A stretch of 45,416 bases of DNA from positions 879-46,294 of the forward strand of contig PCYE01000012.1 in NCBI GenBank assembly GCA_002762865.1, read 5' to 3'. The stretch is from Candidatus Woesearchaeota archaeon CG10_big_fil_rev_8_21_14_0_10_33_12 (lineage in GTDB: Archaea > Nanobdellota > Nanobdellia > Woesearchaeales > CG1-02-33-12). The notes beneath the pieces are model-generated. The model was given only the letters and a program-made list of their open reading frames with translations. It was not told the DNA's origin and did no database searches. This document shows positions 1 to 45,416 of this stretch, piece by piece. Positions within the stretch are counted from its first letter, which is position 1, and every line of letters begins with the position of its first letter. The translations under genes and the position numbers were made by a program.

Positions 1-1
1 C

Positions 2-100
2 AATATTGACCTTCTTATACTGTCTGACCTGCAGTTCAGGCAGATGACAAAGTTAGGGGTTTACTCTGGAGAGAAAAAAGTTCTTTGGAAAAGAAAGTGA
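2..100 (+). CDS. 3' end of a gene truncated by the window edge (NIDLLILSDLQFRQMTKLGVYSGEKKVLWKRK*)
   Basis: Open frame from base 2 to TGA at 98-100, followed by a T-rich tract; function not assignable. Confidence 0.55.
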   Translation, partial: NIDLLILSDLQFRQMTKLGVYSGEKKVLWKRK

Positions 101-207
101 TTCCTAAGAAAAAAATTTTCTTTTAAATTTTTATTATAACTACTTTATAGAAATAGTAAAACTTTATATATAGATTAATAAATCATCCCATTGTAAGGTA
201 TAACAAA

Positions 208-627
208 ATGTGGAATTTTTCAAGCAAAGAAAAAATTATCTTTAACTTTTCAATAATCTTAGGTTTATCTTTAGTAATCCTGATATATTTATTACCTGAA
301 ATTTCTGCTGATTGTAAATCTGATTGCAGTAAAACAAGTGATGAAGTTCCAGTATGCCATGCTGACTGTGATGGTGATAATGGCTGTAACTTTGTTGATG
401 AACACACAAAAGAAGTATGCACAGATGTGGGTTCTGTCCTAAATACTTCTGTAGGCAATATTCAATCATATGATGAAGCCAATAAAGTTATATGTTGTAA
501 GGGCTCTCCTTATTCCAATAGAAAGGCGGATGTTGGTATTCCAGGTGCAAAAAATGTTGCTAGAGTTACAAGAATTGTTTTTTGGAGAGGTAAGTTTGTA
601 AAGCTAGTAGTTGATATGTTTAACTAA
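208..627 (+). CDS. Secreted/membrane-anchored cysteine-rich hypothetical protein
   Basis: Hydrophobic N-terminal segment, 8 Cys; TATA-like TTTATATA about 40 nt upstream. Confidence 0.75.
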   Translation: MWNFSSKEKIIFNFSIILGLSLVILIYLLPEISADCKSDCSKTSDEVPVCHADCDGDNGCNFVDEHTKEVCTDVGSVLNTSVGNIQSYDEANKVICCKGSPYSNRKADVGIPGAKNVARVTRIVFWRGKFVKLVVDMFN

Positions 628-810
628 AAGAGAAAGGCTAATTTTTATTAATGAATTTTATTGCTTTGGCTTTCAGAAAGCAACTTCAAACAAAACAAAT
701 TGTAAATAAAAAATTTCTATTATATATACTATAAAATAACTATTTAAAAATATAAATGTTTAAATATAGTTATGGATACACTCTTTATAGTAGTATTTGG
801 GGGTTTAATA

Positions 811-1080
811 ATGCAAACTAAAGATATATTTAATGTATTCTTCAGAGAGAAACCTGCAATGATGTTAGTTGAGCTTAAAAATGCAAAAAATGAGATTTAT
901 GCCTCTTCTTTAGCAAAAAATATTGACTGCACTTATTCCCATGTTGTTAAAATACTTCAGGAAATGCAGAAAGCTGGCTTAGTAATCTTTGATAAGCAGG
1001 GAAGACTAAAGCTCTTAACATTAACAAAAAAGGGGACTGAAGTTGCAGAGCATATAGAAAGAATAAAAAACCTTTTGTAA
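811..1080 (+). CDS. Winged helix-turn-helix (MarR/ArsR-like) transcriptional regulator
   Basis: YASSLAKNIDCTYSHVVKILQEMQKAGLV HTH plus KQGRLKLLTLTKKG wing; ATG at 811 follows GGGGT (ATG at 772 also possible). Confidence 0.85.
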   Translation: MQTKDIFNVFFREKPAMMLVELKNAKNEIYASSLAKNIDCTYSHVVKILQEMQKAGLVIFDKQGRLKLLTLTKKGTEVAEHIERIKNLL

Positions 1081-1155
1081 TTCTTTTTTAGAAAAATTTA
1101 AATATTAGTTATAATATATTTTATAATACTATTAAAAAACTATTTTTAGTATAAA

Positions 1156-2073
1156 ATGTTTGTTATAAAAAAAGAAAAAAACCAGATATTGTCATTGCCT
1201 GTAAAAGAGATAACAGCAAAAGAGGCAAAAAACTTCAGTTCTGACCTAGCACTGAAAATTCTTAAGCTATTAATAAAAAAGCCAATGTACCCAATAGAGC
1301 TTGCAAAAGAGCTTAAGGTTCATGAGCAGAAGATATATTATCACATAAGGAACCTTGAGAAATCAGGGATAATAAAAATTAACAAAAAAGAAATAAAGCA
1401 GGGAGCTGTTGCAAAGTATTACTATTTAGACAAACCGGCTTTTGTAATAAGATTAAAAGAATTTGAAGAAACACAGAAAATAATTCCAAAAAGCAGTTCA
1501 AAATTCTTAGAGCCTTTTATAAAAAATGGAGAACTTGACGCAATGATAATAGTTGGCTCTCCTGACCCCCACGGACCTGAAAAAGCCAGGTCAAGGGACG
1601 GCTATTATGGAATTGACCTTGCATTATTCTTAGGAACATTCCTCAACTATGTTCCAGACCTAAATGTAAGGCTTGACACAGAAGTAAGGCAGGAAGAGCT
1701 TAAAAACAACCTCATACTTTTAGGCGGTCCTGTGGTAAACAACATAACCAAAAAGGTTAATGAAAAAATGCCAATATTCTTTGATAAGAACAATCATTGG
1801 GCTATAAAATCAAATATATCCAAGAATGTTTACCCAACAGATGAAACAGGGCTTATAGCCAGCTTCAAGAACCCGTTTAATAAAGAAAAAAGTATACTTC
1901 TTGTTGCTGGAAAAAGGTATTCAGGAACAAGGGCTGCAATAATAGCCTTCCTGAAATATTTCAAAGAAGTATCAAAGGGCAATATCCACAACAACAAAAT
2001 AAAGGCAAGAGTTGTTGAAGGCGTAGATCTTAATTCTGATGGAATCATTGATGATGTTGAATTTAGGGAGTAA
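1156..2073 (+). CDS. ArsR-type HTH regulator fused to a C-terminal domain resembling the archaeal S-layer protein C-terminal domain
   Basis: PMYPIELAKELKVHEQKIYYHIRNLEKSGII HTH; NLILLGGPVVN and LLVAG..YSGTRAA motifs. Confidence 0.75.
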   Translation: MFVIKKEKNQILSLPVKEITAKEAKNFSSDLALKILKLLIKKPMYPIELAKELKVHEQKIYYHIRNLEKSGIIKINKKEIKQGAVAKYYYLDKPAFVIRLKEFEETQKIIPKSSSKFLEPFIKNGELDAMIIVGSPDPHGPEKARSRDGYYGIDLALFLGTFLNYVPDLNVRLDTEVRQEELKNNLILLGGPVVNNITKKVNEKMPIFFDKNNHWAIKSNISKNVYPTDETGLIASFKNPFNKEKSILLVAGKRYSGTRAAIIAFLKYFKEVSKGNIHNNKIKARVVEGVDLNSDGIIDDVEFRE

Positions 2074-3499
2074 TATTAACAATCTCTTGCTGAAACTTAG
2101 CAAAACTATTTTCTGCTTCTTTAATAAACTCCTGTTCTCTTTCTGTAGGTATTACTGCTCCTGCTGCGCTTAAATGACCGCCTGCCTCACCATCAACCTT
2201 CTCAGCAATATTTGAGATGATTTTAAACAAGTCAGCATCTGCCTTTCGGTCAGATATTCTCAGGCTTACTTTTGTCTTTCCATTTAACAATCGGGCCATT
2301 GACATTACAAGCGTAATTTTATCAAAACCATTTGAAGATGAAATAATTGAGGCAAGAGTTCCGATCATTGTTGCCATTACATTATCCTTAGCATTTATTA
2401 TAAGCATACCTTTTTTCTTAATTATATCTTCAGAATCCTCATTCTCTTCATACCATTTCATTGTCTTAACAATCTCCCTTTTATACTTTGAGAGATTAGT
2501 TATTGCTTTTTTCTTTATTTTTTCATCATTTAAGCATGCCCCTATTCCTAGAGACGCCTTGTTAAGCCTTCCGCAGGCATTCAACAGTGTGGAAAACTCT
2601 TTTGCATCCCTTAGAGGAGATTCCTTTTCTTCGTCACGCAGAATATAGACCTGACCAAAAATATCCTCTGGCTTTTCTTCATCAAGCCTTTTCATTATAA
2701 TGCCAGCAGATAGCTTTTTAATTTCATCCCCTGTAAGATTAACAAGCTTTTTCCACTCATTTCCCTGTTTTGGGTTTATGTCCAACTGCTGCAAAAACTG
2801 TATTGCATTGCTTTCAGAGCCGGTTACACCTGGTATGTAAACATCTGTGCTGTACTGCAATAGCCTGTATAGCGGTTTTGTCTGTGCTCCAAAAACCTTT
2901 AATCCCCTAATCACTTTTATTTTTCCTTTTGTCTTGGCAGTTTCAAGAATTTCATTATTAAGCCTTGAAAAACCATTATTTTCCTGTACATCACCTATTG
3001 CACCAATGATAGCAATATGAGCCATATCTTCATTTTTCCTGTTAAGGTATTTTGCAAAGAAATAAACAACACCTGCTCCTGAAACCTCCTTTGTTCCGTC
3101 AATTCCAAAAAGATGTGGATTAACATGGACTATATTATTGCCAATATCAGCATCCTCTGGATCGTGGTGGTCAAGAATAAAAACCTCCTTGCCTGCAAGC
3201 AAACTCTTTATGTCATTTAGCTTTCCAGAGCCAATATCAGTAAAGAAAAAACAGCTGTAATTCTCCTTTGATATTTCTGATATAACCTTGCTGTTCAACT
3301 GCTGGACAATAGAAACAGAGTATTTTCTGTTCTCAAGATTCAATGCATTAATCAGTATAGAGCAGGCGCTGATGCCATCAGAATCAAGGTGGGATATAAT
3401 CCTTATCTTCTCTTTTTTATCTAATTTTTTAAATCTTTCAGCTGCCTGCTTTACAGATTCTTTAAATTTTTTATAGTTATCCAATTTTATCCCAATCAT
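2063..3499 (-). CDS. RecJ/Cdc45-like DHH-DHHA1 nuclease
   Basis: HLDSDG, TDIGSG, ILDHH, GAIGD and C-terminal GGHLSAAG motifs; coupled directly downstream of rps15, a conserved archaeal neighbourhood. Confidence 0.92.
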   Translation of the reverse strand: MIGIKLDNYKKFKESVKQAAERFKKLDKKEKIRIISHLDSDGISACSILINALNLENRKYSVSIVQQLNSKVISEISKENYSCFFFTDIGSGKLNDIKSLLAGKEVFILDHHDPEDADIGNNIVHVNPHLFGIDGTKEVSGAGVVYFFAKYLNRKNEDMAHIAIIGAIGDVQENNGFSRLNNEILETAKTKGKIKVIRGLKVFGAQTKPLYRLLQYSTDVYIPGVTGSESNAIQFLQQLDINPKQGNEWKKLVNLTGDEIKKLSAGIIMKRLDEEKPEDIFGQVYILRDEEKESPLRDAKEFSTLLNACGRLNKASLGIGACLNDEKIKKKAITNLSKYKREIVKTMKWYEENEDSEDIIKKKGMLIINAKDNVMATMIGTLASIISSSNGFDKITLVMSMARLLNGKTKVSLRISDRKADADLFKIISNIAEKVDGEAGGHLSAAGAVIPTEREQEFIKEAENSFAKFQQEIVNITP

Positions 3500-3951
3500 T
3501 CTATAAGAAGCCTTATCTTATCCTGATCATATTTCCAGTCCTTTTCAAGCTTCTTTGTTTTCTTGTAATATTTGACTAATTTTCTGATTTTTGATTCAGT
3601 TAGCTCTAATCCCCTTTTTGCAGGCATATCATGCTTGTTTGATTCCAGATGTTTTCTTAATGTAATGCTTCTTTTTATTAAAGCCATTAAATCTTCTGGT
3701 ATTTTTGACAAAAGATTTTTTTCTTTTAGTATTGCTGTTATGCTCTTTCCACTGATCTGTTTTATATTAGGTATTCCATAGACATCTCTTAAGAATAAGC
3801 CAATCTGGCTTGAGGTCTTTCCCTCTTTTGCCATCTTTGCTATTAATAGCTCTATCTCATTGGACTTGTATCTTATCCAGCTCAGCTTTGTTGCTTTTGA
3901 TGGCTTTGTTGAGCTAGCTTTTCCCTTTCTTCCTGAATACATTCTTGCCAT
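3496..3951 (-). CDS. rps15: 30S ribosomal protein uS15 (S15P/S13e)
   Basis: MARMYSGRKGKASS..., IGLFLRDVYGIP, RGLELTESKIRKLVKYYK; AGGAG SD. Confidence 0.98.
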   Translation of the reverse strand: MARMYSGRKGKASSTKPSKATKLSWIRYKSNEIELLIAKMAKEGKTSSQIGLFLRDVYGIPNIKQISGKSITAILKEKNLLSKIPEDLMALIKRSITLRKHLESNKHDMPAKRGLELTESKIRKLVKYYKKTKKLEKDWKYDQDKIRLLIE

Positions 3952-4028
3952 TTTATTTTCTCCTAAGAGACCAAGAAAAAGAATCTTGTCTCCAGTATAA
4001 CCCAGCCTTGACCGGATTATCTCTTGAT
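3952..4028 (-). promoter_or_regulatory. Structured 5' leader of rps15 (candidate ribosomal-protein leader)
   Basis: Stem ATAATCCGGT/GCTGGGTTAT (4020-4011/4006-3997) and stem GGAGACAAGA/TCTTGGTCTCT (3993-3984/3976-3966) end just before the SD; TATA-like element at about 4047-4058. Confidence 0.5.
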
Positions 4029-4108
4029 ATGAAAAAGAAAACAGGGCTTATTTAAAAAGCTTTCGGGGAATAGCCAGATTAATTAAACCTATTTATAATA
4101 ATAAATTA

Positions 4109-4972
4109 CTAATCAAACAAGGTTTCTGCAACAAATTCAGGACAATCAGACAAATAATGCTCTATTACTGAACCTGTGTGATGATTTATAAAAATAGGGT
4201 TCAATCTTTTTTCAAGGTTTTTCAAGGTTTTTCCAGAAGCAAGATCTTCATCAAAAAACAATACATTCTTTCCCTTATAATCTGAAAGATGCTCCATGTC
4301 TGAGTCTGATATTATTGGATTATTATCATTTCTTTTAAAATGAGAGAATCTAACAAAATATATGTCTGAACCAAGCATATTAGACAATAGTGTCGCAGAG
4401 ATTATTGAGCCATGTGCAGTGCCAACAATCAAATCAATCTTTGATTTTTTGTTAATCTTATCTGCTAAACATATAATTCTTTTTGGATGAGATGCCATCC
4501 ATGTGTATTTATCTTTTTTTGATGTATAGATAAAACCACGCAACTCCTCTGGAATCTTGTTCTTGAAATCTTTCAAACATTCAATTGATCCATCTTTCAA
4601 TGCATAAATGTCTTTTACTAATGATATAGCTTTAATATACAAATCCTGCGAGTTTTTTATTGTATTATGTGTATATTTAAGAGCAATTTTTTGTGAAAAT
4701 TCCACATATTTTTTTGAGTCTAATCTAAGGCCATTTTCTAAAGCAATCTTGTAGTTAAGAATAACATTCACTAATGCAGGAGTCTTGAAGTATATGTTGT
4801 TGCCTTCAGCAAAAATTTTAATCCAGTTTTTAGGATTTTCATGTGATTTTTCAAAATTCAAAATTCTCTTAAGTGATTTTTCAATTTCTGAAAACAAATT
4901 AATATATCTCTCTTGAAATTCCATTTCAGAAGAGGGTTCGTAGTAGTCCATAGAGATATATTTATCAATCAT
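4109..4972 (-). CDS. Phosphoribosyltransferase-fold protein with N-terminal extension
   Basis: VLFFDEDLASGKTL resembles the PRPP-binding loop; start moved to ATG 4972 because the longer ORF overlaps the tRNA. Confidence 0.7.
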   Translation of the reverse strand: MIDKYISMDYYEPSSEMEFQERYINLFSEIEKSLKRILNFEKSHENPKNWIKIFAEGNNIYFKTPALVNVILNYKIALENGLRLDSKKYVEFSQKIALKYTHNTIKNSQDLYIKAISLVKDIYALKDGSIECLKDFKNKIPEELRGFIYTSKKDKYTWMASHPKRIICLADKINKKSKIDLIVGTAHGSIISATLLSNMLGSDIYFVRFSHFKRNDNNPIISDSDMEHLSDYKGKNVLFFDEDLASGKTLKNLEKRLNPIFINHHTGSVIEHYLSDCPEFVAETLFD

Positions 4973-4994
4973 GTTTGAAAATCCTTTAAAAATA

Positions 4995-5115
4995 TAGCCC
5001 TGCGCGGATTCGAACCGCGGTCTCAAGCTCCAAAGGCTTGAATGATTGGTCTAAAATCGCAGATTAACCTTTTTGAAAATCTGTGATTTTCAATTGGCCA
5101 CTACACCACAGGGCT
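4995..5115 (-). tRNA. tRNA-Gln(TTG) with an ~48-nt non-canonical intron in the D-loop
   Basis: Acceptor AGCCCTG/CAGGGCT, anticodon arm CAAGC-CTTTGGA-GCTTG (anticodon 5033-5031), T-arm CGCGG-TTCGAAT-CCGCG; removing about 5050-5097 gives a standard 73-nt tRNA; no encoded CCA. Confidence 0.93.
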
Positions 5116-5194
5116 GCAATGCAAAAGAACTGTATTTTGTTTATAAAACTTTTTATTCGAAAGCTTTAAATGAATTATCATTTTATTCCTTTTC

Positions 5195-6424
5195 ATGCAG
5201 CCATTATGCCTTAAATGCAAGGGAAGAGGCTTTTGCGGAAGAACCTTTTGCCCGATTTACGCAAAAAGCCAGGCAATCTTCAAGGTTGAAAAAATGCTTG
5301 ATAAGAGTGATTTTTCTAGCTCAAGCCCTGCCCCGTTTGTCGGCTATTATGGCTATCCAAATGTAAATGTTGGTATACTGAGCCCTGCAAAAATTGAAAA
5401 AAAAGCAGAGCTTTATGACGCTCCAAGATATTGGGCAGATCATAATTTTAAGATACCAGAAATAGTTGATTTAAGGTCCTCTTTAATAAACTCAAGATTC
5501 AAGATAGAGGTAAAAAAACAAAATAAGTTTTTGGAGATAAGCAAAGAGGTTGGAATGGCATCAAAGCCAGTTGATGTTGAACTGTCATTAGATGAAAAGC
5601 CAAGATTCAAGCTAAAAGTTGATTCATATAATGCACCAATGGGCCCAAATGCAAAGCTGAAAAATGTACAAATAACCTCAAACCCAAAAATATCACATTA
5701 TGTTGAAAAAGTTGTTGATGATATTGATTTAAAAGCAAAGAATGCAATACTTTACTTGCATAAAAAAGAGTTTGATGAAAATTTTCTCACAAAACTGTTG
5801 AGTGTTGGAAATATTGGGCTTAAGAAAAACAGAAAATTAGTTCCTACAAGATGGAGCATAACTGCAACAGATGATATGATTGCAAAAGAGCTTATAGAAA
5901 GTATTAAGGATTACAAGCAGGCAGATTATCTTGCTTTTTTTGGCTCTTATCTTGGGAATTATTATTTAATCTTACTGTTCCCAGAGCCATGGTGTTACGA
6001 ACTTTTTGAGACATATATGCCCAAGACAAGTTGGAATGTTGATGAAAATATAAACTTTATGACAGATTATGAGCCATATCATGGAAGAAAAACATATGCT
6101 GAAAACTGCGTAGGAGGCTATTATGCGGCAAGGCTTTCAATAGCTGAAAAACTTGAAAAAATGAAAAAACAGTCCTCTGTTTTGGCATTAAGGTTTATCA
6201 CAGGAGAATATGCAGTTCCTTTAGGTGTTTGGGTTGTAAGGGAGGCAGTAAGAAAAACAATGAAGAACAGGCCAATTGAATTTGCCTCAAAAGAACTGAT
6301 GTTAAAATATGCAGGATTATTAATAAAAAAGAAATTCAACTATGACATTAATAATATCCTCAAAAGCAGCATACTTCTCAGGAACATAAAGAATCAGACA
6401 AAGCTTAGTAAATTTCTTAATTAA
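5195..6424 (+). CDS. nreA: Nre family DNA repair protein
   Basis: N-terminal CLKCKGRGFCGRTFCP, KLVPTRWSITATDD, GGYYAARL, PLGVWVVRE; C-terminal PIP box QTKLSKFL. Confidence 0.93.
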   Translation: MQPLCLKCKGRGFCGRTFCPIYAKSQAIFKVEKMLDKSDFSSSSPAPFVGYYGYPNVNVGILSPAKIEKKAELYDAPRYWADHNFKIPEIVDLRSSLINSRFKIEVKKQNKFLEISKEVGMASKPVDVELSLDEKPRFKLKVDSYNAPMGPNAKLKNVQITSNPKISHYVEKVVDDIDLKAKNAILYLHKKEFDENFLTKLLSVGNIGLKKNRKLVPTRWSITATDDMIAKELIESIKDYKQADYLAFFGSYLGNYYLILLFPEPWCYELFETYMPKTSWNVDENINFMTDYEPYHGRKTYAENCVGGYYAARLSIAEKLEKMKKQSSVLALRFITGEYAVPLGVWVVREAVRKTMKNRPIEFASKELMLKYAGLLIKKKFNYDINNILKSSILLRNIKNQTKLSKFLN

Positions 6425-6427
6425 GAT

Positions 6428-6518
6428 TGTTGATTATCAACAGATATTAATAAATATGTCTTATTTGTTGATTATAAACAAAAAGGGTTAAATAATTGTT
6501 AAATATTGATTATCAACA
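6428..6518. repeat. Three copies of the palindrome TGTTGATTATCAACA at 38-bp period
   Basis: 6428-6442 perfect; 6466-6480 TGTTGATTATAAACA; 6504-6518 TATTGATTATCAACA. Confidence 0.85.
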
Positions 6519-6557
6519 AAAGCTTTAACAATAAAAGTTTATAGTAATTAACAAGAA

Positions 6558-9086
6558 CTAGTTAATTTTCTTCTTAAAAGATTCCAACTCATCCATGAAT
6601 CTCTTTACTGTTTTCACAAGATGCTCTGGCTGTGTTTTTAATACTTCAGCTGTTTTTGCCAGAATATCCCCATGAAATTTTTCTGTTGATTTCAGCTCAA
6701 AATCCTGTTTGGAGATTCGCTTTTCTTTTTTTAATGCCTTTTTTGCCTTTTTCCATTTAATGAATAATTCTTCTGCCCTTGCAGGAATTTGTGCTTCATT
6801 AACATTTAAAATTTTTGAGAGCTCATCTAAAATCCCCTTCTTTTTATCAATTTCATGCTTAGCTCTCTCCCCTGCAACAAACTCTATCCTCACAACACCA
6901 TCCTGGATTTTTGTTGACTTTAATATTCTTATTTTTCCTACCTCTGAGGTGTTTTTAAGGTGCGTTCCGCCGCAGGCCTCAACATCCAAACCTTTGATTT
7001 CAATAATCCTTATCTCTTTTCCAGGAACAGCACCGCCCTGGTAAATGCCCATTCCATATTTTTTTTCAGCCTCATTTCTTGGCATAAAAATTGAATTAAT
7101 CTGAATTTTATCCTTAACTATTTTATTGGCAAGGTTCTCAATTTTTTCAATCTCGTCATTTGTAATGCTCTGATAATGAGTAATGTCAAGATGAGCTTTT
7201 TCAACAGTTTTTTTTGCACCTGCCTGGTTTATATGGGGTCCTAAGATTTTTCTTGCAGCTGCATTTATTATATGTGTTGCAGTATGGTGATGAGTCAACT
7301 GCAATCTTCTGCCAATGTCGATTATCCCCTCGATATCATCCCTTTCCCTGAATTTAGGCTTTTCAGATAGAGTATGAACAATTACATTTCCCTGCTTGAA
7401 AACATTAATTACATCCTGATTATTTAGTTTTCCATTGTCATGATCCTGGCCCCCGGAGCTGGGATAAAATACTGTCTTATCCAAAACAATGTTATTGCCA
7501 ATAATTTTCAGAACCTTTGCCTTAAACTTATCTTTATGGCAATCGTCAAAATAAAGCGCCTTTGTCTCAGGAATATTTTTTAGGTTAAGATTTTCCTTTT
7601 TTTCAGCAATCTCTTTTTTCTCTTCACTATGAAGCTCTGAAACAAGTGAATAGAAATTCTTTGGAACATCAACTGCCTTTCCAAGCTTCAGGGCTTCCTT
7701 GCTGATGATTTCGGGGTCAATGCCATGACTATCATATAACTCCAAAAGTTTTTTTTCTGTTATTTCCTTTCTGATTAGGTTCTGGATTATCTGTCTTGAC
7801 TTCTGCTTTGTATTTTCATATTTTTCCTTTTCAACATCAAGTATTTTTTCAACTGCATCAAGGTTCTTGCTTAACTCTGGAAATTCACCTTTTAGTTCCT
7901 CTGCATGCCACCTGCAGACAGCTGGCAGGCTAATATCCCAGTTGTATTTGTCAATAAATGAAAATGAGCGTCTTGCAAGCATCCTCAGATTATAACATCC
8001 TCCCATATTAGATGGCAGTGCACCATCGCTTAATGCAATAAGCAAGCCTCGTGCATGCTCTGCAATTGAGTAAAGGGCTGCCATTGGCAATATGGCTTTT
8101 TTTAATTCATCTACACTTATCCCAACTTTACCGGCAACATCTTTCCATGCCTTGTCAATATCATCAACCTCATCAATATTAAGGAATCCTGCATAAGGAA
8201 CATATTTTTTCATAATCTCTTTATCATATGTTATGCCTGTTTTTTCTATGAGTTTTTTTACAACAGATGGGAATGATGCATCATAAATTGTTGGAGTGCC
8301 CTGGCTGAACCATGCGCACCTTTCCATTCCCATCCCCATATCAAGCACTTTTAATGAAAGCTCTTTTGGCTCGGTTTCTGTCTGCTCATACATCATGTAA
8401 ACCTGGTTTCCTATTTCCACTCCCCGGGAAAAGAATTCCATGCATGGCCCAAAATTGCCTCCTCCTGCCCATGCATCTTCATGAAAGGTAATCTCTGAAT
8501 CAGGGATTCCCAAACCATTGTTAAGCCATTTTTTTATATGCCTGAAAACCTTGTTCTGGTCCCATTTATCAGGTGAGACAAACATATGCTGGCCAATCAT
8601 GTTAAAGCAGGTCATGTGGCTGCCTGTTATTCCAACATTATCAATATCTCCAAACCGTAAGCAGAATTGAGGCACTACCAAAGGATTTGCAGGTGGTTCA
8701 ACCTCTCCACTAACAACATATGGCTGGAAATCAGCAATGCTTGCTATTACAAAATCCATGTCAGAGCGCCATCTTGCAACAATAGGATAGCGTTTTATTG
8801 GTGTGTAGCCTAACTCCCTGAACATCTTTGAGAATTTTTGCCATACTTCAATATAACCTAGCTTTTCCTTGCAGGGATTATCCTCAAAAAACCTAAATCC
8901 GCCTGAGCAGGCAGTATCACCGCAAAAATCCCTGTTTTTATTTGTGGTCCAGAAATACTTTCCGCACTTTGTACATTTCTTCCTGGCAAATCCATCTTTC
9001 TTCAAAACATCTGTTGCATAATATTTGTCAGGGTTTTTGCCTGCCTCTTTCCTAAACCATTTTTTTGCTTCTTTGTCTGATAGCAT
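6558..9086 (-). CDS. alaS: Alanine--tRNA ligase, archaeal type
   Basis: N-terminal Zn ribbon, IASIADFQP, QFCLRFGDIDNVG, DMGMGMER, editing motifs HHTATH and CGGTH. Confidence 0.97.
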   Translation of the reverse strand: MLSDKEAKKWFRKEAGKNPDKYYATDVLKKDGFARKKCTKCGKYFWTTNKNRDFCGDTACSGGFRFFEDNPCKEKLGYIEVWQKFSKMFRELGYTPIKRYPIVARWRSDMDFVIASIADFQPYVVSGEVEPPANPLVVPQFCLRFGDIDNVGITGSHMTCFNMIGQHMFVSPDKWDQNKVFRHIKKWLNNGLGIPDSEITFHEDAWAGGGNFGPCMEFFSRGVEIGNQVYMMYEQTETEPKELSLKVLDMGMGMERCAWFSQGTPTIYDASFPSVVKKLIEKTGITYDKEIMKKYVPYAGFLNIDEVDDIDKAWKDVAGKVGISVDELKKAILPMAALYSIAEHARGLLIALSDGALPSNMGGCYNLRMLARRSFSFIDKYNWDISLPAVCRWHAEELKGEFPELSKNLDAVEKILDVEKEKYENTKQKSRQIIQNLIRKEITEKKLLELYDSHGIDPEIISKEALKLGKAVDVPKNFYSLVSELHSEEKKEIAEKKENLNLKNIPETKALYFDDCHKDKFKAKVLKIIGNNIVLDKTVFYPSSGGQDHDNGKLNNQDVINVFKQGNVIVHTLSEKPKFRERDDIEGIIDIGRRLQLTHHHTATHIINAAARKILGPHINQAGAKKTVEKAHLDITHYQSITNDEIEKIENLANKIVKDKIQINSIFMPRNEAEKKYGMGIYQGGAVPGKEIRIIEIKGLDVEACGGTHLKNTSEVGKIRILKSTKIQDGVVRIEFVAGERAKHEIDKKKGILDELSKILNVNEAQIPARAEELFIKWKKAKKALKKEKRISKQDFELKSTEKFHGDILAKTAEVLKTQPEHLVKTVKRFMDELESFKKKIN

Positions 9087-9209
9087 ATTAGACTTATTTT
9101 TTAGCTATTATTTAAATTTTCTTATATTAAAGCATTATATAAGAATAAAAAGAATAAAAGTATATTACATTGCATCAACTATATAACTCAGATTAGTGTA
9201 AATAGCAAA

Positions 9210-9341
9210 CTAAGAGATCCTTGCATGATTTGAGCTGCACCCAAGGCAGTAAGTATGAACAACATTGTCATTGCCAAAATGCAGCCTACAATCTTCTGCA
9301 GAAAGTATAAGCTTTCCGCACGACTCACATTTATCGTACAT
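9210..9341 (-). CDS. 43-aa zinc-finger microprotein MYDKCESCGKLILSAEDCRLHFGNDNVVHTYCLGCSSNHARIS
   Basis: Two CxxC motifs; GGGTAG before the ATG; TTTATAA about 35 nt upstream; below the ORF-track cutoff. Confidence 0.7.
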   Translation of the reverse strand: MYDKCESCGKLILSAEDCRLHFGNDNVVHTYCLGCSSNHARIS

Positions 9342-9452
9342 AAACTACCCTATATTGGCATTGGTTTCCAAGCTTATAAATGTTTTCTTTTTAAAAGCCG
9401 ATAAACAAAAACAAAAGAAAACTTTATTAATTAGACATATTAATAAAATTTC

Positions 9453-10091
9453 ATGAAATATGAAGCGATTGTCTTTGATTTAGATGGAACATTAATCCAT
9501 ACAGCCCCCGAATACAGGTATATCATTGTAGGAAATACCTTAAAAGATTTAGGTGTCTCAGCTTCAAATAAAAAAATAGACAAATTCTGGTTTGAAAAGG
9601 AGAGAAATAAAATAATAAAAAATGAATTTGGAGTAAAAGAACCTCAGAGATTCTGGGAAAAATATGATATCTACGAAAAAACCGATTTAAGGAAGAATTT
9701 TGTAAAAGCTTATGAAGATATAAATTTCATTAAAGAATTAAAAAATAGAGGTTATAAATTAGGAATAGTAACTAGCGCAGCTGAACATATTGTGGATATT
9801 GAGTTAGAACTTATTGGAAAAAAATATTTTGATGCTGTTATAATGGCGAGAAGCTCAAATGGTATAATACCAAAACCTCATCCCCAGGGTTTATTGAAAT
9901 GTCTCGATGAGTTAAAGGTTAATCCAGAAAAATCAATTTATGTTGGAAATGCAGAAGAGGATTTAATATGTGCAGAAAAAGCAAATGTATTAGGAGTTAT
10001 TATATTAAGGAATGAATATAAATTTAAGAATATAAATTCTTGCTTTACAATTAGTTCTTTAGATAAATTAGAAAAAATTCTAAGCTTATAG
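9453..10091 (+). CDS. HAD family hydrolase (phosphoglycolate phosphatase-like)
   Basis: FDLDGTL, GIVTS, PKPHP, YVGN..EDL motifs. Confidence 0.9.
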   Translation: MKYEAIVFDLDGTLIHTAPEYRYIIVGNTLKDLGVSASNKKIDKFWFEKERNKIIKNEFGVKEPQRFWEKYDIYEKTDLRKNFVKAYEDINFIKELKNRGYKLGIVTSAAEHIVDIELELIGKKYFDAVIMARSSNGIIPKPHPQGLLKCLDELKVNPEKSIYVGNAEEDLICAEKANVLGVIILRNEYKFKNINSCFTISSLDKLEKILSL

Positions 10092-10096
10092 TTAAA

Positions 10097-10169
10097 TGGG
10101 CCCACCCGGAATCGAACCGGGGATCTTCACCCTGTGAAGGTGATGTCATAGCCGCTAGACCATAGGCCC
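10097..10169 (-). tRNA. tRNA-Val(CAC)
   Basis: GGGCCTA/TGGGCCC acceptor, TCACC-TTCACAG-GGTGA anticodon arm, CCCGG-TTCGATT-CCGGG T-arm. Confidence 0.96.
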
Positions 10170-10174
10170 AATGA

Positions 10175-10726
10175 TCATAAAAAATTGTTTCTTTTTCTTA
10201 GCTTTTCTATCTCGTTATGGCTTTTTTTAACCCTTTCCACATATTCCTCTCCAAGTTCTTTTCTGTATCTTTCAATTACTTCTTTTATTGTGCCAACTCT
10301 ACTTCCAAATATTAGATTATCAGCATATGTTATTATTTTTTCTTCTGTTGTTTCAGGAACAAAATCCTTTAAGGGGAGATCGAGGCCTTGTTTTTCTATG
10401 TCTTTTTTTGTTATTCCAACACCAATATGTGTTTCAGCAATTCTTGCATATTTTTTAAGGCCTTCCTTAATTAATATTTCTCCGCCGACAACTCCGTGCC
10501 TTATTGAGTTTTCCTTATAGCATTTAAATCTTCCAATATCATGCAATAAGGAGCCTATCTTAACAAGGTTAATATCAACATCATGATTTTTCTTAACCTC
10601 CTCAGCTATCTCTAAAGCAAGCTTTTGGACAGCTCTTGAATGATTCAATACCTTGTTAAAACTTTCATCATCAGTAGAATACTTCCTCAAAAGTTCAACT
10701 GCCTCTTTTTCAGTTATATCTCTCAT
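10175..10726 (-). CDS. HD-domain (HDIG) metal-dependent phosphohydrolase
   Basis: HSRAV, LLHDIGR, HGVVG, THIGVG, EEKIITYAD. Confidence 0.9.
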   Translation of the reverse strand: MRDITEKEAVELLRKYSTDDESFNKVLNHSRAVQKLALEIAEEVKKNHDVDINLVKIGSLLHDIGRFKCYKENSIRHGVVGGEILIKEGLKKYARIAETHIGVGITKKDIEKQGLDLPLKDFVPETTEEKIITYADNLIFGSRVGTIKEVIERYRKELGEEYVERVKKSHNEIEKLRKRNNFL

Positions 10727-10761
10727 AAAAAAACAGAAATAACAGTTTAATAAAAAGCTTT

Positions 10762-10992
10762 CTAAATTAGTCCCTTATCATTGGAGCCCACATAACCAGG
10801 GTGATAAGCATAGTCTCTCATATTAATAGGACCTCTTGTTCCTCCAATACCAAGAAGGGGTTTAACCTTAGGAAGAGGATCCATTGTATTATTTTTATAA
10901 TCTCTTTTACTTTCATTTGGTGTTTCAAGAAGATGCAATAAACCAAAAGAAATTTCATTAAACAAATTTTTTGCCTTGATCCCTATATCCAT
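10762..10992 (-). CDS. Hypothetical protein
   Basis: 76-aa ORF with AAGG before the ATG, co-oriented with neighbours. Confidence 0.5.
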   Translation of the reverse strand: MDIGIKAKNLFNEISFGLLHLLETPNESKRDYKNNTMDPLPKVKPLLGIGGTRGPINMRDYAYHPGYVGSNDKGLI

Positions 10993-11008
10993 AACAAAAA
11001 CCTTATTT

Positions 11009-11437
11009 CTATTTTTTATAATTTTTGGAAACTAACTCCGTTATTGTATTGATTTGTGAAGTAATAGTAGAAAAAGCGTTATTCATTGATTCAACTGCAT
11101 CCCAATATTGTTGTTGTTGTTTTTCATAAAAAAATGAATAAGTTCTTGTGCATTCTCCTACAAAACCTCCCAAGTAAAAATATACTGGTTCCTTTGTAAC
11201 TAGTGCTGTTATCGCAGAAGCAACCTCAATTGAATTTGATAACATTTTCTCAAGAAAAACCCTTCTTTCAGCTCCTTTAGTTAGTTCAATCTCTTCAGAC
11301 AATAATTCACTTTCTTCTTTTATTCTATTACTATTGTTATTTTTTATTTTTTCAAAGTAAATTGTTTTGTTTCTATAATATTCTCTTGATTCGGTTCCAA
11401 GAAAGTATTCTGAAACTAATTCCACTAATTTTGACAT
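11009..11437 (-). CDS. Hypothetical protein
   Basis: 142-aa ORF; TTTATAAA about 25 nt upstream. Confidence 0.65.
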   Translation of the reverse strand: MSKLVELVSEYFLGTESREYYRNKTIYFEKIKNNNSNRIKEESELLSEEIELTKGAERRVFLEKMLSNSIEVASAITALVTKEPVYFYLGGFVGECTRTYSFFYEKQQQQYWDAVESMNNAFSTITSQINTITELVSKNYKK

Positions 11438-11550
11438 TTTAATAAAAATTATTTTTATTGTTTATAAATATTTCTATACTTTACTACTCTGGAGTATTTA
11501 ATCAACTATCTAACAACTTAAACTATCCTCCTGTTAAGTTAAATTTTAAT

Positions 11551-11610
11551 AAAAAAATAAAGGCTCCCTATTCTTGAGTTTAGGGGTAGTAAGAATTAGG
11601 CAGGGAGCCT
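11551..11610 (-). terminator. GC-rich hairpin plus U-tract after the 11609..12034 gene
   Basis: AGGCTCCCT (11561-11569) / AGGGAGCCT (11602-11610), inner ATTCTT/AAGAAT, then TTATTTTTTT on the minus strand. Confidence 0.55.
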
Positions 11611-12034
11611 ATATAAATGTGATTTTTGATTTTTTTGGTGGCTTTTTCAGTTCTTCAAGCCACATTGCACCAATATTGATCATTTCCTTTTGGAACTGGT
11701 CTGATATTTTGTATGTTTTTTTGTAAAGATTGAAATTAATAATGCCCATGCTTTTCATTGGTGTTAATATTCTGTCATAAAACTGCCTTTTGTTATATGA
11801 AAGCTTGACCTTCTTGCCTTTGTATGACGGCTCTTCAATCTCTGCAACCAATGTTCCTTCATGAAGCCTTGTGGCAAACAGAGACATTTCTGACTTGCCT
11901 ATCTCACCGCCATTTTCTTTCATGTAATTTATCAGCAGATTGGCAACTATCTTCTGTTGTTTTGTTGCGAATATTACTTCCAGTATATCATCAGGGATAT
12001 TAAATAAGTCAAATAAAATGACCATTTTGAACAT
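11609..12034 (-). CDS. Hypothetical protein, possibly winged-helix
   Basis: 141-aa ORF; YNKRQFYDRILTPMKSMGII...YKIS resembles a wHTH recognition helix and wing. Confidence 0.7.
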   Translation of the reverse strand: MFKMVILFDLFNIPDDILEVIFATKQQKIVANLLINYMKENGGEIGKSEMSLFATRLHEGTLVAEIEEPSYKGKKVKLSYNKRQFYDRILTPMKSMGIINFNLYKKTYKISDQFQKEMINIGAMWLEELKKPPKKSKITFI

Positions 12035-12095
12035 AATAAATCATACTAGTATATAAATGTTACTATTTTGTATACTGGAATAGTTTTTATAATAT

Positions 12096-13967
12096 CTATT
12101 TTTTAGAAAAAAAGTCTTTAATATCATTGAGATAATTTTTAGTAATCTTAATATCCCAGTCAATAGGAAAGCATTTGAAATATGTTGGCCAGCAATATCT
12201 CTGGTCTAAAAATACTATTACCCCTCGATCAGTTGATGACCTTATACAGCGGCCAGCGCTTTGCAAGGATTTATTAAAACCAGGAAGCCTGTATCCATAA
12301 TCCCAGCCTTTGCTAAATTTCATGTCATAGTAATCTATCAATGCCTTTGCCTCAAGGTCTGGCTTTTGCAATGGTATTCCAATAACAACAACACACTTTA
12401 AAACCCCTGGCAAGTCAATTCCCTCTCCAAAAGAACCTGATGCAACGCACAACAAGACTGCTCCTAAATTTTTGTAAGACTTAAATTTTTCCAAGAGCTC
12501 TTTTTTCTCCTCTTTCTTTAGGTTAGGTATTTCAAGAAAAGTTGTTTTTCTGCATAATTTAGTAAAAAAGTGATTAACAGTGTCCCTTATGTAATAGCTT
12601 GGAAAAAAAAGTGCAGAATTTCCAGGGGTTTCATTCACAATATCAGAGCATATTTTTGCTATCCTCCTGAACTGCTTTTCATTTCTTAGAGAATATTTTG
12701 TGCTTGTTTCAGGAACTATAATATTAAGCTGGTTTTTGACTGGAAAAGGGCTTTTATATGATTTTTCAACTGTATTTTCTTCAAAACCTAAAAGGTCTTT
12801 GTACATTAGTGTTGGAGTTAGTGTTCCAGACATTATGATTGTTGAATGTGCATTATTTACTATATCTCTTGTAACTAATGATGGGTCTAAACAGCGGTAT
12901 GACAAAATTATCGCTTTTGGTTTTTTCTCAATTATCCTTACAAATCCTTCATCAGAACCCTGCCATGCACTAAGAAATTTTGCAACTGAGCCAATGCTGC
13001 TCTGCTTTTTTGTTTCCCTGACAGCATCGCCTATGAACTCAAAGTCTGAAACCAGATCATCATAATCTGCAATCTGGCTTATTTTTTTTGCAAACTCATC
13101 TTTTTTTACAATAGTTTCACCATATTCTTTTAGTTCTTTGGCAAGATTTTCCAGAATATTCTTAATCTCAACCAGGCTTTCTCTTGCTTTATTATACTTA
13201 AACTTCTTTGCTTCGCTGATAGCCCTCTTTACTGTAAAGCTTGATAACCGTTCTGTCATTAAATCCCTTACTCTTGAAGCAAGATTATGGCCTTCATCAA
13301 TTATAATAATTGTATTCTCAACATCTTTTTGTATTCTCTTGAAAAAAGAATCTCTTATAGCCGGGCTGAAAATATAATAATAATCTGTGACAATAACATC
13401 TGCATCTTTTGCCAATAATGCTGAGATTTCATATGGGCAAAGCCTGTATTTTGAACATATGTCCTTAACTGTTTCTGTATGGCATGGAGATAATTGTTTT
13501 AATTCTGATAAAACTGCCTTTGCTTTTACAGTTAATTTTGATTTTGTTCTTGTGTTTGCATAAAATTCGCATTTATTGTCTTCTCTTACAGTTTTGCAGT
13601 AATCTGCAAACTCACCTGAATAAAGCATTTCAACACCTGGAACAAGGCACATCCATTTCTTGCCAATTATGTCAGCAGCCTTTATACTCAGGTTGTATTC
13701 TTCTTTTATTTTTTTAAGAGTATTTATTGCAATAATATGCTGTGTATGCCTATTTGTCAGAAAAAATACTGTCAGCTTGTTTTTTATTGCATAAGCCAGT
13801 GCAGGAGCCAGGACGCCAGCAGTTTTTCCAATGCCTGTCGGAGCATGCATAATCAGGCTTTTTTTGTTTTTAAGGGCATTATCAACATCTAATATCATAT
13901 CATCCTGTATTTCCCTGACTTTGGAATGGGGGAATAATAATTTAGCCAGATTATCTTTTGATATCAT
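12096..13967 (-). CDS. xpd: XPD/Rad3 family Fe-S DNA helicase
   Basis: APTGIGKT, four Fe-S Cys ending LCPY, DEGHN, SGTL, GEGIDLPG, QSAGRCIRS. Confidence 0.95.
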   Translation of the reverse strand: MISKDNLAKLLFPHSKVREIQDDMILDVDNALKNKKSLIMHAPTGIGKTAGVLAPALAYAIKNKLTVFFLTNRHTQHIIAINTLKKIKEEYNLSIKAADIIGKKWMCLVPGVEMLYSGEFADYCKTVREDNKCEFYANTRTKSKLTVKAKAVLSELKQLSPCHTETVKDICSKYRLCPYEISALLAKDADVIVTDYYYIFSPAIRDSFFKRIQKDVENTIIIIDEGHNLASRVRDLMTERLSSFTVKRAISEAKKFKYNKARESLVEIKNILENLAKELKEYGETIVKKDEFAKKISQIADYDDLVSDFEFIGDAVRETKKQSSIGSVAKFLSAWQGSDEGFVRIIEKKPKAIILSYRCLDPSLVTRDIVNNAHSTIIMSGTLTPTLMYKDLLGFEENTVEKSYKSPFPVKNQLNIIVPETSTKYSLRNEKQFRRIAKICSDIVNETPGNSALFFPSYYIRDTVNHFFTKLCRKTTFLEIPNLKKEEKKELLEKFKSYKNLGAVLLCVASGSFGEGIDLPGVLKCVVVIGIPLQKPDLEAKALIDYYDMKFSKGWDYGYRLPGFNKSLQSAGRCIRSSTDRGVIVFLDQRYCWPTYFKCFPIDWDIKITKNYLNDIKDFFSKK

Positions 13968-14017
13968 ATTAAAAAAAGAAAATAGTTGCTATATAAATCT
14001 TTATCTTAAGAAGCAGA

Positions 14018-14710
14018 TTATTTTCCGAGTTTTTCCTTAATCTTTTTTGCAAGCTCTTTTCCTTTTTCAGTTAATAAACTGCCTGTTTTTTTGCCTGTTT
14101 TTTCAAATATTATTTTACCTTTCTTGAGGTTTCTCTCCATTACTAAACTATAATCATGTAAAACAGCAGCCATATCCTTTATCCTATTGCCATATTTTTC
14201 AAGGAATGCAACAGTTGTCAGGGGATATCTTTGAGGAATAGTTGGCTTTTCATCAGAATAGCCGATTGTTATGATTGCCTGGGGTCTTACAGAATCCGGA
14301 ATGTTAAGAACCCTTGAGACTACATTCTCATCAAATGCACCAACCCAGCATGCTCCAAGATCAAGTGAATGTGCTGTTAAAAGCATGTTTTCTATTGCAG
14401 CTGCACAGTTTTGTATAGAATAAAGCCTGCTTCCCCTTACACCATAGAATCTTTCGCTTTTTTTCAGGTCTGCGCAGACAATTATGTAAACAGGAGCTTT
14501 TGACATCCAGTGCTGCCTTAATGAAGCCTCTGCAATTGTTTTTCTTTTGTCCTCATCCTGCACTACAATAAAGTTATAATCCTGTATATTTCCAGAGCTT
14601 GGGGCAAGCCTCCCAGCTTCTAAAATAGTTCCCACTTTGTCCCATTCAACTGGAATATCAAGATATTTTCTTATGCTTCTCCTTGTGCTTATGCATTCAA
14701 AAACTTCCAT
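14018..14710 (-). CDS. Nitroreductase family protein
   Basis: TRRSIRKY, APSSGNIQ, ENMLLTAHSLDLGACWVGAF. Confidence 0.93.
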   Translation of the reverse strand: MEVFECISTRRSIRKYLDIPVEWDKVGTILEAGRLAPSSGNIQDYNFIVVQDEDKRKTIAEASLRQHWMSKAPVYIIVCADLKKSERFYGVRGSRLYSIQNCAAAIENMLLTAHSLDLGACWVGAFDENVVSRVLNIPDSVRPQAIITIGYSDEKPTIPQRYPLTTVAFLEKYGNRIKDMAAVLHDYSLVMERNLKKGKIIFEKTGKKTGSLLTEKGKELAKKIKEKLGK

Positions 14711-14792
14711 ATTAAGCATTATAAAACTCTTTATTAATAAAATTATCGCTTTATTCAAAAATTATTTATAGTAAGGAGATTTATTAAAGGGT

Positions 14793-16718
14793 ATGAAATA
14801 CATTAACCTGGTTGAGGTCTACCAAAAGCTTGACTCAACAACAAAGAGACTTGAGAAAACTTATTTTATATCTGAACTATTAAGAAAAACTCCGGTAGAA
14901 GATCTTTCCAGGATAACATTATTATTGCAGGGCAAAATCTTTCCGCCGTGGGATGAGCGCAAGATTGGCGTTGCATCAAGAATGGTTTTAAAGGCAATAA
15001 ATGTTTCATCTGGCTTAAGTGTTAAGGAAATTGAGGATGAGTGGAAAAAAACAGGTGATCTTGGAAAGACAGCTGAAAACCTTATCCAAAAGAAAAAACA
15101 GGCCACTTTATTCTCTAGTGATTTGTCTGTGAGCAAGGTTTTTGATAATTTAAGAAAACTTGCCACCTTAGAAGGCCTTGGCTCTGTTGACCAAAAAGTA
15201 AAATTAATATCTGAGCTGCTTACATCTGCAAAACCTATTGAGGCAAGATACATCGTGAGGAATGTTTTAGAGGACCTAAGGGTGGGCGTTGGAGCTGGCT
15301 CTTTAAGAGATGCAATTGCATGGGCATTTTTTCCAAAAGTTAGTGGAATATTTTTCAAGTGTGATAAATGCAATAACTATATGCCTAATATAACTAAATG
15401 CCTTGAATGCAACGAAGCTATAGAAAACAAGTTCAATAAAGAAATTGAAAAATTTGATGAAAAAAAAGTTCTTAAACTAAAAAGCATTGACGAGCTTAAG
15501 AAAGCAGATATTAAAAAATATGATTTTATCTTATGCAATGATGAGAATTTAGCAAGGGAAGCTTATAATTATTTTGTTAATGCTGTTCAGGGAGCTTATG
15601 ATGTTGCAAATGACTTTTCTGTTGTTGCAGAAAAAGCAAAAGTTGAGGGTATTAAAGGCTTAATGAGTGTTGGCCTTGAGCCTGGAAGGCCTGTAAAGGT
15701 AATGCTAGCCATAAAAGTAAAGGATATAAAAGAAGGATTTGAAAGAGTTGGCAAGCCAGCTGATATTGAGTATAAATTAGATGGCTTCAGGCTGCAAATA
15801 CACAAAAAAGATAATGAAATAAAGCTTTTTACAAGAAGGCTTGAGAATGTCACAAAACAGTTTCCAGATGTTGTTGATTATGTTAAACATAATATTAAAG
15901 GGGATTCTTTTATAATTGACTCAGAGGGAGTCGGCTTCAGCCCAAAAACAAAAAAATATCTTCCATTCCAGAGCATATCCCAGAGAATTAAACGAAAGTA
16001 TGACATTGAGAATATGGCAAAGGAGTTTCCTGTTGAGCTGAATGTTTTTGATGTTATCTATTACAATGGGAAAAACATGATTAAGACACCTTTTATTGAG
16101 AGAAGAAATATTATTGAGAAAATAGTAAAGCCTGCTGAAAGAAAAATTGTTTATGTCAAGAACCTTATAACATCTGATGAGAAGGAAGTTTTAAAGTTTT
16201 ACAAGGAATCTCTTAAGAGAGGAAATGAAGGGATTATGTTTAAGACACTTGACGCTGTTTACAAGCCAGGTGCAAGAGTTGGGCATATGGTGAAGTTCAA
16301 GCCTATTATGGATACCCTTGATTTGGTTATTGTTGGAGCAGAGTGGGGAGAAGGCAAGCGATCTGACTGGCTGAGTTCTTTTACACTTGCATGTATTGAT
16401 GAAAACAATAATTTTCTTGAGATAGGAAAGGTCGGGACAGGCATTAAGGAAAAATCAGAGCTTGGAGTTTCATTCAGCCAGCTTACAGAGGAATTAAAGC
16501 CATTGATAATCTCTGAAAAAGGAAAAAGTGTTATTGTAAAGCCGGAGATTGTTGTAGAAATAAACTATGAAGAAATCCAGAAAAGCCAGACATACAGCTC
16601 AGGATATGCCTTAAGATTTCCGAGATTGATAAATTTAAGGCTGGAAAGGTCTGCTGAGGAATGCAGCACACTAAACATGGTTGAGGAGTTTTATGAAGGC
16701 CAGAGGCACAGGAAATAA
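14793..16718 (+). CDS. lig: ATP-dependent DNA ligase with a Zn-ribbon-containing insertion
   Basis: EYKLDGFR (motif I), FDVIY, EGIMFK, DTLDLVIVG, YALRFPR (motif VI). Confidence 0.97.
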   Translation: MKYINLVEVYQKLDSTTKRLEKTYFISELLRKTPVEDLSRITLLLQGKIFPPWDERKIGVASRMVLKAINVSSGLSVKEIEDEWKKTGDLGKTAENLIQKKKQATLFSSDLSVSKVFDNLRKLATLEGLGSVDQKVKLISELLTSAKPIEARYIVRNVLEDLRVGVGAGSLRDAIAWAFFPKVSGIFFKCDKCNNYMPNITKCLECNEAIENKFNKEIEKFDEKKVLKLKSIDELKKADIKKYDFILCNDENLAREAYNYFVNAVQGAYDVANDFSVVAEKAKVEGIKGLMSVGLEPGRPVKVMLAIKVKDIKEGFERVGKPADIEYKLDGFRLQIHKKDNEIKLFTRRLENVTKQFPDVVDYVKHNIKGDSFIIDSEGVGFSPKTKKYLPFQSISQRIKRKYDIENMAKEFPVELNVFDVIYYNGKNMIKTPFIERRNIIEKIVKPAERKIVYVKNLITSDEKEVLKFYKESLKRGNEGIMFKTLDAVYKPGARVGHMVKFKPIMDTLDLVIVGAEWGEGKRSDWLSSFTLACIDENNNFLEIGKVGTGIKEKSELGVSFSQLTEELKPLIISEKGKSVIVKPEIVVEINYEEIQKSQTYSSGYALRFPRLINLRLERSAEECSTLNMVEEFYEGQRHRK

Positions 16719-16755
16719 TATCAACTTTTAGGAGATTATTAAATTTGTTAATACA

Positions 16756-17736
16756 ATGTTAAAATCAAATCACATAGTTAAAAAACTTGATATAAGATTC
16801 TTCAACAGCATGAAGATTGACTACATTAAAGAAACCTTAACAAAATCAACCCTTCACGATGAGAAACTTAATTCTGAGATAGATTGGTATCTATCATTTC
16901 CATCTCACTTCAGAAGGTATTTTCCTAAGATATTTGATTACAGAAAGGGGTATAATCCATACATAAAAATGGAATTTTACAATTATCCTTCACTTGCAGA
17001 TATTTATTTAAATGATAAGCTTCCACTTGACCAGTGGAAAAAAATATTTTTGGATCTTCATGAAATAGTCAAAAAATTTCAATCTGCAAATAAAAAAATA
17101 ACTGAAAAAGAAAAATTTGAGAGTCTTCTTAGTATGTATTATAAAAAAACAATCAAACGGTTAAAACAGCTGGAAATGCAAAATAGCTGGAATAAAATTT
17201 TATCAAATCCAATTTATATAAATGGAAAAAAATATTTTAAAGATAAAATAAAAAAAGACCTTAAAGATTGTCTACACAAATACTTGCTTAACTTACCAAA
17301 AAGAGATTTTTGCTTGATACACGGGGACTTATGTGCAGGAAATATACTCTTTGATAAATCTAACTTTATATTCGTTGATCCGCGAGGAAAGTTTGGAAAA
17401 TTTGTCATATATGGTGACACATACTATGATATTGCAAAACTATCTCACAGTTTTTTGGGATTTTATGATTTAATAGTTGACTCAAAATATAAACTTGATT
17501 TTAATGATAACCATATAAACTATGAAATACTTGCTTCAGATAAACAAAATAAGATATCGGAAGCATTTAAGGAAGAAATTCTATTTAAGTATGATTACAA
17601 GGAAGTTAGATTAATCGAATCCCTTTTGTTCCTAAGCATGCTTCCATTACATGTTGATGATTTTAAAAGGCAAATTGTGCTTTTTTCAAGGGGTCTGGAA
17701 TTATTTTATAGTGTTAAGGATGGTGGTTATTATTAG
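16756..17736 (+). CDS. APH/choline-kinase-like phosphotransferase (probable sugar kinase)
   Basis: IHGDLCAGNI, FVDPRGKFG, YGDTYYDIAKLSHS, LFLSMLPLH. Confidence 0.85.
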   Translation: MLKSNHIVKKLDIRFFNSMKIDYIKETLTKSTLHDEKLNSEIDWYLSFPSHFRRYFPKIFDYRKGYNPYIKMEFYNYPSLADIYLNDKLPLDQWKKIFLDLHEIVKKFQSANKKITEKEKFESLLSMYYKKTIKRLKQLEMQNSWNKILSNPIYINGKKYFKDKIKKDLKDCLHKYLLNLPKRDFCLIHGDLCAGNILFDKSNFIFVDPRGKFGKFVIYGDTYYDIAKLSHSFLGFYDLIVDSKYKLDFNDNHINYEILASDKQNKISEAFKEEILFKYDYKEVRLIESLLFLSMLPLHVDDFKRQIVLFSRGLELFYSVKDGGYY

Positions 17737-18430
17737 AATTATCATAACTATGGCAGGTGAAGGAATTAGATTCAAAAAAGCAGGCTACCTCATTCCAAAA
17801 CACATGATAAAAATAAAGGACAAAACAATGTTTGAATGGGCTATGCTAACATTAAAGGATTTTTATGGTGAAGAATTTATTTTTGTTACCTTAGAAAAAA
17901 ATAATGATTTGAGTTTCATTAATGAAAAATGCAAATTATTAGGCATAAAAAAAAGAAAGATTGTATCCATAGATAATATAACTTCCGGGCAAGCAGAAAC
18001 TGTTTTGAAAGCAGAAAAAGAAATAAGTTTGGATGAACCCATACTGATTTATAATGTGGATACTTACGTTGAGCCTTATGAATTAAGAAAAACTGATATA
18101 AAGGGGTATGGCTTTGTTCCGTGTTTTAAGGCAAATGGAACCCACTGGAGTTTTGTAAAATTTGATTCAAATAAAAGAATTTTTGATATTACAGAAAAAG
18201 TAAGGATATCTGAATATGCGTCTATAGGGCTTTATTATTTTTGCAGTTTTTCCTTATTCAAGAAATGTTTTGGTAAATATTATTCGCAGGAATCTAAAGA
18301 AAAATATATTGCCCCTATTTACAATATTCTAATAAAAGATAACAAAGAGGTGTATACTTCAATCTTAGATAGCAAAAAAGTCCATATTTTAGGGACTCCA
18401 GAAGAGGTGAAATCATTTGAGGAGAAATAA
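17720..18430 (+). CDS. Sugar-phosphate nucleotidyltransferase
   Basis: ITMAGEGIRFKKAGYLIPKHMI, TSGQAETV, IYNVD, EKVRISEYASIGLYYF, LGTPEE. Confidence 0.85.
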   Translation: MVVIIRIIITMAGEGIRFKKAGYLIPKHMIKIKDKTMFEWAMLTLKDFYGEEFIFVTLEKNNDLSFINEKCKLLGIKKRKIVSIDNITSGQAETVLKAEKEISLDEPILIYNVDTYVEPYELRKTDIKGYGFVPCFKANGTHWSFVKFDSNKRIFDITEKVRISEYASIGLYYFCSFSLFKKCFGKYYSQESKEKYIAPIYNILIKDNKEVYTSILDSKKVHILGTPEEVKSFEEK

Positions 18431-19160
18431 GTCAGATAATATCCTTGTTTTTGTGCCTGGTTATAATGTTGAAAACACAATTGAAAAAGTTTTTTTTGGT
18501 TTAATGAAAACAAAGAAAGAATTGAATTTTGACATTTTGTTTATTGACAACAGAAGCAAGGATAATACATTCGAAAAACTAAAAGAATTAGTAGAAAACA
18601 AAAAACAAAAAGGGATAAAACTGGTCAGAAACTCCAAAAATTTAGGTTATGGTGGCTCACAAAAGGTTGCATTTGGGTATGCATTCAGGAAAAAATATGA
18701 CTATCTTATTGAGTATGATGGGGATATGCAATATCCAGTTGCAAATATCCTTGATTTATATGCAAAAATAAAAAAAACAAAGTTAGGTATTGTTTTTGGC
18801 TCAAGAGTCACAACCAAAGAAAATATATCTCAGATGCCCTTTTGGAAGGCTTTTGGGAACAAATTTTTTAACATGCTAAACAAATGGGCATTAGGCATTA
18901 AAGTTTCTGAGATACATACTGGTTTTAGAATTTACAACCTCAAGAATATTAAAGGGTTTAATTTTAATAGGTGCCATAATGATTATAGGTGGACAATAGA
19001 TAGTGTTGTGGAGATACTAAAAATAAATAAGAATTTATCTGAAATACCTACAAAGGCTTTATACACTAAATATTCAAGTGCCCCAAGTTTCAAGCAGTTG
19101 TTTAAGACAATGGTGTATATGTTTTTTAGGGCACTGGAATACAAATTCTTAAGACTATGA
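18417..19160 (+). CDS. GT2 glycosyltransferase (polyprenol-phosphate glycosyltransferase-like)
   Basis: VPGYNVE, IDNRSKDNT, NLGYGGSQK, DGDMQY, FGSR, HTGFRIY. Confidence 0.9.
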   Translation: MRRNKSDNILVFVPGYNVENTIEKVFFGLMKTKKELNFDILFIDNRSKDNTFEKLKELVENKKQKGIKLVRNSKNLGYGGSQKVAFGYAFRKKYDYLIEYDGDMQYPVANILDLYAKIKKTKLGIVFGSRVTTKENISQMPFWKAFGNKFFNMLNKWALGIKVSEIHTGFRIYNLKNIKGFNFNRCHNDYRWTIDSVVEILKINKNLSEIPTKALYTKYSSAPSFKQLFKTMVYMFFRALEYKFLRL

Positions 19161-20747
19161 CTTTTCTTTTTCCTTAATTAAATATAAATCCCTAGGGTCA
19201 TATTTTGGTGGAGGAAGGTGGTCTATAATAGTGTAATGGCTCATGTTGAAATTCTGGATTCTTGATGTAAGAATGTAATCTGCTGTTTTAATATCATCAG
19301 TTATAGTATATGCAAATCTTGGATTTATGTTGGTTAATCTGGTTAGGTTTAAATCATTATATCTTATGAGAGCATCACATCTATAATTGTAATGTAATGG
19401 ATCATCTAAATGTTCTGTATCAATGTATACTTTGGATCCTTGTTCCACATTTATTATTAATTCTGAAGTGAAAGAGAAATATGTGGGGGTATAATCATTT
19501 GGATTTTGCATATTTTTTGCAATTTGCAGAAAATTAAACAAAAACAATAAGCTGATGATAAATAAGAGGATATGGTTACCATATTTTCTGAATAATCTCT
19601 TGCAGATTACATAAATAAAATCATAAAACAAATAAAAATAAATCAAGTAAAACATTGTGACATATCTAAACTCAAAGTGATGGCCTTTGATGTTATAGAA
19701 AAAAAAGAAGAATATATCTGAGAATATAAACATCAAAACCCAAAATTTATTTTTTTTACTAATTATATTATAAATTAAAATAAGGTATAATGCTAATGAT
19801 ATCCATATTGAATTAAACTTATGTAGGAACAAATAATTTTTAAAAGTGCCTTCTCTAATGTTTTTTAAAAAATAATTTGAAATTGATTTCATTGTAAATC
19901 CAAAATCCCTTACTTCAAAATTACCTCCAGCACCCTGATCAATATCAGACATTAATCGGTTACCTCTTAATCCTGTGGATATTGTAAAATATATTAAAAA
20001 ACCAATTAAAAATATTATCCATATTTTTTTTAAGTAAGACCATTTTTCTTTTTTATAAAAATAGTAGTAGAATGTAAGGAAAATCAAAAGTATTGGAATT
20101 ATCAAGTAACTTATATTTTTTGTAAAAAATAAAAGAGAAACCAAAAGTGTAAGTGAGATGTTATTCTTCTTATGGTTTTTATCAAACTCATATAAGTATA
20201 TAAGAAATATTGAAAAAACAAGCATATATGTCAAATCAATATAAAAAGAGAGAAGCGTCTCAAGAAAGAATTTGCTTCCCAGTACAAGTAAAATTAGTGT
20301 AAAAGCCTTGAATGGTTTTTCTATTTTCAAAAGAGTTCTAAATAAGATTATCAAAAGAAACATGTTTATAAAATAATTTGAGAAGTTGAAAGTAAGTGTG
20401 GTAGATGTAAACAAAAGGAAAAAGGGAATTCTACCCAAAATAATCAATTTATCAGCATAGGTAAGTAAAAATAGTTGATAGAAATCTTTAAACTCTAAAT
20501 TCCTTATTTTTTCAGTTAATATTACAGATGAAGTATAATATTCATAATAATGGATTCCAGTGAAGTTAGAAGGCATTCTTTTTATTGCATTAAAATAGAA
20601 AAAAGACAGAAGAATGATTAAAAATATAAGGATTACATAGAAAATGATTATCTTAGAATTTGGTTTTTTAAAATTATATTTTATTTTGTTGGTTTTGTTT
20701 TTCCCTCCTTTTTTGGTTGATTTGTACATAAGGTATAATTTTATCAA
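19155..20747 (-). CDS. Polytopic membrane protein, probable GT-C fold glycosyltransferase
   Basis: About 10 or more hydrophobic segments, FYIDL, FFTKN, EFRY motifs, soluble C-terminus; start may be ATG 20729. Confidence 0.65.
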   Translation of the reverse strand: MIKLYLMYKSTKKGGKNKTNKIKYNFKKPNSKIIIFYVILIFLIILLSFFYFNAIKRMPSNFTGIHYYEYYTSSVILTEKIRNLEFKDFYQLFLLTYADKLIILGRIPFFLLFTSTTLTFNFSNYFINMFLLIILFRTLLKIEKPFKAFTLILLVLGSKFFLETLLSFYIDLTYMLVFSIFLIYLYEFDKNHKKNNISLTLLVSLLFFTKNISYLIIPILLIFLTFYYYFYKKEKWSYLKKIWIIFLIGFLIYFTISTGLRGNRLMSDIDQGAGGNFEVRDFGFTMKSISNYFLKNIREGTFKNYLFLHKFNSIWISLALYLILIYNIISKKNKFWVLMFIFSDIFFFFFYNIKGHHFEFRYVTMFYLIYFYLFYDFIYVICKRLFRKYGNHILLFIISLLFLFNFLQIAKNMQNPNDYTPTYFSFTSELIINVEQGSKVYIDTEHLDDPLHYNYRCDALIRYNDLNLTRLTNINPRFAYTITDDIKTADYILTSRIQNFNMSHYTIIDHLPPPKYDPRDLYLIKEKEKS

Positions 20748-20808
20748 GTAGTATTTAAATTTTATTAATGTTTAGATAAATAATAAAATTTTTATGATTA
20801 ACCATCCT

Positions 20809-20850
20809 AAATACAAAAAGCCCAACTTACAGCTTCGGATATGCATTAAG
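20809..20850 (+). pseudogene. Relic of a DNA ligase 3' segment (IQKSPTYSFGYALR)
   Basis: 34 of 43 aligned columns identical to lig 16573-16615; one gap; several differences at synonymous third positions. Confidence 0.8.
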
Positions 20851-21034
20851 GTAAACTATTTAAACCTTTTGTCCTTAAACAGATTAGGAATTCTCAAAAA
20901 TTAATTTCAGATGGAAATAAGTAAATTTTTCTCAACAAAAATCTTAAAATTATCGCCGGGAGATTTCTAAAATAGAAAGGTTAATAAGCAAGTTTATACA
21001 TTAACGATTAACCAAATTCGAAGAGGTGCATTGG

Positions 21035-21070
21035 ATGGCAAAAAAGAAAGCAGCTAAGAAAAAGAAATAA
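21035..21070 (+). CDS. 11-aa lysine-rich micropeptide MAKKKAAKKKK
   Basis: SD GAGGTG 21023-21028, TATA-like TTTATACA 20993-21000, T-rich tract at about 21095-21120. Confidence 0.55.
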   Translation: MAKKKAAKKKK

Positions 21071-21114
21071 ATTCATAAAATTCAAATAAAATCATTTATT
21101 TTTTTATTTTTATT

Positions 21115-22164
21115 TTATTTTGCAGGCTTTTTTTCCTGTGAAATCTGTAACTCTTTTCTTATGTTTTCAACAAACTTTTCAAAATCCTTATTTTTTATAC
21201 AGGCACCGCAGGCATACTCATGGCCACCACCATAGCCGTCAATTCCAACAAGTGCTTTTTTCAGTATGTTTGAGACTGAAAGATGGTCTGATGAGCGAAG
21301 GCTGCATTTCATCTCACCGCCTTTCTCACGTGCAACTAAAATGAGTTTTTTTGGAAACCTGTAAAGAAGCTCGTTTGACAAGTCACCTGTAAAACTCATT
21401 CTGTTTGAGTAAATGAATAAAATCATTTTATCATCATCAATATTTTTAAGAGCTTTTTTAAGCATGATTTCATATTCTTCTTCTATTTTTTTGAATCTCT
21501 TAATAATGAATCTTGCCTGTGCTGTCTCTCCGTTAAGCAGTTCATAAGGGGTTTTGATTCTTGTCAATATTTTAACGCAGCTTAAAACATCTGATATTTT
21601 TCCCTTGAGAATAAAGGACAATATTCTTACAAGCTCTCCGAGTTTTGTTTCATACAGGGCTTTTTCTGGTTTAGTTATTTTTGCCGGCAGCAAATCAGGA
21701 TATTCTTTTGAGAACTTTGCTGAAAAATCAGGCAGAGACCAGTCAGCAACTGCTCCGCATGCTGCAATCCACAAGTCCTGCTTAACAACCCTATAACAAA
21801 TGCATGATGCAGGCTCTCCAAATCCGTCTTTTCTTGAGTTATAGTATTTTGTTCCGCTGTTCTTGATAATGTTATGATGGTCTATCCATATTATTGGAAC
21901 TTTTACAGCATCAATAAAATCAGGGCTTACCATTGGCTTGTCAACTATAAAAACCTTGTCCGGGCTGTAATCCTCAACAGTTTTTATAAAAATTGGCTTA
22001 AGCTCAGGGCTGCTCTTTACAACAACACCCTTTCCTTCTCTTTTATACCTATAAAGCAAGATAAAAGAGCAAAGCCCGTCAGGGTCATCATCAAAAAAGA
22101 ACAAAGGTCTCTTGCAGCTGTCAAGCTCTTCTCTTATTTCATTGTAGTGTTTTTCTGTAAGCAT
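21115..22164 (-). CDS. DHH-DHHA1 phosphoesterase (RecJ/NrnA-like)
   Basis: DDDPDG, IWIDHH, GAVAD, KCSLRS, GGGHEYACG. Confidence 0.9.
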   Translation of the reverse strand: MLTEKHYNEIREELDSCKRPLFFFDDDPDGLCSFILLYRYKREGKGVVVKSSPELKPIFIKTVEDYSPDKVFIVDKPMVSPDFIDAVKVPIIWIDHHNIIKNSGTKYYNSRKDGFGEPASCICYRVVKQDLWIAACGAVADWSLPDFSAKFSKEYPDLLPAKITKPEKALYETKLGELVRILSFILKGKISDVLSCVKILTRIKTPYELLNGETAQARFIIKRFKKIEEEYEIMLKKALKNIDDDKMILFIYSNRMSFTGDLSNELLYRFPKKLILVAREKGGEMKCSLRSSDHLSVSNILKKALVGIDGYGGGHEYACGACIKNKDFEKFVENIRKELQISQEKKPAK

Positions 22165-22298
22165 ATTAAAAATAAAAAACATCTCTTATTTAAAATTATG
22201 TTTTAGAAATTGTTATTAACCTGATTAATTATCATTTTTTACTAAAAAATGGTAACAAAACAAAAAACTTAAATAGTAGTTGTGTTAAACCAGTTAAC

Positions 22299-22367
22299 AT
22301 GAAACAGCTAAATTCAATATTCAAAAGATTTAATAGGGTTTTCTTAGCTGAAGCTGTTTGTTGTTAG
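22299..22367 (+). CDS. Putative cysK leader peptide MKQLNSIFKRFNRVFLAEAVCC
   Basis: Ends TGT TGT TAG; TATA-like CTTAAATA at 22268-22275; 79 nt upstream of cysteine synthase. Confidence 0.65.
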   Translation: MKQLNSIFKRFNRVFLAEAVCC

Positions 22368-22446
22368 TTCTTGATTCATTGTCTTTAATTTAAATTATTT
22401 TCTTGGCTTTTGTCTAAAAATTTTTAAAATAAATATGAGGTAAAAA

Positions 22447-23346
22447 ATGGAAAATCTAAAAAAAATTGAGCAAGCCTTTGATGTGTTGAGCATTGTAGGA
22501 AAAACTCCTATGATTAAAATAAGAAAAATACATGCAAAGCTCGAGACAACAAACCCAAGCGGAAGTGTAAAAGACCGCATGGCTGATTACATGGTAAAAA
22601 AAGCAGAGCAAAGAGGTGAGCTAAAGAAAGGCAGCAGGATAATTGAGGTTACAAGCGGCAATACTGGAATAGCTTTTTCAATGATCTCAGCAATAAAGGG
22701 CTATAAGTTTACAGCAGTAATGCCAGAGCATATGAGCGTAGAAAGAATAAAGATGATAAAAGCATTTGGGGCTGATGTTGTATTAACCCCAAAAAAGGAG
22801 GATATGAATGGAGCAATTAGGAAATACAATGAGCTTGTGAGGAAATATCCTAATGCATGGCTTCCAAACCAGTTTGAGAATCAGGACAACATAGAGGCTC
22901 ATGAACTTGGATTGGGAAAAGAGATAATAGCTCAGTTCAAGGGCAGGATAGATGCATTTGTTGCAGGAATCGGAACAGGCGGGACTTTGCTTGGTGTTGC
23001 AAGGGCACTTAAAAAAGAATTTCCTAATGCAAAAATAATTGGTGTTGAGCCAGCTGAATCAGCTGTTTTATCAGGAGGGAAACCAGGCATGCATAAGATA
23101 CAGGGAATCGGCGAGGGCTTTATTCCAAAGCTTGTTAAGGACAACATGAATATGATTGATGAGGTTATTGCAATAAAAAGCAGCGATGCTATCAATATGA
23201 GAAAAAAACTTGCAGAAGAGAATGGAATATTTGTTGGAATAAGCTCAGGAGCAAATCTGCTGGCAGCAATTAAAGCAAGGGAAAGATATGAGAATGTGAT
23301 TACTGTCCTGCCAGACAGAGGAGAGAGATATTTAAGTGGAAATTAA
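22447..23346 (+). CDS. cysK: Cysteine synthase (O-acetylserine sulfhydrylase family)
   Basis: KLETTNPSGSVKDR (PLP Lys), TSGNTG, GIGTGGT, HKIQGIG, GISSGA, PDRGERYLS; GAGGT SD. Confidence 0.93.
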   Translation: MENLKKIEQAFDVLSIVGKTPMIKIRKIHAKLETTNPSGSVKDRMADYMVKKAEQRGELKKGSRIIEVTSGNTGIAFSMISAIKGYKFTAVMPEHMSVERIKMIKAFGADVVLTPKKEDMNGAIRKYNELVRKYPNAWLPNQFENQDNIEAHELGLGKEIIAQFKGRIDAFVAGIGTGGTLLGVARALKKEFPNAKIIGVEPAESAVLSGGKPGMHKIQGIGEGFIPKLVKDNMNMIDEVIAIKSSDAINMRKKLAEENGIFVGISSGANLLAAIKARERYENVITVLPDRGERYLSGN

Positions 23347-23909
23347 ATATCTTCTGAAACCATTTTATATAAATTAATTTTTAATTCCTCTTTTTTTATT
23401 ATTTCCAGCTTGGCCTTTGTTGCCGGATGTCCCGGAACAAAAAGGCATTTTTTGTTTTCTGATAATTCATAGGTGTTTATTTTTTTTGCAATATTAATTA
23501 TTTCATTCTTGTCAAAGCATAGCAATGGCCTTAAAACATTTGTTTTTATTGATTCATCAAGAACAGCAAGATTATCTAATGTCTGGGAAGCGACCTGGCC
23601 GAGGTTTTCTCCTGTTACTATGAATTCTGCTTTTTCTTTTTTGGCAAGGTTTTCAGCAATCCTGTACATGACTCTTTTGCACAGCAAACATGTGTATTTT
23701 GGGTTTGTATTGTTTTTTATTTGGGTGAGAATTTCTTTGTGGTTAATATAATGGACTTTTTTTATTCCAAGCTTTTTGGCTATTTTATCAACTGCATTGT
23801 GGTTGTCCATAAAGAAGTTGAGGCCAATCAGTTCAAGGCCCTTCTCTTCCATTAAACAAGCTGCAACAGGGCTGTCTATGCCTGGGCTGAGGAGTATTAT
23901 TGCTTTCAT
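23343..23909 (-). CDS. ThiI-like PP-loop sulfurtransferase catalytic domain (no THUMP domain)
   Basis: LLSPGIDSPVA, CLLCKRVM, TGENLGQVASQTLDNL, LRPLLCFDKNEI, HPATKA. Confidence 0.85.
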   Translation of the reverse strand: MKAIILLSPGIDSPVAACLMEEKGLELIGLNFFMDNHNAVDKIAKKLGIKKVHYINHKEILTQIKNNTNPKYTCLLCKRVMYRIAENLAKKEKAEFIVTGENLGQVASQTLDNLAVLDESIKTNVLRPLLCFDKNEIINIAKKINTYELSENKKCLFVPGHPATKAKLEIIKKEELKINLYKMVSEDI

Positions 23910-23967
23910 GTGTTAGTAGGATATTGGTTAGTATAAAAAGGTTTTGAGAATTAATTAGAATATTAAT

Positions 23968-24007
23968 TATTGTTATTATTAATAAGTAGTTAAAAATAGA
24001 AAGATTT
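23968..24007 (+). repeat. 40-bp promoter-containing direct repeat, copy 1
   Basis: TATTGTTATTATTAATAAGTAGTTAAAAATAGAAAGATTT; 38/40 identical to 25146-25185. Confidence 0.85.
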
Positions 24008-24035
24008 ATATACTAATTAATGATACAAACCATTT

Positions 24036-25043
24036 ATGGGACCAAATCATGAGTATTCTATAAAGGAATTAAAAACACCTTTCGGAAATGGAATAGAAGT
24101 ATCTGAAAAAGGTAGTAGGGATTATTACCAACAAATCAAATCCAATGATGGTTTAATAGCAAGAATATTTTCAACTGAAGAAAATCATAAGAGACTTGGA
24201 AATAAATGTATAAGTGTTATATCCAAATATCCATTTAAAGATAATAAGGAAAATCATTTATTATTTAGGGAATTAACGGGCAAATTAAATAAAATACAAG
24301 ATGAAACAATTAATAGTGGGTCTTGGCCCTTAAAAATATACACAGATCAGGGACTTGAAAAAAAATTAGGTAATGGAACAACTATAAGAATAAATAAAGA
24401 AGACAAAAAAGAATTCCCTAAGGAAGCTTATAATTTTGTAGATGGAGTTGGTTACTTTACAGGGAATGTTGCTCATGCTAGTTCTTTTATGATATATTTA
24501 ACTACACTTGGTCTTTCTATTGGACATTTATTAGCAAACACAACAGTAAGTAATTGGTTATGGCATGCACCACTTTATACGGCAACCACTATCTTTAGTT
24601 TGTTTGGTGAATTAGATTATATGATTACAAAAGAGTGCATTAAAGATATGGGTGATACCAAACCTAGTGTTGGAGTAACATATTGGATAGCTCATACAAT
24701 AGGAGTTAAACTTGCAACAAGTAATTTTGAGGAAAGGTTAAGAAAAAAAGATTATGCTTTAAAAAAATTTTTGTTATCTCATAAATCTGCGAAACGAGCA
24801 ATTAGTGATAATCATATGGGATATGTCTATTTTAAGGATGAGAAATGGGCCGATAGGAGGGAGAAATGGAATCGTGAGCATAGAGATGATGTTTATGAAG
24901 CACTTACAAAGATGTTTGAATTTACGCCATACCAAAGGGGATTTTCAATTACTACTGAACACAAAGATAAAGCAAATGCATTAAGATTCTTAGACTCTCT
25001 TTTAACAGATAAAAAAGAAACTCCTCAAATAAGTCTTACATAA
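24036..25043 (+). CDS. Hypothetical protein with central hydrophobic segments
   Basis: 335-aa ORF, BRE-TATA about 25 nt upstream; no family recognised. Confidence 0.75.
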   Translation: MGPNHEYSIKELKTPFGNGIEVSEKGSRDYYQQIKSNDGLIARIFSTEENHKRLGNKCISVISKYPFKDNKENHLLFRELTGKLNKIQDETINSGSWPLKIYTDQGLEKKLGNGTTIRINKEDKKEFPKEAYNFVDGVGYFTGNVAHASSFMIYLTTLGLSIGHLLANTTVSNWLWHAPLYTATTIFSLFGELDYMITKECIKDMGDTKPSVGVTYWIAHTIGVKLATSNFEERLRKKDYALKKFLLSHKSAKRAISDNHMGYVYFKDEKWADRREKWNREHRDDVYEALTKMFEFTPYQRGFSITTEHKDKANALRFLDSLLTDKKETPQISLT

Positions 25044-25072
25044 TTAATTATTTCTCTTTCTAAAAATTTGAT

Positions 25073-25129
25073 TTATTTTTTCTTTGCAGTCAGTTTATTG
25101 GCTGCAAGGCAGATGCAAAGTAAAATGAA
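25073..25129 (-). pseudogene. Relic 3' end of the 27533..28081 membrane protein gene (FILLCICLAANKLTAKKK*)
   Basis: 45/57 nt and 15/18 aa identical to 27533-27589, stop codon included; 9 of 12 differences are in synonymous codons. Confidence 0.9.
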
Positions 25130-25145
25130 TAAAATAAAAGATTGA

Positions 25146-25185
25146 TATTGTTGTTATCAATAAGTAGTTAAAAATAGAAAGATTT
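25146..25185 (+). repeat. 40-bp promoter-containing direct repeat, copy 2
   Basis: TATTGTTGTTATCAATAAGTAGTTAAAAATAGAAAGATTT. Confidence 0.85.
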
Positions 25186-25212
25186 TTAAAGTGAGTGGTT
25201 TTTCTATATTTT

Positions 25213-25707
25213 ATGAATAAATTATCCTTATTATTAGTGGGTCCAAGATACTCGCACTCTTTAGGTGAAATAGTTAGAACATCTATTGCGGCGGGAGTTG
25301 TAGAAAGAACATACATAGAGGACAGTAGGAAGATATTTCAAGATGATCATGAAAATCAAATACAAAGATTTTCTGCTGGATATAGTGATTTTCGAGAGAT
25401 AGTTCTAATAAAAGATAGCCTGGAATTCTTAGATGTTAATAAAGGCAATTATCGCAGGATTGCAACAGTGATTGGTCCCGCTGCGGAAAATTTGTTTGAA
25501 TTTAAGTATATGGAAAATGATCTTTTGGTTTTAGGAGAGGAAAGAAAAGGATTAGATGACAAAGTCATAGCTGCTTGTGATACAACTTTAACTATTCCTC
25601 AAGTAGTAAATAAATATAAATGCTACACACTTTGCTCTGCAGTAGCAATGTTTCTTTATGAGAAAATGAGGCAAGCTTATGAAGGGATTCCCCATTCAAT
25701 GCAGTGA
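25213..25707 (+). CDS. SPOUT (TrmH/TrmL-like) RNA methyltransferase
   Basis: PRYSHSLGEIVRT, LLVLGEERKGL, TLTIP, TLCSAVAMFLYE. Confidence 0.8.
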   Translation: MNKLSLLLVGPRYSHSLGEIVRTSIAAGVVERTYIEDSRKIFQDDHENQIQRFSAGYSDFREIVLIKDSLEFLDVNKGNYRRIATVIGPAAENLFEFKYMENDLLVLGEERKGLDDKVIAACDTTLTIPQVVNKYKCYTLCSAVAMFLYEKMRQAYEGIPHSMQ

Positions 25708-25964
25708 ATGGTGTCCATTACTTCTTTTTTTGGTGATTCATAAGGTGGTTTGCCAAGAAATTCGTTTGGAGAATAATACCATTCTACATAGTTATCTTCC
25801 TTAATAACTCCTTCCATTGCATCCTTTATATCTTTAGGTATCTGATTAAGAAGTGAATTATATTTATTAAGTACACCCTGTTCAGCTTCTGAAATACAAG
25901 ATCTGGGTTTATCAAGCAGTTTCTTATGTTGTTTTAATATATGTTCAATATCTTCCTTTTCCAT
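25677..25964 (-). CDS. Protein with Xre/MbcA/ParS antitoxin C-terminal-like motif
   Basis: EWYYSPNEFLGKPP...EVMDTIHCIEWG matches the W..PN..LG..P...V...L..IE.G pattern. Confidence 0.6.
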   Translation of the reverse strand: MEKEDIEHILKQHKKLLDKPRSCISEAEQGVLNKYNSLLNQIPKDIKDAMEGVIKEDNYVEWYYSPNEFLGKPPYESPKKEVMDTIHCIEWGIPS

Positions 25965-26022
25965 AATAATAAAATAGATTTAATTATTTATTAATGTTTC
26001 TTTTTTGTGGTTATACAACCAA

Positions 26023-26058
26023 GAGATCAGCACGCCTATGCAGATGAGCCTTGCCAAT
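26023..26058 (-). pseudogene. Possible older relic homologous to the 27533..28081 gene (IGxLICIGVLIS vs IGGLVRIGVLIT)
   Basis: 24/36 aligned columns identical to 27597-27631, with one indel. Confidence 0.4.
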
Positions 26059-26164
26059 TAGAACAAAGGATTAACCTTCCTTTCCAGAAGTATCTACTGA
26101 AGAATAGATAATTTTATAAACTTCTTTATTCCATTATCTTAATTATTAATTGGAGGTAATAAAA

Positions 26165-26491
26165 ATGACTCAGGTGAAATTAGAAGATTTAAAAAAGCAG
26201 GGGATAAACGAAGGATGTCTAGTTGAGATAATACTCAAGGAGGGAGCAAAGCCAAATTTACGGACAACGGCTTTAGTTAGTTACTATGGCCCTGAAGTGG
26301 ATACTGGAAGACCATCAACAGTAAATTATTCTGGATATATTAAGTGTATTAAGATAGAAAAAGATCAAGAAGTGATTGCGTTATTCCATGGATGGGATAA
26401 TCAAAATAAACAAATTCCTCAAGATGCCCGCATAGGGGGTGTTTATATTTACTTAGATGCTATATACTCCTGCGTAAAACCAAAAAAGTAA
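26165..26491 (+). CDS. Hypothetical protein
   Basis: GGAGGT SD before ATG 26165. Confidence 0.7.
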   Translation: MTQVKLEDLKKQGINEGCLVEIILKEGAKPNLRTTALVSYYGPEVDTGRPSTVNYSGYIKCIKIEKDQEVIALFHGWDNQNKQIPQDARIGGVYIYLDAIYSCVKPKK

Positions 26492-26525
26492 ATTTTTGAT
26501 TATTATTTTTTAATTTATATTATGT

Positions 26526-26951
26526 TTAGTCAATCTTTTCTTTAACTATTTCTTTTAGTTTATTAATAAGTTTTAATATATCTTCTAATTTTCTTTGAAT
26601 ATAGGTTTCTTCAACAAAAAATCCATTATAGGATATTTTATTTCTCGTTATTCTTAAACTGTCTATTAAAGATATTTCATAACTATTAAACTGTTTATAG
26701 TTTTCTTCTAAATAACCTATTAATCTTCTGTGGGCTCCTTCACCAAATGTTTTATAGCCATCTAATAAAAGAATAATGGTCATTAGTTCCCTTATAATTT
26801 CATAATATTCCTTAGTTACATTTGATGCAAATTTAGTTATGTCTATCTGCTTAACCATTTCAAGGCTGGTTTCCACCATTTTTAAAATAGATTTTGCCTT
26901 TTCCTTGTTTGGAGTTATCCTGATCAAGTTTTCTTTCATCTTGTTTTTCAA
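26526..26951 (-). CDS. HEPN-domain protein (toxin of a HEPN-MNT pair)
   Basis: Helical protein directly downstream of the MNT; GEGAH and RITRNKISYNG (R-x4-Y in place of R-x4-H). Confidence 0.75.
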   Translation of the reverse strand: MKNKMKENLIRITPNKEKAKSILKMVETSLEMVKQIDITKFASNVTKEYYEIIRELMTIILLLDGYKTFGEGAHRRLIGYLEENYKQFNSYEISLIDSLRITRNKISYNGFFVEETYIQRKLEDILKLINKLKEIVKEKID

Positions 26952-27489
26952 ATTTGCATTTGAGATACCCCACTAACATATCTCCATTGATGATATTTGT
27001 TTTTAATTCCTGGCTCAGATTATCAAAATTGCTTTCAAAGAACAAGCTTACCCTTCTTTTTAACTTTTTCTCGAATTTATCCGGAGATATTTTCTTTTCT
27101 TCGGATTGCAAATATAAATCAACATCGCTTTCTTTGATATCCTCTCCTTTTGAAGCAGAACCAAACAAGATTATTGCATCTGGCATGCACTTTTCATTAA
27201 GATAATCCAAAAGCCCGGATTCTTTTATTTTTCTTTGAATATCAATTTTTTTCAAGAATTTGAAATAATCATTGTCTCTATTTGCATAATAAACCGGGTA
27301 TTTGTGTATTCTATGCTCTTTTTTAACTATAAGCTTCTCTTTTTCAAGTTTTTCTAAATAGAGTTTAACAGATTTTGGAGCTAATTTTATCTTCCTGCTT
27401 ATCTCCCTTAATTGAAATCCTATGCCCTGTGGCAAGGGATCATCAAAAAATACTTCCAAAACCCTATACAGATTATCTTTTCTTAACAT
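26860..27489 (-). CDS. HTH + minimal nucleotidyltransferase (MNT antitoxin)
   Basis: N-terminal LREISRKIKLAPKSVKLYL HTH; ILFGSASKGEDIKESDVDL. Confidence 0.9.
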   Translation of the reverse strand: MLRKDNLYRVLEVFFDDPLPQGIGFQLREISRKIKLAPKSVKLYLEKLEKEKLIVKKEHRIHKYPVYYANRDNDYFKFLKKIDIQRKIKESGLLDYLNEKCMPDAIILFGSASKGEDIKESDVDLYLQSEEKKISPDKFEKKLKRRVSLFFESNFDNLSQELKTNIINGDMLVGYLKCKFEKQDERKLDQDNSKQGKGKIYFKNGGNQP

Positions 27490-27490
27490 A

Positions 27491-27508
27491 TGTAATAAGA
27501 TTATTACA
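27491..27508. promoter_or_regulatory. Palindromic operator candidate for the MNT-HEPN operon
   Basis: TGTAATAA-GA-TTATTACA between the TATA box and the ATG at 27489. Confidence 0.6.
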
Positions 27509-27532
27509 ACTGTTATATAAATATTACGTTTT

Positions 27533-28081
27533 TTACTTTTTCTTCGCAGTCAGCTTATTGGCTACTAAACAAATGCATAATGAAGTGAATGGAATTGTGA
27601 TTAAAACACCTATTCTGACAAGGCCGCCAATGCTGTTTAGCACTGCAATCAAAATCATGAGCACTGCTGAAAAAGCAAAGTTCTTTTTTGCTATTTCATA
27701 GCTTCTCTCCAAAGAGCTGATTGCCCCTTTTTTCTCAAGTATTGCAAATACAGCTGCATACTGGAACATTACCATCAAGAGCAGTCCAGGGATTACCAAT
27801 AAAGCAAGTCCAACAGCTATTGTAAGAAAAGCCACAATAAACAATCCCCAGCTTGTAAAGAAATAATCAAAGCCCCTGAAAATATCAGAAATCTGTGCTT
27901 TCTTTCCTTTTGCTGCATTTATGCACATGAAATAAATCCCAAAAACCAAAGGAGGGATTGTAATTATAAATACCATTCCTAAAAGAGCAACCAGTGTTCC
28001 AAGAATAAGGGTCACATATTGCTTCTTGAAAATATTAAAAGATTTTGTTACAATCTCATTAATCATATCTTCCATACTCAT
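27533..28081 (-). CDS. Integral membrane protein (DUF975-like)
   Basis: Several TM helices; ISDIFRGFDYF, LLVIPG, AISSLERSY; AGGTGA SD. Confidence 0.8.
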   Translation of the reverse strand: MSMEDMINEIVTKSFNIFKKQYVTLILGTLVALLGMVFIITIPPLVFGIYFMCINAAKGKKAQISDIFRGFDYFFTSWGLFIVAFLTIAVGLALLVIPGLLLMVMFQYAAVFAILEKKGAISSLERSYEIAKKNFAFSAVLMILIAVLNSIGGLVRIGVLITIPFTSLCICLVANKLTAKKK

Positions 28082-28176
28082 ACTATCACCTAATATACAG
28101 TTGTAATATAATATTTAAATATTTATCTGAAAAACTAATCAAAACCTTTAAAAGGTCCAGCTTTCTATCCTATTTT

Positions 28177-29199
28177 ATGGTATTGTATATTTACTCAAAT
28201 GTTACTGGAAGTTTTGTTTTCAACACAGGCTTCAGGATAATTGACCAGGCTTTGTTTGACGAGAAAGATACAGTCAATAATGCAATAAAGCTAAACAATA
28301 ATGAATGGCTTGAGGAGGAAAAGGCCTTAATAAAAAAGCACGGCCATAAGATAATATTCTTAGGTAAGAAAAAAACTGAACTAAATGGAATAGAATTATC
28401 CCCTGAAGATAAATTTGAAATAATAAATGAAAGGATATCTGAAATTCCTAATTTTTACCAGCTTATGAGAAAAGCAGGAATAACAATAACAAGAAACAAA
28501 ATAAAAAACTCAGTAAAGTCTGACACACTTGTAATCCAAGCAATAAGCAATATTGACGAGCTTGATAGGGTTGCAAACACTTTAGTAAAAAGATTAAGGG
28601 AGTGGTATGAGCTTTACCTGCCAGAGTTTTCGAAACAATTAAGAAACAATGAAAAGTTTGTTGAATTAATACTTAAAAATAAGAAAAGCGAGCTTCTAAA
28701 AGAAATCAATATAAGCAGCAAGAAAAGCATGGGTGCAAACCTTGCTGAAGCTGATATAAAGCCAATAGAAGAACTGGCAAAAAGAATTTCTTCATTATAC
28801 GACCTGAGAGAATCACAGTCAGATTATCTTGAATTAATAATAAAAAAAACATACCCTAATATGTATGCAATAACTGGCTCACAGATAGGAGCAAAATTAA
28901 TCAGCTTTGCAGGAAGTTTTGAAAGGCTTGCAAAATTTCCTGCCTCAACAATACAATTGTTGGGAGCAGAAGAAGCATTGTTCAGGCATCTGAAAACCGG
29001 TGCAAAATCGCCAAAATATGGAATACTGCACGAGCATCCGCTTGTAACCCAAGCAAGAGCATCTGAAAGAGGAAAAGTAGCAAGGGCATTAGGTGATAAG
29101 ATTTCAATAGCTGTAAAAGTTGATTTTTTCAAGGGAAAATTCATTGGAGAAAAACTAAGAAATGATTTAGAGAAAAAATTCATTAAAAAGAAAAAATGA
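28177..29199 (+). CDS. nop5: Box C/D sRNP protein Nop5 (Nop56/58)
   Basis: RLREWYELYLPE, PASTIQLLGAEEALFRHL, SPKYG, RGKVARAL. Confidence 0.95.
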   Translation: MVLYIYSNVTGSFVFNTGFRIIDQALFDEKDTVNNAIKLNNNEWLEEEKALIKKHGHKIIFLGKKKTELNGIELSPEDKFEIINERISEIPNFYQLMRKAGITITRNKIKNSVKSDTLVIQAISNIDELDRVANTLVKRLREWYELYLPEFSKQLRNNEKFVELILKNKKSELLKEINISSKKSMGANLAEADIKPIEELAKRISSLYDLRESQSDYLELIIKKTYPNMYAITGSQIGAKLISFAGSFERLAKFPASTIQLLGAEEALFRHLKTGAKSPKYGILHEHPLVTQARASERGKVARALGDKISIAVKVDFFKGKFIGEKLRNDLEKKFIKKKK

Positions 29200-29873
29200 T
29201 AATGCAGCCAACAAGGTTTCATGGAATTTATGAAACCATAAAAGGAAAGAAAAGATTATTATTAACAATAAACCTCTCTCCAGGAAAAAAAGTATATGAT
29301 GAAATCTTGATAAGAGATCAGGGTGTTGAATACCGCACATGGAATCCAAAAAAAAGCAAATTAGCAGCAGCAATAATGAAAGGAGCATCCCAGATAGGGA
29401 TTAAACCCTCAAGCATAGTGCTTTACCTTGGCTGTGCATCCGGAACAACTGCATCCCATGTTTCTGATATTGTCGGAAAAAACGGCTTTGTGTTTGCGCT
29501 TGATTTTGCTCCAAGAGTAATGAGGGAAATGGTTTTTGTATGTGAAGCAAGACAGAACATAATGCCAATAATGGCAGATGCAAACAATACTGAAAGCTTT
29601 GAGAAATATATAACAATGGTTGATGTTATCTTTCAGGATATTGCTCAGAAACAGCAGGCAGAGATATTCCTTAAAAACACCAGGAAATTCCTAAAACCAG
29701 GCGGCTTTGCTCTTTTAAGTGTCAAGGCAAGAAGCATTGATGTTGCAAAAAAGCCAAAAAAGGTTTTTGAGGAAATAAGAAGAAAGCTTGAGAATGAGCT
29801 TACAATAGTTGATTACAGGACACTTGAGCCTTTTGAATTAGATCACTGCATGTTCATATGCAAAAAGAAATAA
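29196..29873 (+). CDS. flpA: Fibrillarin-like rRNA/tRNA 2'-O-methyltransferase
   Basis: YRTWNPKKSKLAAAI, VLYLGCASGTTASHVSD, KARSID, LEPFELDH. Confidence 0.97.
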   Translation: MIMQPTRFHGIYETIKGKKRLLLTINLSPGKKVYDEILIRDQGVEYRTWNPKKSKLAAAIMKGASQIGIKPSSIVLYLGCASGTTASHVSDIVGKNGFVFALDFAPRVMREMVFVCEARQNIMPIMADANNTESFEKYITMVDVIFQDIAQKQQAEIFLKNTRKFLKPGGFALLSVKARSIDVAKKPKKVFEEIRRKLENELTIVDYRTLEPFELDHCMFICKKK

Positions 29874-29898
29874 ATATCAAACCAGTATATTAAAACAA

Positions 29899-31311
29899 AT
29901 GAGCCTAAAACTGTACAATACATTAACAAGGAAAAAAGAAGAGTTCAAGGAAATAAAGAAAGGATATGTTAATATTTATAGTTGTGGTCCTACTGTCTAC
30001 AACTTTGCCCACATAGGAAACTTCAGGGCAAATATATTTGCAGATCTTATAAGAAGATACATAAAGTACAAGGGATACAAGCTAACTCATGTTATGAACA
30101 TTACTGATGTTGATGACAAGACAATAAGGGACTCAAAAAAAGAAAATCTTTCTTTAAAAGAATTCACAGAAAAATACACAAAATACTTTTTTGATGACTT
30201 AAAAACCTTAAATATAGAAAAAGTAGAGGTTTATCCAAGGGCAACAGAACATATTAAGGAAATGATTAACTTGATTAAAAAGCTTCTTGAAAAAGGCTAT
30301 GCCTATAAGGCAGATGATGCAATATATTATGACATCAAAAAATTCAAGGAGTATGGCAAGCTTTCGCATTTAAAGATAAGCGAGTTAAAAGCAGGAGCAA
30401 GAGTTTGCCAGGATGAATATGACAAAGAGCATGTAAATGATTTTGCACTATGGAAATTCTGGGACAAAGAAGATGGAGATGTTTTCTGGGAAACAGAGCT
30501 GGGAAAAGGACGCCCTGGATGGCATATTGAATGCTCTGCAATGAGCATGAAGTATTTAGGAGAGACATTTGACATTCATACAGGAGGGGTTGACTTGATA
30601 TTTCCACATCATGAGAATGAAATAGCCCAAAGTGAGGCTGCAACAGGAAAAAAGTTTGTTAATTACTGGCTGCATAACGAGCATCTGCTGGTTGACAGCA
30701 AAAAGATGAGTAAAAGCCTTGGAAACTTTTACACATTAAGGGATTTATTAAAAAAAGGATACAGCCCAAGGTCAATAAGATATGTCCTGATGGCAACCCA
30801 TTACAGGCAGAAGATGAACTTCAGCTTTGAAGGCCTGAATGCAGCAGACAACGCAATAAATCGCCTTGATGAATTCATGGCAAAACTAGATAATATTAAA
30901 GGAGACAGGCATAACCCAAAAATATCCGAACTTATTGAAAAAGTAAAAAGTGATTTTGAGGATGCAATGGATGATGACCTGAATGTTTCAATTGCTTTGT
31001 CAGTTATGTTTGATTTTATGAAGAAAATAAACACCTTCATAATGAATGATAAAATGAGCAGGAAAGATGCTGAAAAAGCAATTGCCTTAATGTATGATTT
31101 TGATTCTGTTTTTGGAATTCTAAAAAAGGAAGAAAAAAAAGAAGAGATAAACAAGGAAATAAAACAATTAATAGAAAAAAGACAGGAAGCAAGAAAAAAC
31201 AATGACTATGAGTTAGCAGACAAGATAAGAGACCAGCTAAAGGAAAAAGGCATAATTCTCAAGGACACAAAAGATGGTGTCAGATTGGAAAAAATAACTA
31301 CTTCAAAATAG
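29899..31311 (+). CDS. cysS: Cysteine--tRNA ligase
   Basis: CGPTVY, HIGN, DFALWK, GRPGWHIECS, FPHHENE, KMSKS. Confidence 0.98.
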   Translation: MSLKLYNTLTRKKEEFKEIKKGYVNIYSCGPTVYNFAHIGNFRANIFADLIRRYIKYKGYKLTHVMNITDVDDKTIRDSKKENLSLKEFTEKYTKYFFDDLKTLNIEKVEVYPRATEHIKEMINLIKKLLEKGYAYKADDAIYYDIKKFKEYGKLSHLKISELKAGARVCQDEYDKEHVNDFALWKFWDKEDGDVFWETELGKGRPGWHIECSAMSMKYLGETFDIHTGGVDLIFPHHENEIAQSEAATGKKFVNYWLHNEHLLVDSKKMSKSLGNFYTLRDLLKKGYSPRSIRYVLMATHYRQKMNFSFEGLNAADNAINRLDEFMAKLDNIKGDRHNPKISELIEKVKSDFEDAMDDDLNVSIALSVMFDFMKKINTFIMNDKMSRKDAEKAIALMYDFDSVFGILKKEEKKEEINKEIKQLIEKRQEARKNNDYELADKIRDQLKEKGIILKDTKDGVRLEKITTSK

Positions 31312-31360
31312 AAACTTTTAAATAAGGGCTATTTTAATCTTTAAATAGGAGGTAAACAAA

Positions 31361-31861
31361 ATGACAGGCAAAACAGGACAACAAACAGCAGGAACTGGAA
31401 GTAGTATATGGTATAGTATACCAAAAATCAGCAAACCTTACTTATTGGTCATAGGGGATATTTCTACAGGTGATTATAATATAATAGACTATCCCACAGA
31501 AGGAAAAGCAAGAAAAAGGCAAGAACAAGAAGAGGGGCTTGCTAAAATATTGAAAGCTATTCCTCTTGAACAGATAAGAGTAGAAGATACAAATATGTAT
31601 GAAAAAAAGGTTAGAAATAAATATAAATTAGAAAGTGCAGTTGGTTGCGCAGTTTATAGGACAGTAGATAAGGATCATGGCTTATTCACAATTCTTTCAC
31701 AAAATGATGTTTTTCTTGGCAACAATTCAAAAATACAGTTAGAAAATGCAAAGAAAAGGAAAGAGAAATACACAACAAACCTAAAGGATGAAAAAAATCC
31801 TGTTTATGGAATGTTTAGGGATGACCAGATTATAATCAGCGCTTTAATTCCAGTTGAATAA
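31361..31861 (+). CDS. Hypothetical protein
   Basis: GGAGGT SD; BRE-TATA at about 31307-31323. Confidence 0.75.
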   Translation: MTGKTGQQTAGTGSSIWYSIPKISKPYLLVIGDISTGDYNIIDYPTEGKARKRQEQEEGLAKILKAIPLEQIRVEDTNMYEKKVRNKYKLESAVGCAVYRTVDKDHGLFTILSQNDVFLGNNSKIQLENAKKRKEKYTTNLKDEKNPVYGMFRDDQIIISALIPVE

Positions 31862-31880
31862 AAATAAGAGGTAAAATAAA

Positions 31881-32303
31881 ATGGCAGTTAAAATACTAAC
31901 AGGTACACCAGGGATAGGAAGTCTAAACAGAATCAATTTAGAAATAAACACAAAGAAGTATTATCTCGATAATGTCACAAAGGACGAGATTAAAAAACTT
32001 GAAGAATTAGAGCCAGTTCCAGAACAGACAAAAATCAGGGAAGCATATTATGGCAGAGCGCAATTTGAGCCATATAAGAGTGGGCTAAATCTTATAATAG
32101 ATTACAAAGATAAGTTTGTTGATGGCATAAGTTTTGCCAGATTATCAGTTATTTTCACAAAAAAGAAGGATATTGAAGGGATAATGAATGAATTAAATGT
32201 AGATAGAGTAGAGAATTTAGCTTACAAGAAAATTTTAGCATACAGGATTGAATCAGAAGATCTTGGAAAAAAGTTAATTGCTATTTCAGCATATCCTAAA
32301 TAA
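31881..32303 (+). CDS. Hypothetical protein
   Basis: GAGGT SD; operonic with the previous ORF. Confidence 0.75.
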   Translation: MAVKILTGTPGIGSLNRINLEINTKKYYLDNVTKDEIKKLEELEPVPEQTKIREAYYGRAQFEPYKSGLNLIIDYKDKFVDGISFARLSVIFTKKKDIEGIMNELNVDRVENLAYKKILAYRIESEDLGKKLIAISAYPK

Positions 32304-32314
32304 GCAATCAGCAA

Positions 32315-34747
32315 TCACATCTCAATTCCGAGTTTAATATCTTCTTGGCATTCAATCTCTGCTTTATCGCCAAAAACAATTTCTTCTGCTTTTACTGTTT
32401 TTTTTATGTCTTTTAGCACGGAATTAAGGTCTTTCTTTGTTTTTTCATCGCACTTAATAATTAGTGTTTTAATAGGCTTGTTCAGTGAGAGGTTTTTTTC
32501 TGACTTGAACTTTCTCACAGCTGAAATAATACTGACTGCATTATCACCTGCAAGCTCTGCTTTTTCATCAGCAAGTCCTTTTTGGTATTTAGGCCAATCA
32601 GAAACATGAATGCTTTTCAAACCCTCAATCTCTGCAAAATAAAGGTGATAGATTTCTTCTGTAATATGCGGTAGTATGGGGGCCATTAACTTTAGTATTG
32701 CTAAAGTTGTATTATACAATGTATAATGTGCTGAGTCAACTGCTTCCTTGCTATAATCAGCTGAATTATATAACCTATCCTTAACAATCTCTAAATAATT
32801 ATCACAGAACTGCTGCCAGAAAAACCTTTCTGTTTCTGATTTTGTTCTTGAGAAATCATATTCTAAAAATGAATCTGTGCAGGCCTTAATAAGCTTGTTA
32901 AGCTTTGAGAATATCCATTTATCAATTATCTCAAGCTTTGTTTTCTTTGGATTATAACCTTTAAGGTTCATTATTGCAAACTTTGAAGCATTCCACATCT
33001 TTGTCATCATCTTCTTTCCAGAAACAAGCTCTTTTTCCTGGTATGGAATATCTGAGCCAAGCTTTGCAGATGCTGCCCAGAATCGCATTGCATCTGATCC
33101 GTGCTTTTCAAGAACAACCTTTGGCTCAACAATATTTCCCTTGCTCTTGCTCATCTTTTTTCCCTTTGGGTCAAGTGCATGGCCGTTTATCATCACATCT
33201 TTCCATGGCAGCTTGTCTTCATGCAAAAGCATTTTTACAACAGTGTTGAAAAGCCAGAAAGTTATTATGTCATGCCCATTGCTTCTCAAGGACATTGGAA
33301 TCATCTTATTAAAGAATTTATCATCTTCTTTCCACTTTGTTGCAATCATCGGGCTTAAGCTTGAGGTTGCCCATGTGTCAAATACATCCTTCTCAGGAAT
33401 TAATTTATCACAGCCGCATTTTGGGCATTTATTTACAGGCGGCTTGTCTGTTGTAGGATCAACAGGCAAATTTTCCTCTTTTGCAAGAATTACTTCATCA
33501 CATTTTTCGCAATACCAGACCGGAATTGGAACACCATAAAAGCGCTGCCTTGAAAGGCACCAGTCCCATTGCAGTCCATTTACCCAGTTATCATATCTGA
33601 CCTTCATATGCTTTGGATACCAGTTTAGTTTGTTTCCAGCTTCCAAAAGCTTGTCTTTTATATCAAGATATTTCAAAAACCATTGCTTTGTAACCAGGAA
33701 CTCGACCTCTGTTCCGCAGCGCTCATGAACATTAAGTGTGTGGGTTATCTGCTCCTGCTTTACCATAAAGTTATTTGATTTTAAATCCTCAATTATTTCT
33801 TTTCTTGCGTCATTAATTTTAAGCCCTTTATATTTTCCCGCAAGTCCATTCATAACTCCATCAATAGTTATGCTTATTTTCAAAGGCAGATTATAAGCGC
33901 TCCACCATTCAATATCAACCAAATCACCAAATGTACAGCACATAACTATTCCAGTTCCTTTCTCAGGGTCTGCTCTTTTATCTCTCTTTATTGGAACCTT
34001 ATAATCAAATAAAGGAACAACTGCATTTTTTCCTATCAAGCCCTTATATCTTTTATCATCTGGATTTACAAAAACAGCTACGCATGATGGCAATAGCTCT
34101 GGCCTTGTTGTTGCTATTTCTAATTTCTTGTTAGAATTTTCAAGCCCAAACAGGATATGATTAAAAAAGCTTGTCTCTTCTTTATCTTCTAATTCAACCT
34201 GTGCAATTGCTGTCTGGCACTTTGGGCACCATATTGTCGGGGCCTCCTTTCTGTACTCGCGCCCTTTTCTGTATAAATCTAAAAATGACCTTTGGGATGT
34301 CTTTCTGCACCATTCGTCAATTGTCCTGTAATTAATGGACCAGTCTGGCGATATTCCTAATGATGACCAGTCTTTTTTAAGCTCTTTTTCAGCCTCCTTT
34401 GTTTCATTAAGGCATATCTTTATGAATTCAGGCCTTGGAATATCCCTTGCTCTTATGTTGCATTTTTTCTCAACAAAACGTTCTGTTGCAAGCCCATTGT
34501 CATCAAAACCGAATGGATAAAATATATTTTTTCCAAGCATTCTCTGAAATCTCATAACATAGTCTGCCTGTGAGTATGCCATTGCATGGCCTATGTGCAT
34601 CTTTCCTGAAACAGTCGGAGGTGGAGTGTCGCATGAAAACGGTTCTTTCTTTGACTTAGGGTCAAATCTGTAAATTCCCTGTTTTTCCCAATAGGCCTGC
34701 CATTTCTTTTCTGCTTCTTTTGGCTCATAATGCTTTGATAGTTCCAT
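32315..34747 (-). CDS. valS: Valine--tRNA ligase, archaeal type
   Basis: DTPPPTVSG, HIGH, ATTRPEL, WDWCLSRQR, DVFDTW, KMSKS. Confidence 0.97.
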   Translation of the reverse strand: MELSKHYEPKEAEKKWQAYWEKQGIYRFDPKSKKEPFSCDTPPPTVSGKMHIGHAMAYSQADYVMRFQRMLGKNIFYPFGFDDNGLATERFVEKKCNIRARDIPRPEFIKICLNETKEAEKELKKDWSSLGISPDWSINYRTIDEWCRKTSQRSFLDLYRKGREYRKEAPTIWCPKCQTAIAQVELEDKEETSFFNHILFGLENSNKKLEIATTRPELLPSCVAVFVNPDDKRYKGLIGKNAVVPLFDYKVPIKRDKRADPEKGTGIVMCCTFGDLVDIEWWSAYNLPLKISITIDGVMNGLAGKYKGLKINDARKEIIEDLKSNNFMVKQEQITHTLNVHERCGTEVEFLVTKQWFLKYLDIKDKLLEAGNKLNWYPKHMKVRYDNWVNGLQWDWCLSRQRFYGVPIPVWYCEKCDEVILAKEENLPVDPTTDKPPVNKCPKCGCDKLIPEKDVFDTWATSSLSPMIATKWKEDDKFFNKMIPMSLRSNGHDIITFWLFNTVVKMLLHEDKLPWKDVMINGHALDPKGKKMSKSKGNIVEPKVVLEKHGSDAMRFWAASAKLGSDIPYQEKELVSGKKMMTKMWNASKFAIMNLKGYNPKKTKLEIIDKWIFSKLNKLIKACTDSFLEYDFSRTKSETERFFWQQFCDNYLEIVKDRLYNSADYSKEAVDSAHYTLYNTTLAILKLMAPILPHITEEIYHLYFAEIEGLKSIHVSDWPKYQKGLADEKAELAGDNAVSIISAVRKFKSEKNLSLNKPIKTLIIKCDEKTKKDLNSVLKDIKKTVKAEEIVFGDKAEIECQEDIKLGIEM

Positions 34748-34808
34748 TTTACTAAGAACAGGTGGCTTATTATATAAAGTTTTTGCTGAAAATCAGGTTA
34801 AAATGCAA

Positions 34809-35693
34809 TTAGATTATTAAGATTACACCAACAAACATCAAAGTTATAGCAATCAGTTTTAGCAGTATAGCTGACTTTCCAATTTCTTCCTTTAGTATTT
34901 TTGGATAAAAAACACTTAAAATTACAGCAATTAATAAAACAAAAAATGGCTGGACTGAGGATAGGGCATTTACCAAAGTTATATATCCCTTTGTCATTGC
35001 AATTGTAATCAGTATAACAGCAAACAAGGCAAGTATTTCATTTAAAGATATTAAAATAACTGTTTTTTTGCCATGCTCCCTTACTGCAAGTATTAAATCC
35101 TTAAAACTAAAGCAGAATGTTGGAATTAAAGCAAAAAATGCTCCAATCCGAATATATGAAAATATAGTCCAGAAATCAACAAAATTAAGAAGATATTTTG
35201 TTATAACTGCATTTATAGAGAATACTAAGGAAGCAAGAACCATAAACCAAAAAGCTTTTCCAAAACCAAATTTTATGAAATTTTTTGAAGAGATAGAAAC
35301 TGCACCAATTATCAATAAAAATATGCCTAAATATTTTATAGGTGTAAAAATTTCTCCCAGGAATATTGCTGCAAGAATTGAAACAAATAATGAACTTAAA
35401 TAAAGTAAAGGAATAACCCGTGAAATTTCCTCTATTTTTACTGCTTTGAAATAAAAAAGAATTCCTATAACATATAAAATTCCAGCAACAAAAGCCAAGG
35501 CAATATTAAAATAAGACAGATAGGAAAAGCCGTGAAACAAATGCACAAAAAAACTTGCAATTAATCCAATTATACCAAGAATCATAAGGGGAACAACAGG
35601 TTTTTTAACCAGTTTTGTAAGAACATATTTATCTACTGTATTTACGATCGCCCATACTGCGGCTGATAAAATTGAAAATAATATCCATGACAT
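34809..35693 (-). CDS. EamA/DMT family transporter
   Basis: About 10 TM helices in two repeats; FLGE and QPFFVL motifs. Confidence 0.9.
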   Translation of the reverse strand: MSWILFSILSAAVWAIVNTVDKYVLTKLVKKPVVPLMILGIIGLIASFFVHLFHGFSYLSYFNIALAFVAGILYVIGILFYFKAVKIEEISRVIPLLYLSSLFVSILAAIFLGEIFTPIKYLGIFLLIIGAVSISSKNFIKFGFGKAFWFMVLASLVFSINAVITKYLLNFVDFWTIFSYIRIGAFFALIPTFCFSFKDLILAVREHGKKTVILISLNEILALFAVILITIAMTKGYITLVNALSSVQPFFVLLIAVILSVFYPKILKEEIGKSAILLKLIAITLMFVGVILII

Positions 35694-35737
35694 ACTAATC
35701 AGTTAAGGGGTATACTTAATAAATTTTCCTAAAACAT

Positions 35738-35792
35738 GGTGTTGGTTAATCTTCGGTTGGTAAATAAGGGCTGTTAAGAATCGGTTGATAAA
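35738..35792 (+). repeat. Left terminal inverted repeat
   Basis: GGTGTTGGTTAATCTTCGGTTGGTAAATAAGGGCTGTTAAGAATCGGTTGATAAA. Confidence 0.85.
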
Positions 35793-35841
35793 AAAATTAA
35801 ATAAGAAAAGATTTATAACTTCAAGTATATTTTATAATAGT

Positions 35842-35994
35842 ATGGGAGTAGAACACGAATCTGCTAAAAGAATCTTAACTAACGAAAAATGTCCTAAATG
35901 TGGAAGTAGACTGTATAAATCACGATTTTACAAAGCGACAATTATTGAGTGTAGTAAATCTACTTGTGGATATGAAAAAACGTTAAAATTTTAA
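35842..35994 (+). CDS. 50-aa zinc-ribbon protein
   Basis: CPKCGSRL...CSKSTCGY; TATA-like TTTATAA about 25 nt upstream of ATG 35842. Confidence 0.7.
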   Translation: MGVEHESAKRILTNEKCPKCGSRLYKSRFYKATIIECSKSTCGYEKTLKF

Positions 35995-36245
35995 TTTTGG
36001 ACTGCTTTTTGCAGTAAGTCTTTCCATAAATCACTTTCTTGAATTTTTGCTCTTTGTGCTGGTGTCATCTTTAATTCTTGATGTTGCCTTACAAAATTGT
36101 AATAAGTCTTAAAGTTCTCTGCATACTGTTTTTGATTTCCCTTAAATCCCCTCATAGTCTTATCCTTTTGCCTAAAGCTTTCATAGAAGCGTTCTATTAC
36201 ACTATTGTTGCTATCATGCTGTCTTAAACTGACATACTTATAATG
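35991..36245 (-). pseudogene. C-terminal fragment of a DDE (IS6-like) transposase
   Basis: NNSVIERF...RQKDKTMRGFK...YYNFVRQHQELKMTPAQRA; the N-terminal and D-D regions are absent. Confidence 0.85.
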
Positions 36246-36340
36246 AGGATTGGGATTTTTTAAAACGAAAGATTTATAAGTAGCATACTTATAAGCTTTA
36301 AAGTAATATACTTTTATGAATAAAAATAGCATACTTATAA
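36233..36340 (+). promoter_or_regulatory. Repeated CATACTTATAA boxes (candidate operators)
   Basis: CATACTTATAA at 36233, 36284 and 36330; the last two extend to TAGCATACTTATAA (36281-36294, 36327-36340). Confidence 0.55.
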
Positions 36341-36341
36341 A

Positions 36342-36512
36342 ATGCCATCTGACAAACGAATTGCAGGTTATCTTTCTGAAGAAGATTATGGATTATTCAA
36401 AACCGCACTCAAAAAATATGATGTTGGAGAATCAGGATTGATTCAAGAAATTGTTCACGCTTGGCTGTTTGCCAATAAACTACAGCTCAATCAAAAAAAT
36501 AAAAAAGTCTAA
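36342..36512 (+). CDS. 56-aa ribbon-helix-helix-like regulator MPSDKRIAGYLSEEDYGLFKTALKKYDVGESGLIQEIVHAWLFANKLQLNQKNKKV
   Basis: Beta-strand/helix/helix pattern; ends 14 nt before the methyltransferase; not in the ORF track. Confidence 0.7.
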   Translation: MPSDKRIAGYLSEEDYGLFKTALKKYDVGESGLIQEIVHAWLFANKLQLNQKNKKV

Positions 36513-36526
36513 ACAAAAGGATTACT

Positions 36527-38281
36527 ATGAAAAAGAATGGGCATTCAACACCAGAAAGAAAGAACGGCACAGTATATACTCCAGAAAAGCTTTCTCAATA
36601 CGTAGCAAAAAAATTGTTAGAATATGCTTTGAATGATAACTTATTTAGGAATTTAAAGAAGATAAGTGTTGTAGACCCTGCGTCGGGGGATGGGATACTT
36701 CTTAAAAACGTTGCAGAAAATATATTACAACAAAAACTCCTTATGGGAAAAAAAATTATAGTTGTAGGGACTGATATTGACCAACAAGCCATAATTTTTT
36801 GTAGAAAGAGATTGTCTTTAATATCAAATGATAGATTGAACATTGAATTAGTAAATACCAATGCATTCATTCCACTCAAAGAATATTCTTTGACAAAAGG
36901 ATGGCAAGGAATACTAAAAAAAGTAGATGTTAAGAAAGGATTTGATCTACTCATTGCTAATCCTCCGTGGGGGGCTGATATTTCAGAATATAAAGATAAA
37001 CTCAATTTATCCGATTTCAAAACTCTTCAAGGGCAGTTTGATTCTTTTGAGTTATTCATAGAACTGGCAATAAAAATCGTTAAAACCGGTGGATATTTTG
37101 GGTTTATCATTCCTGATTCAATACTTAATCATGGCAAAAGCATTCTACGAGGAATCCTTTTAAAAAGAACACAAATATGTTTTATAGCCAGATTAGGAGA
37201 GAAGATATTTCCTAATGTGAATAGAGCGTGTGTCGTAATAATTTGCAAGAACACGTCCCCTACAGAGAAGAATATTGTTGATTGCTTTAGACTCTCAAGC
37301 AAAGATAGGAATAAAATCCTTAATGGAATGCTCACATTTACAGAAGCAGAAACCACATCAGCACACAAAGTTCCTCAAGAACGATTTATCAAAAATTCAT
37401 ATCAGCGATTTGATATTGACCTTAAAGAAAGTGAAACAAATATATTAAAGAAATTTAAGAAATTTGATAAGACACTTGCTTCTGTTCTATCAAGCACGAG
37501 AGGGGTAGAACTTGGTAGGTCAGGAATGATCTGCCAGTGTAATAATTGCTCTTCATGGTCTCCATTATCTGAACAGGAAAAAATTATCTGCTCTTCATGT
37601 GGTAAAGAGTTTAACCCAACGACAGCACCAAAAAAAAGTATCATATCTAAAGATAAAATACAACTATCTGTTCCGTTTATTACTGGTGGGAATTTAAGAA
37701 GATATGTTGGTCGCCCTTCCCTTTGGATTAAACTTGGAGTTAAAGGGATAAACTACAAACCTGAAAGCACCTATAAATCACCAAAAATACTTGTAAGAAA
37801 AACTGGAGTTGGTATAACTGCAATTCTTGATTATAACGATGTTTATACTAATCAAGTAGTTTATATTCTAAAAAATATTCCAGAAAAAGAAAAAAATCTT
37901 GAATTTTTTATCGGACTGATAAATTCAAGAGCATACTATTTCTATCTGGTAAAATCATTTGGGGAACTTGAATGGAAATCCCATCCATATCTTACTCAAA
38001 CTCAAATACTTAGCTTGCCCCTTCCAGACATGCAATCAGAAAAAAATAAAAAGATTATTCAAGAAATAATAGAATTGCTTCGTCCAATTCTTAAGAAAGA
38101 AATTATTCCATCAAATGATGTTGATATAAAAGTGGAGATACTTGTAGGTAAACTATTTTCCCTTAATGAGAAAGATTATAGGATAATTTTTAATGCAATT
38201 GAAGAATCCGATGATTTGATACCTGTAATGGAACTCAAAAAGATAACAGTAAGTGATATTATAAATAAACTCAAGAAGTGA
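36527..38281 (+). CDS. N6-adenine DNA methyltransferase, gamma class (TaqI/Eco57I-like) with C-terminal TRD
   Basis: GTVYTP, VVDPASGDG (motif I), IANPPW (motif IV), GFIIPDS, KILVRKT, GLINS; Zn-ribbon insertion. Confidence 0.92.
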   Translation: MKKNGHSTPERKNGTVYTPEKLSQYVAKKLLEYALNDNLFRNLKKISVVDPASGDGILLKNVAENILQQKLLMGKKIIVVGTDIDQQAIIFCRKRLSLISNDRLNIELVNTNAFIPLKEYSLTKGWQGILKKVDVKKGFDLLIANPPWGADISEYKDKLNLSDFKTLQGQFDSFELFIELAIKIVKTGGYFGFIIPDSILNHGKSILRGILLKRTQICFIARLGEKIFPNVNRACVVIICKNTSPTEKNIVDCFRLSSKDRNKILNGMLTFTEAETTSAHKVPQERFIKNSYQRFDIDLKESETNILKKFKKFDKTLASVLSSTRGVELGRSGMICQCNNCSSWSPLSEQEKIICSSCGKEFNPTTAPKKSIISKDKIQLSVPFITGGNLRRYVGRPSLWIKLGVKGINYKPESTYKSPKILVRKTGVGITAILDYNDVYTNQVVYILKNIPEKEKNLEFFIGLINSRAYYFYLVKSFGELEWKSHPYLTQTQILSLPLPDMQSEKNKKIIQEIIELLRPILKKEIIPSNDVDIKVEILVGKLFSLNEKDYRIIFNAIEESDDLIPVMELKKITVSDIINKLKK

Positions 38282-38285
38282 TACA

Positions 38286-39365
38286 ATGGGATACCGTTAT
38301 ATTGGAGCAAAGACCAAAATTAGCAATGAGATTATATCAGAAATCTCTAAGATTGTGCCTAGTGGTGGAAAGATAGCAGACATCATGTGCGGAACTGGAG
38401 TGATTTCTCTTGAACTTAGAAAAAAAGGATACGAAGTTATAGCTTCTGATGTTATGTACCAAGCGTGCCATATCACTAAAGTTAAGGTTCTGCTTCAGCA
38501 AGCACCGCCATTCAATGGAGCAAAAAAATATTTCTCCAAGAAAGGGCAACTGTTGCTAACTGGGTATTCTGGATATGAAGCAATAATTCAAGCACTTAAT
38601 AATTTACATCCGTTCAAAGGATATTTTTGGAGGGAATTTAGCCCAGAAGGAAAACCAAAAAATGGTTCTGCACCACGAAGATACTTTACAGCAGAAAACG
38701 CACAAAAAATTGATTCTGCGAGGGCATTTATCAAAAAGCTAAAAGAAGAAAATGCTATTACTAACATTGAGTATTCCTTGCTTGTCCATGATTTAATCTT
38801 TGCGGTAAATGACGTAGCCAATATTGCAGGAACGTATGGTCACTACCTTTCAAAATTTGTTGAAAGGGCAAAACAGCTAATAAGATTTACACCAACAAAG
38901 TTTGAAAATGGTGGAATCACAGAAGGGCATAAAATATTTCAAGGACATGCTGAAGAACTGGTAATTAATATGCAAGCCGACCTTTGTTATATTGACCCAC
39001 CGTACATAAAAAGACAATATGGAGCAAATTATCATATACTTGAAACTATTGCTAAAGGAGACGAACCTACAGCAGAAGGAAAAAGTGGTTTAAGACCATG
39101 GAGAGATGAATATTCTGATTTTTGCTCTAAAGTAAAGATTCGTAGTGCTTTTGAAAAAATATTTAATGGTATGAAATGCAAAAATTTCTTAATAAGTTAT
39201 AGCTCAGATGGGTTACTATCAAAAAAACAACTGATGGAACTTTTTGAAAAGTTCGGCACAGTTATTGTTAAAGAATTTTCCCATAAGAGATTCAAAAGCA
39301 GAAATGAAGATGCCGATGAAAACGTTACAGAATATCTTTTTTTTCTGAAGAAGACTAACTCTTAG
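38286..39365 (+). CDS. DNA adenine methyltransferase, alpha class (D12/FokI-like)
   Basis: RYIGAK, ADIMCGTG, YIDPPY..RQYGANYHILET, LISYS. Confidence 0.92.
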   Translation: MGYRYIGAKTKISNEIISEISKIVPSGGKIADIMCGTGVISLELRKKGYEVIASDVMYQACHITKVKVLLQQAPPFNGAKKYFSKKGQLLLTGYSGYEAIIQALNNLHPFKGYFWREFSPEGKPKNGSAPRRYFTAENAQKIDSARAFIKKLKEENAITNIEYSLLVHDLIFAVNDVANIAGTYGHYLSKFVERAKQLIRFTPTKFENGGITEGHKIFQGHAEELVINMQADLCYIDPPYIKRQYGANYHILETIAKGDEPTAEGKSGLRPWRDEYSDFCSKVKIRSAFEKIFNGMKCKNFLISYSSDGLLSKKQLMELFEKFGTVIVKEFSHKRFKSRNEDADENVTEYLFFLKKTNS

Positions 39366-40459
39366 TTAAATTGGGTTACAATTTTTGCATGTTCTGGATG
39401 CCATGTTATGGTATACTCTTCTCCGTTAATCTTAAAAGTAAGTTTATTGTCTTTAATTTTCTTCAAATCAAGACCTTCAACATTTGCGTAATGAAGCTTC
39501 CTATGAATTAATGGATTTATAATCACTATGTTACGAGCCGAATCAGAACCGTTCTGTCCTAATAAAATAAGGTGATGACCTTCTGAATAATACTTTCCAT
39601 TACGTTTTTTGAATGCATACTGTTCTCCAGAAATCTGACATATATTTTGATAAAGTTCCTTGAGTTTTCTTACAGCTTTGGTGTTGCGAATTCTAACCTT
39701 TCTCATTAATTCTTTTACTATTGCTGGAGCATCGTTGGCAACCTCTTCATCTTCATCAAAGAAAACTTTTTGGGAATTTTGAGCCTTATCAGAAATTTCT
39801 TCTTCAGGTTCTGTCTCTAGTTCGTCAGAATCACCAATAAAATTGTCAAGAGAAGGAGGTGCTTCTGCTCTTGGAATTACCTTAAAAGCCCATGCAGGGT
39901 CTGATGTATCAAAGAGAACTTCTCCATTAAACTCTATGTAGCCTGCATTCTCTGTAAACATCCTATTAAGTTTTCTATTTACCGCCCAATCTGGTTCTGG
40001 TGTGCCTGCCTGAAACCATCCAGCCCAATACTCTCCGTTATCCAATTTAGCAATATAAACATGAAGGTTCTCAATATGGATTCTCACAGAAGGGTCGGCT
40101 GGTTGAGGAAATCCTGTAAGGTCTGGTCTCCAAGCATGAACTCTATTATTTTCACTACTTCGTATTTTTTGTGAAGCTATACTAACTGAATTTGCCCTAC
40201 GTTGATATATTTTAACCCTCTGAGTCCCAGTATCAGCTCCAAGACTTAAGATTGGGACTTCCCAACTTGAACCTTGTGTAAACTGTATAGGTGTGATTCC
40301 TCGTAAAAAAGTGTTCCAGTTTTGAAGAGTTACTCCTGAAGTTGGAAAATCAATATATGACTATCCACCGCCACCTACTTCAATTCCAGCGGGTTTATTT
40401 ATATTAAAAAAATCCGCATCCGTTATCTTTCTGAAAACGACACTTTGGACTACTTGCAT
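39362..40459 (-). pseudogene. HNH restriction endonuclease interrupted by an in-frame TAG at codon 33
   Basis: One continuous frame from ATG 40459 (MQVVQSVVFRKITDADFFNINKPAGIEVGGGG*SYIDF) to 39362; TAG at 40363-40361; C-terminal CQISG...EGHH...GSD...NIVIINPLIHRKLH. Confidence 0.85.
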
Positions 40460-40608
40460 GTAACGTAGAGAATAAGTTCTTATTTATAAATATACGTTAT
40501 TACCCGCCATGCAATACCCTAACTTGAAACAACATCACAAACAAAATAGAAATATTTATAAATATAAGTATATTTCTTATTTCACACATAATGTGGAGGT
40601 TAAGCAAA

Positions 40609-40929
40609 ATGGCAAAAAACAAAGAAGGAACAAAAACAATAAAATTGGGTATTTATTTTTGGACAAATTTGGATAAAAAGAATACTAATGAAGGTATTGA
40701 CATGCCTAAAAAGACTTGCTGGGATAGCGGATTTGTTAATGTTGTTTCGAACAATAGGCACGGACTAAGGTCTGGGATTTATAGTAATTTCAATAATTTT
40801 GATGAATTGCCTAATGCTGTAAAAGATGCACTTAAAAGAAGTGGAGTAAGGGTAGTTCAAAGTAAAAAGGATAAGGAGTATAAAGAAGCCCTAAAAAAGA
40901 TGAAGGAATCTGAATTAATAGCAAATTGA
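40609..40929 (+). CDS. Hypothetical cargo protein
   Basis: GGAGGT SD at 40595-40600; BRE-TATA upstream; ends 8 nt before the right TIR. Confidence 0.75.
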   Translation: MAKNKEGTKTIKLGIYFWTNLDKKNTNEGIDMPKKTCWDSGFVNVVSNNRHGLRSGIYSNFNNFDELPNAVKDALKRSGVRVVQSKKDKEYKEALKKMKESELIAN

Positions 40930-40937
40930 GAAAATGA

Positions 40938-40992
40938 TTTGTCAGCCGATACTTAACAGCTTTCACTTGACATCCCATGGTTGAACAATACC
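40938..40992 (-). repeat. Right terminal inverted repeat
   Basis: Minus strand GGTATTGTTCAACCATGGGATGTCAAGTGAAAGCTGTTAAGTATCGGCTGACAAA. Confidence 0.85.
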
Positions 40993-41010
40993 CTAAAATA
41001 TTGAGCATGC

Positions 41011-42216
41011 TCAAGATGAATTAGAAATTGTTGTTTTAACTAGTTCTTTAAGGGTTTCAATGATTTTTTCAGAGAATTCTACTTTTATTGAGCCCATTGC
41101 AAAGTTATCACGGCCGCCGCCCTTGCCATTAAACTTATCCATAAGGTTTTTTAGAAGTTCATTAGCCTTAAATCCAGAATCTTCTGAAGCAACAATAATT
41201 ATCTGTGCATTATCACAAAGCTTGTTCAGAAAGCAAACAACTGTTTTTTCTTTTTTTAATGATGCTGCCTGGTCAATAAGCTGCTTTTTTTCAACCTCAT
41301 CAAAGGTATTGTAAACAAAGTTAATATCATTAATCTTTTCCTCATTGAATTCTTTTACAAGGCTTGCGCTTAACTCCCTCAGCTTAGCAGTTTTCTTTTC
41401 ATTTTCCTGCATTAAGTTTTCAATAAACTCAGGAACCTCCTTAACATCTTTTTTTATTATTGAAGAAGATAGTCTTGCTATGCGGGCAAGCTCAAACAAG
41501 TCTTCTGAAACATTTGTCTTAAATCTTATTTCATAATCTCCTTTAAAAAGGTTGAATTTTGTTACAAGAAAATTGCCAATAAAATTTGTTTTTAAAGCAT
41601 GGGTTCCAGCGCATGCTGAGATGTCATGATCCTTTATCTCAACAATCCTTATTTTTTCGTCTTTTATGCGGTCAAGCTTTATCCTTAATCCAGGAATTTT
41701 TGCTGCTTCTTCTTTTGTAATCTCTTTAACAATTATGTCTCTGTTTTCTTTTATGATTTTGTTTGCAAGCTTTTCTGCCTCAAAGATTTTTTCCCATGTT
41801 AAATTTTTACAGATTACAAAAAGTGAGGATTCATCTTCATCTAATCTTACCTTGTTAACTTTGATGTCTTTTATTGTTTTTAGCAAAGCTCCCATAAAGA
41901 TATGCTCGCCTGAATGCATTCTTACAAGTCTGAGCCTTCTATTAATACTATGCTCACATGAAACCATATCATCTATTTTTAAAGTTCCATCAATAATCTT
42001 AACCTTATGAACTATCTTACCATCTTTTTTAGAAATATTAACAACCTTTCCCTCAAAATAATTATTTTTTATAATGCCTGTATCGCAGGGCTGTCCTCCT
42101 CCAGCAGGATAAAAAATAGTATCATCCAGCTCAACCAAAAGAAAGTCTTCTTTTTCTTCAATATTTGTTATTTTTGCGTCTTTTTTATGCAAAAAAGATT
42201 CTTGGTAGGTTTCCAT
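41011..42216 (-). CDS. alaX: Long-form AlaX trans-editing protein with C-Ala/DHHA1 domain
   Basis: TIFYPAGGGQPCD, HSGEH, CAGTH, C-terminal GKGGGRDNFAMG. Confidence 0.9.
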   Translation of the reverse strand: METYQESFLHKKDAKITNIEEKEDFLLVELDDTIFYPAGGGQPCDTGIIKNNYFEGKVVNISKKDGKIVHKVKIIDGTLKIDDMVSCEHSINRRLRLVRMHSGEHIFMGALLKTIKDIKVNKVRLDEDESSLFVICKNLTWEKIFEAEKLANKIIKENRDIIVKEITKEEAAKIPGLRIKLDRIKDEKIRIVEIKDHDISACAGTHALKTNFIGNFLVTKFNLFKGDYEIRFKTNVSEDLFELARIARLSSSIIKKDVKEVPEFIENLMQENEKKTAKLRELSASLVKEFNEEKINDINFVYNTFDEVEKKQLIDQAASLKKEKTVVCFLNKLCDNAQIIIVASEDSGFKANELLKNLMDKFNGKGGGRDNFAMGSIKVEFSEKIIETLKELVKTTISNSS

Positions 42217-42217
42217 T

Positions 42218-43597
42218 TTAATTAATCAGCTTTGTGAATATCTGTTTTAATTCTTTTGGCGAGGCCTTCCCTTTGGTAGCTTTCATTACCTGGCCTATTA
42301 AAAAATGAAGTGCCTCTTTTCTTCCTTTTTTGTAGTCAGAAACAACCTTTGGATTTTTTAGTATAACATCCCTGCATATTTTTTCAAGCTCTTTAACACC
42401 TGAGATAGCCATTAGTTTATGCTCTTTTACACAACTGTTTATATCAAATGGCTTTTCAGCAAGTTTTTCAAGGATTTTCTGCGCAGTTGTTTCTGTTATT
42501 TTATTTTCTTCAATTAATGTTAATAAGCTAATCATGTGTTTTTCATTTATTTCTGTTTCAGAAAGCTCTTTTTTATTATAGTTCAAAACCCTTAAAAGCT
42601 CAAACCTCAGCCATCTTGCTGCAAGCAATGGATTTATTTTCCTGGCTGTTTTCTCAAATAGTTCGGAAAGCATTATATCAGAGCAGATAACAAACGCATC
42701 CTGTTTTTTTATTTTATACTGCTTTGCTAATCTTTCTATTTTTTTGTCAGGACTTTCAGGCAGTGTTTTTATTATTTTTTCGATATAATTATCATCAATA
42801 TTTATTGCCGGAAGGTCTGGCTCAGGGATAAACATGTAGTCAGCTGCTTCTTCTTTTGAGCGCATGAAAATAGTTTTATTATGCTTTTCATCAAATGCGC
42901 GGGTTTGCTGCTTTATTTCCTTTCCTTCCTTTATCTCTTCTTCCTGCCTTAAAACCTCGTACTCTGCTGCCTTTACAATGTTGCTGAATGAATTAACATT
43001 TTTTACCTCAACCCTGCTGAATTTTGGGCCAATAGAAATATTTGTATCTGCTTTTACTCCGGAGTTTTTGTCAATTGCCTTTATGTAATTTAATGTTGTT
43101 AACAATGCTTTTAGCCAGTCTCTTAGTTCATTTGTTGATTTAAAGTCCGGCTCTGTCACAATCTCAACCAATGGAAAACCTGAGCGGTTATAGTCAACAT
43201 TTCCTGTTACAGGATCCCATCTTGCAGGGTCTTCCTCAAGGTGGACATCAGATATTCTTATTCCGAGGAATTTTCCGTTTACGCCGACAGGGTTAGAATA
43301 TGAGCCTGACATTGTTTTTTGAAAGCCGGCAGGAAGGTCTGGCCATGAGTAATGCTTTCTCTGGAAAAGCATTCTTTTGTTTATTTTGCATCCAAGCATT
43401 AAGGCGATTGCAATTATCTTATCTACGGCCTGCTTGTTTGGAAGCATCGGCTTTGAGCCGGGCATTGCTGTGCATATCGGGCAGATGTTTGTGTTTGGAG
43501 TTGCATCTTCCTCAATAGAGCAGTTGCAGAATAATTTAGTCTTATTCTCTACATTAATATAGCCATGAATCTCTAGGCCACACTTTATCTCAGTCAT
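42218..43597 (-). CDS. gatB: Asp/Glu-tRNA amidotransferase subunit B
   Basis: GLEIH, TKLFC, CPICTAMPGSKP, HLEED, DYNRSGFPLVEIVTEPD, EVKNVNS, PEPDLP, FLIGQVMK. Confidence 0.95.
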   Translation of the reverse strand: MTEIKCGLEIHGYINVENKTKLFCNCSIEEDATPNTNICPICTAMPGSKPMLPNKQAVDKIIAIALMLGCKINKRMLFQRKHYSWPDLPAGFQKTMSGSYSNPVGVNGKFLGIRISDVHLEEDPARWDPVTGNVDYNRSGFPLVEIVTEPDFKSTNELRDWLKALLTTLNYIKAIDKNSGVKADTNISIGPKFSRVEVKNVNSFSNIVKAAEYEVLRQEEEIKEGKEIKQQTRAFDEKHNKTIFMRSKEEAADYMFIPEPDLPAINIDDNYIEKIIKTLPESPDKKIERLAKQYKIKKQDAFVICSDIMLSELFEKTARKINPLLAARWLRFELLRVLNYNKKELSETEINEKHMISLLTLIEENKITETTAQKILEKLAEKPFDINSCVKEHKLMAISGVKELEKICRDVILKNPKVVSDYKKGRKEALHFLIGQVMKATKGKASPKELKQIFTKLIN

Positions 43598-43629
43598 ATA
43601 GTAGAATGATTATAAAATGTTTATATAAC

Positions 43630-44187
43630 TTACGGATTTACAACTTTTATTACAAAGGCTTTTGTTGCGTAGCTTTCTGGGCCAATCAGTGCCTTGCACT
43701 TGTAATCTGTAGGCTTTGCATTCTCAGTTGCTTTTACAACAAGAGGGAAAACCTCAATCTGGTCTTTTTTAAGGCCTTCTATCTTTTCAGTGTATATAAA
43801 AATAATGTCTGTTTCTGGTTTTGCAGCTGAATCAAATGCCTCATCGCAAAAGAACTCTACCGTAAAGTCAGATGATTCATCTTTCTGGTTCATCACACCA
43901 AAATAAAGTGTTTTTTCAGTTTTCCTTTCAATCTCAAAACCAGATTCAGTTATTGCAAACTTATTTTTTTTATCAGCAATATTTTCTTTTAGTTCAACTG
44001 CTTCCTGCGGCTCTGTTTCTTCAACTTCTTCCTCAGCTGGTTCAGCTGGCTCTTGTTCAACTATCATAGGAACTTCCTCAATAACACCAGCAGTATTACC
44101 AGCACTTTCATTATTTTCAGCCTTTTCAGTGCACCCTGAAATCAAAAACAAACCTATTACCAAAAAAAGCAATATTATTTTTCTCAT
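43630..44187 (-). CDS. Lipoprotein with acidic linker and beta-rich C-terminal domain
   Basis: MRKIILLFLVIGLFLISGC lipobox; GGGTGA SD. Confidence 0.8.
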   Translation of the reverse strand: MRKIILLFLVIGLFLISGCTEKAENNESAGNTAGVIEEVPMIVEQEPAEPAEEEVEETEPQEAVELKENIADKKNKFAITESGFEIERKTEKTLYFGVMNQKDESSDFTVEFFCDEAFDSAAKPETDIIFIYTEKIEGLKKDQIEVFPLVVKATENAKPTDYKCKALIGPESYATKAFVIKVVNP

Positions 44188-44241
44188 ACAATCACCCTTT
44201 GTGTTAATTTATTTTGTTATTATTTAAATTTTGCTATTAAT

Positions 44242-45416
44242 TTAAGGTGTTTTTCTTAACATTGTTCTTGGGAAAGGTATTGTATCTTTTATGTTATCTA
44301 ACTTGCAGAGCCATGCAATTACCCTTTCAACCCCGAGGCCATAGCCAGAATGAGGCACTTTCCCATATCTTCTTGTGTCAAAATACCACTCATATTTTTC
44401 AGGTTTTTCACCCTGCTCTGTTAATGCTTTTTTCATCTCTTCAATATCAGTGTCTCTTTCGCTTCCGCCGATTATCTCGCCGTATCCCTCTGGAGCTATT
44501 ATATCAAAGCACAATGCTGTCTTTGGGTTTTTAGGGTCTTTTGGTTTGTAGAAAGCCATTATTTTTTTAGGATAGTTTGTAATAATCACAGGCTTTTCAT
44601 AATGCTTAGCAATTGTATCCTCTTCAGTTGTTCTTAGGTCTTTTCCCCACTCAGCCTCTAATCCATCTTTCTTTAATGTCTCCAAGGCCTCTGTGTAAGT
44701 AATTCTTGGGAATGGTGTTTTTATTTTCTTAAGCTTCTCAATATCCTGGCCCAAAAACTTTAATTCTTCTTCATTATTTTCAAGGACATATTTCACAATA
44801 AAGGCAACCAAATCTTCTGCATTCTTCAGTATGTCATCAAGCTTAAACCATGCAATTTCTGTTTCAGCCATCCAGAATTCTGACAAGTGTCTTGATGTTT
44901 TTGAGCGCTCTGCCCTAAAGCATGGAGAAATTGTGTAAATTTTTTCCAGAGCAGAAATCATGGCTTCAGCATAGAGCTGCCATGACTGCGTTAAATACAT
45001 AATACCCTCAAAGTATTTTACTTCAAAAAGAGTTGAGCCACCCTCACAGCTTGTTGGCGAGAACATTGGCGAATGCTCCTCATAAAAGCCTTTGTCATTG
45101 AAAAATTTTCTTATTGCCTGGAAAACAGCTGACCTTACTTTTAAGATTGCAGTCATTTTTCTTGACCTTATCCAGAGGTGCCTTTCATCTAACAAAAATT
45201 CAGGGCTCTGGTCTTTTGTTATTGGGAATGTGTCGCTTTCTCCAACTATATTTAATGAAGAAACAGAAATCTCATAGCCAGTTGGAGCGCGGTCATCTTT
45301 TTTTATCTCCCCTGTTATTTCAAGAGAGCATTCCATTGTGGCTTTTAATGCCTCATTCCAAAGTTCATCAGTTAGTTTTGATTTTTCAACAACACATTGT
45401 ATTATTTCTGTTGAAT
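44242..45416 (-). CDS. asnS: Asparagine--tRNA ligase (5' end outside the window)
   Basis: Frame open to the edge (STEIIQCVV); YLTQSWQLYAEA, RHLSEFWM, GEIIGGSER, PHSGYGLGVER match AsnRS rather than AspRS. Confidence 0.92.
   Translation of the reverse strand, partial: STEIIQCVVEKSKLTDELWNEALKATMECSLEITGEIKKDDRAPTGYEISVSSLNIVGESDTFPITKDQSPEFLLDERHLWIRSRKMTAILKVRSAVFQAIRKFFNDKGFYEEHSPMFSPTSCEGGSTLFEVKYFEGIMYLTQSWQLYAEAMISALEKIYTISPCFRAERSKTSRHLSEFWMAETEIAWFKLDDILKNAEDLVAFIVKYVLENNEEELKFLGQDIEKLKKIKTPFPRITYTEALETLKKDGLEAEWGKDLRTTEEDTIAKHYEKPVIITNYPKKIMAFYKPKDPKNPKTALCFDIIAPEGYGEIIGGSERDTDIEEMKKALTEQGEKPEKYEWYFDTRRYGKVPHSGYGLGVERVIAWLCKLDNIKDTIPFPRTMLRKTP

Follow-up and report, generated by a model that had tools for sequence, protein, structure and literature searches.

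A probable cysteine-sensing leader peptide upstream of archaeal cysK and related leaders with cognate codon runs

The cysteine synthase gene cysK of this archaeon is preceded by a 22-codon reading frame that ends in two cysteine codons. It is one of a family of co-oriented short ORFs that lie close to their presumed target genes and whose codon runs match the supply genes downstream. From sequence comparison, we consider it probable that the ORF is the first cistron of the cysK transcript and acts as a leaderless, ribosome-dependent attenuator sensing Cys-tRNA(Cys), a stall at its Cys codons raising read-through into cysK. The initial annotation had proposed a leaderless Cys-ending leader peptide as a cysteine-sensing cis-regulator, and this is strongly supported by the comparison of cysK loci, of copies found independently of cysK and of leaders with other codons.

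The features of the locus lie on the forward strand of the window, by which we mean the whole analyzed stretch of 45,416 nt. The TATA box CTTAAATA (22268–22275), the predicted promoter of the leader transcript, starts 31 nt upstream of the ATG of the leader ORF MKQLNSIFKRFNRVFLAEAVCC (22299–22367; 22 codons from ATG to TAG). The only Cys codons of the ORF, TGT at 22359–22361 and TGT at 22362–22364, adjoin the stop codon and are the candidate sensor codons (22359–22364). Both this arrangement and the 79-nt spacer between the leader stop and the cysK ATG (22447) had been described in the initial annotation, and the sequence bears them out, including a Shine–Dalgarno (SD)-like GAGGT of cysK at 22437–22441. 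A conserved box, TCATTGT (22376–22382), follows 8 nt downstream of the leader stop and gives way to a U-rich spacer (22383–22436) with a possible internal TATA-like word, TTTAAATT (22389–22396). The gene behind the leader (22447–23346) encodes a cysteine synthase A of 299 amino acids that matches Pfam PALP and scored 362.4 bits against the NCBIfam cysK equivalog TIGR01139 (cut-off 350.95). In the source genome, the start of the TATA word peaks sharply at −30 to −33 of the ATG in 118 of 803 long ORFs, and SD-like words are found 9–13 nt upstream of the ATG at many long ORFs. As the TATA box of the leader, at −31, falls inside the genome's own peak, the leader transcript probably starts at the ATG, around 22299, and would thus be leaderless.

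Short ORFs with two adjacent Cys codons are common, numbering 454 in the 1.05-Mb source genome. A strict filter, demanding a TATA-like word 20–36 nt upstream of an in-frame ATG, a length of at most 45 codons and the Cys pair within the last eight codons, left five matches in the whole genome; the leader at 22299–22367 is the only one of the five that ends in Cys-Cys-stop and the only one with TCAT after it. We found no other convincing leaders in the source genome (G000), and there was none at its tRNA-Cys, cysS or thrS among the loci inspected. With two queries, a serine acetyltransferase was not found in this genome.

The proposal in the initial annotation was staked on a cysteine-ending uORF being present in relatives. 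Among the relatives, 17 cysK loci include upstream sequence; at 13 of them, a TATA-positioned mini-ORF ends in a run of two to five Cys codons, and the proposal survives this check. The homologues in the same genus and family end in ..AEAVCCC (locus L002) and ..AEAVSCCC (L003). Across the Cys leaders, TGT and TGC are both used in frame and alternate, and the number of Cys codons varies by whole codons: there are two in the source genome and three in G005, and a strain contig has gained one by insertion of TTG behind 22357 (strain variants were read from the DNA contigs of four sequencing runs). Outside the run, the peptides show no conservation and can be as short as seven residues (MTECCCC, MITRCCC). 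The in-frame alternation of TGT and TGC, the whole-codon changes of the run and the unconserved rest of the peptide are indirect signs of coding, and the leader ORF is probably translated.

Independently of cysK, we searched 401 genomes of the order with the pattern TGYTGYTGYTRRN{3,16}TCATWG, using the reversed pattern as a control and counting its matches by hand. The pattern matched in 106 of the genomes and the reversed pattern in 22. Most raw matches, here and in the search with other codons, were due to chance or belonged to the N-terminal ends of genuine proteins (x-His-Cys zinc motifs, PEDFIV); loci L067, L140, L151 and L153 were dropped on these grounds. The filter that left five matches in the source genome was an objective one, and when applied to the first 120 loci, 87 of them from the pattern search, it left 41 unique elements, of which one was judged to be chance. 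The pattern yielded 28 Cys leaders, and in 24 of these the next 1.5 kb of the same strand contain tRNA-Cys, serine O-acetyltransferase, cysK or cysS; Cys leaders are also associated with sulfur genes (TusA, DsrE). In total, we compiled 42 Cys leaders, all with runs of two to five Cys codons at the same position, in a whole family of 53 leaders; a TATA-like word 29–36 nt upstream of the ATG is found in all 53 but was part of the selection filter. In the relatives, 16–130 nt separate the leader stop from the next gene or tRNA. In at least 10 family members, tRNA-Cys starts 19–35 nt downstream of the leader stop, which leaves no space for a separate tRNA promoter. Other orders of the same class showed no excess of the pattern (4 of 83 genomes, vs. 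5 of 83 with the control); members of the family occur across one order of small-genome archaea.

The same architecture is found with other codon runs. Leaders with Val runs (three) lie upstream of valS, and those with Thr runs upstream of thrS (three, plus two in other families); single leaders with a Ser run and an Ala run stand before serS and alaS, the alaS of one relative being of archaeal type, and for the Trp-run and Tyr-run leaders, trpS and tyrS are the second gene downstream. The idea that the run is cognate to the gene behind it thus extends to six further amino acids, each with its matching aminoacyl-tRNA synthetase gene. The Val and Thr trios stem from one family and so represent few independent lineages, and a Thr leader is found at thrS in only two to three of 30 families. 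Common to the members is a module of a TATA word about 30 nt upstream of the ATG, a cognate run in the last two to eight codons, a stop codon and YTCATTG 3–9 nt further on. The mini-ORFs have 7–29 codons, their stop follows the run directly or after one or two codons, and in all members the predicted transcription start coincides with the ATG. At such lengths they are probably unannotated, and recognition of the family would improve the annotation of mini-ORFs.

The box YTCATTG is present 3–9 nt after the stop codon in 52 of the 53 compiled leaders. For the leaders found via cysK, and hence independently of the box, TCAT is seen 4–9 nt downstream of the stop in 12 of 14. This conserved element had been overlooked in the initial annotation. 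It is not enriched at gene ends, with eight copies among the 30-nt stretches that follow 994 long ORFs (0.27 vs. 0.40 per kb genome-wide), which rules out a general gene-end or terminator motif. The 25 nt downstream of the box contain on average 47.5% T over the 53 leaders; T runs in this region do not exceed the numbers expected from composition or shuffling (runs of four or more in 33 of 53 vs. 27.5 expected, five or more in 13 of 53 vs. 14.8), and three leaders of the tRNA type have no T run at all after the box. Several direct roles for the box were rejected. A mini-ORF starting at its TTG is inconsistent with the replacement of T by A (TCATAG) in 6 of 38 cases; readthrough extension of the uORF fails because uORF and box are not in a constant frame; and pairing with the main start codon finds no support in the start contexts, A-ATG-A being found in 15 of 52 main genes and in 175 of 821 long ORFs of the source genome. 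When the box was compared with the next 300 nt using RNAduplex and its exact complement was sought over 1.5 kb, a partner was found only in L004, L040, L041 and L102, related loci in which the complement lies directly after tRNA-Cys in the 3′ trailer. Pairing of a 5′ AUGA.. with the ..UCAU of the box was not significant in a permutation test over 35 nonredundant leaders (P = 0.07 for exact pairing, P = 0.08 with one mismatch); the pairing is long in L027, L012 and L001. The source genome encodes an aCPSF1 equivalog (897 bits, cut-off 580), so that a conserved sequence next to the leader stop and a candidate factor occur together. Together with the TATA-type promoters and the archaeal-type alaS of a relative, this equivalog also marks the source as archaeal. 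According to PMC3553952, Pyrococcus aCPSF1 prefers single-stranded CA dinucleotides. Our favored guess is that the box may be where the termination nuclease aCPSF1/FttA enters or cleaves, a single-stranded, U-rich site that contains CA. Alternatively, by analogy with the trp attenuator, it might be the counterpart of "region 2", its availability being set by the position of the ribosome.

The initial annotation had further proposed a hairpin switch, in which a two-part helix over the end of the ORF competes with an alternative pairing. The pairings themselves exist: the minimum-energy fold contains the inner helix (22302–22359, forward strand), formed by AAACAGCT at 22302–22309 and AGCTGTTT at 22352–22359, as well as the outer helix of 22294–22299 with 22362–22367, and the alternative partners CAGCTAA (22305–22311) and TTAGCTG (22344–22350) are present in the sequence. 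The two closest relatives, L002 and, over 7 bp, L003, retain the inner helix, and in one strain contig a single pair of changes in it is compensatory (22308 C>A and 22353 G>T). The outer helix requires bases upstream of the likely transcription start, and a strain variant disrupts the alternative helix. The stability of the fold was ordinary in comparison with shuffled sequences (z = −0.39 for 22290–22375 and z = +0.98 for 22285–22450); over 34 leaders with the uORF head shuffled, the mean z was −0.27 and the median −0.04, with 6 of 34 below −1, and there was thus no general excess of structure. No common structure was found among 50 other family members, and a search for hairpin terminators in 22100–22600 returned no terminator-like site. 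The family thus lacks a common hairpin terminator, and neither the terminator nor the stable folds of a classical trp/his-type terminator and antiterminator pair were seen at this locus. We rejected the switch as a general mechanism on the z-scores of the locus and of the 34 leaders, and retain the inner helix as a local feature at most.

In the attenuator that we propose, ample cysteinyl-tRNA would let the ribosome pass both Cys codons, reach the stop codon, cover the box 8 nt beyond and depart, and most transcripts would end or be cut ahead of cysK. With cysteinyl-tRNA scarce, the Cys codons would hold the ribosome back, and more polymerases would continue into cysK. The regulated step is most likely transcription or the fate of the RNA, since the first gene under control is often that of a tRNA. 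That stalling raises rather than lowers downstream expression is our assumption, made by analogy with bacterial leaders; plain uncoupling of the ribosome from the polymerase should promote factor-dependent termination, an effect of opposite sign. In the Thr leaders, whose runs are long, a ribosome waiting at the first codon of the run would be about 29 nt upstream of the box, and plain masking of the box therefore misfits some members. The leader at cysK here has just two Cys codons.

The most credible of the competing explanations, though still an unlikely one, is that cysK is expressed from its own promoter, with the leader surviving as an evolutionary left-over or yielding a short transcript of its own; the tRNA of an ancestral leader–tRNA-Cys–cysK arrangement would have moved away, and the mini-ORF would have lost any control in cis. 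The TATA-like TTTAAATT lies 58 nt upstream of the cysK ATG with the SD in between, leader–tRNA-Cys–cysK loci (L102/L123, L013) have a separate TATA for cysK, about 30 nt ahead of its start, the tRNA-Cys of the source genome is located elsewhere without a leader, and just two Cys codons remain. Against a left-over, G000, G005, G012 and a third strain all have an intact leader, TATA box, Cys codons and box. That these sensor parts have been kept while the rest of the peptide was substituted and a Cys codon was gained argues for purifying selection on exactly the sensor parts. At many loci (L008, L011, L056, L069), moreover, the leader lies 16–60 nt before an SD-led gene, which makes cotranscription unavoidable. 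Given the possible promoter of its own and the separate cysK TATA in several tRNA-Cys–cysK loci, the effect of the leader on cysK may here be small. Translational attenuation of the mycobacterial type, in which a free Cys tract or box would block the ribosome-binding site or start codon of the next gene by pairing until a stalled ribosome releases it, appears improbable. An SD is present at cysK, UCAUU is complementary to A-AUG-A, and mycobacterial polycysteine leaderless sORFs act in this way, as described in 10.1101/834739. In at least 10 members, however, a tRNA gene comes first after the leader and offers no ribosome-binding site to pair with; the A-ATG-A context is not enriched, the box forms no significant duplex with the next 300 nt save in the four related loci, and UGUUGU is not complementary to GAGGU.

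The remaining explanations fare worse. A functional Cys-rich micropeptide, coexpressed with cysteine genes as a metal or sulfur carrier and not a sensor, could bind metals through a C-terminal CC to CCCCC and would fit the association with TusA and DsrE; we regard it as very unlikely, as the peptides are conserved in the run alone, down to seven residues, and as it leaves unexplained why mini-ORFs of identical layout, likewise followed by the box, carry Val, Thr, Ser, Ala, Trp and Tyr runs ahead of the cognate synthetase genes. Little credence, too, goes to an untranslated, T-box-like RNA element whose runs and box bind tRNA or protein directly, the reading frame being incidental: a conserved linear box without a known role, complementary to the tRNA-Cys 3′ trailer in four related loci, speaks for it, but a search of the window and six member loci at Rfam gathering thresholds matched only tRNA, and neither a T-box nor any other family. 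It also has to contend with an ATG at the predicted start of every member, frames that stay open for 7–29 codons of unconserved sequence, stops directly or one to two codons past the run, and run lengths that shift by whole codons. The abundance of short CC-containing ORFs in the genome and the ordinary folds might suggest a chance ORF in an AT-rich spacer; the 13 of 17 cysK loci, the 28 pattern-derived Cys leaders with 24 near cysteine genes and the common box refute this, and we give it practically no weight.

Taken together with the leaders for other amino acids, the comparisons suggest that archaea of this order may sense amino acid shortage via a stalled ribosome, as bacteria do. A more ambitious reading, which we hold tentatively and with considerable doubt, is an order-wide, hairpin-free, ribosome-read attenuation for at least seven amino acids that would control synthetase genes, tRNA-Cys and biosynthesis, the box serving as the decision site for aCPSF1/FttA or another factor according to the position of the pioneer ribosome. 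If this holds, neither leader-peptide attenuation in an archaeon nor a tRNA gene controlled by a leader peptide would have a precedent, and the coupling of transcription to translation in archaea would have a natural read-out. A full-text literature search, with subscription journals outside its coverage, brought up no leader-peptide attenuator from an archaeon. In bacteria, attenuation by leader peptides is textbook knowledge and relies on coupled transcription and translation. For Archaea, a recent commentary (PMC13681488) describes direct evidence for such coupling as still scarce. Cognate runs, a tRNA-gene target and a linear box provide a concrete, mutable sequence for probing the cross-talk of ribosome, polymerase and termination, and in very small genomes with few regulators, the leader family would show a way to balance tRNA charging.

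The classical leader attenuators (trpL, hisL, thrL, pheL), as described by the Yanofsky model and summarized in 10.1101/834739, combine a short ORF containing cognate codons with terminator and antiterminator hairpins. The archaeal leaders resemble them in being co-oriented short ORFs with a cognate run and in having the stop just before a sequence that a terminating ribosome would cover, the position of "region 2". In contrast to the trpL/hisL type, they have no terminator or antiterminator hairpins, appear leaderless and not SD-led, would be read by an archaeal RNA polymerase, and have as their main targets genes for aminoacyl-tRNA synthetases and one for a tRNA. T-box riboswitches of Firmicutes bind tRNA directly, without a ribosome; what they share with the leaders is a cis element for each synthetase or biosynthesis gene that is specific for the charging of the cognate tRNA. 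A further comparison is with tna attenuation by TnaC and Rho, together with a Rho-type model for actinobacterial Cys leaders (PMC1262725): here, too, a leader peptide acts without terminator hairpins, and a linear sequence by the stop codon is the proposed entry of a factor, access to which is gated by the ribosome position. The archaeal system would differ in its putative factor, aCPSF1/FttA, and in stalling at hungry sense codons, not at a stop codon through the nascent peptide; its archaeal side is drawn from sequence.

Canestrari et al. (10.1101/834739) report that mycobacterial polycysteine leaderless sORFs relieve sequestration of the SD by the Cys tract and exclude transcription termination. 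These sORFs, as described there, are leaderless mini-ORFs with consecutive Cys codons near the stop, come first in cysteine operons and form a multilocus, ribosome-read regulon; the archaeal Cys leaders share the codons, the position and the several loci, and would probably be leaderless and ribosome-read as well. The mycobacterial sORFs are bacterial and have no sequence relationship to the archaeal leaders. The latter are set apart by a tRNA gene that is often the first target, by the YTCATTG box after the stop and by a module serving at least seven amino acids. Pairing between Cys tract and SD of the mycobacterial type does not fit their tRNA targets, lack of significant duplexes and unenriched start contexts. 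The uORFC-8-2 motif upstream of cysS in Rhodobacterales is interpreted, in PMC8632094, as ribosome-mediated attenuation, and likewise consists of a uORF with two tandem Cys codons; as described there, it differs from the archaeal leaders in being bacterial, in having two conserved stems and a U-run terminator, and in preceding cysS only.

The mini-ORF in question lies on the forward strand between a divergent DHH/DHHA1 gene (21115-22182) and cysK (22447-23346), whose product matches Pfam PALP and scores above the NCBIfam cysK equivalog cut-off. The initial annotation had proposed a Cys-Cys leader peptide with a hairpin switch, and the elements it named, a TATA box, a 22-codon ORF, a terminal TGT TGT TAG and a 79-nt spacer, are all in the sequence. 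The TATA box (CTTAAATA, 22268-22275) starts 31 nt 5' of the ATG of an ORF encoding MKQLNSIFKRFNRVFLAEAVCC (22299-22367), in which Cys codons occupy just the final two positions (22359-22364); 79 nt separate its stop from cysK, which is preceded by an SD-like GAGGT (22437-22441). The 1.05-Mb genome containing the window is archaeal, as it carries an aCPSF1 equivalog gene (NCBIfam) and TATA-type promoters, and its placement in DPANN is plausible; the window DNA is present in metagenomes from groundwater and aquifers. A TATA box starts 30-33 nt 5' of the ATG in 118 of the genome's 803 long ORFs, and many of its genes thus appear leaderless. Taken alone, a Cys-Cys mini-ORF is not beyond chance, with 454 short ORFs containing an adjacent Cys pair in this genome, but with promoter position counted it is more than chance. 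When ORFs were limited to 45 codons, with CC among the final 8 and an in-frame ATG 20-36 nt behind a TATA-like word, five matches were left genome-wide, and only the cysK leader among them has both a CC-stop ending and a downstream TCAT. No other leader was found in the genome, and an Rfam search of the window matched only an unrelated tRNA.

Homologues of cysK were present in 25 of 61 related genomes (0.6-2.7 Mb), and we compared the 17 loci where the homologue was full-length and sequence upstream of it was available. The initial annotation had suggested looking for a conserved Cys-ending uORF in relatives, and a TATA-positioned, same-strand mini-ORF ending in 2-5 Cys codons precedes cysK in 13 of these loci (L001-L004, L007-L014 and L019); the upstream sequence of the other four (L005, L017, L018 and L026) contains none. 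The peptides include ..AEAVCCC in the same genus, ..AEAVSCCC in the same family, and MKQTIDCCC, MTECCCC and MINQICCCC. Of the 14 leaders found via cysK, a set not selected on TCAT, 12 have TCAT 4-9 nt 3' of the stop.

Searching without reference to cysK, we found the pattern TGYTGYTGYTRRN{3,16}TCATWG in 106 of 401 genomes of the order, against 22 for the reversed pattern; the control was counted by hand, and the tallies take in five unpublished genomes from which no loci were taken. The pattern is common within the order. Elsewhere in the class, 83 genomes from other orders were searched, and it occurred in 4 of them, the control in 5. We examined 30 returned loci and fetched 60 more, omitting matches in which TRR was TGG, unpublished genomes, places already in the set, repeat occurrences of a match that fell within a conserved gene (L042, L055) and, through oversight, G352:C39 and G319:C15. 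An objective filter on 120 loci gave 41 unique elements, one of which, L067, was judged a chance match; later searches added L144 and L152, for a total of 42 Cys leaders.

At least one of tRNA-Cys, cysE, cysK and cysS lay within 1.5 kb of 24 of the 28 leaders found without cysK; the remaining four were at contig ends (L044, L053) or preceded a PIG-L deacetylase (L069) or a LAGLIDADG ORF (L120). ARAGORN called tRNA-Cys(GCA) behind 11 of the 41 elements and behind L144. Intron-containing tRNAs follow three more leaders (L004, L010 and L080), with the GCA anticodon read by eye and ARAGORN calling none, Lys and Gly, respectively; L070 is a further tRNA-Cys gene with an intron behind a leader, and two of these four were mistyped by ARAGORN. 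In at least 10 loci the tRNA starts 19-35 nt 3' of the leader stop and must therefore come from the leader's promoter, the mini-ORF being the tRNA 5' leader. The protein genes include cysK and cysS, the latter often in the order tRNA-Cys - cysE or cysK - cysS, and all 11 hexapeptide ORFs behind leaders are serine O-acetyltransferases (NCBIfam). DsrE follows the leader at L019, and at L014 a TusA sulfur carrier is found with a fusion of cysK and a JAB/MPN domain, an arrangement that we take to be reminiscent of thiocarboxylate-dependent cysteine synthesis (CysO/Mec-like). In the genome of the window, cysS (29899-31311) begins 25 nt after the preceding gene and has no leader (region 29196-31311), and no serine acetyltransferase was found by tblastn with proteins of two relatives as queries (genome 93.7% complete). 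The direct 5' neighbor of its tRNA-Cys gene (contig C30, 6560-6850) resembles another intron-containing tRNA gene, not a leader.

All members share (A)ATTCT..YTCATTG 3' of the stop, followed by a pyrimidine-rich stretch, often with TAG; the window has TAG TTCTTGAT TCATTGT. Wherever the stop codon permits, AATTCT overlaps with it (TAA-TTCT, TGA-ATTCT, TAG-AATTCT), which fixes the position of the box with respect to the codon run. The distance from stop to TCAT is 3-9 nt in 52 of 53 compiled leaders, and the 25 nt 3' of the box are 47.5% T, with runs of T4+ and T5+ not above shuffles. TCATTG is not enriched behind ordinary genes of the window's genome (8 cases within 30 nt 3' of 994 long ORFs). 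Pairing of the box with the 5' AUG gave p = 0.07-0.08; the start-codon context with which it could pair (A-ATG-A) occurs at 15 of 52 main genes versus 175 of 821 long ORFs of the window's genome; and a downstream complement was found at only four related loci.

The pairings described in the initial annotation do exist: the minimum-energy fold joins 22302-22309 with 22352-22359 and 22294-22299 with 22362-22367. Their stability is not raised over dinucleotide shuffles (z = -0.39 for 22290-22375, z = +0.98 for 22285-22450), 34 leaders show no excess of structure, and no hairpin-plus-T-run terminator was found in 22100-22600. The attenuator claim is supported in its core but not in its structural details. 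The helix of 22302-22309 with 22352-22359 is kept in L002 and 7 bp of it in L003. In a strain contig from run X21 (depth 3.4), 22308 C>A and 22353 G>T occur together and turn a C-G pair into A-U, 22304 A>G leaves a G-U pair in place, and a TTG inserted behind 22357 creates a third Cys codon. This co-occurring strain has five leader substitutions, two synonymous and three not, and two of the five form the compensatory pair; such a single event is suggestive only, and 22308 C>A disrupts the alternative helix of the initial annotation.

The same box follows leaders for other amino acids. A search for TATA - ATG - 18-48 nt - TCATTGT matched in 144 of 251 genomes versus 33 for a hand-counted control, much of the excess being real leaderless genes with N-termini encoding x-His-Cys or PEDFIV. 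Among the matches listed, those whose frame closes a short distance ahead of the box were picked by eye, and two small searches in five genomes were added. From these searches we fetched 18 regions, rejected L140, L151 and L153, and kept 15, namely the Cys leaders L144 and L152 and 13 others; an earlier box-only search had given three regions, L133-L135, of which L133 is the same place as L145. Upstream of valS we found MICVVVVVA (L137), MTHVVVVVA (L138) and ..VNVVVVVL (L139), and upstream of thrS ..VLTTTTTTA (L146 and L147) and ..VTTLTTTTTA (L148), the Val and Thr trios coming from one family. MKFKTSISS (L149) precedes serS and MRTPAIAAR (L143) alaS, and an ORF without assignment separates MVNFKVDYWYWR (L136) from trpS and ..FTSYFYM (L150) from tyrS. 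The sensor residue is ambiguous in ..AIAGC (L141) and ..EIAVL (L142), before PLP aminotransferases, and in ..SRAGR (L145, G248:C5; in full MQFKNALFDTVSRAGR), before deoxyhypusine synthase. In these 13, TATA starts 29-32 nt 5' of the ATG and the box lies 3-15 nt 3' of the stop. The distribution is patchy: of the thrS loci taken from 30 different families, 27 lack a leader, L177 and L178 carry a Thr leader complete with TATA and box, and L179 carries a Thr-rich one that lacks the box. The Val, Thr, Ser, Ala, Trp and Tyr leaders appear to form a synthetase-centered leader-peptide regulon.

The comparison shows the anatomy of the leaders, their conservation, codon runs that correspond to the gene behind them, and the lack of a common hairpin. 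We consider it probable that the mini-ORF encodes a regulatory leader peptide by which Cys-tRNA(Cys) is sensed. Its start would be leaderless, it would be translated, and read-through would depend on a ribosome stall. Control of the leader over cysK in the window's genome is less certain, as an internal promoter is possible. Because the same module precedes a tRNA gene as well as mRNAs, control of transcription or RNA fate is favored, and a purely translational mechanism of the mycobacterial type (10.1101/834739) cannot be general. With usual footprint sizes, a ribosome with the stop codon in the A site would presumably cover the box, which would be free during a stall at a more 5' position. 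Our favored guess, held as less likely than not, is that the box, with its invariant single-stranded CA and U-rich context, serves as an entry or cleavage site for aCPSF1/FttA, whose gene the genome carries; Pyrococcus aCPSF1 prefers single-stranded CA (PMC3553952). Against this stands that a ribosome waiting on the first codons of a long run leaves the box uncovered, and that uncoupling on its own should favor termination.

Cys leader peptides are described for mycobacteria (10.1101/834739), Actinobacteria (PMC1262725) and, as a uORF-type leader, at cysS of Rhodobacterales (PMC8632094). We found none reported from archaea in the literature searched, subscription journals and supplements being outside its scope, and the present family would represent leader-peptide attenuation in a new domain. 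A linear box takes the place of hairpins, and the direct targets include a tRNA gene. Like the T-box regulon, that of the family is centered on synthetase genes. The box would occupy the position of "region 2" of the trp attenuator, and the aCPSF1/FttA proposal is analogous to the Rho model proposed for the tna and actinobacterial Cys leaders (PMC1262725).

Several loci show additional features. At L004, L040, L041 and L102, the 3' trailer right after tRNA-Cys contains a 9-11 nt exact complement of the box, the longest being CAATGAAAGAA versus TTCTTTCATTG, so that leader and trailer could enclose the tRNA in a helix; the complement is absent from other tRNA-type loci. In a GC-richer genome that lacks the TCATTG box, thrS is preceded by a leaderless, Thr-rich ORF of 43 codons (L179), which may represent a variant expression platform. 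A LAGLIDADG endonuclease ORF lies directly 3' of the leader in two loci (L079, L120). The PIG-L family deacetylase behind the leader MNLGCCC (L069:307-1167) is weakly BshB1-like (53.6 bits, below cut-off), and the pairing may indicate a link to a cysteine-containing thiol. In two genomes, one open frame (L011:1320-2798 and L144:265-1773) joins a cysteine synthase domain to a cysteinyl-tRNA synthetase catalytic domain behind it, an apparent CysK-CysRS fusion that in both cases runs past the end of the fetched stretch.

Follow-up and report, generated by a model that had tools for sequence, protein, structure and literature searches.

The analysed DNA, here called the window, is a stretch of 45,416 nucleotides from Candidatus Woesearchaeota archaeon CG10_big_fil_rev_8_21_14_0_10_33_12, whose 1-Mb genome is a MAG of 53 contigs with 63 runs of N, assembled from a strain-rich groundwater metagenome. 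The region of interest lies behind the mem gene, which has a weak likeness to YciC/UPF0259/DUF7847 (the Pfam and NCBIfam matches were below the cut-off). This gene was single-copy in this genome and in all of the relatives examined, and its orthologues adjoined Nop56 in three related genomes (G003, G005 and G008) and in eight metagenome contigs (L026 to L033). Read in the orientation of mem, the gene was followed by an MNT-HEPN-type pair, orf113, a displaced copy of the mem 3' end (relic A), orf95 together with a SPOUT gene, a second displaced copy (relic B) with its native flank, X335 and ThiI (Table 1). The position of X335 was occupied in G008 and G004 by a different gene, of 186 amino acids.

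Table 1. Features at the mem and ligase loci, numbered by window position.
Feature	Coordinates	Strand	Basis or content
ATP-dependent DNA ligase, second anchor gene in the window	14793..16718	+	Pfam DNA_ligase_A_N, _M, _C
Four-gene insert behind the ligase	16756..20747		APH-like kinase, NTP transferase, GT2 glycosyltransferase, 530-aa protein (Pfam)
Decayed ligase 3'-end relic, then native downstream flank	20815..20920 (about)	+	tblastn and alignment
ThiI, conserved far neighbour	23343..23909	-	
X335, convergent neighbour, no family	24036..25043	+	Outside the relic-bounded island
Native spacer kept behind relic B	25044..25072		blastn to G008 and G004
Relic B, the oldest mem 3' end (final 63 nt, stop included)	25073..25135	-	49/63 identical to the working end
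orf95/SPOUT cassette	25136..25990	mixed	orf95 25677-25964 (-), SPOUT 25195-25707 (+)
Relic A, an older mem 3' end (begins near -101, stop codon degenerate)	25991..26058	-	Alignment to intact relics of L030 and G004
orf113 cassette	26059..26509	+	Gene 26150-26491, no family
MNT-HEPN-type cassette	26524..27532	-	MNT 26860-27489, partner 26526-26951
Working mem 3' end (last ~101 nt with stop), the copy repeated by the relics	27533..27633	-	
mem, intact anchor gene (182-aa membrane protein)	27533..28081	-	ORF call

The initial annotation had described positions 25073-25129 as a diverged copy of the last 18 codons and stop codon of mem, and this description was confirmed. The stretch was identical to 27533-27589 at 45 of 57 bases, and both copies run on the minus strand to a stop codon (FILLCICLAANKLTAKKK versus FTSLCICLVANKLTAKKK). 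The next-best ungapped match to the 57-mer within the window was 32/57; when the whole window was shuffled 300 times with its dinucleotides preserved and scanned on both strands, the best match was 36 and none reached 45. Local alignment lengthened the repeat to 63 nt with 78% identity. Seven of the 11 changed codons were synonymous and four were nonsynonymous, so that the earlier wording, mostly synonymous changes, was roughly right. The likeness ended at the stop codon, beyond which the flanks agreed at between 4/10 and 15/40 positions. In blastn, window positions 25130-25042 matched G008 (L010:3810-3896) and G004 (L012:6077-6154); the spacer behind relic B is the flank that follows the mem end, or a mem relic, in these two genomes.

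A weaker homologous fragment had also been reported at 26023-26058. Taken alone this fragment was feeble, since it was out of register at those coordinates (9/36 identical without gaps) and reached about 19 identities in 26-27 positions, by hand count on the alignment, when one gap was allowed. It was nevertheless real as the 5' part of relic A, from which approximately 30 nt have been lost internally. An intact counterpart of about 101 nt was found at the same orf113 junction in G004 (L012:6026-6126) and in L030 (2988-3080), and L031 had the same arrangement of orf113 and relic A as far as the end of the contig. The relics at mem differed in length, starting at about -63 (relic B) and -101 (relic A) from the stop codon.

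The MNT-HEPN cassette begins directly after the mem stop codon, without a duplication. For the pair previously called HEPN-MNT, the MNT assignment was confirmed by Pfam (Polbeta/NTP_transf_2) and accompanied by a PADLOC PDC-M05A match, but the partner gave no Pfam match and was recognized by PADLOC PDC-M05B. The same 1011-nt unit was present in G004, at 84% identity, just upstream of ThiI, and a decayed remnant of it lay between mem and ThiI in L029. In L036 the unit occupied the same left junction behind a mem gene that was only 65% identical, whereas the MNT itself was 92% identical in amino acids and 89% in nucleotides; an insertion site within 3 nt of the mem stop codon in two such lineages hints at a site preference.

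Over 26509-26032 the orf113 cassette was 81.6% identical in nucleotides to its G004 counterpart, which meets the relic at the same junction, and orf113 was present together with mem and a relic in L030 and with mem in L031. The orf113 gene had been listed as an orphan; it did lack a family, but homologues that were 72-75% identical were found in G004, L030 and L031. The SPOUT methylase proposed to lie between the relics was supported by a Pfam SpoU_methylase match (E 2.6e-19), consistent with a SPOUT/SpoU-type RNA methyltransferase, and by weak TrmL/TrmH-type NCBIfam matches that were far below the cut-off. In contrast, the suggestion that orf95 was antitoxin-like gained no support from Pfam, NCBIfam, PADLOC or PHROGs. 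The region upstream of orf95 also follows the relic in L030.

In six related contigs (L009, L026, L028, L032, L033 and L035) mem was directly beside ThiI with nothing between them, and in a co-occurring relative, seen in the independent runs X9 and X12, the island was missing and a diverged form of the X335 region was joined straight to the mem end (24951 to 27533). These empty sites bear on the proposal that the relics are the remains of lost tandem mem paralogues and are unrelated to the arrival of the cassettes. Tandem copies with a truncated third do exist elsewhere in this genome (locus C28), but none of the six empty-site contigs had a second copy of mem, in keeping with its single-copy state noted above. 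Furthermore, the relics always included the stop codon, were on the same strand and stood at cassette boundaries, and relic B carries the native downstream spacer of a single-copy gene. The loss of paralogues is for these reasons very improbable.

The ligase locus had been cited as a second example of the same scar, and this was upheld. A relic of the ligase 3' end was detected by tblastn (10/12 amino acids at 20816-20851), and alignment with relatives showed the relic followed by the conserved flank. The four genes of the insert had no match in the seven related loci searched, and the distance from the ligase end to the end of the DHH gene was 193-232 nt in L009, L010, L028 and L032.

Recurrence was then assessed across the whole genome. 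Nucleotide scans (threshold 50 bits or more) were carried out with the last, first and middle 90 nt of genes as queries, with non-genic matches defined against crude longest-ORF calls. The last-90-nt queries gave 15 near matches, of which 10 were non-genic, and all 10 of these were on the same strand and downstream; the first-90-nt queries gave 13 near matches, two of them non-genic, and the middle queries nine, one of them non-genic. A protein scan agreed with the nucleotide scan on this 3'-end bias. The bias to 3' ends, to the same strand and to downstream positions was strong. The scan yielded nine relics at seven loci, and the ligase relic, found separately, is additional. One locus (C16) abuts a 69-N gap, while the other six and the ligase locus were free of N; the scar is therefore present at seven gap-free loci, namely mem, the ligase and five further loci, which supports the earlier claim of a recurrent process. 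Seven or eight such loci, with empty sites in relatives, are found within 1 Mb. No such scars were detected in a closed genome of the same order that was used as a control, although it differs in lineage and in GC content (42% versus 33%).

The repeats were 36 to 146 nt long in nine pairs, with relic A (about 101 nt) in addition. The anchor genes included the membrane protein gene, the ligase gene and a radical SAM enzyme gene, among others; the cargo was often toxin-antitoxin or candidate defence genes, and also comprised the SPOUT methylase, a GH3 gene, glycosylation genes and genes of no known function. The repeat unit at the GH3 locus (C7) was single-copy, representing an empty site, in 5/9 genomes of the genus, that at C18 in 7/9, and an empty site for C28 was found in G002. 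At C12 the anchor gene was accompanied by two relics, starting at -56 and -81, and by a third fragment; the HepT and ParE reading frames extend at their ends into the relics, and the ParE-to-relic junction recurred in G007 and G009. The GH3 locus had a two-sided direct repeat of approximately 92-97 nt that spans two convergent gene ends.

Chimeric assembly of co-occurring strains could in principle have generated the relics. The source community is rich in strains, the unitigs break exactly at the relic edges (25124-25153, 26101-26130 and 27573-27602), so that the links at these points rest on 30-nt overlaps and on other assemblies, and the C16 relic adjoins its gap. An apparent duplication in G008 was itself an artefact of this kind, with identical 55-nt ends around a 100-N gap. 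However, contigs from other runs matched the window at 100% (X12 at 24907-26130, X9 at 26101-27602, and X2 at 23300-25153 and 25124-27602): the X12 contig, which stems from a run that is not marked as a source, extends free of mismatches from the X335 end through relic B, SPOUT and orf95 to relic A, and the X9 and X2 contigs span orf113 through to the mem end. The junction between orf113 and relic A was common to this genome, G004 and L030, and is therefore not a product of the assembly of this MAG; the shared C12 junction and the gap-free state of six of the seven scan loci and of the ligase locus likewise argue against this explanation, which has next to no likelihood.

The relationship between the working copies and the relics was examined by comparison with relatives. 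Of the 37 sites at which the two differed, 20 carried states that were both segregating among relatives, compared with a null expectation of 7.5 ± 2.3 that did not reach 20 in any of 2000 simulations, in a test that may overstate the excess if the working copy accepts changes at tolerated sites only. The two copies are consequently different alleles and not in situ duplicates, which points to recombination with related DNA. Consistent with this result, the two copies at the ligase and C18 loci resembled different relatives, and at C7 the derived states were in the working radical SAM gene end and not in the relic. The working mem gene was itself a mosaic: compared to G005 there were no mismatches over nt 1-198 and 31 mismatches over nt 199-549, with a break near nt 199-300 of the kind that a homologous anchor tract would produce, although mem alleles were mosaic in general (as in the L027 pattern). 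These data agree with the previous suggestion of gene gain from relatives. The differences by codon position were 15/13/29, an excess at third positions. As third positions made up only 51% and the changed codons comprised 20 synonymous versus 28 nonsynonymous cases, much of the divergence reflects decay of the relics rather than allelic difference. Incoming ends were 78-96% identical to the relic ends, and the cassettes showed ordinary inter-species divergence.

A true insertion with long target duplication would produce similar repeats in place: a long staggered break is filled around the inserted fragment, the two copies start out identical and the relic then drifts. This process was reported by Nobusato et al. 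(2000), as cited by Furuta et al. (2010; PMC2853133), and, according to the latter article, is documented for restriction-modification units in bacteria in the absence of mobility genes; the repeats, tens to hundreds of bp long, frequently take in a stop or start codon and leave the target intact, and the cargo consists of addictive modules. As in that system, the units here were small, the repeats were direct and exceeded 30 bp, the empty sites had a single copy, and there was no mobility gene in or beside the insert. In addition, the younger pairs were 95-96% identical (C12 relic 1, C52 and C7), and changes unique to the relic outnumbered those unique to the working copy (12 versus 5) across four loci. 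In contrast, the repeats tabulated in PMC2853133 were near-identical (for example 417/423) whereas mem and relic B were only 78% identical, and the proportion of shared polymorphisms was far above the in-place null; the mixed affinities at the ligase and C18 loci, the derived states in the working end at C7 and the inter-species divergence of the cassettes also conflict with in-place duplication. The present system differs further in its archaeal host, in its toxin-antitoxin, defence, SPOUT, GH3 and glycosylation cargo, and in the serial stacking of events. In-place duplication is accordingly considered quite unlikely as the origin of these scars.

The remaining alternative is that a tyrosine recombinase, acting in trans, integrated the cassettes site-specifically; these would be satellites that lack an integrase and, in the manner of cis-mobilisable elements, accrete at att sites within gene ends, with the relics as attL and attR. 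Integrative elements that enter a gene at its 3' end and bring a substitute for that end are familiar. With SGI1 in trmE and e14 in icd the target stays intact, the far side of the insert is marked by a partial copy that has been displaced, and tandem accretion is possible. Such elements supply an integrase of their own, and their att site is single and fixed. The genome has five Phage_integrase-family genes, three of which are Xer-sized; the direct repeat at the GH3 locus is clean and two-sided, as in an att pair, with single-copy empty sites in five relatives; and the MNT-HEPN unit uses the same left junction in two distant lineages. Against this, all five recombinase genes were on other contigs, with none in or beside any cassette, and no recombinase or transposase domain was detected by Pfam in any cassette gene scanned. 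The earlier term integrase-free therefore holds in cis only, and is qualified by these five recombinases elsewhere in the genome. Each of the target genes, which are unrelated and number at least seven, would call for a specificity of its own, and the repeat length was not constant even within one target gene (-63 and -101 at mem, -56 and -81 at C12). Read off the alignment, relic B and the working end share no exact run longer than approximately 9 nt, which leaves no identical core. No shared motif was seen by eye among the junction sequences, and two of the junctions lie inside cassette reading frames. We regard recombination in trans as unlikely.

A displaced gene end is a known kind of recombination scar, and the observations are on balance best explained by homology-anchored insertion without a dedicated integrase, a mechanism that we infer here for a MAG whose source community is rich in strains. 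The incoming DNA, derived from a related lineage and carrying the 3' part of mem together with accessory genes, would recombine into the resident mem. Its gene end would keep mem intact, while the stretch of the resident gene between the join and the stop codon would be pushed downstream behind the new genes and then decay. Host homologous recombination could provide one crossover in the shared gene, making a dedicated integrase needless. The other join may have been an illegitimate end join of linear DNA, as in homology-facilitated illegitimate recombination (HFIR); if the donor was instead a circle with a short gene-end arm, its pop-in would require nothing extra. HFIR, which had been put forward as an example, fits the data, but a single HFIR event does not produce the two-sided C7 repeat, which looks like an att pair or like a genuine target duplication, and pop-in fits the GH3 locus better; the two routes are not separated by these data. 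The positions of the joins were scattered, and microhomology at them was indistinguishable from the start of the repeat.

The proposal of serial insertion was borne out at mem by the two relics, each followed by what was then the downstream sequence, with the native flank kept behind relic B. At least two events probably took place here. Judging from the layout, the older would have brought orf95 and SPOUT and left relic B, a later one would have brought orf113 and left relic A, and the MNT-HEPN pair would be a third unit, added right after the stop codon. Addictive or defensive cargo, such as the toxin-antitoxin and candidate defence genes, would help rare insertions to persist.

The entry of small accessory modules without mobile-element enzymes is still poorly explained. 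Long target duplication, the sole named class of a similar kind, has a mechanism that is not established, and PMC2853133 reports that its screen left no archaeal example. Displaced 3' ends have a counterpart in Rhs C-terminal displacement (Jackson et al. 2009; PMC2935791), described as an intact gene behind which successive insertions have left strings of detached 3' fragments that vary in length; the authors propose that a circle is excised and re-inserted by homologous recombination in the shared core, so that the old end is shunted downstream. Strings of 3' fragments were likewise present here (relics A and B at mem, and C12). The incoming Rhs tips, however, are non-homologous toxin domains that vary the protein, whereas here the incoming end is an ordinary allele (78-96% identical), the anchors are commonplace genes and the payload consists of separate genes between the ends. 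In the type VI secretion (T6SS) loci of Vibrio cholerae, the sequential displacement of effector-immunity modules has been attributed to HFIR as the likely route (Kirchberger et al. 2017; PMC5361080). In that study, successive insertions anchored in conserved sequence upstream push older material, with a 3' end of the old effector, downstream and no integrase is seen, as proposed here, but they are confined to a toxin-immunity locus of a naturally competent bacterium and build arrays of orphan immunity genes rather than cassettes behind housekeeping genes.

The relics provide a cheap marker, obtainable from sequence only, with which events can be counted across uncultivated lineages and stacked insertions dated. 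It is a tentative suggestion that, in groundwater archaea with small genomes and perhaps also in CPR bacteria, toxin-antitoxin and defence cassettes travel as integrase-less units with a homing arm of 50-150 nt of gene end, popping out as circles when the working end recombines with the relic and popping into relatives through this arm via host recombination alone. If so, the relic stacks could conceivably record a main route of accessory-gene gain in these lineages, a similarly speculative reading. Toxin-antitoxin islets have also been reported to spread by homologous recombination at flanking core genes (PMC13617665). In the text of that article, where neither "illegitimate" nor "direct repeat" occurs, the model relies on homology in both flanks, and no relic is left behind. 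The small islands that it describes, which carry only toxin-antitoxin genes between core genes and no mobile-element genes, fit the MNT-HEPN unit between mem and ThiI.

The initial annotation had described positions 25073-25129 as a copy of the 3' end of mem, a membrane-protein gene, and this was confirmed by alignment. Comparison with 27533-27589 showed that 45 of the 57 bases were identical and 15 of 18 residues the same, with both segments on the minus strand and reading to a stop codon; the runner-up match of the 57-mer within the window was 32/57, and its top score in 300 dinucleotide shuffles was 36. Local alignment extended this relic (a displaced, decayed copy of an anchor gene's 3' end), here called relic B, to 49/63 identical positions over 25073-25135. 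When relic B was compared to the working mem end, that of the intact gene, 11 codons were changed (7 synonymous and 4 nonsynonymous), and the likeness stopped at the stop codon.

A weaker homologous fragment had also been reported at 26023-26058. Although a weak match by itself, it was found to form the first part of a further copy, relic A (25991-26058), which has an internal loss of approximately 30 nt and a degenerate stop at its end. An intact 101-nt form of relic A adjoined orf113, at the same junction, in the related genome G004 and in the metagenome contig L030, and the layout of contig L031 was as in these two as far as its contig end. A single 101-nt relic interrupted by the SPOUT cassette (inserted accessory unit), with 26023-26058 and 25073-25129 as its two parts, was ruled out by L030; since this contig has the complete relic and then the orf95 upstream region, relic A is a separate relic. 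The presence of two relics of unequal length supports the original reading of serial insertion. The description of orf95 as antitoxin-like was unsupported in the four libraries searched (Pfam, NCBIfam, PADLOC and PHROGs).

Features of the mem island, numbered in mem orientation, the ligase, and contigs with relics from the genome-wide scan
Order	Feature	Location	Strand	Remark
1	Nop56		opposite to mem	
2	mem	27533-28081	-	
3	MNT-HEPN-type pair			begins immediately behind mem stop
4	orf113	26150-26491	opposite to mem	
5	relic A	25991-26058		
6	orf95 and SPOUT methyltransferase	25677-25964 (orf95)	- (orf95)	
7	relic B and 29 nt native spacer	25073-25135 (relic B)	-	
8	X335	24036-25043	+ (opposite to mem)	
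9	ThiI			
	DNA ligase	14793-16718		four genes follow
	two relics	C12		behind MNT-HepT; behind unknown gene and ParE
	AbiEi/AbiEii	C16		relic abuts 69 N; kept apart
	83-aa gene	C18		
	relic locus	C28		
	mem	C40		
	PDC-S01 ATPase	C52		
	GH3	C7		

In six contigs of relatives (L009, L026, L028, L032, L033 and L035) mem and ThiI were adjoining, approximately 70 nt apart, and in L029 nothing but a fragment of the HEPN partner was left between them. The mem gene of L036 was just 65% identical, with an MNT gene beginning 3 bases behind its stop; this MNT shared 92% protein identity and 89% DNA identity with that of the window. The spacer behind relic B had its match in genomes G008 and G004, where it follows the mem end or relic. 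An apparent duplication of the mem end in G008 was an assembly artefact, identical 55-nt ends flanking a 100-N scaffold gap (L010, contig C7 of G008, 3697-3796), and was not counted. Relic scans of scaffolded MAGs must mask N gaps with identical ends, since these mimic gene-end duplication. Upstream of MNT-HEPN in G004 (L012, contig C14, 6817-6856), a candidate relic of the ThiI 5' end was statistically marginal and too weak for use: it contained a 21-nt exact match to ThiI of G000, the genome under study (local score 23, shuffle maximum 19), and scored just 13 against G004's own ThiI.

Directly behind ThiI, at least an NrdR homologue was present in L009, L010, L026, L028, L032, L033 and L035 (compare the ThiI/CysK boundary of the window, 23343-23346), and L009 and L010 had a full block of NrdR, NrdD, NrdG, kinase and dCMP-deaminase genes. 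In G000, CysK abuts ThiI instead, and a divergent Nrd cluster (43-69% amino acid identity) is located on contig C12.

The assembly of the island was covered by zero-mismatch contigs from other metagenome runs, which spanned 24907-26130 (X12), 26101-27602 (X9), and 23300-25153 and 25124-27602 (X2). These contigs broke at 25124-25153, 26101-26130 and 27573-27602, which are branch points of co-occurring strains; in X9 and X12 a relative at similar depth had the X335 region joined to the mem end and the island absent. G004 and L030, which share junctions with the window, are independent assemblies. In a further contig of X9 and X12 (depth 18.7 and 7.1), position 26512 was followed by 13 other letters and then by position 26107; such a contig could stem from a co-occurring strain in which the orf113 unit is tandem or circular. 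The orf113 gene was also found in other contexts at several loose contig ends.

The four genes behind the DNA ligase had no match in the seven related loci searched, and in four of these seven the distance from the ligase end to the DHH gene was 193-232 nt. The terminal ~135 nt of the ligase gene recurred in decayed form at approximately 20815-20920, ahead of the flank that follows ligase in relatives. The ligase case, cited in the initial annotation as the same scar at a second locus, was thereby upheld as a decayed 3'-end relic with native flank downstream of a four-gene insert. The relic was nearest the L032 allele and the working ligase end was nearest the G008 allele. In G004 (L012, 14232-15569) the ligase end was 1.3 kb from the DHH end, compared to ~200 nt in other relatives, and this spot may hold a different insert. 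A tiny frame, MAKKKAAKKKK, and its flanks (window ~21045-21080) were conserved downstream of ligase in G000, G008, L028 and L032.

A genome-wide scan was carried out on 1140 crude ORF calls. Three 90-nt queries (last, first and middle) were taken from every gene and compared with the DNA of its contig up to 10 kb away, with a threshold of at least 50 bits. The last-90 queries gave 15 matches, 10 of them non-genic, and all ten of these were on the same strand and downstream; the first-90 queries gave 13 matches (2 non-genic) and the middle queries nine (1 non-genic). The protein version of the scan agreed with the nucleotide version. One match, on C22, was a missed small paralogue and no relic, and was dropped, leaving nine relics at seven loci; the genome-wide check of gene ends thus showed that the scar recurs. 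Empty sites (relatives without the insert) were found in genus genomes for C7 (5/9), C18 (7/9) and, in G002, C28; at C12 and C52, fragmentation of the loci in relatives prevented a clean empty site from being read. The ParE-to-relic junction on C12 was found again in G007 and G009. In a closed genome of 0.77 Mb from the same order, the scan returned zero non-genic matches for gene ends. The ligase relic was missed by each of the two genome-wide scans and by 210-nt blastn, and was detected only with a whole-protein query, then alignment with relatives; the scans therefore undercount decayed relics.

The origin of the repeats was assessed at the four loci with relatives. Of 37 sites differing between working end and relic, 20 had both states among relatives. 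If the end had been duplicated in place and then changed at random, 7.5 ± 2.3 such sites would be expected, and 20 was reached in none of 2000 simulations, which supports the original reading of gain from relatives. Changes unique to the relic outnumbered those unique to the working copy (12 vs 5), in line with relic decay. Working mem was identical to G005 over nt 1-198, with 31 mismatches beyond. The mem alleles were mosaics of short tracts, L027, for example, being identical to G000 over nt 138-331. At the Nop56/fibrillarin boundary (28850-29300), 450 nt were 100% identical to G005, with flanking genes at ~83-87%. On these sequence comparisons, recombination appears to be frequent among these species.

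Repeat lengths were 36-146 nt and unequal between events at one gene, no shared motif was seen by eye across ten junctions, and two junctions cut into cassette reading frames. The proposal that the route is integrase-free held for the cassettes, as a recombinase domain was absent from all cassette genes scanned, but the 1-Mb genome does encode five tyrosine recombinases (Phage_integrase family), all on contigs outside the window (C46:15300, C38:495, C19:1557, C43:14969 and C43:17838); three of the five are open frames of 279-293 aa with an Xer-like look. A AAAACGAAACATTTAAATA-like element was located behind the stops of several anchor genes, heading cassettes (C12:1713-1742, C52 after 2371 and window 27500-27532). 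Since all genus genomes have copies of its 30-nt version, at ~90% identity, at numerous unrelated sites, it is probably an ordinary, common promoter. Taken together, the domain, repeat-length, junction, allele-state, decay and mem-mosaic results favour import of a gene end and its cargo from a related lineage: the incoming end and cargo would have been recombined in, and the old end displaced as a relic.

The GH3 locus had a two-sided 92-97-nt repeat spanning two convergent gene ends, which is fitted better by circle pop-in (entry through short gene-end homology) or an att pair than by a single event of homology-facilitated illegitimate recombination (HFIR). Overall, the mechanism was narrowed to recombination with related DNA, which may have entered by HFIR or as a circular donor.

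This scar has relatives among known insertion and displacement scars. Insertion with long target duplication was described for restriction-modification units, with no archaeal case in the available text (Furuta et al. 2010, PMC2853133); the accessible parts of two further papers describe C-terminal displacement at Rhs via a circular intermediate (Jackson et al. 2009, PMC2935791) and invoke HFIR for T6SS arrays (Kirchberger et al. 2017, PMC5361080). A 2026 toxin-antitoxin islet paper (PMC13617665) invokes recombination at both flanks, relics being unmentioned in its available portion. Within the collection searched (HFIR in archaea, DPANN or toxin-antitoxin islands, truncated copies), nothing on this scar was found for DPANN archaea or for toxin-antitoxin cargo.

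The G000 assembly comprises 1.05 Mb in 53 contigs at 33% G+C, and the window corresponds to C40:879-46294. Archaeal Nop56, fibrillarin and Nre are encoded in the window, and the runs containing its DNA were groundwater and aquifer metagenomes. Two methylase genes, one of Eco57I/TaqI type and one of Dam type, adjoin a short rve_3-like integrase-core fragment (35991-39365) whose match did not reach the Pfam cut-off.

What the first reader, a model, noticed from the sequence alone, without database searches (positions are those of the whole stretch)
35729..41001. Single-IS cargo transposon delivering a restriction-modification system
Seen: 55-bp TIRs starting GGT(G/A)TTG, with an internally repeated sub-site in the left copy (TTAA..TCGGTTG.TAAA twice), and a 9-bp target duplication with one mismatch. 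They enclose a Zn-ribbon microprotein, a transposase stump, an RHH-like gene, two MTases, an HNH nuclease and an orphan. Established: IS6 elements usually have short TIRs, 8-bp duplications and move cargo as composite transposons. Inference: a distinct archaeal IS6-like family that carries defence cargo inside one TIR pair; this copy is immobile unless complemented in trans.
Basis: partly seen in the sequence, partly recalled or inferred. Interest (0 to 1): 0.75.

Follow-up and report, generated by a model that had tools for sequence, protein, structure and literature searches.

The report
Transposase-less IS6-like transposon carrying restriction-modification genes
A 5.3-kb mobile element that has lost most of its own transposase gene sits between two housekeeping genes of a tiny groundwater archaeon and carries a complete restriction-modification defence system; related elements in other archaea of the same order carry different cargo inside the same kind of long end repeats.

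Summary
Window 35738-40992 (5,255 bp) is bounded by 55-nt imperfect inverted repeats and a 9-bp duplication with one mismatch. A genome of the same genus (G004) has alaX and eamA 56 bp apart, with the 9-mer present once.

The reading is largely right.
- The 113-aa stump matches residues ~283-369 of 380-aa transposases (SWIM + Zn-ribbon + IS6-type DDE) found in other genomes of the same order.
- Seven other complete elements (1.5-4.5 kb) share the end architecture: a GGYRTTG tip plus three sub-sites 14 bp apart.
- Six of those seven have perfect 9-bp duplications.
- Their cargo varies. It includes an unrelated PLD-nuclease/Eco57I-type R-M system and a PDC-S33 defence candidate.
- Two of them have also lost most or all of the transposase gene.

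The window's cargo is a conserved three-gene unit: an HNH nuclease and two N6-adenine methyltransferases, preceded by an RHH gene. It was not found in the 400 other order genomes sampled.

- The RHH gene belongs to the R-M unit, not to the IS.
- The nuclease gene is 365 codons. This assembly has TAG at invariant Gln33; contigs of three of four sequencing runs have CAG.
- The Zn-ribbon ORF is an insertion not seen in relatives.

Not shown: that the R-M unit arrived with the ends rather than being captured in place.

Verdict: a new variant of a known kind.

The parts
35729..35737 (.). Target-site duplication, eamA-side copy (CTAAAACAT)
   Evidence: It matches the single 9-mer at the G004 empty site exactly.
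35738..35792 (+). Transposase-proximal end repeat: GGTGTTG tip plus three sub-sites at positions 18, 32 and 46
   Evidence: PWM score 66.5. Homologous to the tnp-proximal ends of the G037, G385, G260 and G106 elements.
35785..35994 (+). 69-aa Zn-ribbon ORF on a ~200-bp segment (about 35793-35990) that intact relatives lack
   Evidence: Pfam zinc-ribbon hits are below threshold. In intact relatives the tnp runs straight into the end repeat. No homologue in 200 other order genomes or in the fetched loci. Extra depth and loose ends in run X10.
35991..36332 (-). Transposase stump. Real homology covers about 35991-36262, equal to residues ~283-369 of the 380-aa transposase. The first ~22 codons of the ORF overlie the R-M operator region.
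   Evidence: 62% identity to G037 tnp. The alignment shows that both Asp motifs are missing and the E motif (IERF..R..DK) is kept. Boundary.
36268..36341 (.). Upstream control region of the R-M unit, with an inverted repeat (36273-36305 / 36309-36341) and a 20-nt direct repeat. Likely RHH operator (inferred).
   Evidence: I3, D16. Conserved in L078 and L079. Homology among the three loci ends at about 36268.
36342..36512 (+). 56-aa RHH-like protein, probable controller of the R-M unit
   Evidence: 73% and 59% identical homologues lie directly upstream of the MT1 orthologue in L078 and L079, which have no IS. No Pfam hit above threshold.
36527..38281 (+). MT1: gamma-class N6-adenine DNA methyltransferase, 584 aa
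   Evidence: Pfam Eco57I 3.3e-19, N6_Mtase 2.6e-16, TaqI_C 3.8e-11. PDB M.BseCI 1.8e-16. PADLOC MTase_II.
38286..39365 (+). MT2: D12-class N6-adenine DNA methyltransferase, 359 aa
   Evidence: Pfam MethyltransfD12 1.4e-34. PADLOC MTase_II 9.6e-69.
39362..40459 (-). HNH restriction endonuclease, 365 codons, with TAG at 40361-40363 in place of invariant Gln33
   Evidence: Q33 invariant in 20 of 20 aligned homologues. The C-terminal HNH domain matches McrA 6ghc at 1.1e-12. Contigs of X1, X8 and X10 read CAG; X12 reads as the window does. L088 reads CAG.
40591..40929 (+). Orphan 112-aa ORF, on a ~440-bp segment (40501-40937) that the 84%-identical R-M locus L078 lacks at this position
   Evidence: No Pfam, NCBIfam or PADLOC hit. 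Atlas gave no usable hit. Only a weak relative in L078 (25% identity, E 1e-4). Segment boundary.
40938..40992 (-). Far end repeat: GGTATTG tip and three more degenerate sub-sites
   Evidence: PWM score 51.0; the 12 ends the model was built from, this one included, score 51.0-76.2.
40993..41001 (.). Target-site duplication, alaX-side copy (CTAAAATAT, one mismatch)

Best explanation
Window 35738-40992 is a non-autonomous derivative of an archaeal IS6-like 'transporter IS', that is, an IS that carries passenger genes inside its own end repeats. With its transposase gene lost it is in effect a mobile insertion cassette.

Shown:
- It is a precise insertion with a 9-bp target duplication between alaX and eamA.
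- Its ends belong to an end-repeat type found at intact elements that encode a 380-aa SWIM + Zn-ribbon + HTH + IS6-type DDE transposase.
- It keeps only the last ~87 residues of that transposase.
- Its payload is a discrete three-gene type II R-M unit found widely elsewhere, and here it is preceded by an RHH gene.

Inferred mechanism:
- A transposase made elsewhere, by an intact sister element, binds the three 14-bp-phased sub-sites in each ~55-bp end.
- It cleaves at the GG tips and joins them to a target cut with a 9-bp stagger.
- Whether this is IS26-like copy-in through a cointegrate or cut-and-paste is unknown.
- In intact elements the cargo lies between the far end and the 5' end of tnp, so the whole unit moves together.

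Inferred for the R-M unit:
- The RHH protein controls the MT1-MT2 operon from the repeat-bearing region at 36268-36341.
- The two N6-adenine MTases probably each modify one strand of an asymmetric site.
- The convergent HNH enzyme cuts unmodified DNA.
- Once established, the unit should stabilise the element by post-segregational killing.

In this assembly the nuclease carries a Gln33-to-TAG nonsense variant. The allele without it is the consensus in three of the four runs examined.
For: Insertion:
- Single-copy 9-mer at the empty site in G004.

End repeats tied to the transposase:
- In the G037, G385 (two copies), G260 and G106 elements the homologous end is the last ~17 codons of tnp, with the stop codon inside the repeat.
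- 12 of 12 ends have GG at positions 1-2 and G at position 7.
- The end pattern is specific: 31 hits against 1 control hit in 401 genomes.

Eight complete elements, counting the window's:
- G385:C38, 2,676 bp.
- G385:C12, 2,586 bp.
- G106:C49, 4,482 bp.
- G037:C15, 2,416 bp.
- G191:C20, 1,926 bp.
- G333:C3, 1,541 bp.
- These six have perfect 9-bp duplications.
- The window's has 8 of 9 matching. G260:C1 (3,464 bp) differs by one indel.

Cargo inside one pair of ends:
- G106: PLD/NgoFVII-like nuclease plus Eco57I-type MTase. This MTase is only 18% identical to the window's MT1.
- G037: PADLOC PDC-S33 at 3.7e-117.
- Others are unknown.

Repeated loss of tnp:
- G333 keeps 11 N-terminal codons fused to the tail encoded in the end repeat. 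Its cargo is homologous to that of the intact G385:C38 element.
- G191 keeps only the C-terminal tnp stump.

Family assignment:
- Pfam DDE_Tnp_IS240 scores 53 bits against a cut-off of 27.
- NCBIfam IS6 is the best family for 4 of 4 transposases tested.
- 34.7% identity to ISCpe7 over residues 142-356.
- NCBI names the cluster 'IS6 family transposase'.

R-M unit:
- Of 80 metagenome loci that hold the nuclease, the MT2 orthologue is adjacent in 73 and the MT1 orthologue in 61. Most of the rest are cut by contig ends.
- L078 is 84.1% identical in DNA over 4,238 bp (window 36267-40500). It has a family-type end (PWM 43.9) abutting the nuclease side, in a different genomic context.
- L081 has the same gene order followed by a 497-aa transposase of the family.
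- The nuclease was found in 1 of 401 order genomes, G000 only.
Against: - No second copy of this particular element, with the same ends and the same cargo at another site, was found. Movement of this 5.3-kb unit as a whole is therefore inferred from relatives.
- The RHH-side edge of the R-M unit is the same in the window, L078 and L079, and in the window it abuts tnp codon ~283 directly. The event that joined cargo to IS may therefore itself have destroyed tnp. If so, the unit either moved only with help in trans or was assembled in place.
- L078 has only one recognisable end. L079 and most other R-M loci have none (2 hits in 664,946 bp, one of them a near-identical copy of the window).
- No intact transposase of the family is present in G000, G191 or G333. 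No source of trans-complementation is known.
- Only 3 of 8 elements have cargo recognised as defence, or as a PADLOC defence candidate. 'Defence cargo' is not shown to be a rule.
- NCBIfam IS6 scores exceed the curated cut-off for only 1 of 4 transposases (128.5, 123.2, 114.5 and 102.9 against 125).
- The tallies include unpublished genomes (G218, G143, G323). No element described here comes from them.
Confidence: 0.8

Rival explanations
1. Capture in place. A plain member of the IS family inserted between alaX and eamA, which made the ends and the 9-bp duplication. Later the R-M unit (36268-40500) and the orf112 segment entered it by illegitimate or homologous recombination and replaced the 5' three-quarters of tnp. 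On this reading the 5.3-kb unit never transposed as a whole.
For: - The R-M unit is discrete. Its edge is shared with loci that have no IS, and it abuts tnp codon ~283 directly.
- Most loci with the unit have no family end or transposase: 76 of 80. The four exceptions are L078, L081, L082, and L088, which is a copy of the window.
- No second copy of this element was found.
Against: - Relatives with perfect duplications carry cargo in the same place, between the far end and tnp.
- An 84%-identical R-M unit in L078 abuts a family end in another genomic context.
- L081 pairs the same R-M gene order with a full-length family transposase.
- Internal tnp deletions arise repeatedly in the family.
Confidence: 0.15
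2. Classical IS6 pseudo-compound transposon: the cargo is flanked by two IS copies, one of which has decayed.
For: IS6-family elements are known to move cargo in this way (PMC7986276, passages read).
Against: - There is only one tnp remnant.
- The two ends are single, inverted, and lie at the extremes.
- No second IS body or internal end was found in the window.
- Functional IS6 compound structures have directly repeated IS copies.
Confidence: 0.01
3. The inverted repeat is chance similarity, and the island entered by another route such as a site-specific recombinase.
For: The arms are only 71% complementary in an A+T-rich genome.
Against: - Both arms fit a pattern that is highly specific across 401 genomes.
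- The insertion points coincide with the repeat tips and with a 9-bp duplication.
- No integrase gene is present.
Confidence: 0.02

Closest known systems
IS6/IS26 family insertion sequences, including the archaeal branch and the Zn-finger-bearing clade h. Varani et al. 2021, PMC7986276; Harmer & Hall 2019, PMC6807381. Passages read.
   Same: - DDE_Tnp_IS240-type catalytic core with HTH.
- GG tips and G at position 7 of the end repeats.
- The E motif followed by basic residues resembles the archaeal signature E--F---K-R quoted in PMC6807381.
- An N-terminal zinc finger, as in clade h.
   Different: - The papers give 14-20-bp repeats, 8-bp duplications (one archaeal IS, ISH15, is listed with 9), lengths of ~0.7-0.9 kb, archaeal transposases of 211-231 aa, and a single member (ISDsp3) with a passenger gene.
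- This group has ~55-bp ends with three phased sub-sites and 9-bp duplications.
- Its transposases are 380 aa and have an extra SWIM domain.
- Elements are 1.5-5.3 kb and all 8 complete ones hold internal passenger genes.
Transporter IS (tIS) and mobile insertion cassettes (MIC), as defined by the ISfinder group. PMC3129680, passages read. MIC231 and the IS1595 tIS are recalled, not read.
   Same: - Intact relatives are an IS with passenger genes inside one pair of end repeats (tIS).
- The window's element, G191's and G333's are end repeats plus passenger genes without a working transposase (MIC-like).
   Different: I found no such elements described for IS6-like elements of DPANN archaea.
Transposon-like R-M units flanked by imperfect inverted repeats and short target duplications. 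Furuta, Abe & Kobayashi 2010, PMC2853133, passages read.
   Same: An R-M gene set lies between long imperfect inverted repeats (65 bp in Xanthomonas oryzae). It has a short target duplication, an empty site in a relative, and no transposase inside. The authors raised mobilisation in trans as a possibility.
   Different: Those cases were bacterial, had 8-bp duplications, and no transposase family was assigned. Here a transposase remnant and intact relatives identify the family.
IS1 family. Its 9-bp duplications, GGnnnTG ends and the larger archaeal ISMhu11 subgroup are recalled from ISfinder tables, not read. The search for ISMhu11 found no paper.
   Same: - N-terminal IS1/IS1595-type zinc ribbon: NF050000 scores 29.2-34.7 bits against a cut-off of 28.
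- 9-bp duplication.
- Ends of the form GGnnnTG.
   Different: The NCBIfam IS1 transposase model scores 47.7-76.6 bits, below its cut-off of 100 and below the IS6 score for every protein tested.

Membership tests
IS6 family (transposase) | DDE domain of the IS240/IS6 type, with HTH | tested here: met
   G037 tnp scores 53 bits on PF13610 against a cut-off of 27. tblastn gives 34.7% identity to ISCpe7 over residues 142-356. The window's stump keeps only the last third of the domain and lacks both Asp motifs.
IS6 family (transposase) | Score above the curated NCBIfam NF033587 cut-off of 125 bits | tested here: inconclusive
   Scores are 128.5 (G385:C38), 123.2 (G260), 114.5 (G037) and 102.9 (L081), so 1 of 4 is above the cut-off. 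IS6 is the best-scoring family for all 4.
IS6 family (ends) | End repeats begin with GG and have G at position 7 (PMC6807381) | tested here: met
   12 of 12 ends from six elements.
IS6 family (ends) | Short end repeats of 14-20 bp | tested here: not met
   Similarity runs for ~55 bp, with three sub-sites at positions 18, 32 and 46.
IS6 family (target) | 8-bp target duplication | tested here: not met
   The duplication is 9 bp: perfect in 6 of 8 complete elements, 8 of 9 matching in the window, and one indel in G260.
IS6 family (organisation) | 0.7-0.9 kb, one transposase gene of ~210-250 aa, cargo moved only between two IS copies | tested here: not met
   Transposases are 380 aa and elements are 1.5-5.3 kb. 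All 8 hold ORFs other than tnp inside one pair of ends.
IS6 family (mechanism) | Replicative cointegrate formation | not testable with these tools
   Only simple insertions were seen. One abutting end remnant in G191 is suggestive at most.
Mobile insertion cassette (MIC) | IS-type end repeats and a target duplication around passenger genes, with no functional transposase | tested here: met
Transporter IS (tIS) | Passenger genes plus a complete transposase gene within one pair of end repeats | tested here: not met
   Not met by the window's element, which has only a stump. Met by relatives G385:C38, G037:C15 and G260:C1.
Type II restriction-modification system | Separate DNA MTase(s) and nuclease encoded together, with conserved linkage | tested here: met
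   Pfam and PADLOC MTase_II hits. HNH domain. The MT2 orthologue is adjacent in 73 and the MT1 orthologue in 61 of 80 nuclease loci. Enzyme activity and recognition site were not tested. An asymmetric (type IIS-like) site is inferred only from the presence of two MTases.
IS1 family | Score above the NCBIfam NF033558 cut-off of 100 bits | tested here: not met
   47.7-76.6 bits.

The most novel reading that the evidence does not exclude
These elements form a separate clade of IS6-like transposons, defined by long three-site ends, 9-bp duplications and a SWIM + Zn-ribbon transposase. On this reading the clade is a regular vehicle for defence and other accessory genes among the small genomes of Woesearchaeales (DPANN) archaea. 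Transposase-less cassettes such as this one would still be moved in trans. Cargo would be carried by a route opposite to the two-copy pseudo-compound route of IS26.
Probability: 0.35. Interest if true: 0.7.

Novelty: new variant of a known kind. Interest (0 to 1): 0.55.

Why it matters
- IS6/IS26 elements are the textbook case of cargo carried between two IS copies. The review read here lists a single family member with an internal passenger gene. A related archaeal group in which all eight complete elements examined hold internal cargo widens what this transposase type is known to do.
- The group's long multi-site ends offer a tractable question: how are three phased binding sites and the extra N-terminal domains used?
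- It assigns a transposase family to an R-M unit bounded by inverted repeats, a kind of unit reported in bacteria in 2010 without any transposase.
- DPANN archaea have ~1-Mb genomes and few recognised mobile elements. Here a specific route is visible by which an R-M system absent from 400 sampled relatives may have entered one lineage.
- The nuclease gene varies within the population (TAG against CAG at codon 33).

Tried and rejected
- DNA search of G000 with the left end plus stump found only itself.
- The genome-contig scan with the G037 transposase returned only G037's own contig.
- Nuclease in 400 other order genomes: not found in those searched.
- Zn-ribbon ORF in 200 other order genomes: not found. 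The protein atlas gave no usable hit for orf112. Both ORFs stay unexplained.
- The partner ends of the solo ends in G247, G355, G208 and G260:C18 were sought with a position-weight model down to score 10 and not found. Those elements are left out of the count of complete elements.
- The second end of L078 was sought down to score 8, and by its 9-mer, and not found.
- L081's ~100-nt inverted repeats show no target duplication. L081 is not counted as a complete element.
- Read laying showed no contig joining alaX to eamA across the element in X1, X8, X10 or X12. One joint (36308 to 37876 in X10, side 21) is too short to trust. Contigs cannot show that a rare empty-site allele is absent.
- PDB sequence search for MT2 gave no hit.
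- Considered and rejected: TAG as a sense codon in this organism. The long ORFs of the window (for example 810 aa and 459 aa) are open under table 11, and sister contigs read CAG at this codon.
- Literature: searches found no description of IS6-like cargo elements in DPANN archaea. PMC13343696 and PMC6563490 (passages read) do not treat them. ISfinder is not on hand, and subscription papers are not in the library.

Full report
**1. The observation**

The repeat finder on 34500-42500 gives, as the longest of 72 inverted pairs, arms 35738-35792 and 40938-40992. They are 55 nt long, 71% complementary and 5,145 nt apart.

The sequence shows the following.
- The tips are GGTGTTG and GGTATTG.
- The flanks are CTAAAACAT (35729-35737) and CTAAAATAT (40993-41001).

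The nuclease frame continues upstream of the GTG at 40087. It runs across a TAG at 40361-40363 to an ATG at 40459.

The genome, G000, has 1.05 Mb in 53 contigs and is 93.7% complete. It holds no second copy of the left end plus stump.

**2. Empty site**

The alaX protein was searched in the 13 genomes of the family, G000 included. Orthologues were found in 11 of the 12 other genomes. In one of those 11 (G004, same genus) eamA follows alaX directly, 56 bp away.
- The G004 spacer aligns to the window's alaX-side flank up to the 9-mer, and to the eamA-side flank from the 9-mer on.
- The 9-mer is present once in G004.
- In the other ten, different genes follow alaX, or too little flank was held to tell. 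They say nothing either way.

The 5,255 bp are therefore a precise insertion with a 9-bp duplication. The alaX-side copy has since changed at one base.

**3. What the ends and the stump belong to**

The stump matched a 380-aa ORF in G037 at 62% identity. The record title calls G037 a Candidatus Woesearchaeota MAG.

Domains of that protein:
- Pfam DDE_Tnp_IS240, 53 bits against a cut-off of 27.
- A weak SWIM hit.
- An IS1/IS1595-type zinc ribbon (NF050000, 32.9 bits against 28).
- NCBIfam IS6 is its best family, at 114.5 bits against a cut-off of 125.

With this protein as query, 57 of 401 genomes of the order (G000 among them) have a match at E <= 1e-10. The count includes unpublished G218, G143 and G323.

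In the closest copies (64-68% identity) the DNA just past the C-terminus is homologous to the window's left arm. The tnp stop codon lies inside it. Motif and weight-matrix scans then found both ends of seven further elements.

| Element | Length (bp) | Duplication | Transposase | Cargo |
|---|---|---|---|---|
| G385:C38 | 2,676 | CTATTTTTC | intact, 380 aa | RHH + 149 aa + 193 aa |
| G385:C12 | 2,586 | CCACCAATG | 367-aa ORF, ends about 13 codons short | 70 aa + 156 aa |
| G106:C49 | 4,482 | CTTTGATGG | one in-frame TAG | PLD/NgoFVII-like nuclease + Eco57I-type MTase + Zn-ribbon ORF |
| G260:C1 | 3,464 | one indel between the copies | 383 aa | 477 aa + 166 aa |
| G037:C15 | 2,416 | GATTCTACT | intact, 380 aa | 366-aa RelA/SpoT-like protein |
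| G191:C20 | 1,926 | CCCCTACAG | C-terminal stump only | 444-aa ATPase |
| G333:C3 | 1,541 | CTTTTTTGG | 11 N-terminal codons fused to the tail in the end repeat | 171 aa + 175 aa |

All 12 ends that were aligned, from six elements including the window's, start GGYRTTG. Each carries three sub-sites 14 bp apart.

A 40-column pattern built from the ends gives 31 hits in 19 of 401 genomes, against one hit for the reversed control. In G000 it hits only the two arms. G323, which is unpublished, contributes 2 of the 31 hits.

The alignment places the window's stump at residues ~283-369. It lacks the WxADEQ and VTDGAF motifs, which I take to hold the two catalytic Asp residues. That assignment is inferred from similarity of motifs, not tested. 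The stump keeps IERF..R..DK.

**4. The cargo**

The stop-to-stop nuclease frame has 272 relatives at E <= 0.001 among 1,267 candidates, most about 350 aa long.
- Gln33 is invariant in 20 of 20 aligned homologues, and it is the codon that reads TAG in the window.
- The C-terminal ~85 residues match the HNH domain of McrA (6ghc, 1.1e-12). The N-terminal ~220 residues match nothing solved.

A metagenome scan with the alignment returned 80 loci. An MT2 orthologue is adjacent in 73 and an MT1 orthologue in 61, in the same convergent order. Most of the remainder are cut by contig ends. The payload is therefore a conserved three-gene R-M unit.

The RHH gene precedes the MT1 orthologue in L078 (73% identity) and in L079 (59%), so it belongs to the unit.

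L078 is 84.1% identical in DNA to window 36267-40500.
- The three-way alignment shows that homology stops at the same point upstream of RHH in the window, L078 and L079.
- In the window that point abuts tnp codon ~283.
- On its nuclease side L078 abuts a family-type end (score 43.9), next to different host genes.

L081 has the same R-M order followed by a 497-aa SWIM/Zn-ribbon/DDE transposase. The whole lies within ~100-nt inverted repeats, but no duplication is visible.

L082 has a 2.6-kb IS with GGTTCTG tips and an 8- or 9-bp duplication. It lies beside the R-M unit, not around it.

The nuclease was found in 1 of 401 order genomes, G000 only.

**5. State of the nuclease gene in the population**

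- Contig L088 (1,287 bp) is 99.8% identical to window 39901-41189. It includes the end of alaX and the far end repeat. It reads CAG at codon 33 but lacks 2 bp at window 40114-40115.
- Contigs of four runs were laid on the window. X1, X8 and X10 read CAG at 40363. X12, at depth 2.7, reads as the window does.
- X1 and X8 may be sources of this assembly and so are not independent of it.
- The 365-aa protein with Gln at codon 33 is on record as P0001.
- The nonsense codon is therefore a variant, not a fixed state.

**6. How it most likely works**

See Best explanation. In short:
- Shown: the insertion, the family of the ends, the loss of tnp, and the conserved R-M unit.
- Inferred: binding of a trans-supplied transposase to the three phased sites, the 9-bp staggered target cut, the pathway, control by the RHH protein, strand-specific methylation by the two MTases, and stabilisation by the R-M unit.

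**7. Comparison with what is known**

Passages of Varani et al. 2021 and Harmer & Hall 2019 give the following for IS6.
- End repeats of 14-20 bp.
- GG tips and G at position 7.
- 8-bp duplications.
- Archaeal members of ~700-780 bp with transposases of 211-231 aa.
- A zinc-finger clade in Clostridia.
- A single member with a passenger gene.

The present group shares the catalytic core, the tips and a zinc finger. It fails on end length, duplication length, size and organisation.

The terms transporter IS and MIC (PMC3129680) fit the intact and the transposase-less members respectively. Furuta et al. 2010 described R-M genes between imperfect inverted repeats with 8-bp duplications and empty sites in bacteria, without naming a transposase.

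I found no description of the present group. ISfinder and subscription papers were not available.

**8. Verdict**

- One step remains open: delivery of the R-M unit with the ends against its capture in place.
- Novelty: a new variant of a known kind.
- Interest: 0.55.

Noticed in passing
L071 (G191:C20) 639-746 and 747-2681: A 108-bp remnant of a right end, 93.5% identical to the right end of the neighbouring 1,926-bp element, abuts that element. Only the 9-bp CCCCTACAG lies between them, and the same 9-mer follows the element. The layout recalls insertion next to an existing end, or a partial tandem.
   Followed up: partly
L038-L044 (G107, G142, G247, G146, G139, G108, G156): A sister group of transposases of about 280-340 aa lacks the SWIM part and is 61-64% identical to residues ~86-375. 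These genes are followed by different, repeat-rich downstream sequence. Each is preceded by a divergent small Zn-ribbon gene (C-x2-C ... C-x2-C ... YW). Their ends were not determined.
   Followed up: no
L065 (G260:C1) tnp 2007-3158: This otherwise full-length transposase reads WNANEQ where relatives read W(H/N)ADEQ. The presumed first catalytic Asp is therefore Asn, and the copy may be inactive.
   Followed up: no
window 35789-35990: The ~200-bp Zn-ribbon segment has higher summed contig depth in run X10 (27.1 against 6.9 beside it). Contigs have loose ends at 35789, 35797 and 35803 in X1 and X10. The segment probably also occurs in other contexts in the community. It is not found elsewhere in G000 or in 200 other order genomes.
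   Followed up: partly
L088 position 1075 (window 40114-40115): A near-identical metagenome contig has the intact Gln33 codon but lacks 2 bp further into the nuclease gene. This is either a second, independent inactivation or an assembly error.
   Followed up: no
L081 723-8637: A 7.9-kb segment lies between ~100-nt imperfect inverted repeats. It holds the same R-M gene order, a 497-aa SWIM/Zn-ribbon/DDE transposase and a 495-aa ORF. No target duplication was recognised.
   Followed up: partly
L082 887-3481: A 2.6-kb IS has canonical GGTTCTG tips, 52-nt inverted repeats (83%) with CGGTTGAT sub-sites, and an 8- or 9-bp duplication (CCAAGCAA(G)). It lies 0.7 kb from an orthologous R-M unit.
   Followed up: no
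L020-L030 (downstream of alaX in 11 relatives): The gene after alaX differs among congeners: eamA in G004, valS in G011, other genes elsewhere. This spot is a variable junction even without the element.
   Followed up: no
L067 (G037:C15) 2830-3930: The cargo of the G037 element is a 366-aa RelA/SpoT-like protein. It matches the PADLOC candidate defence family PDC-S33 over its full length (3.7e-117).
   Followed up: partly
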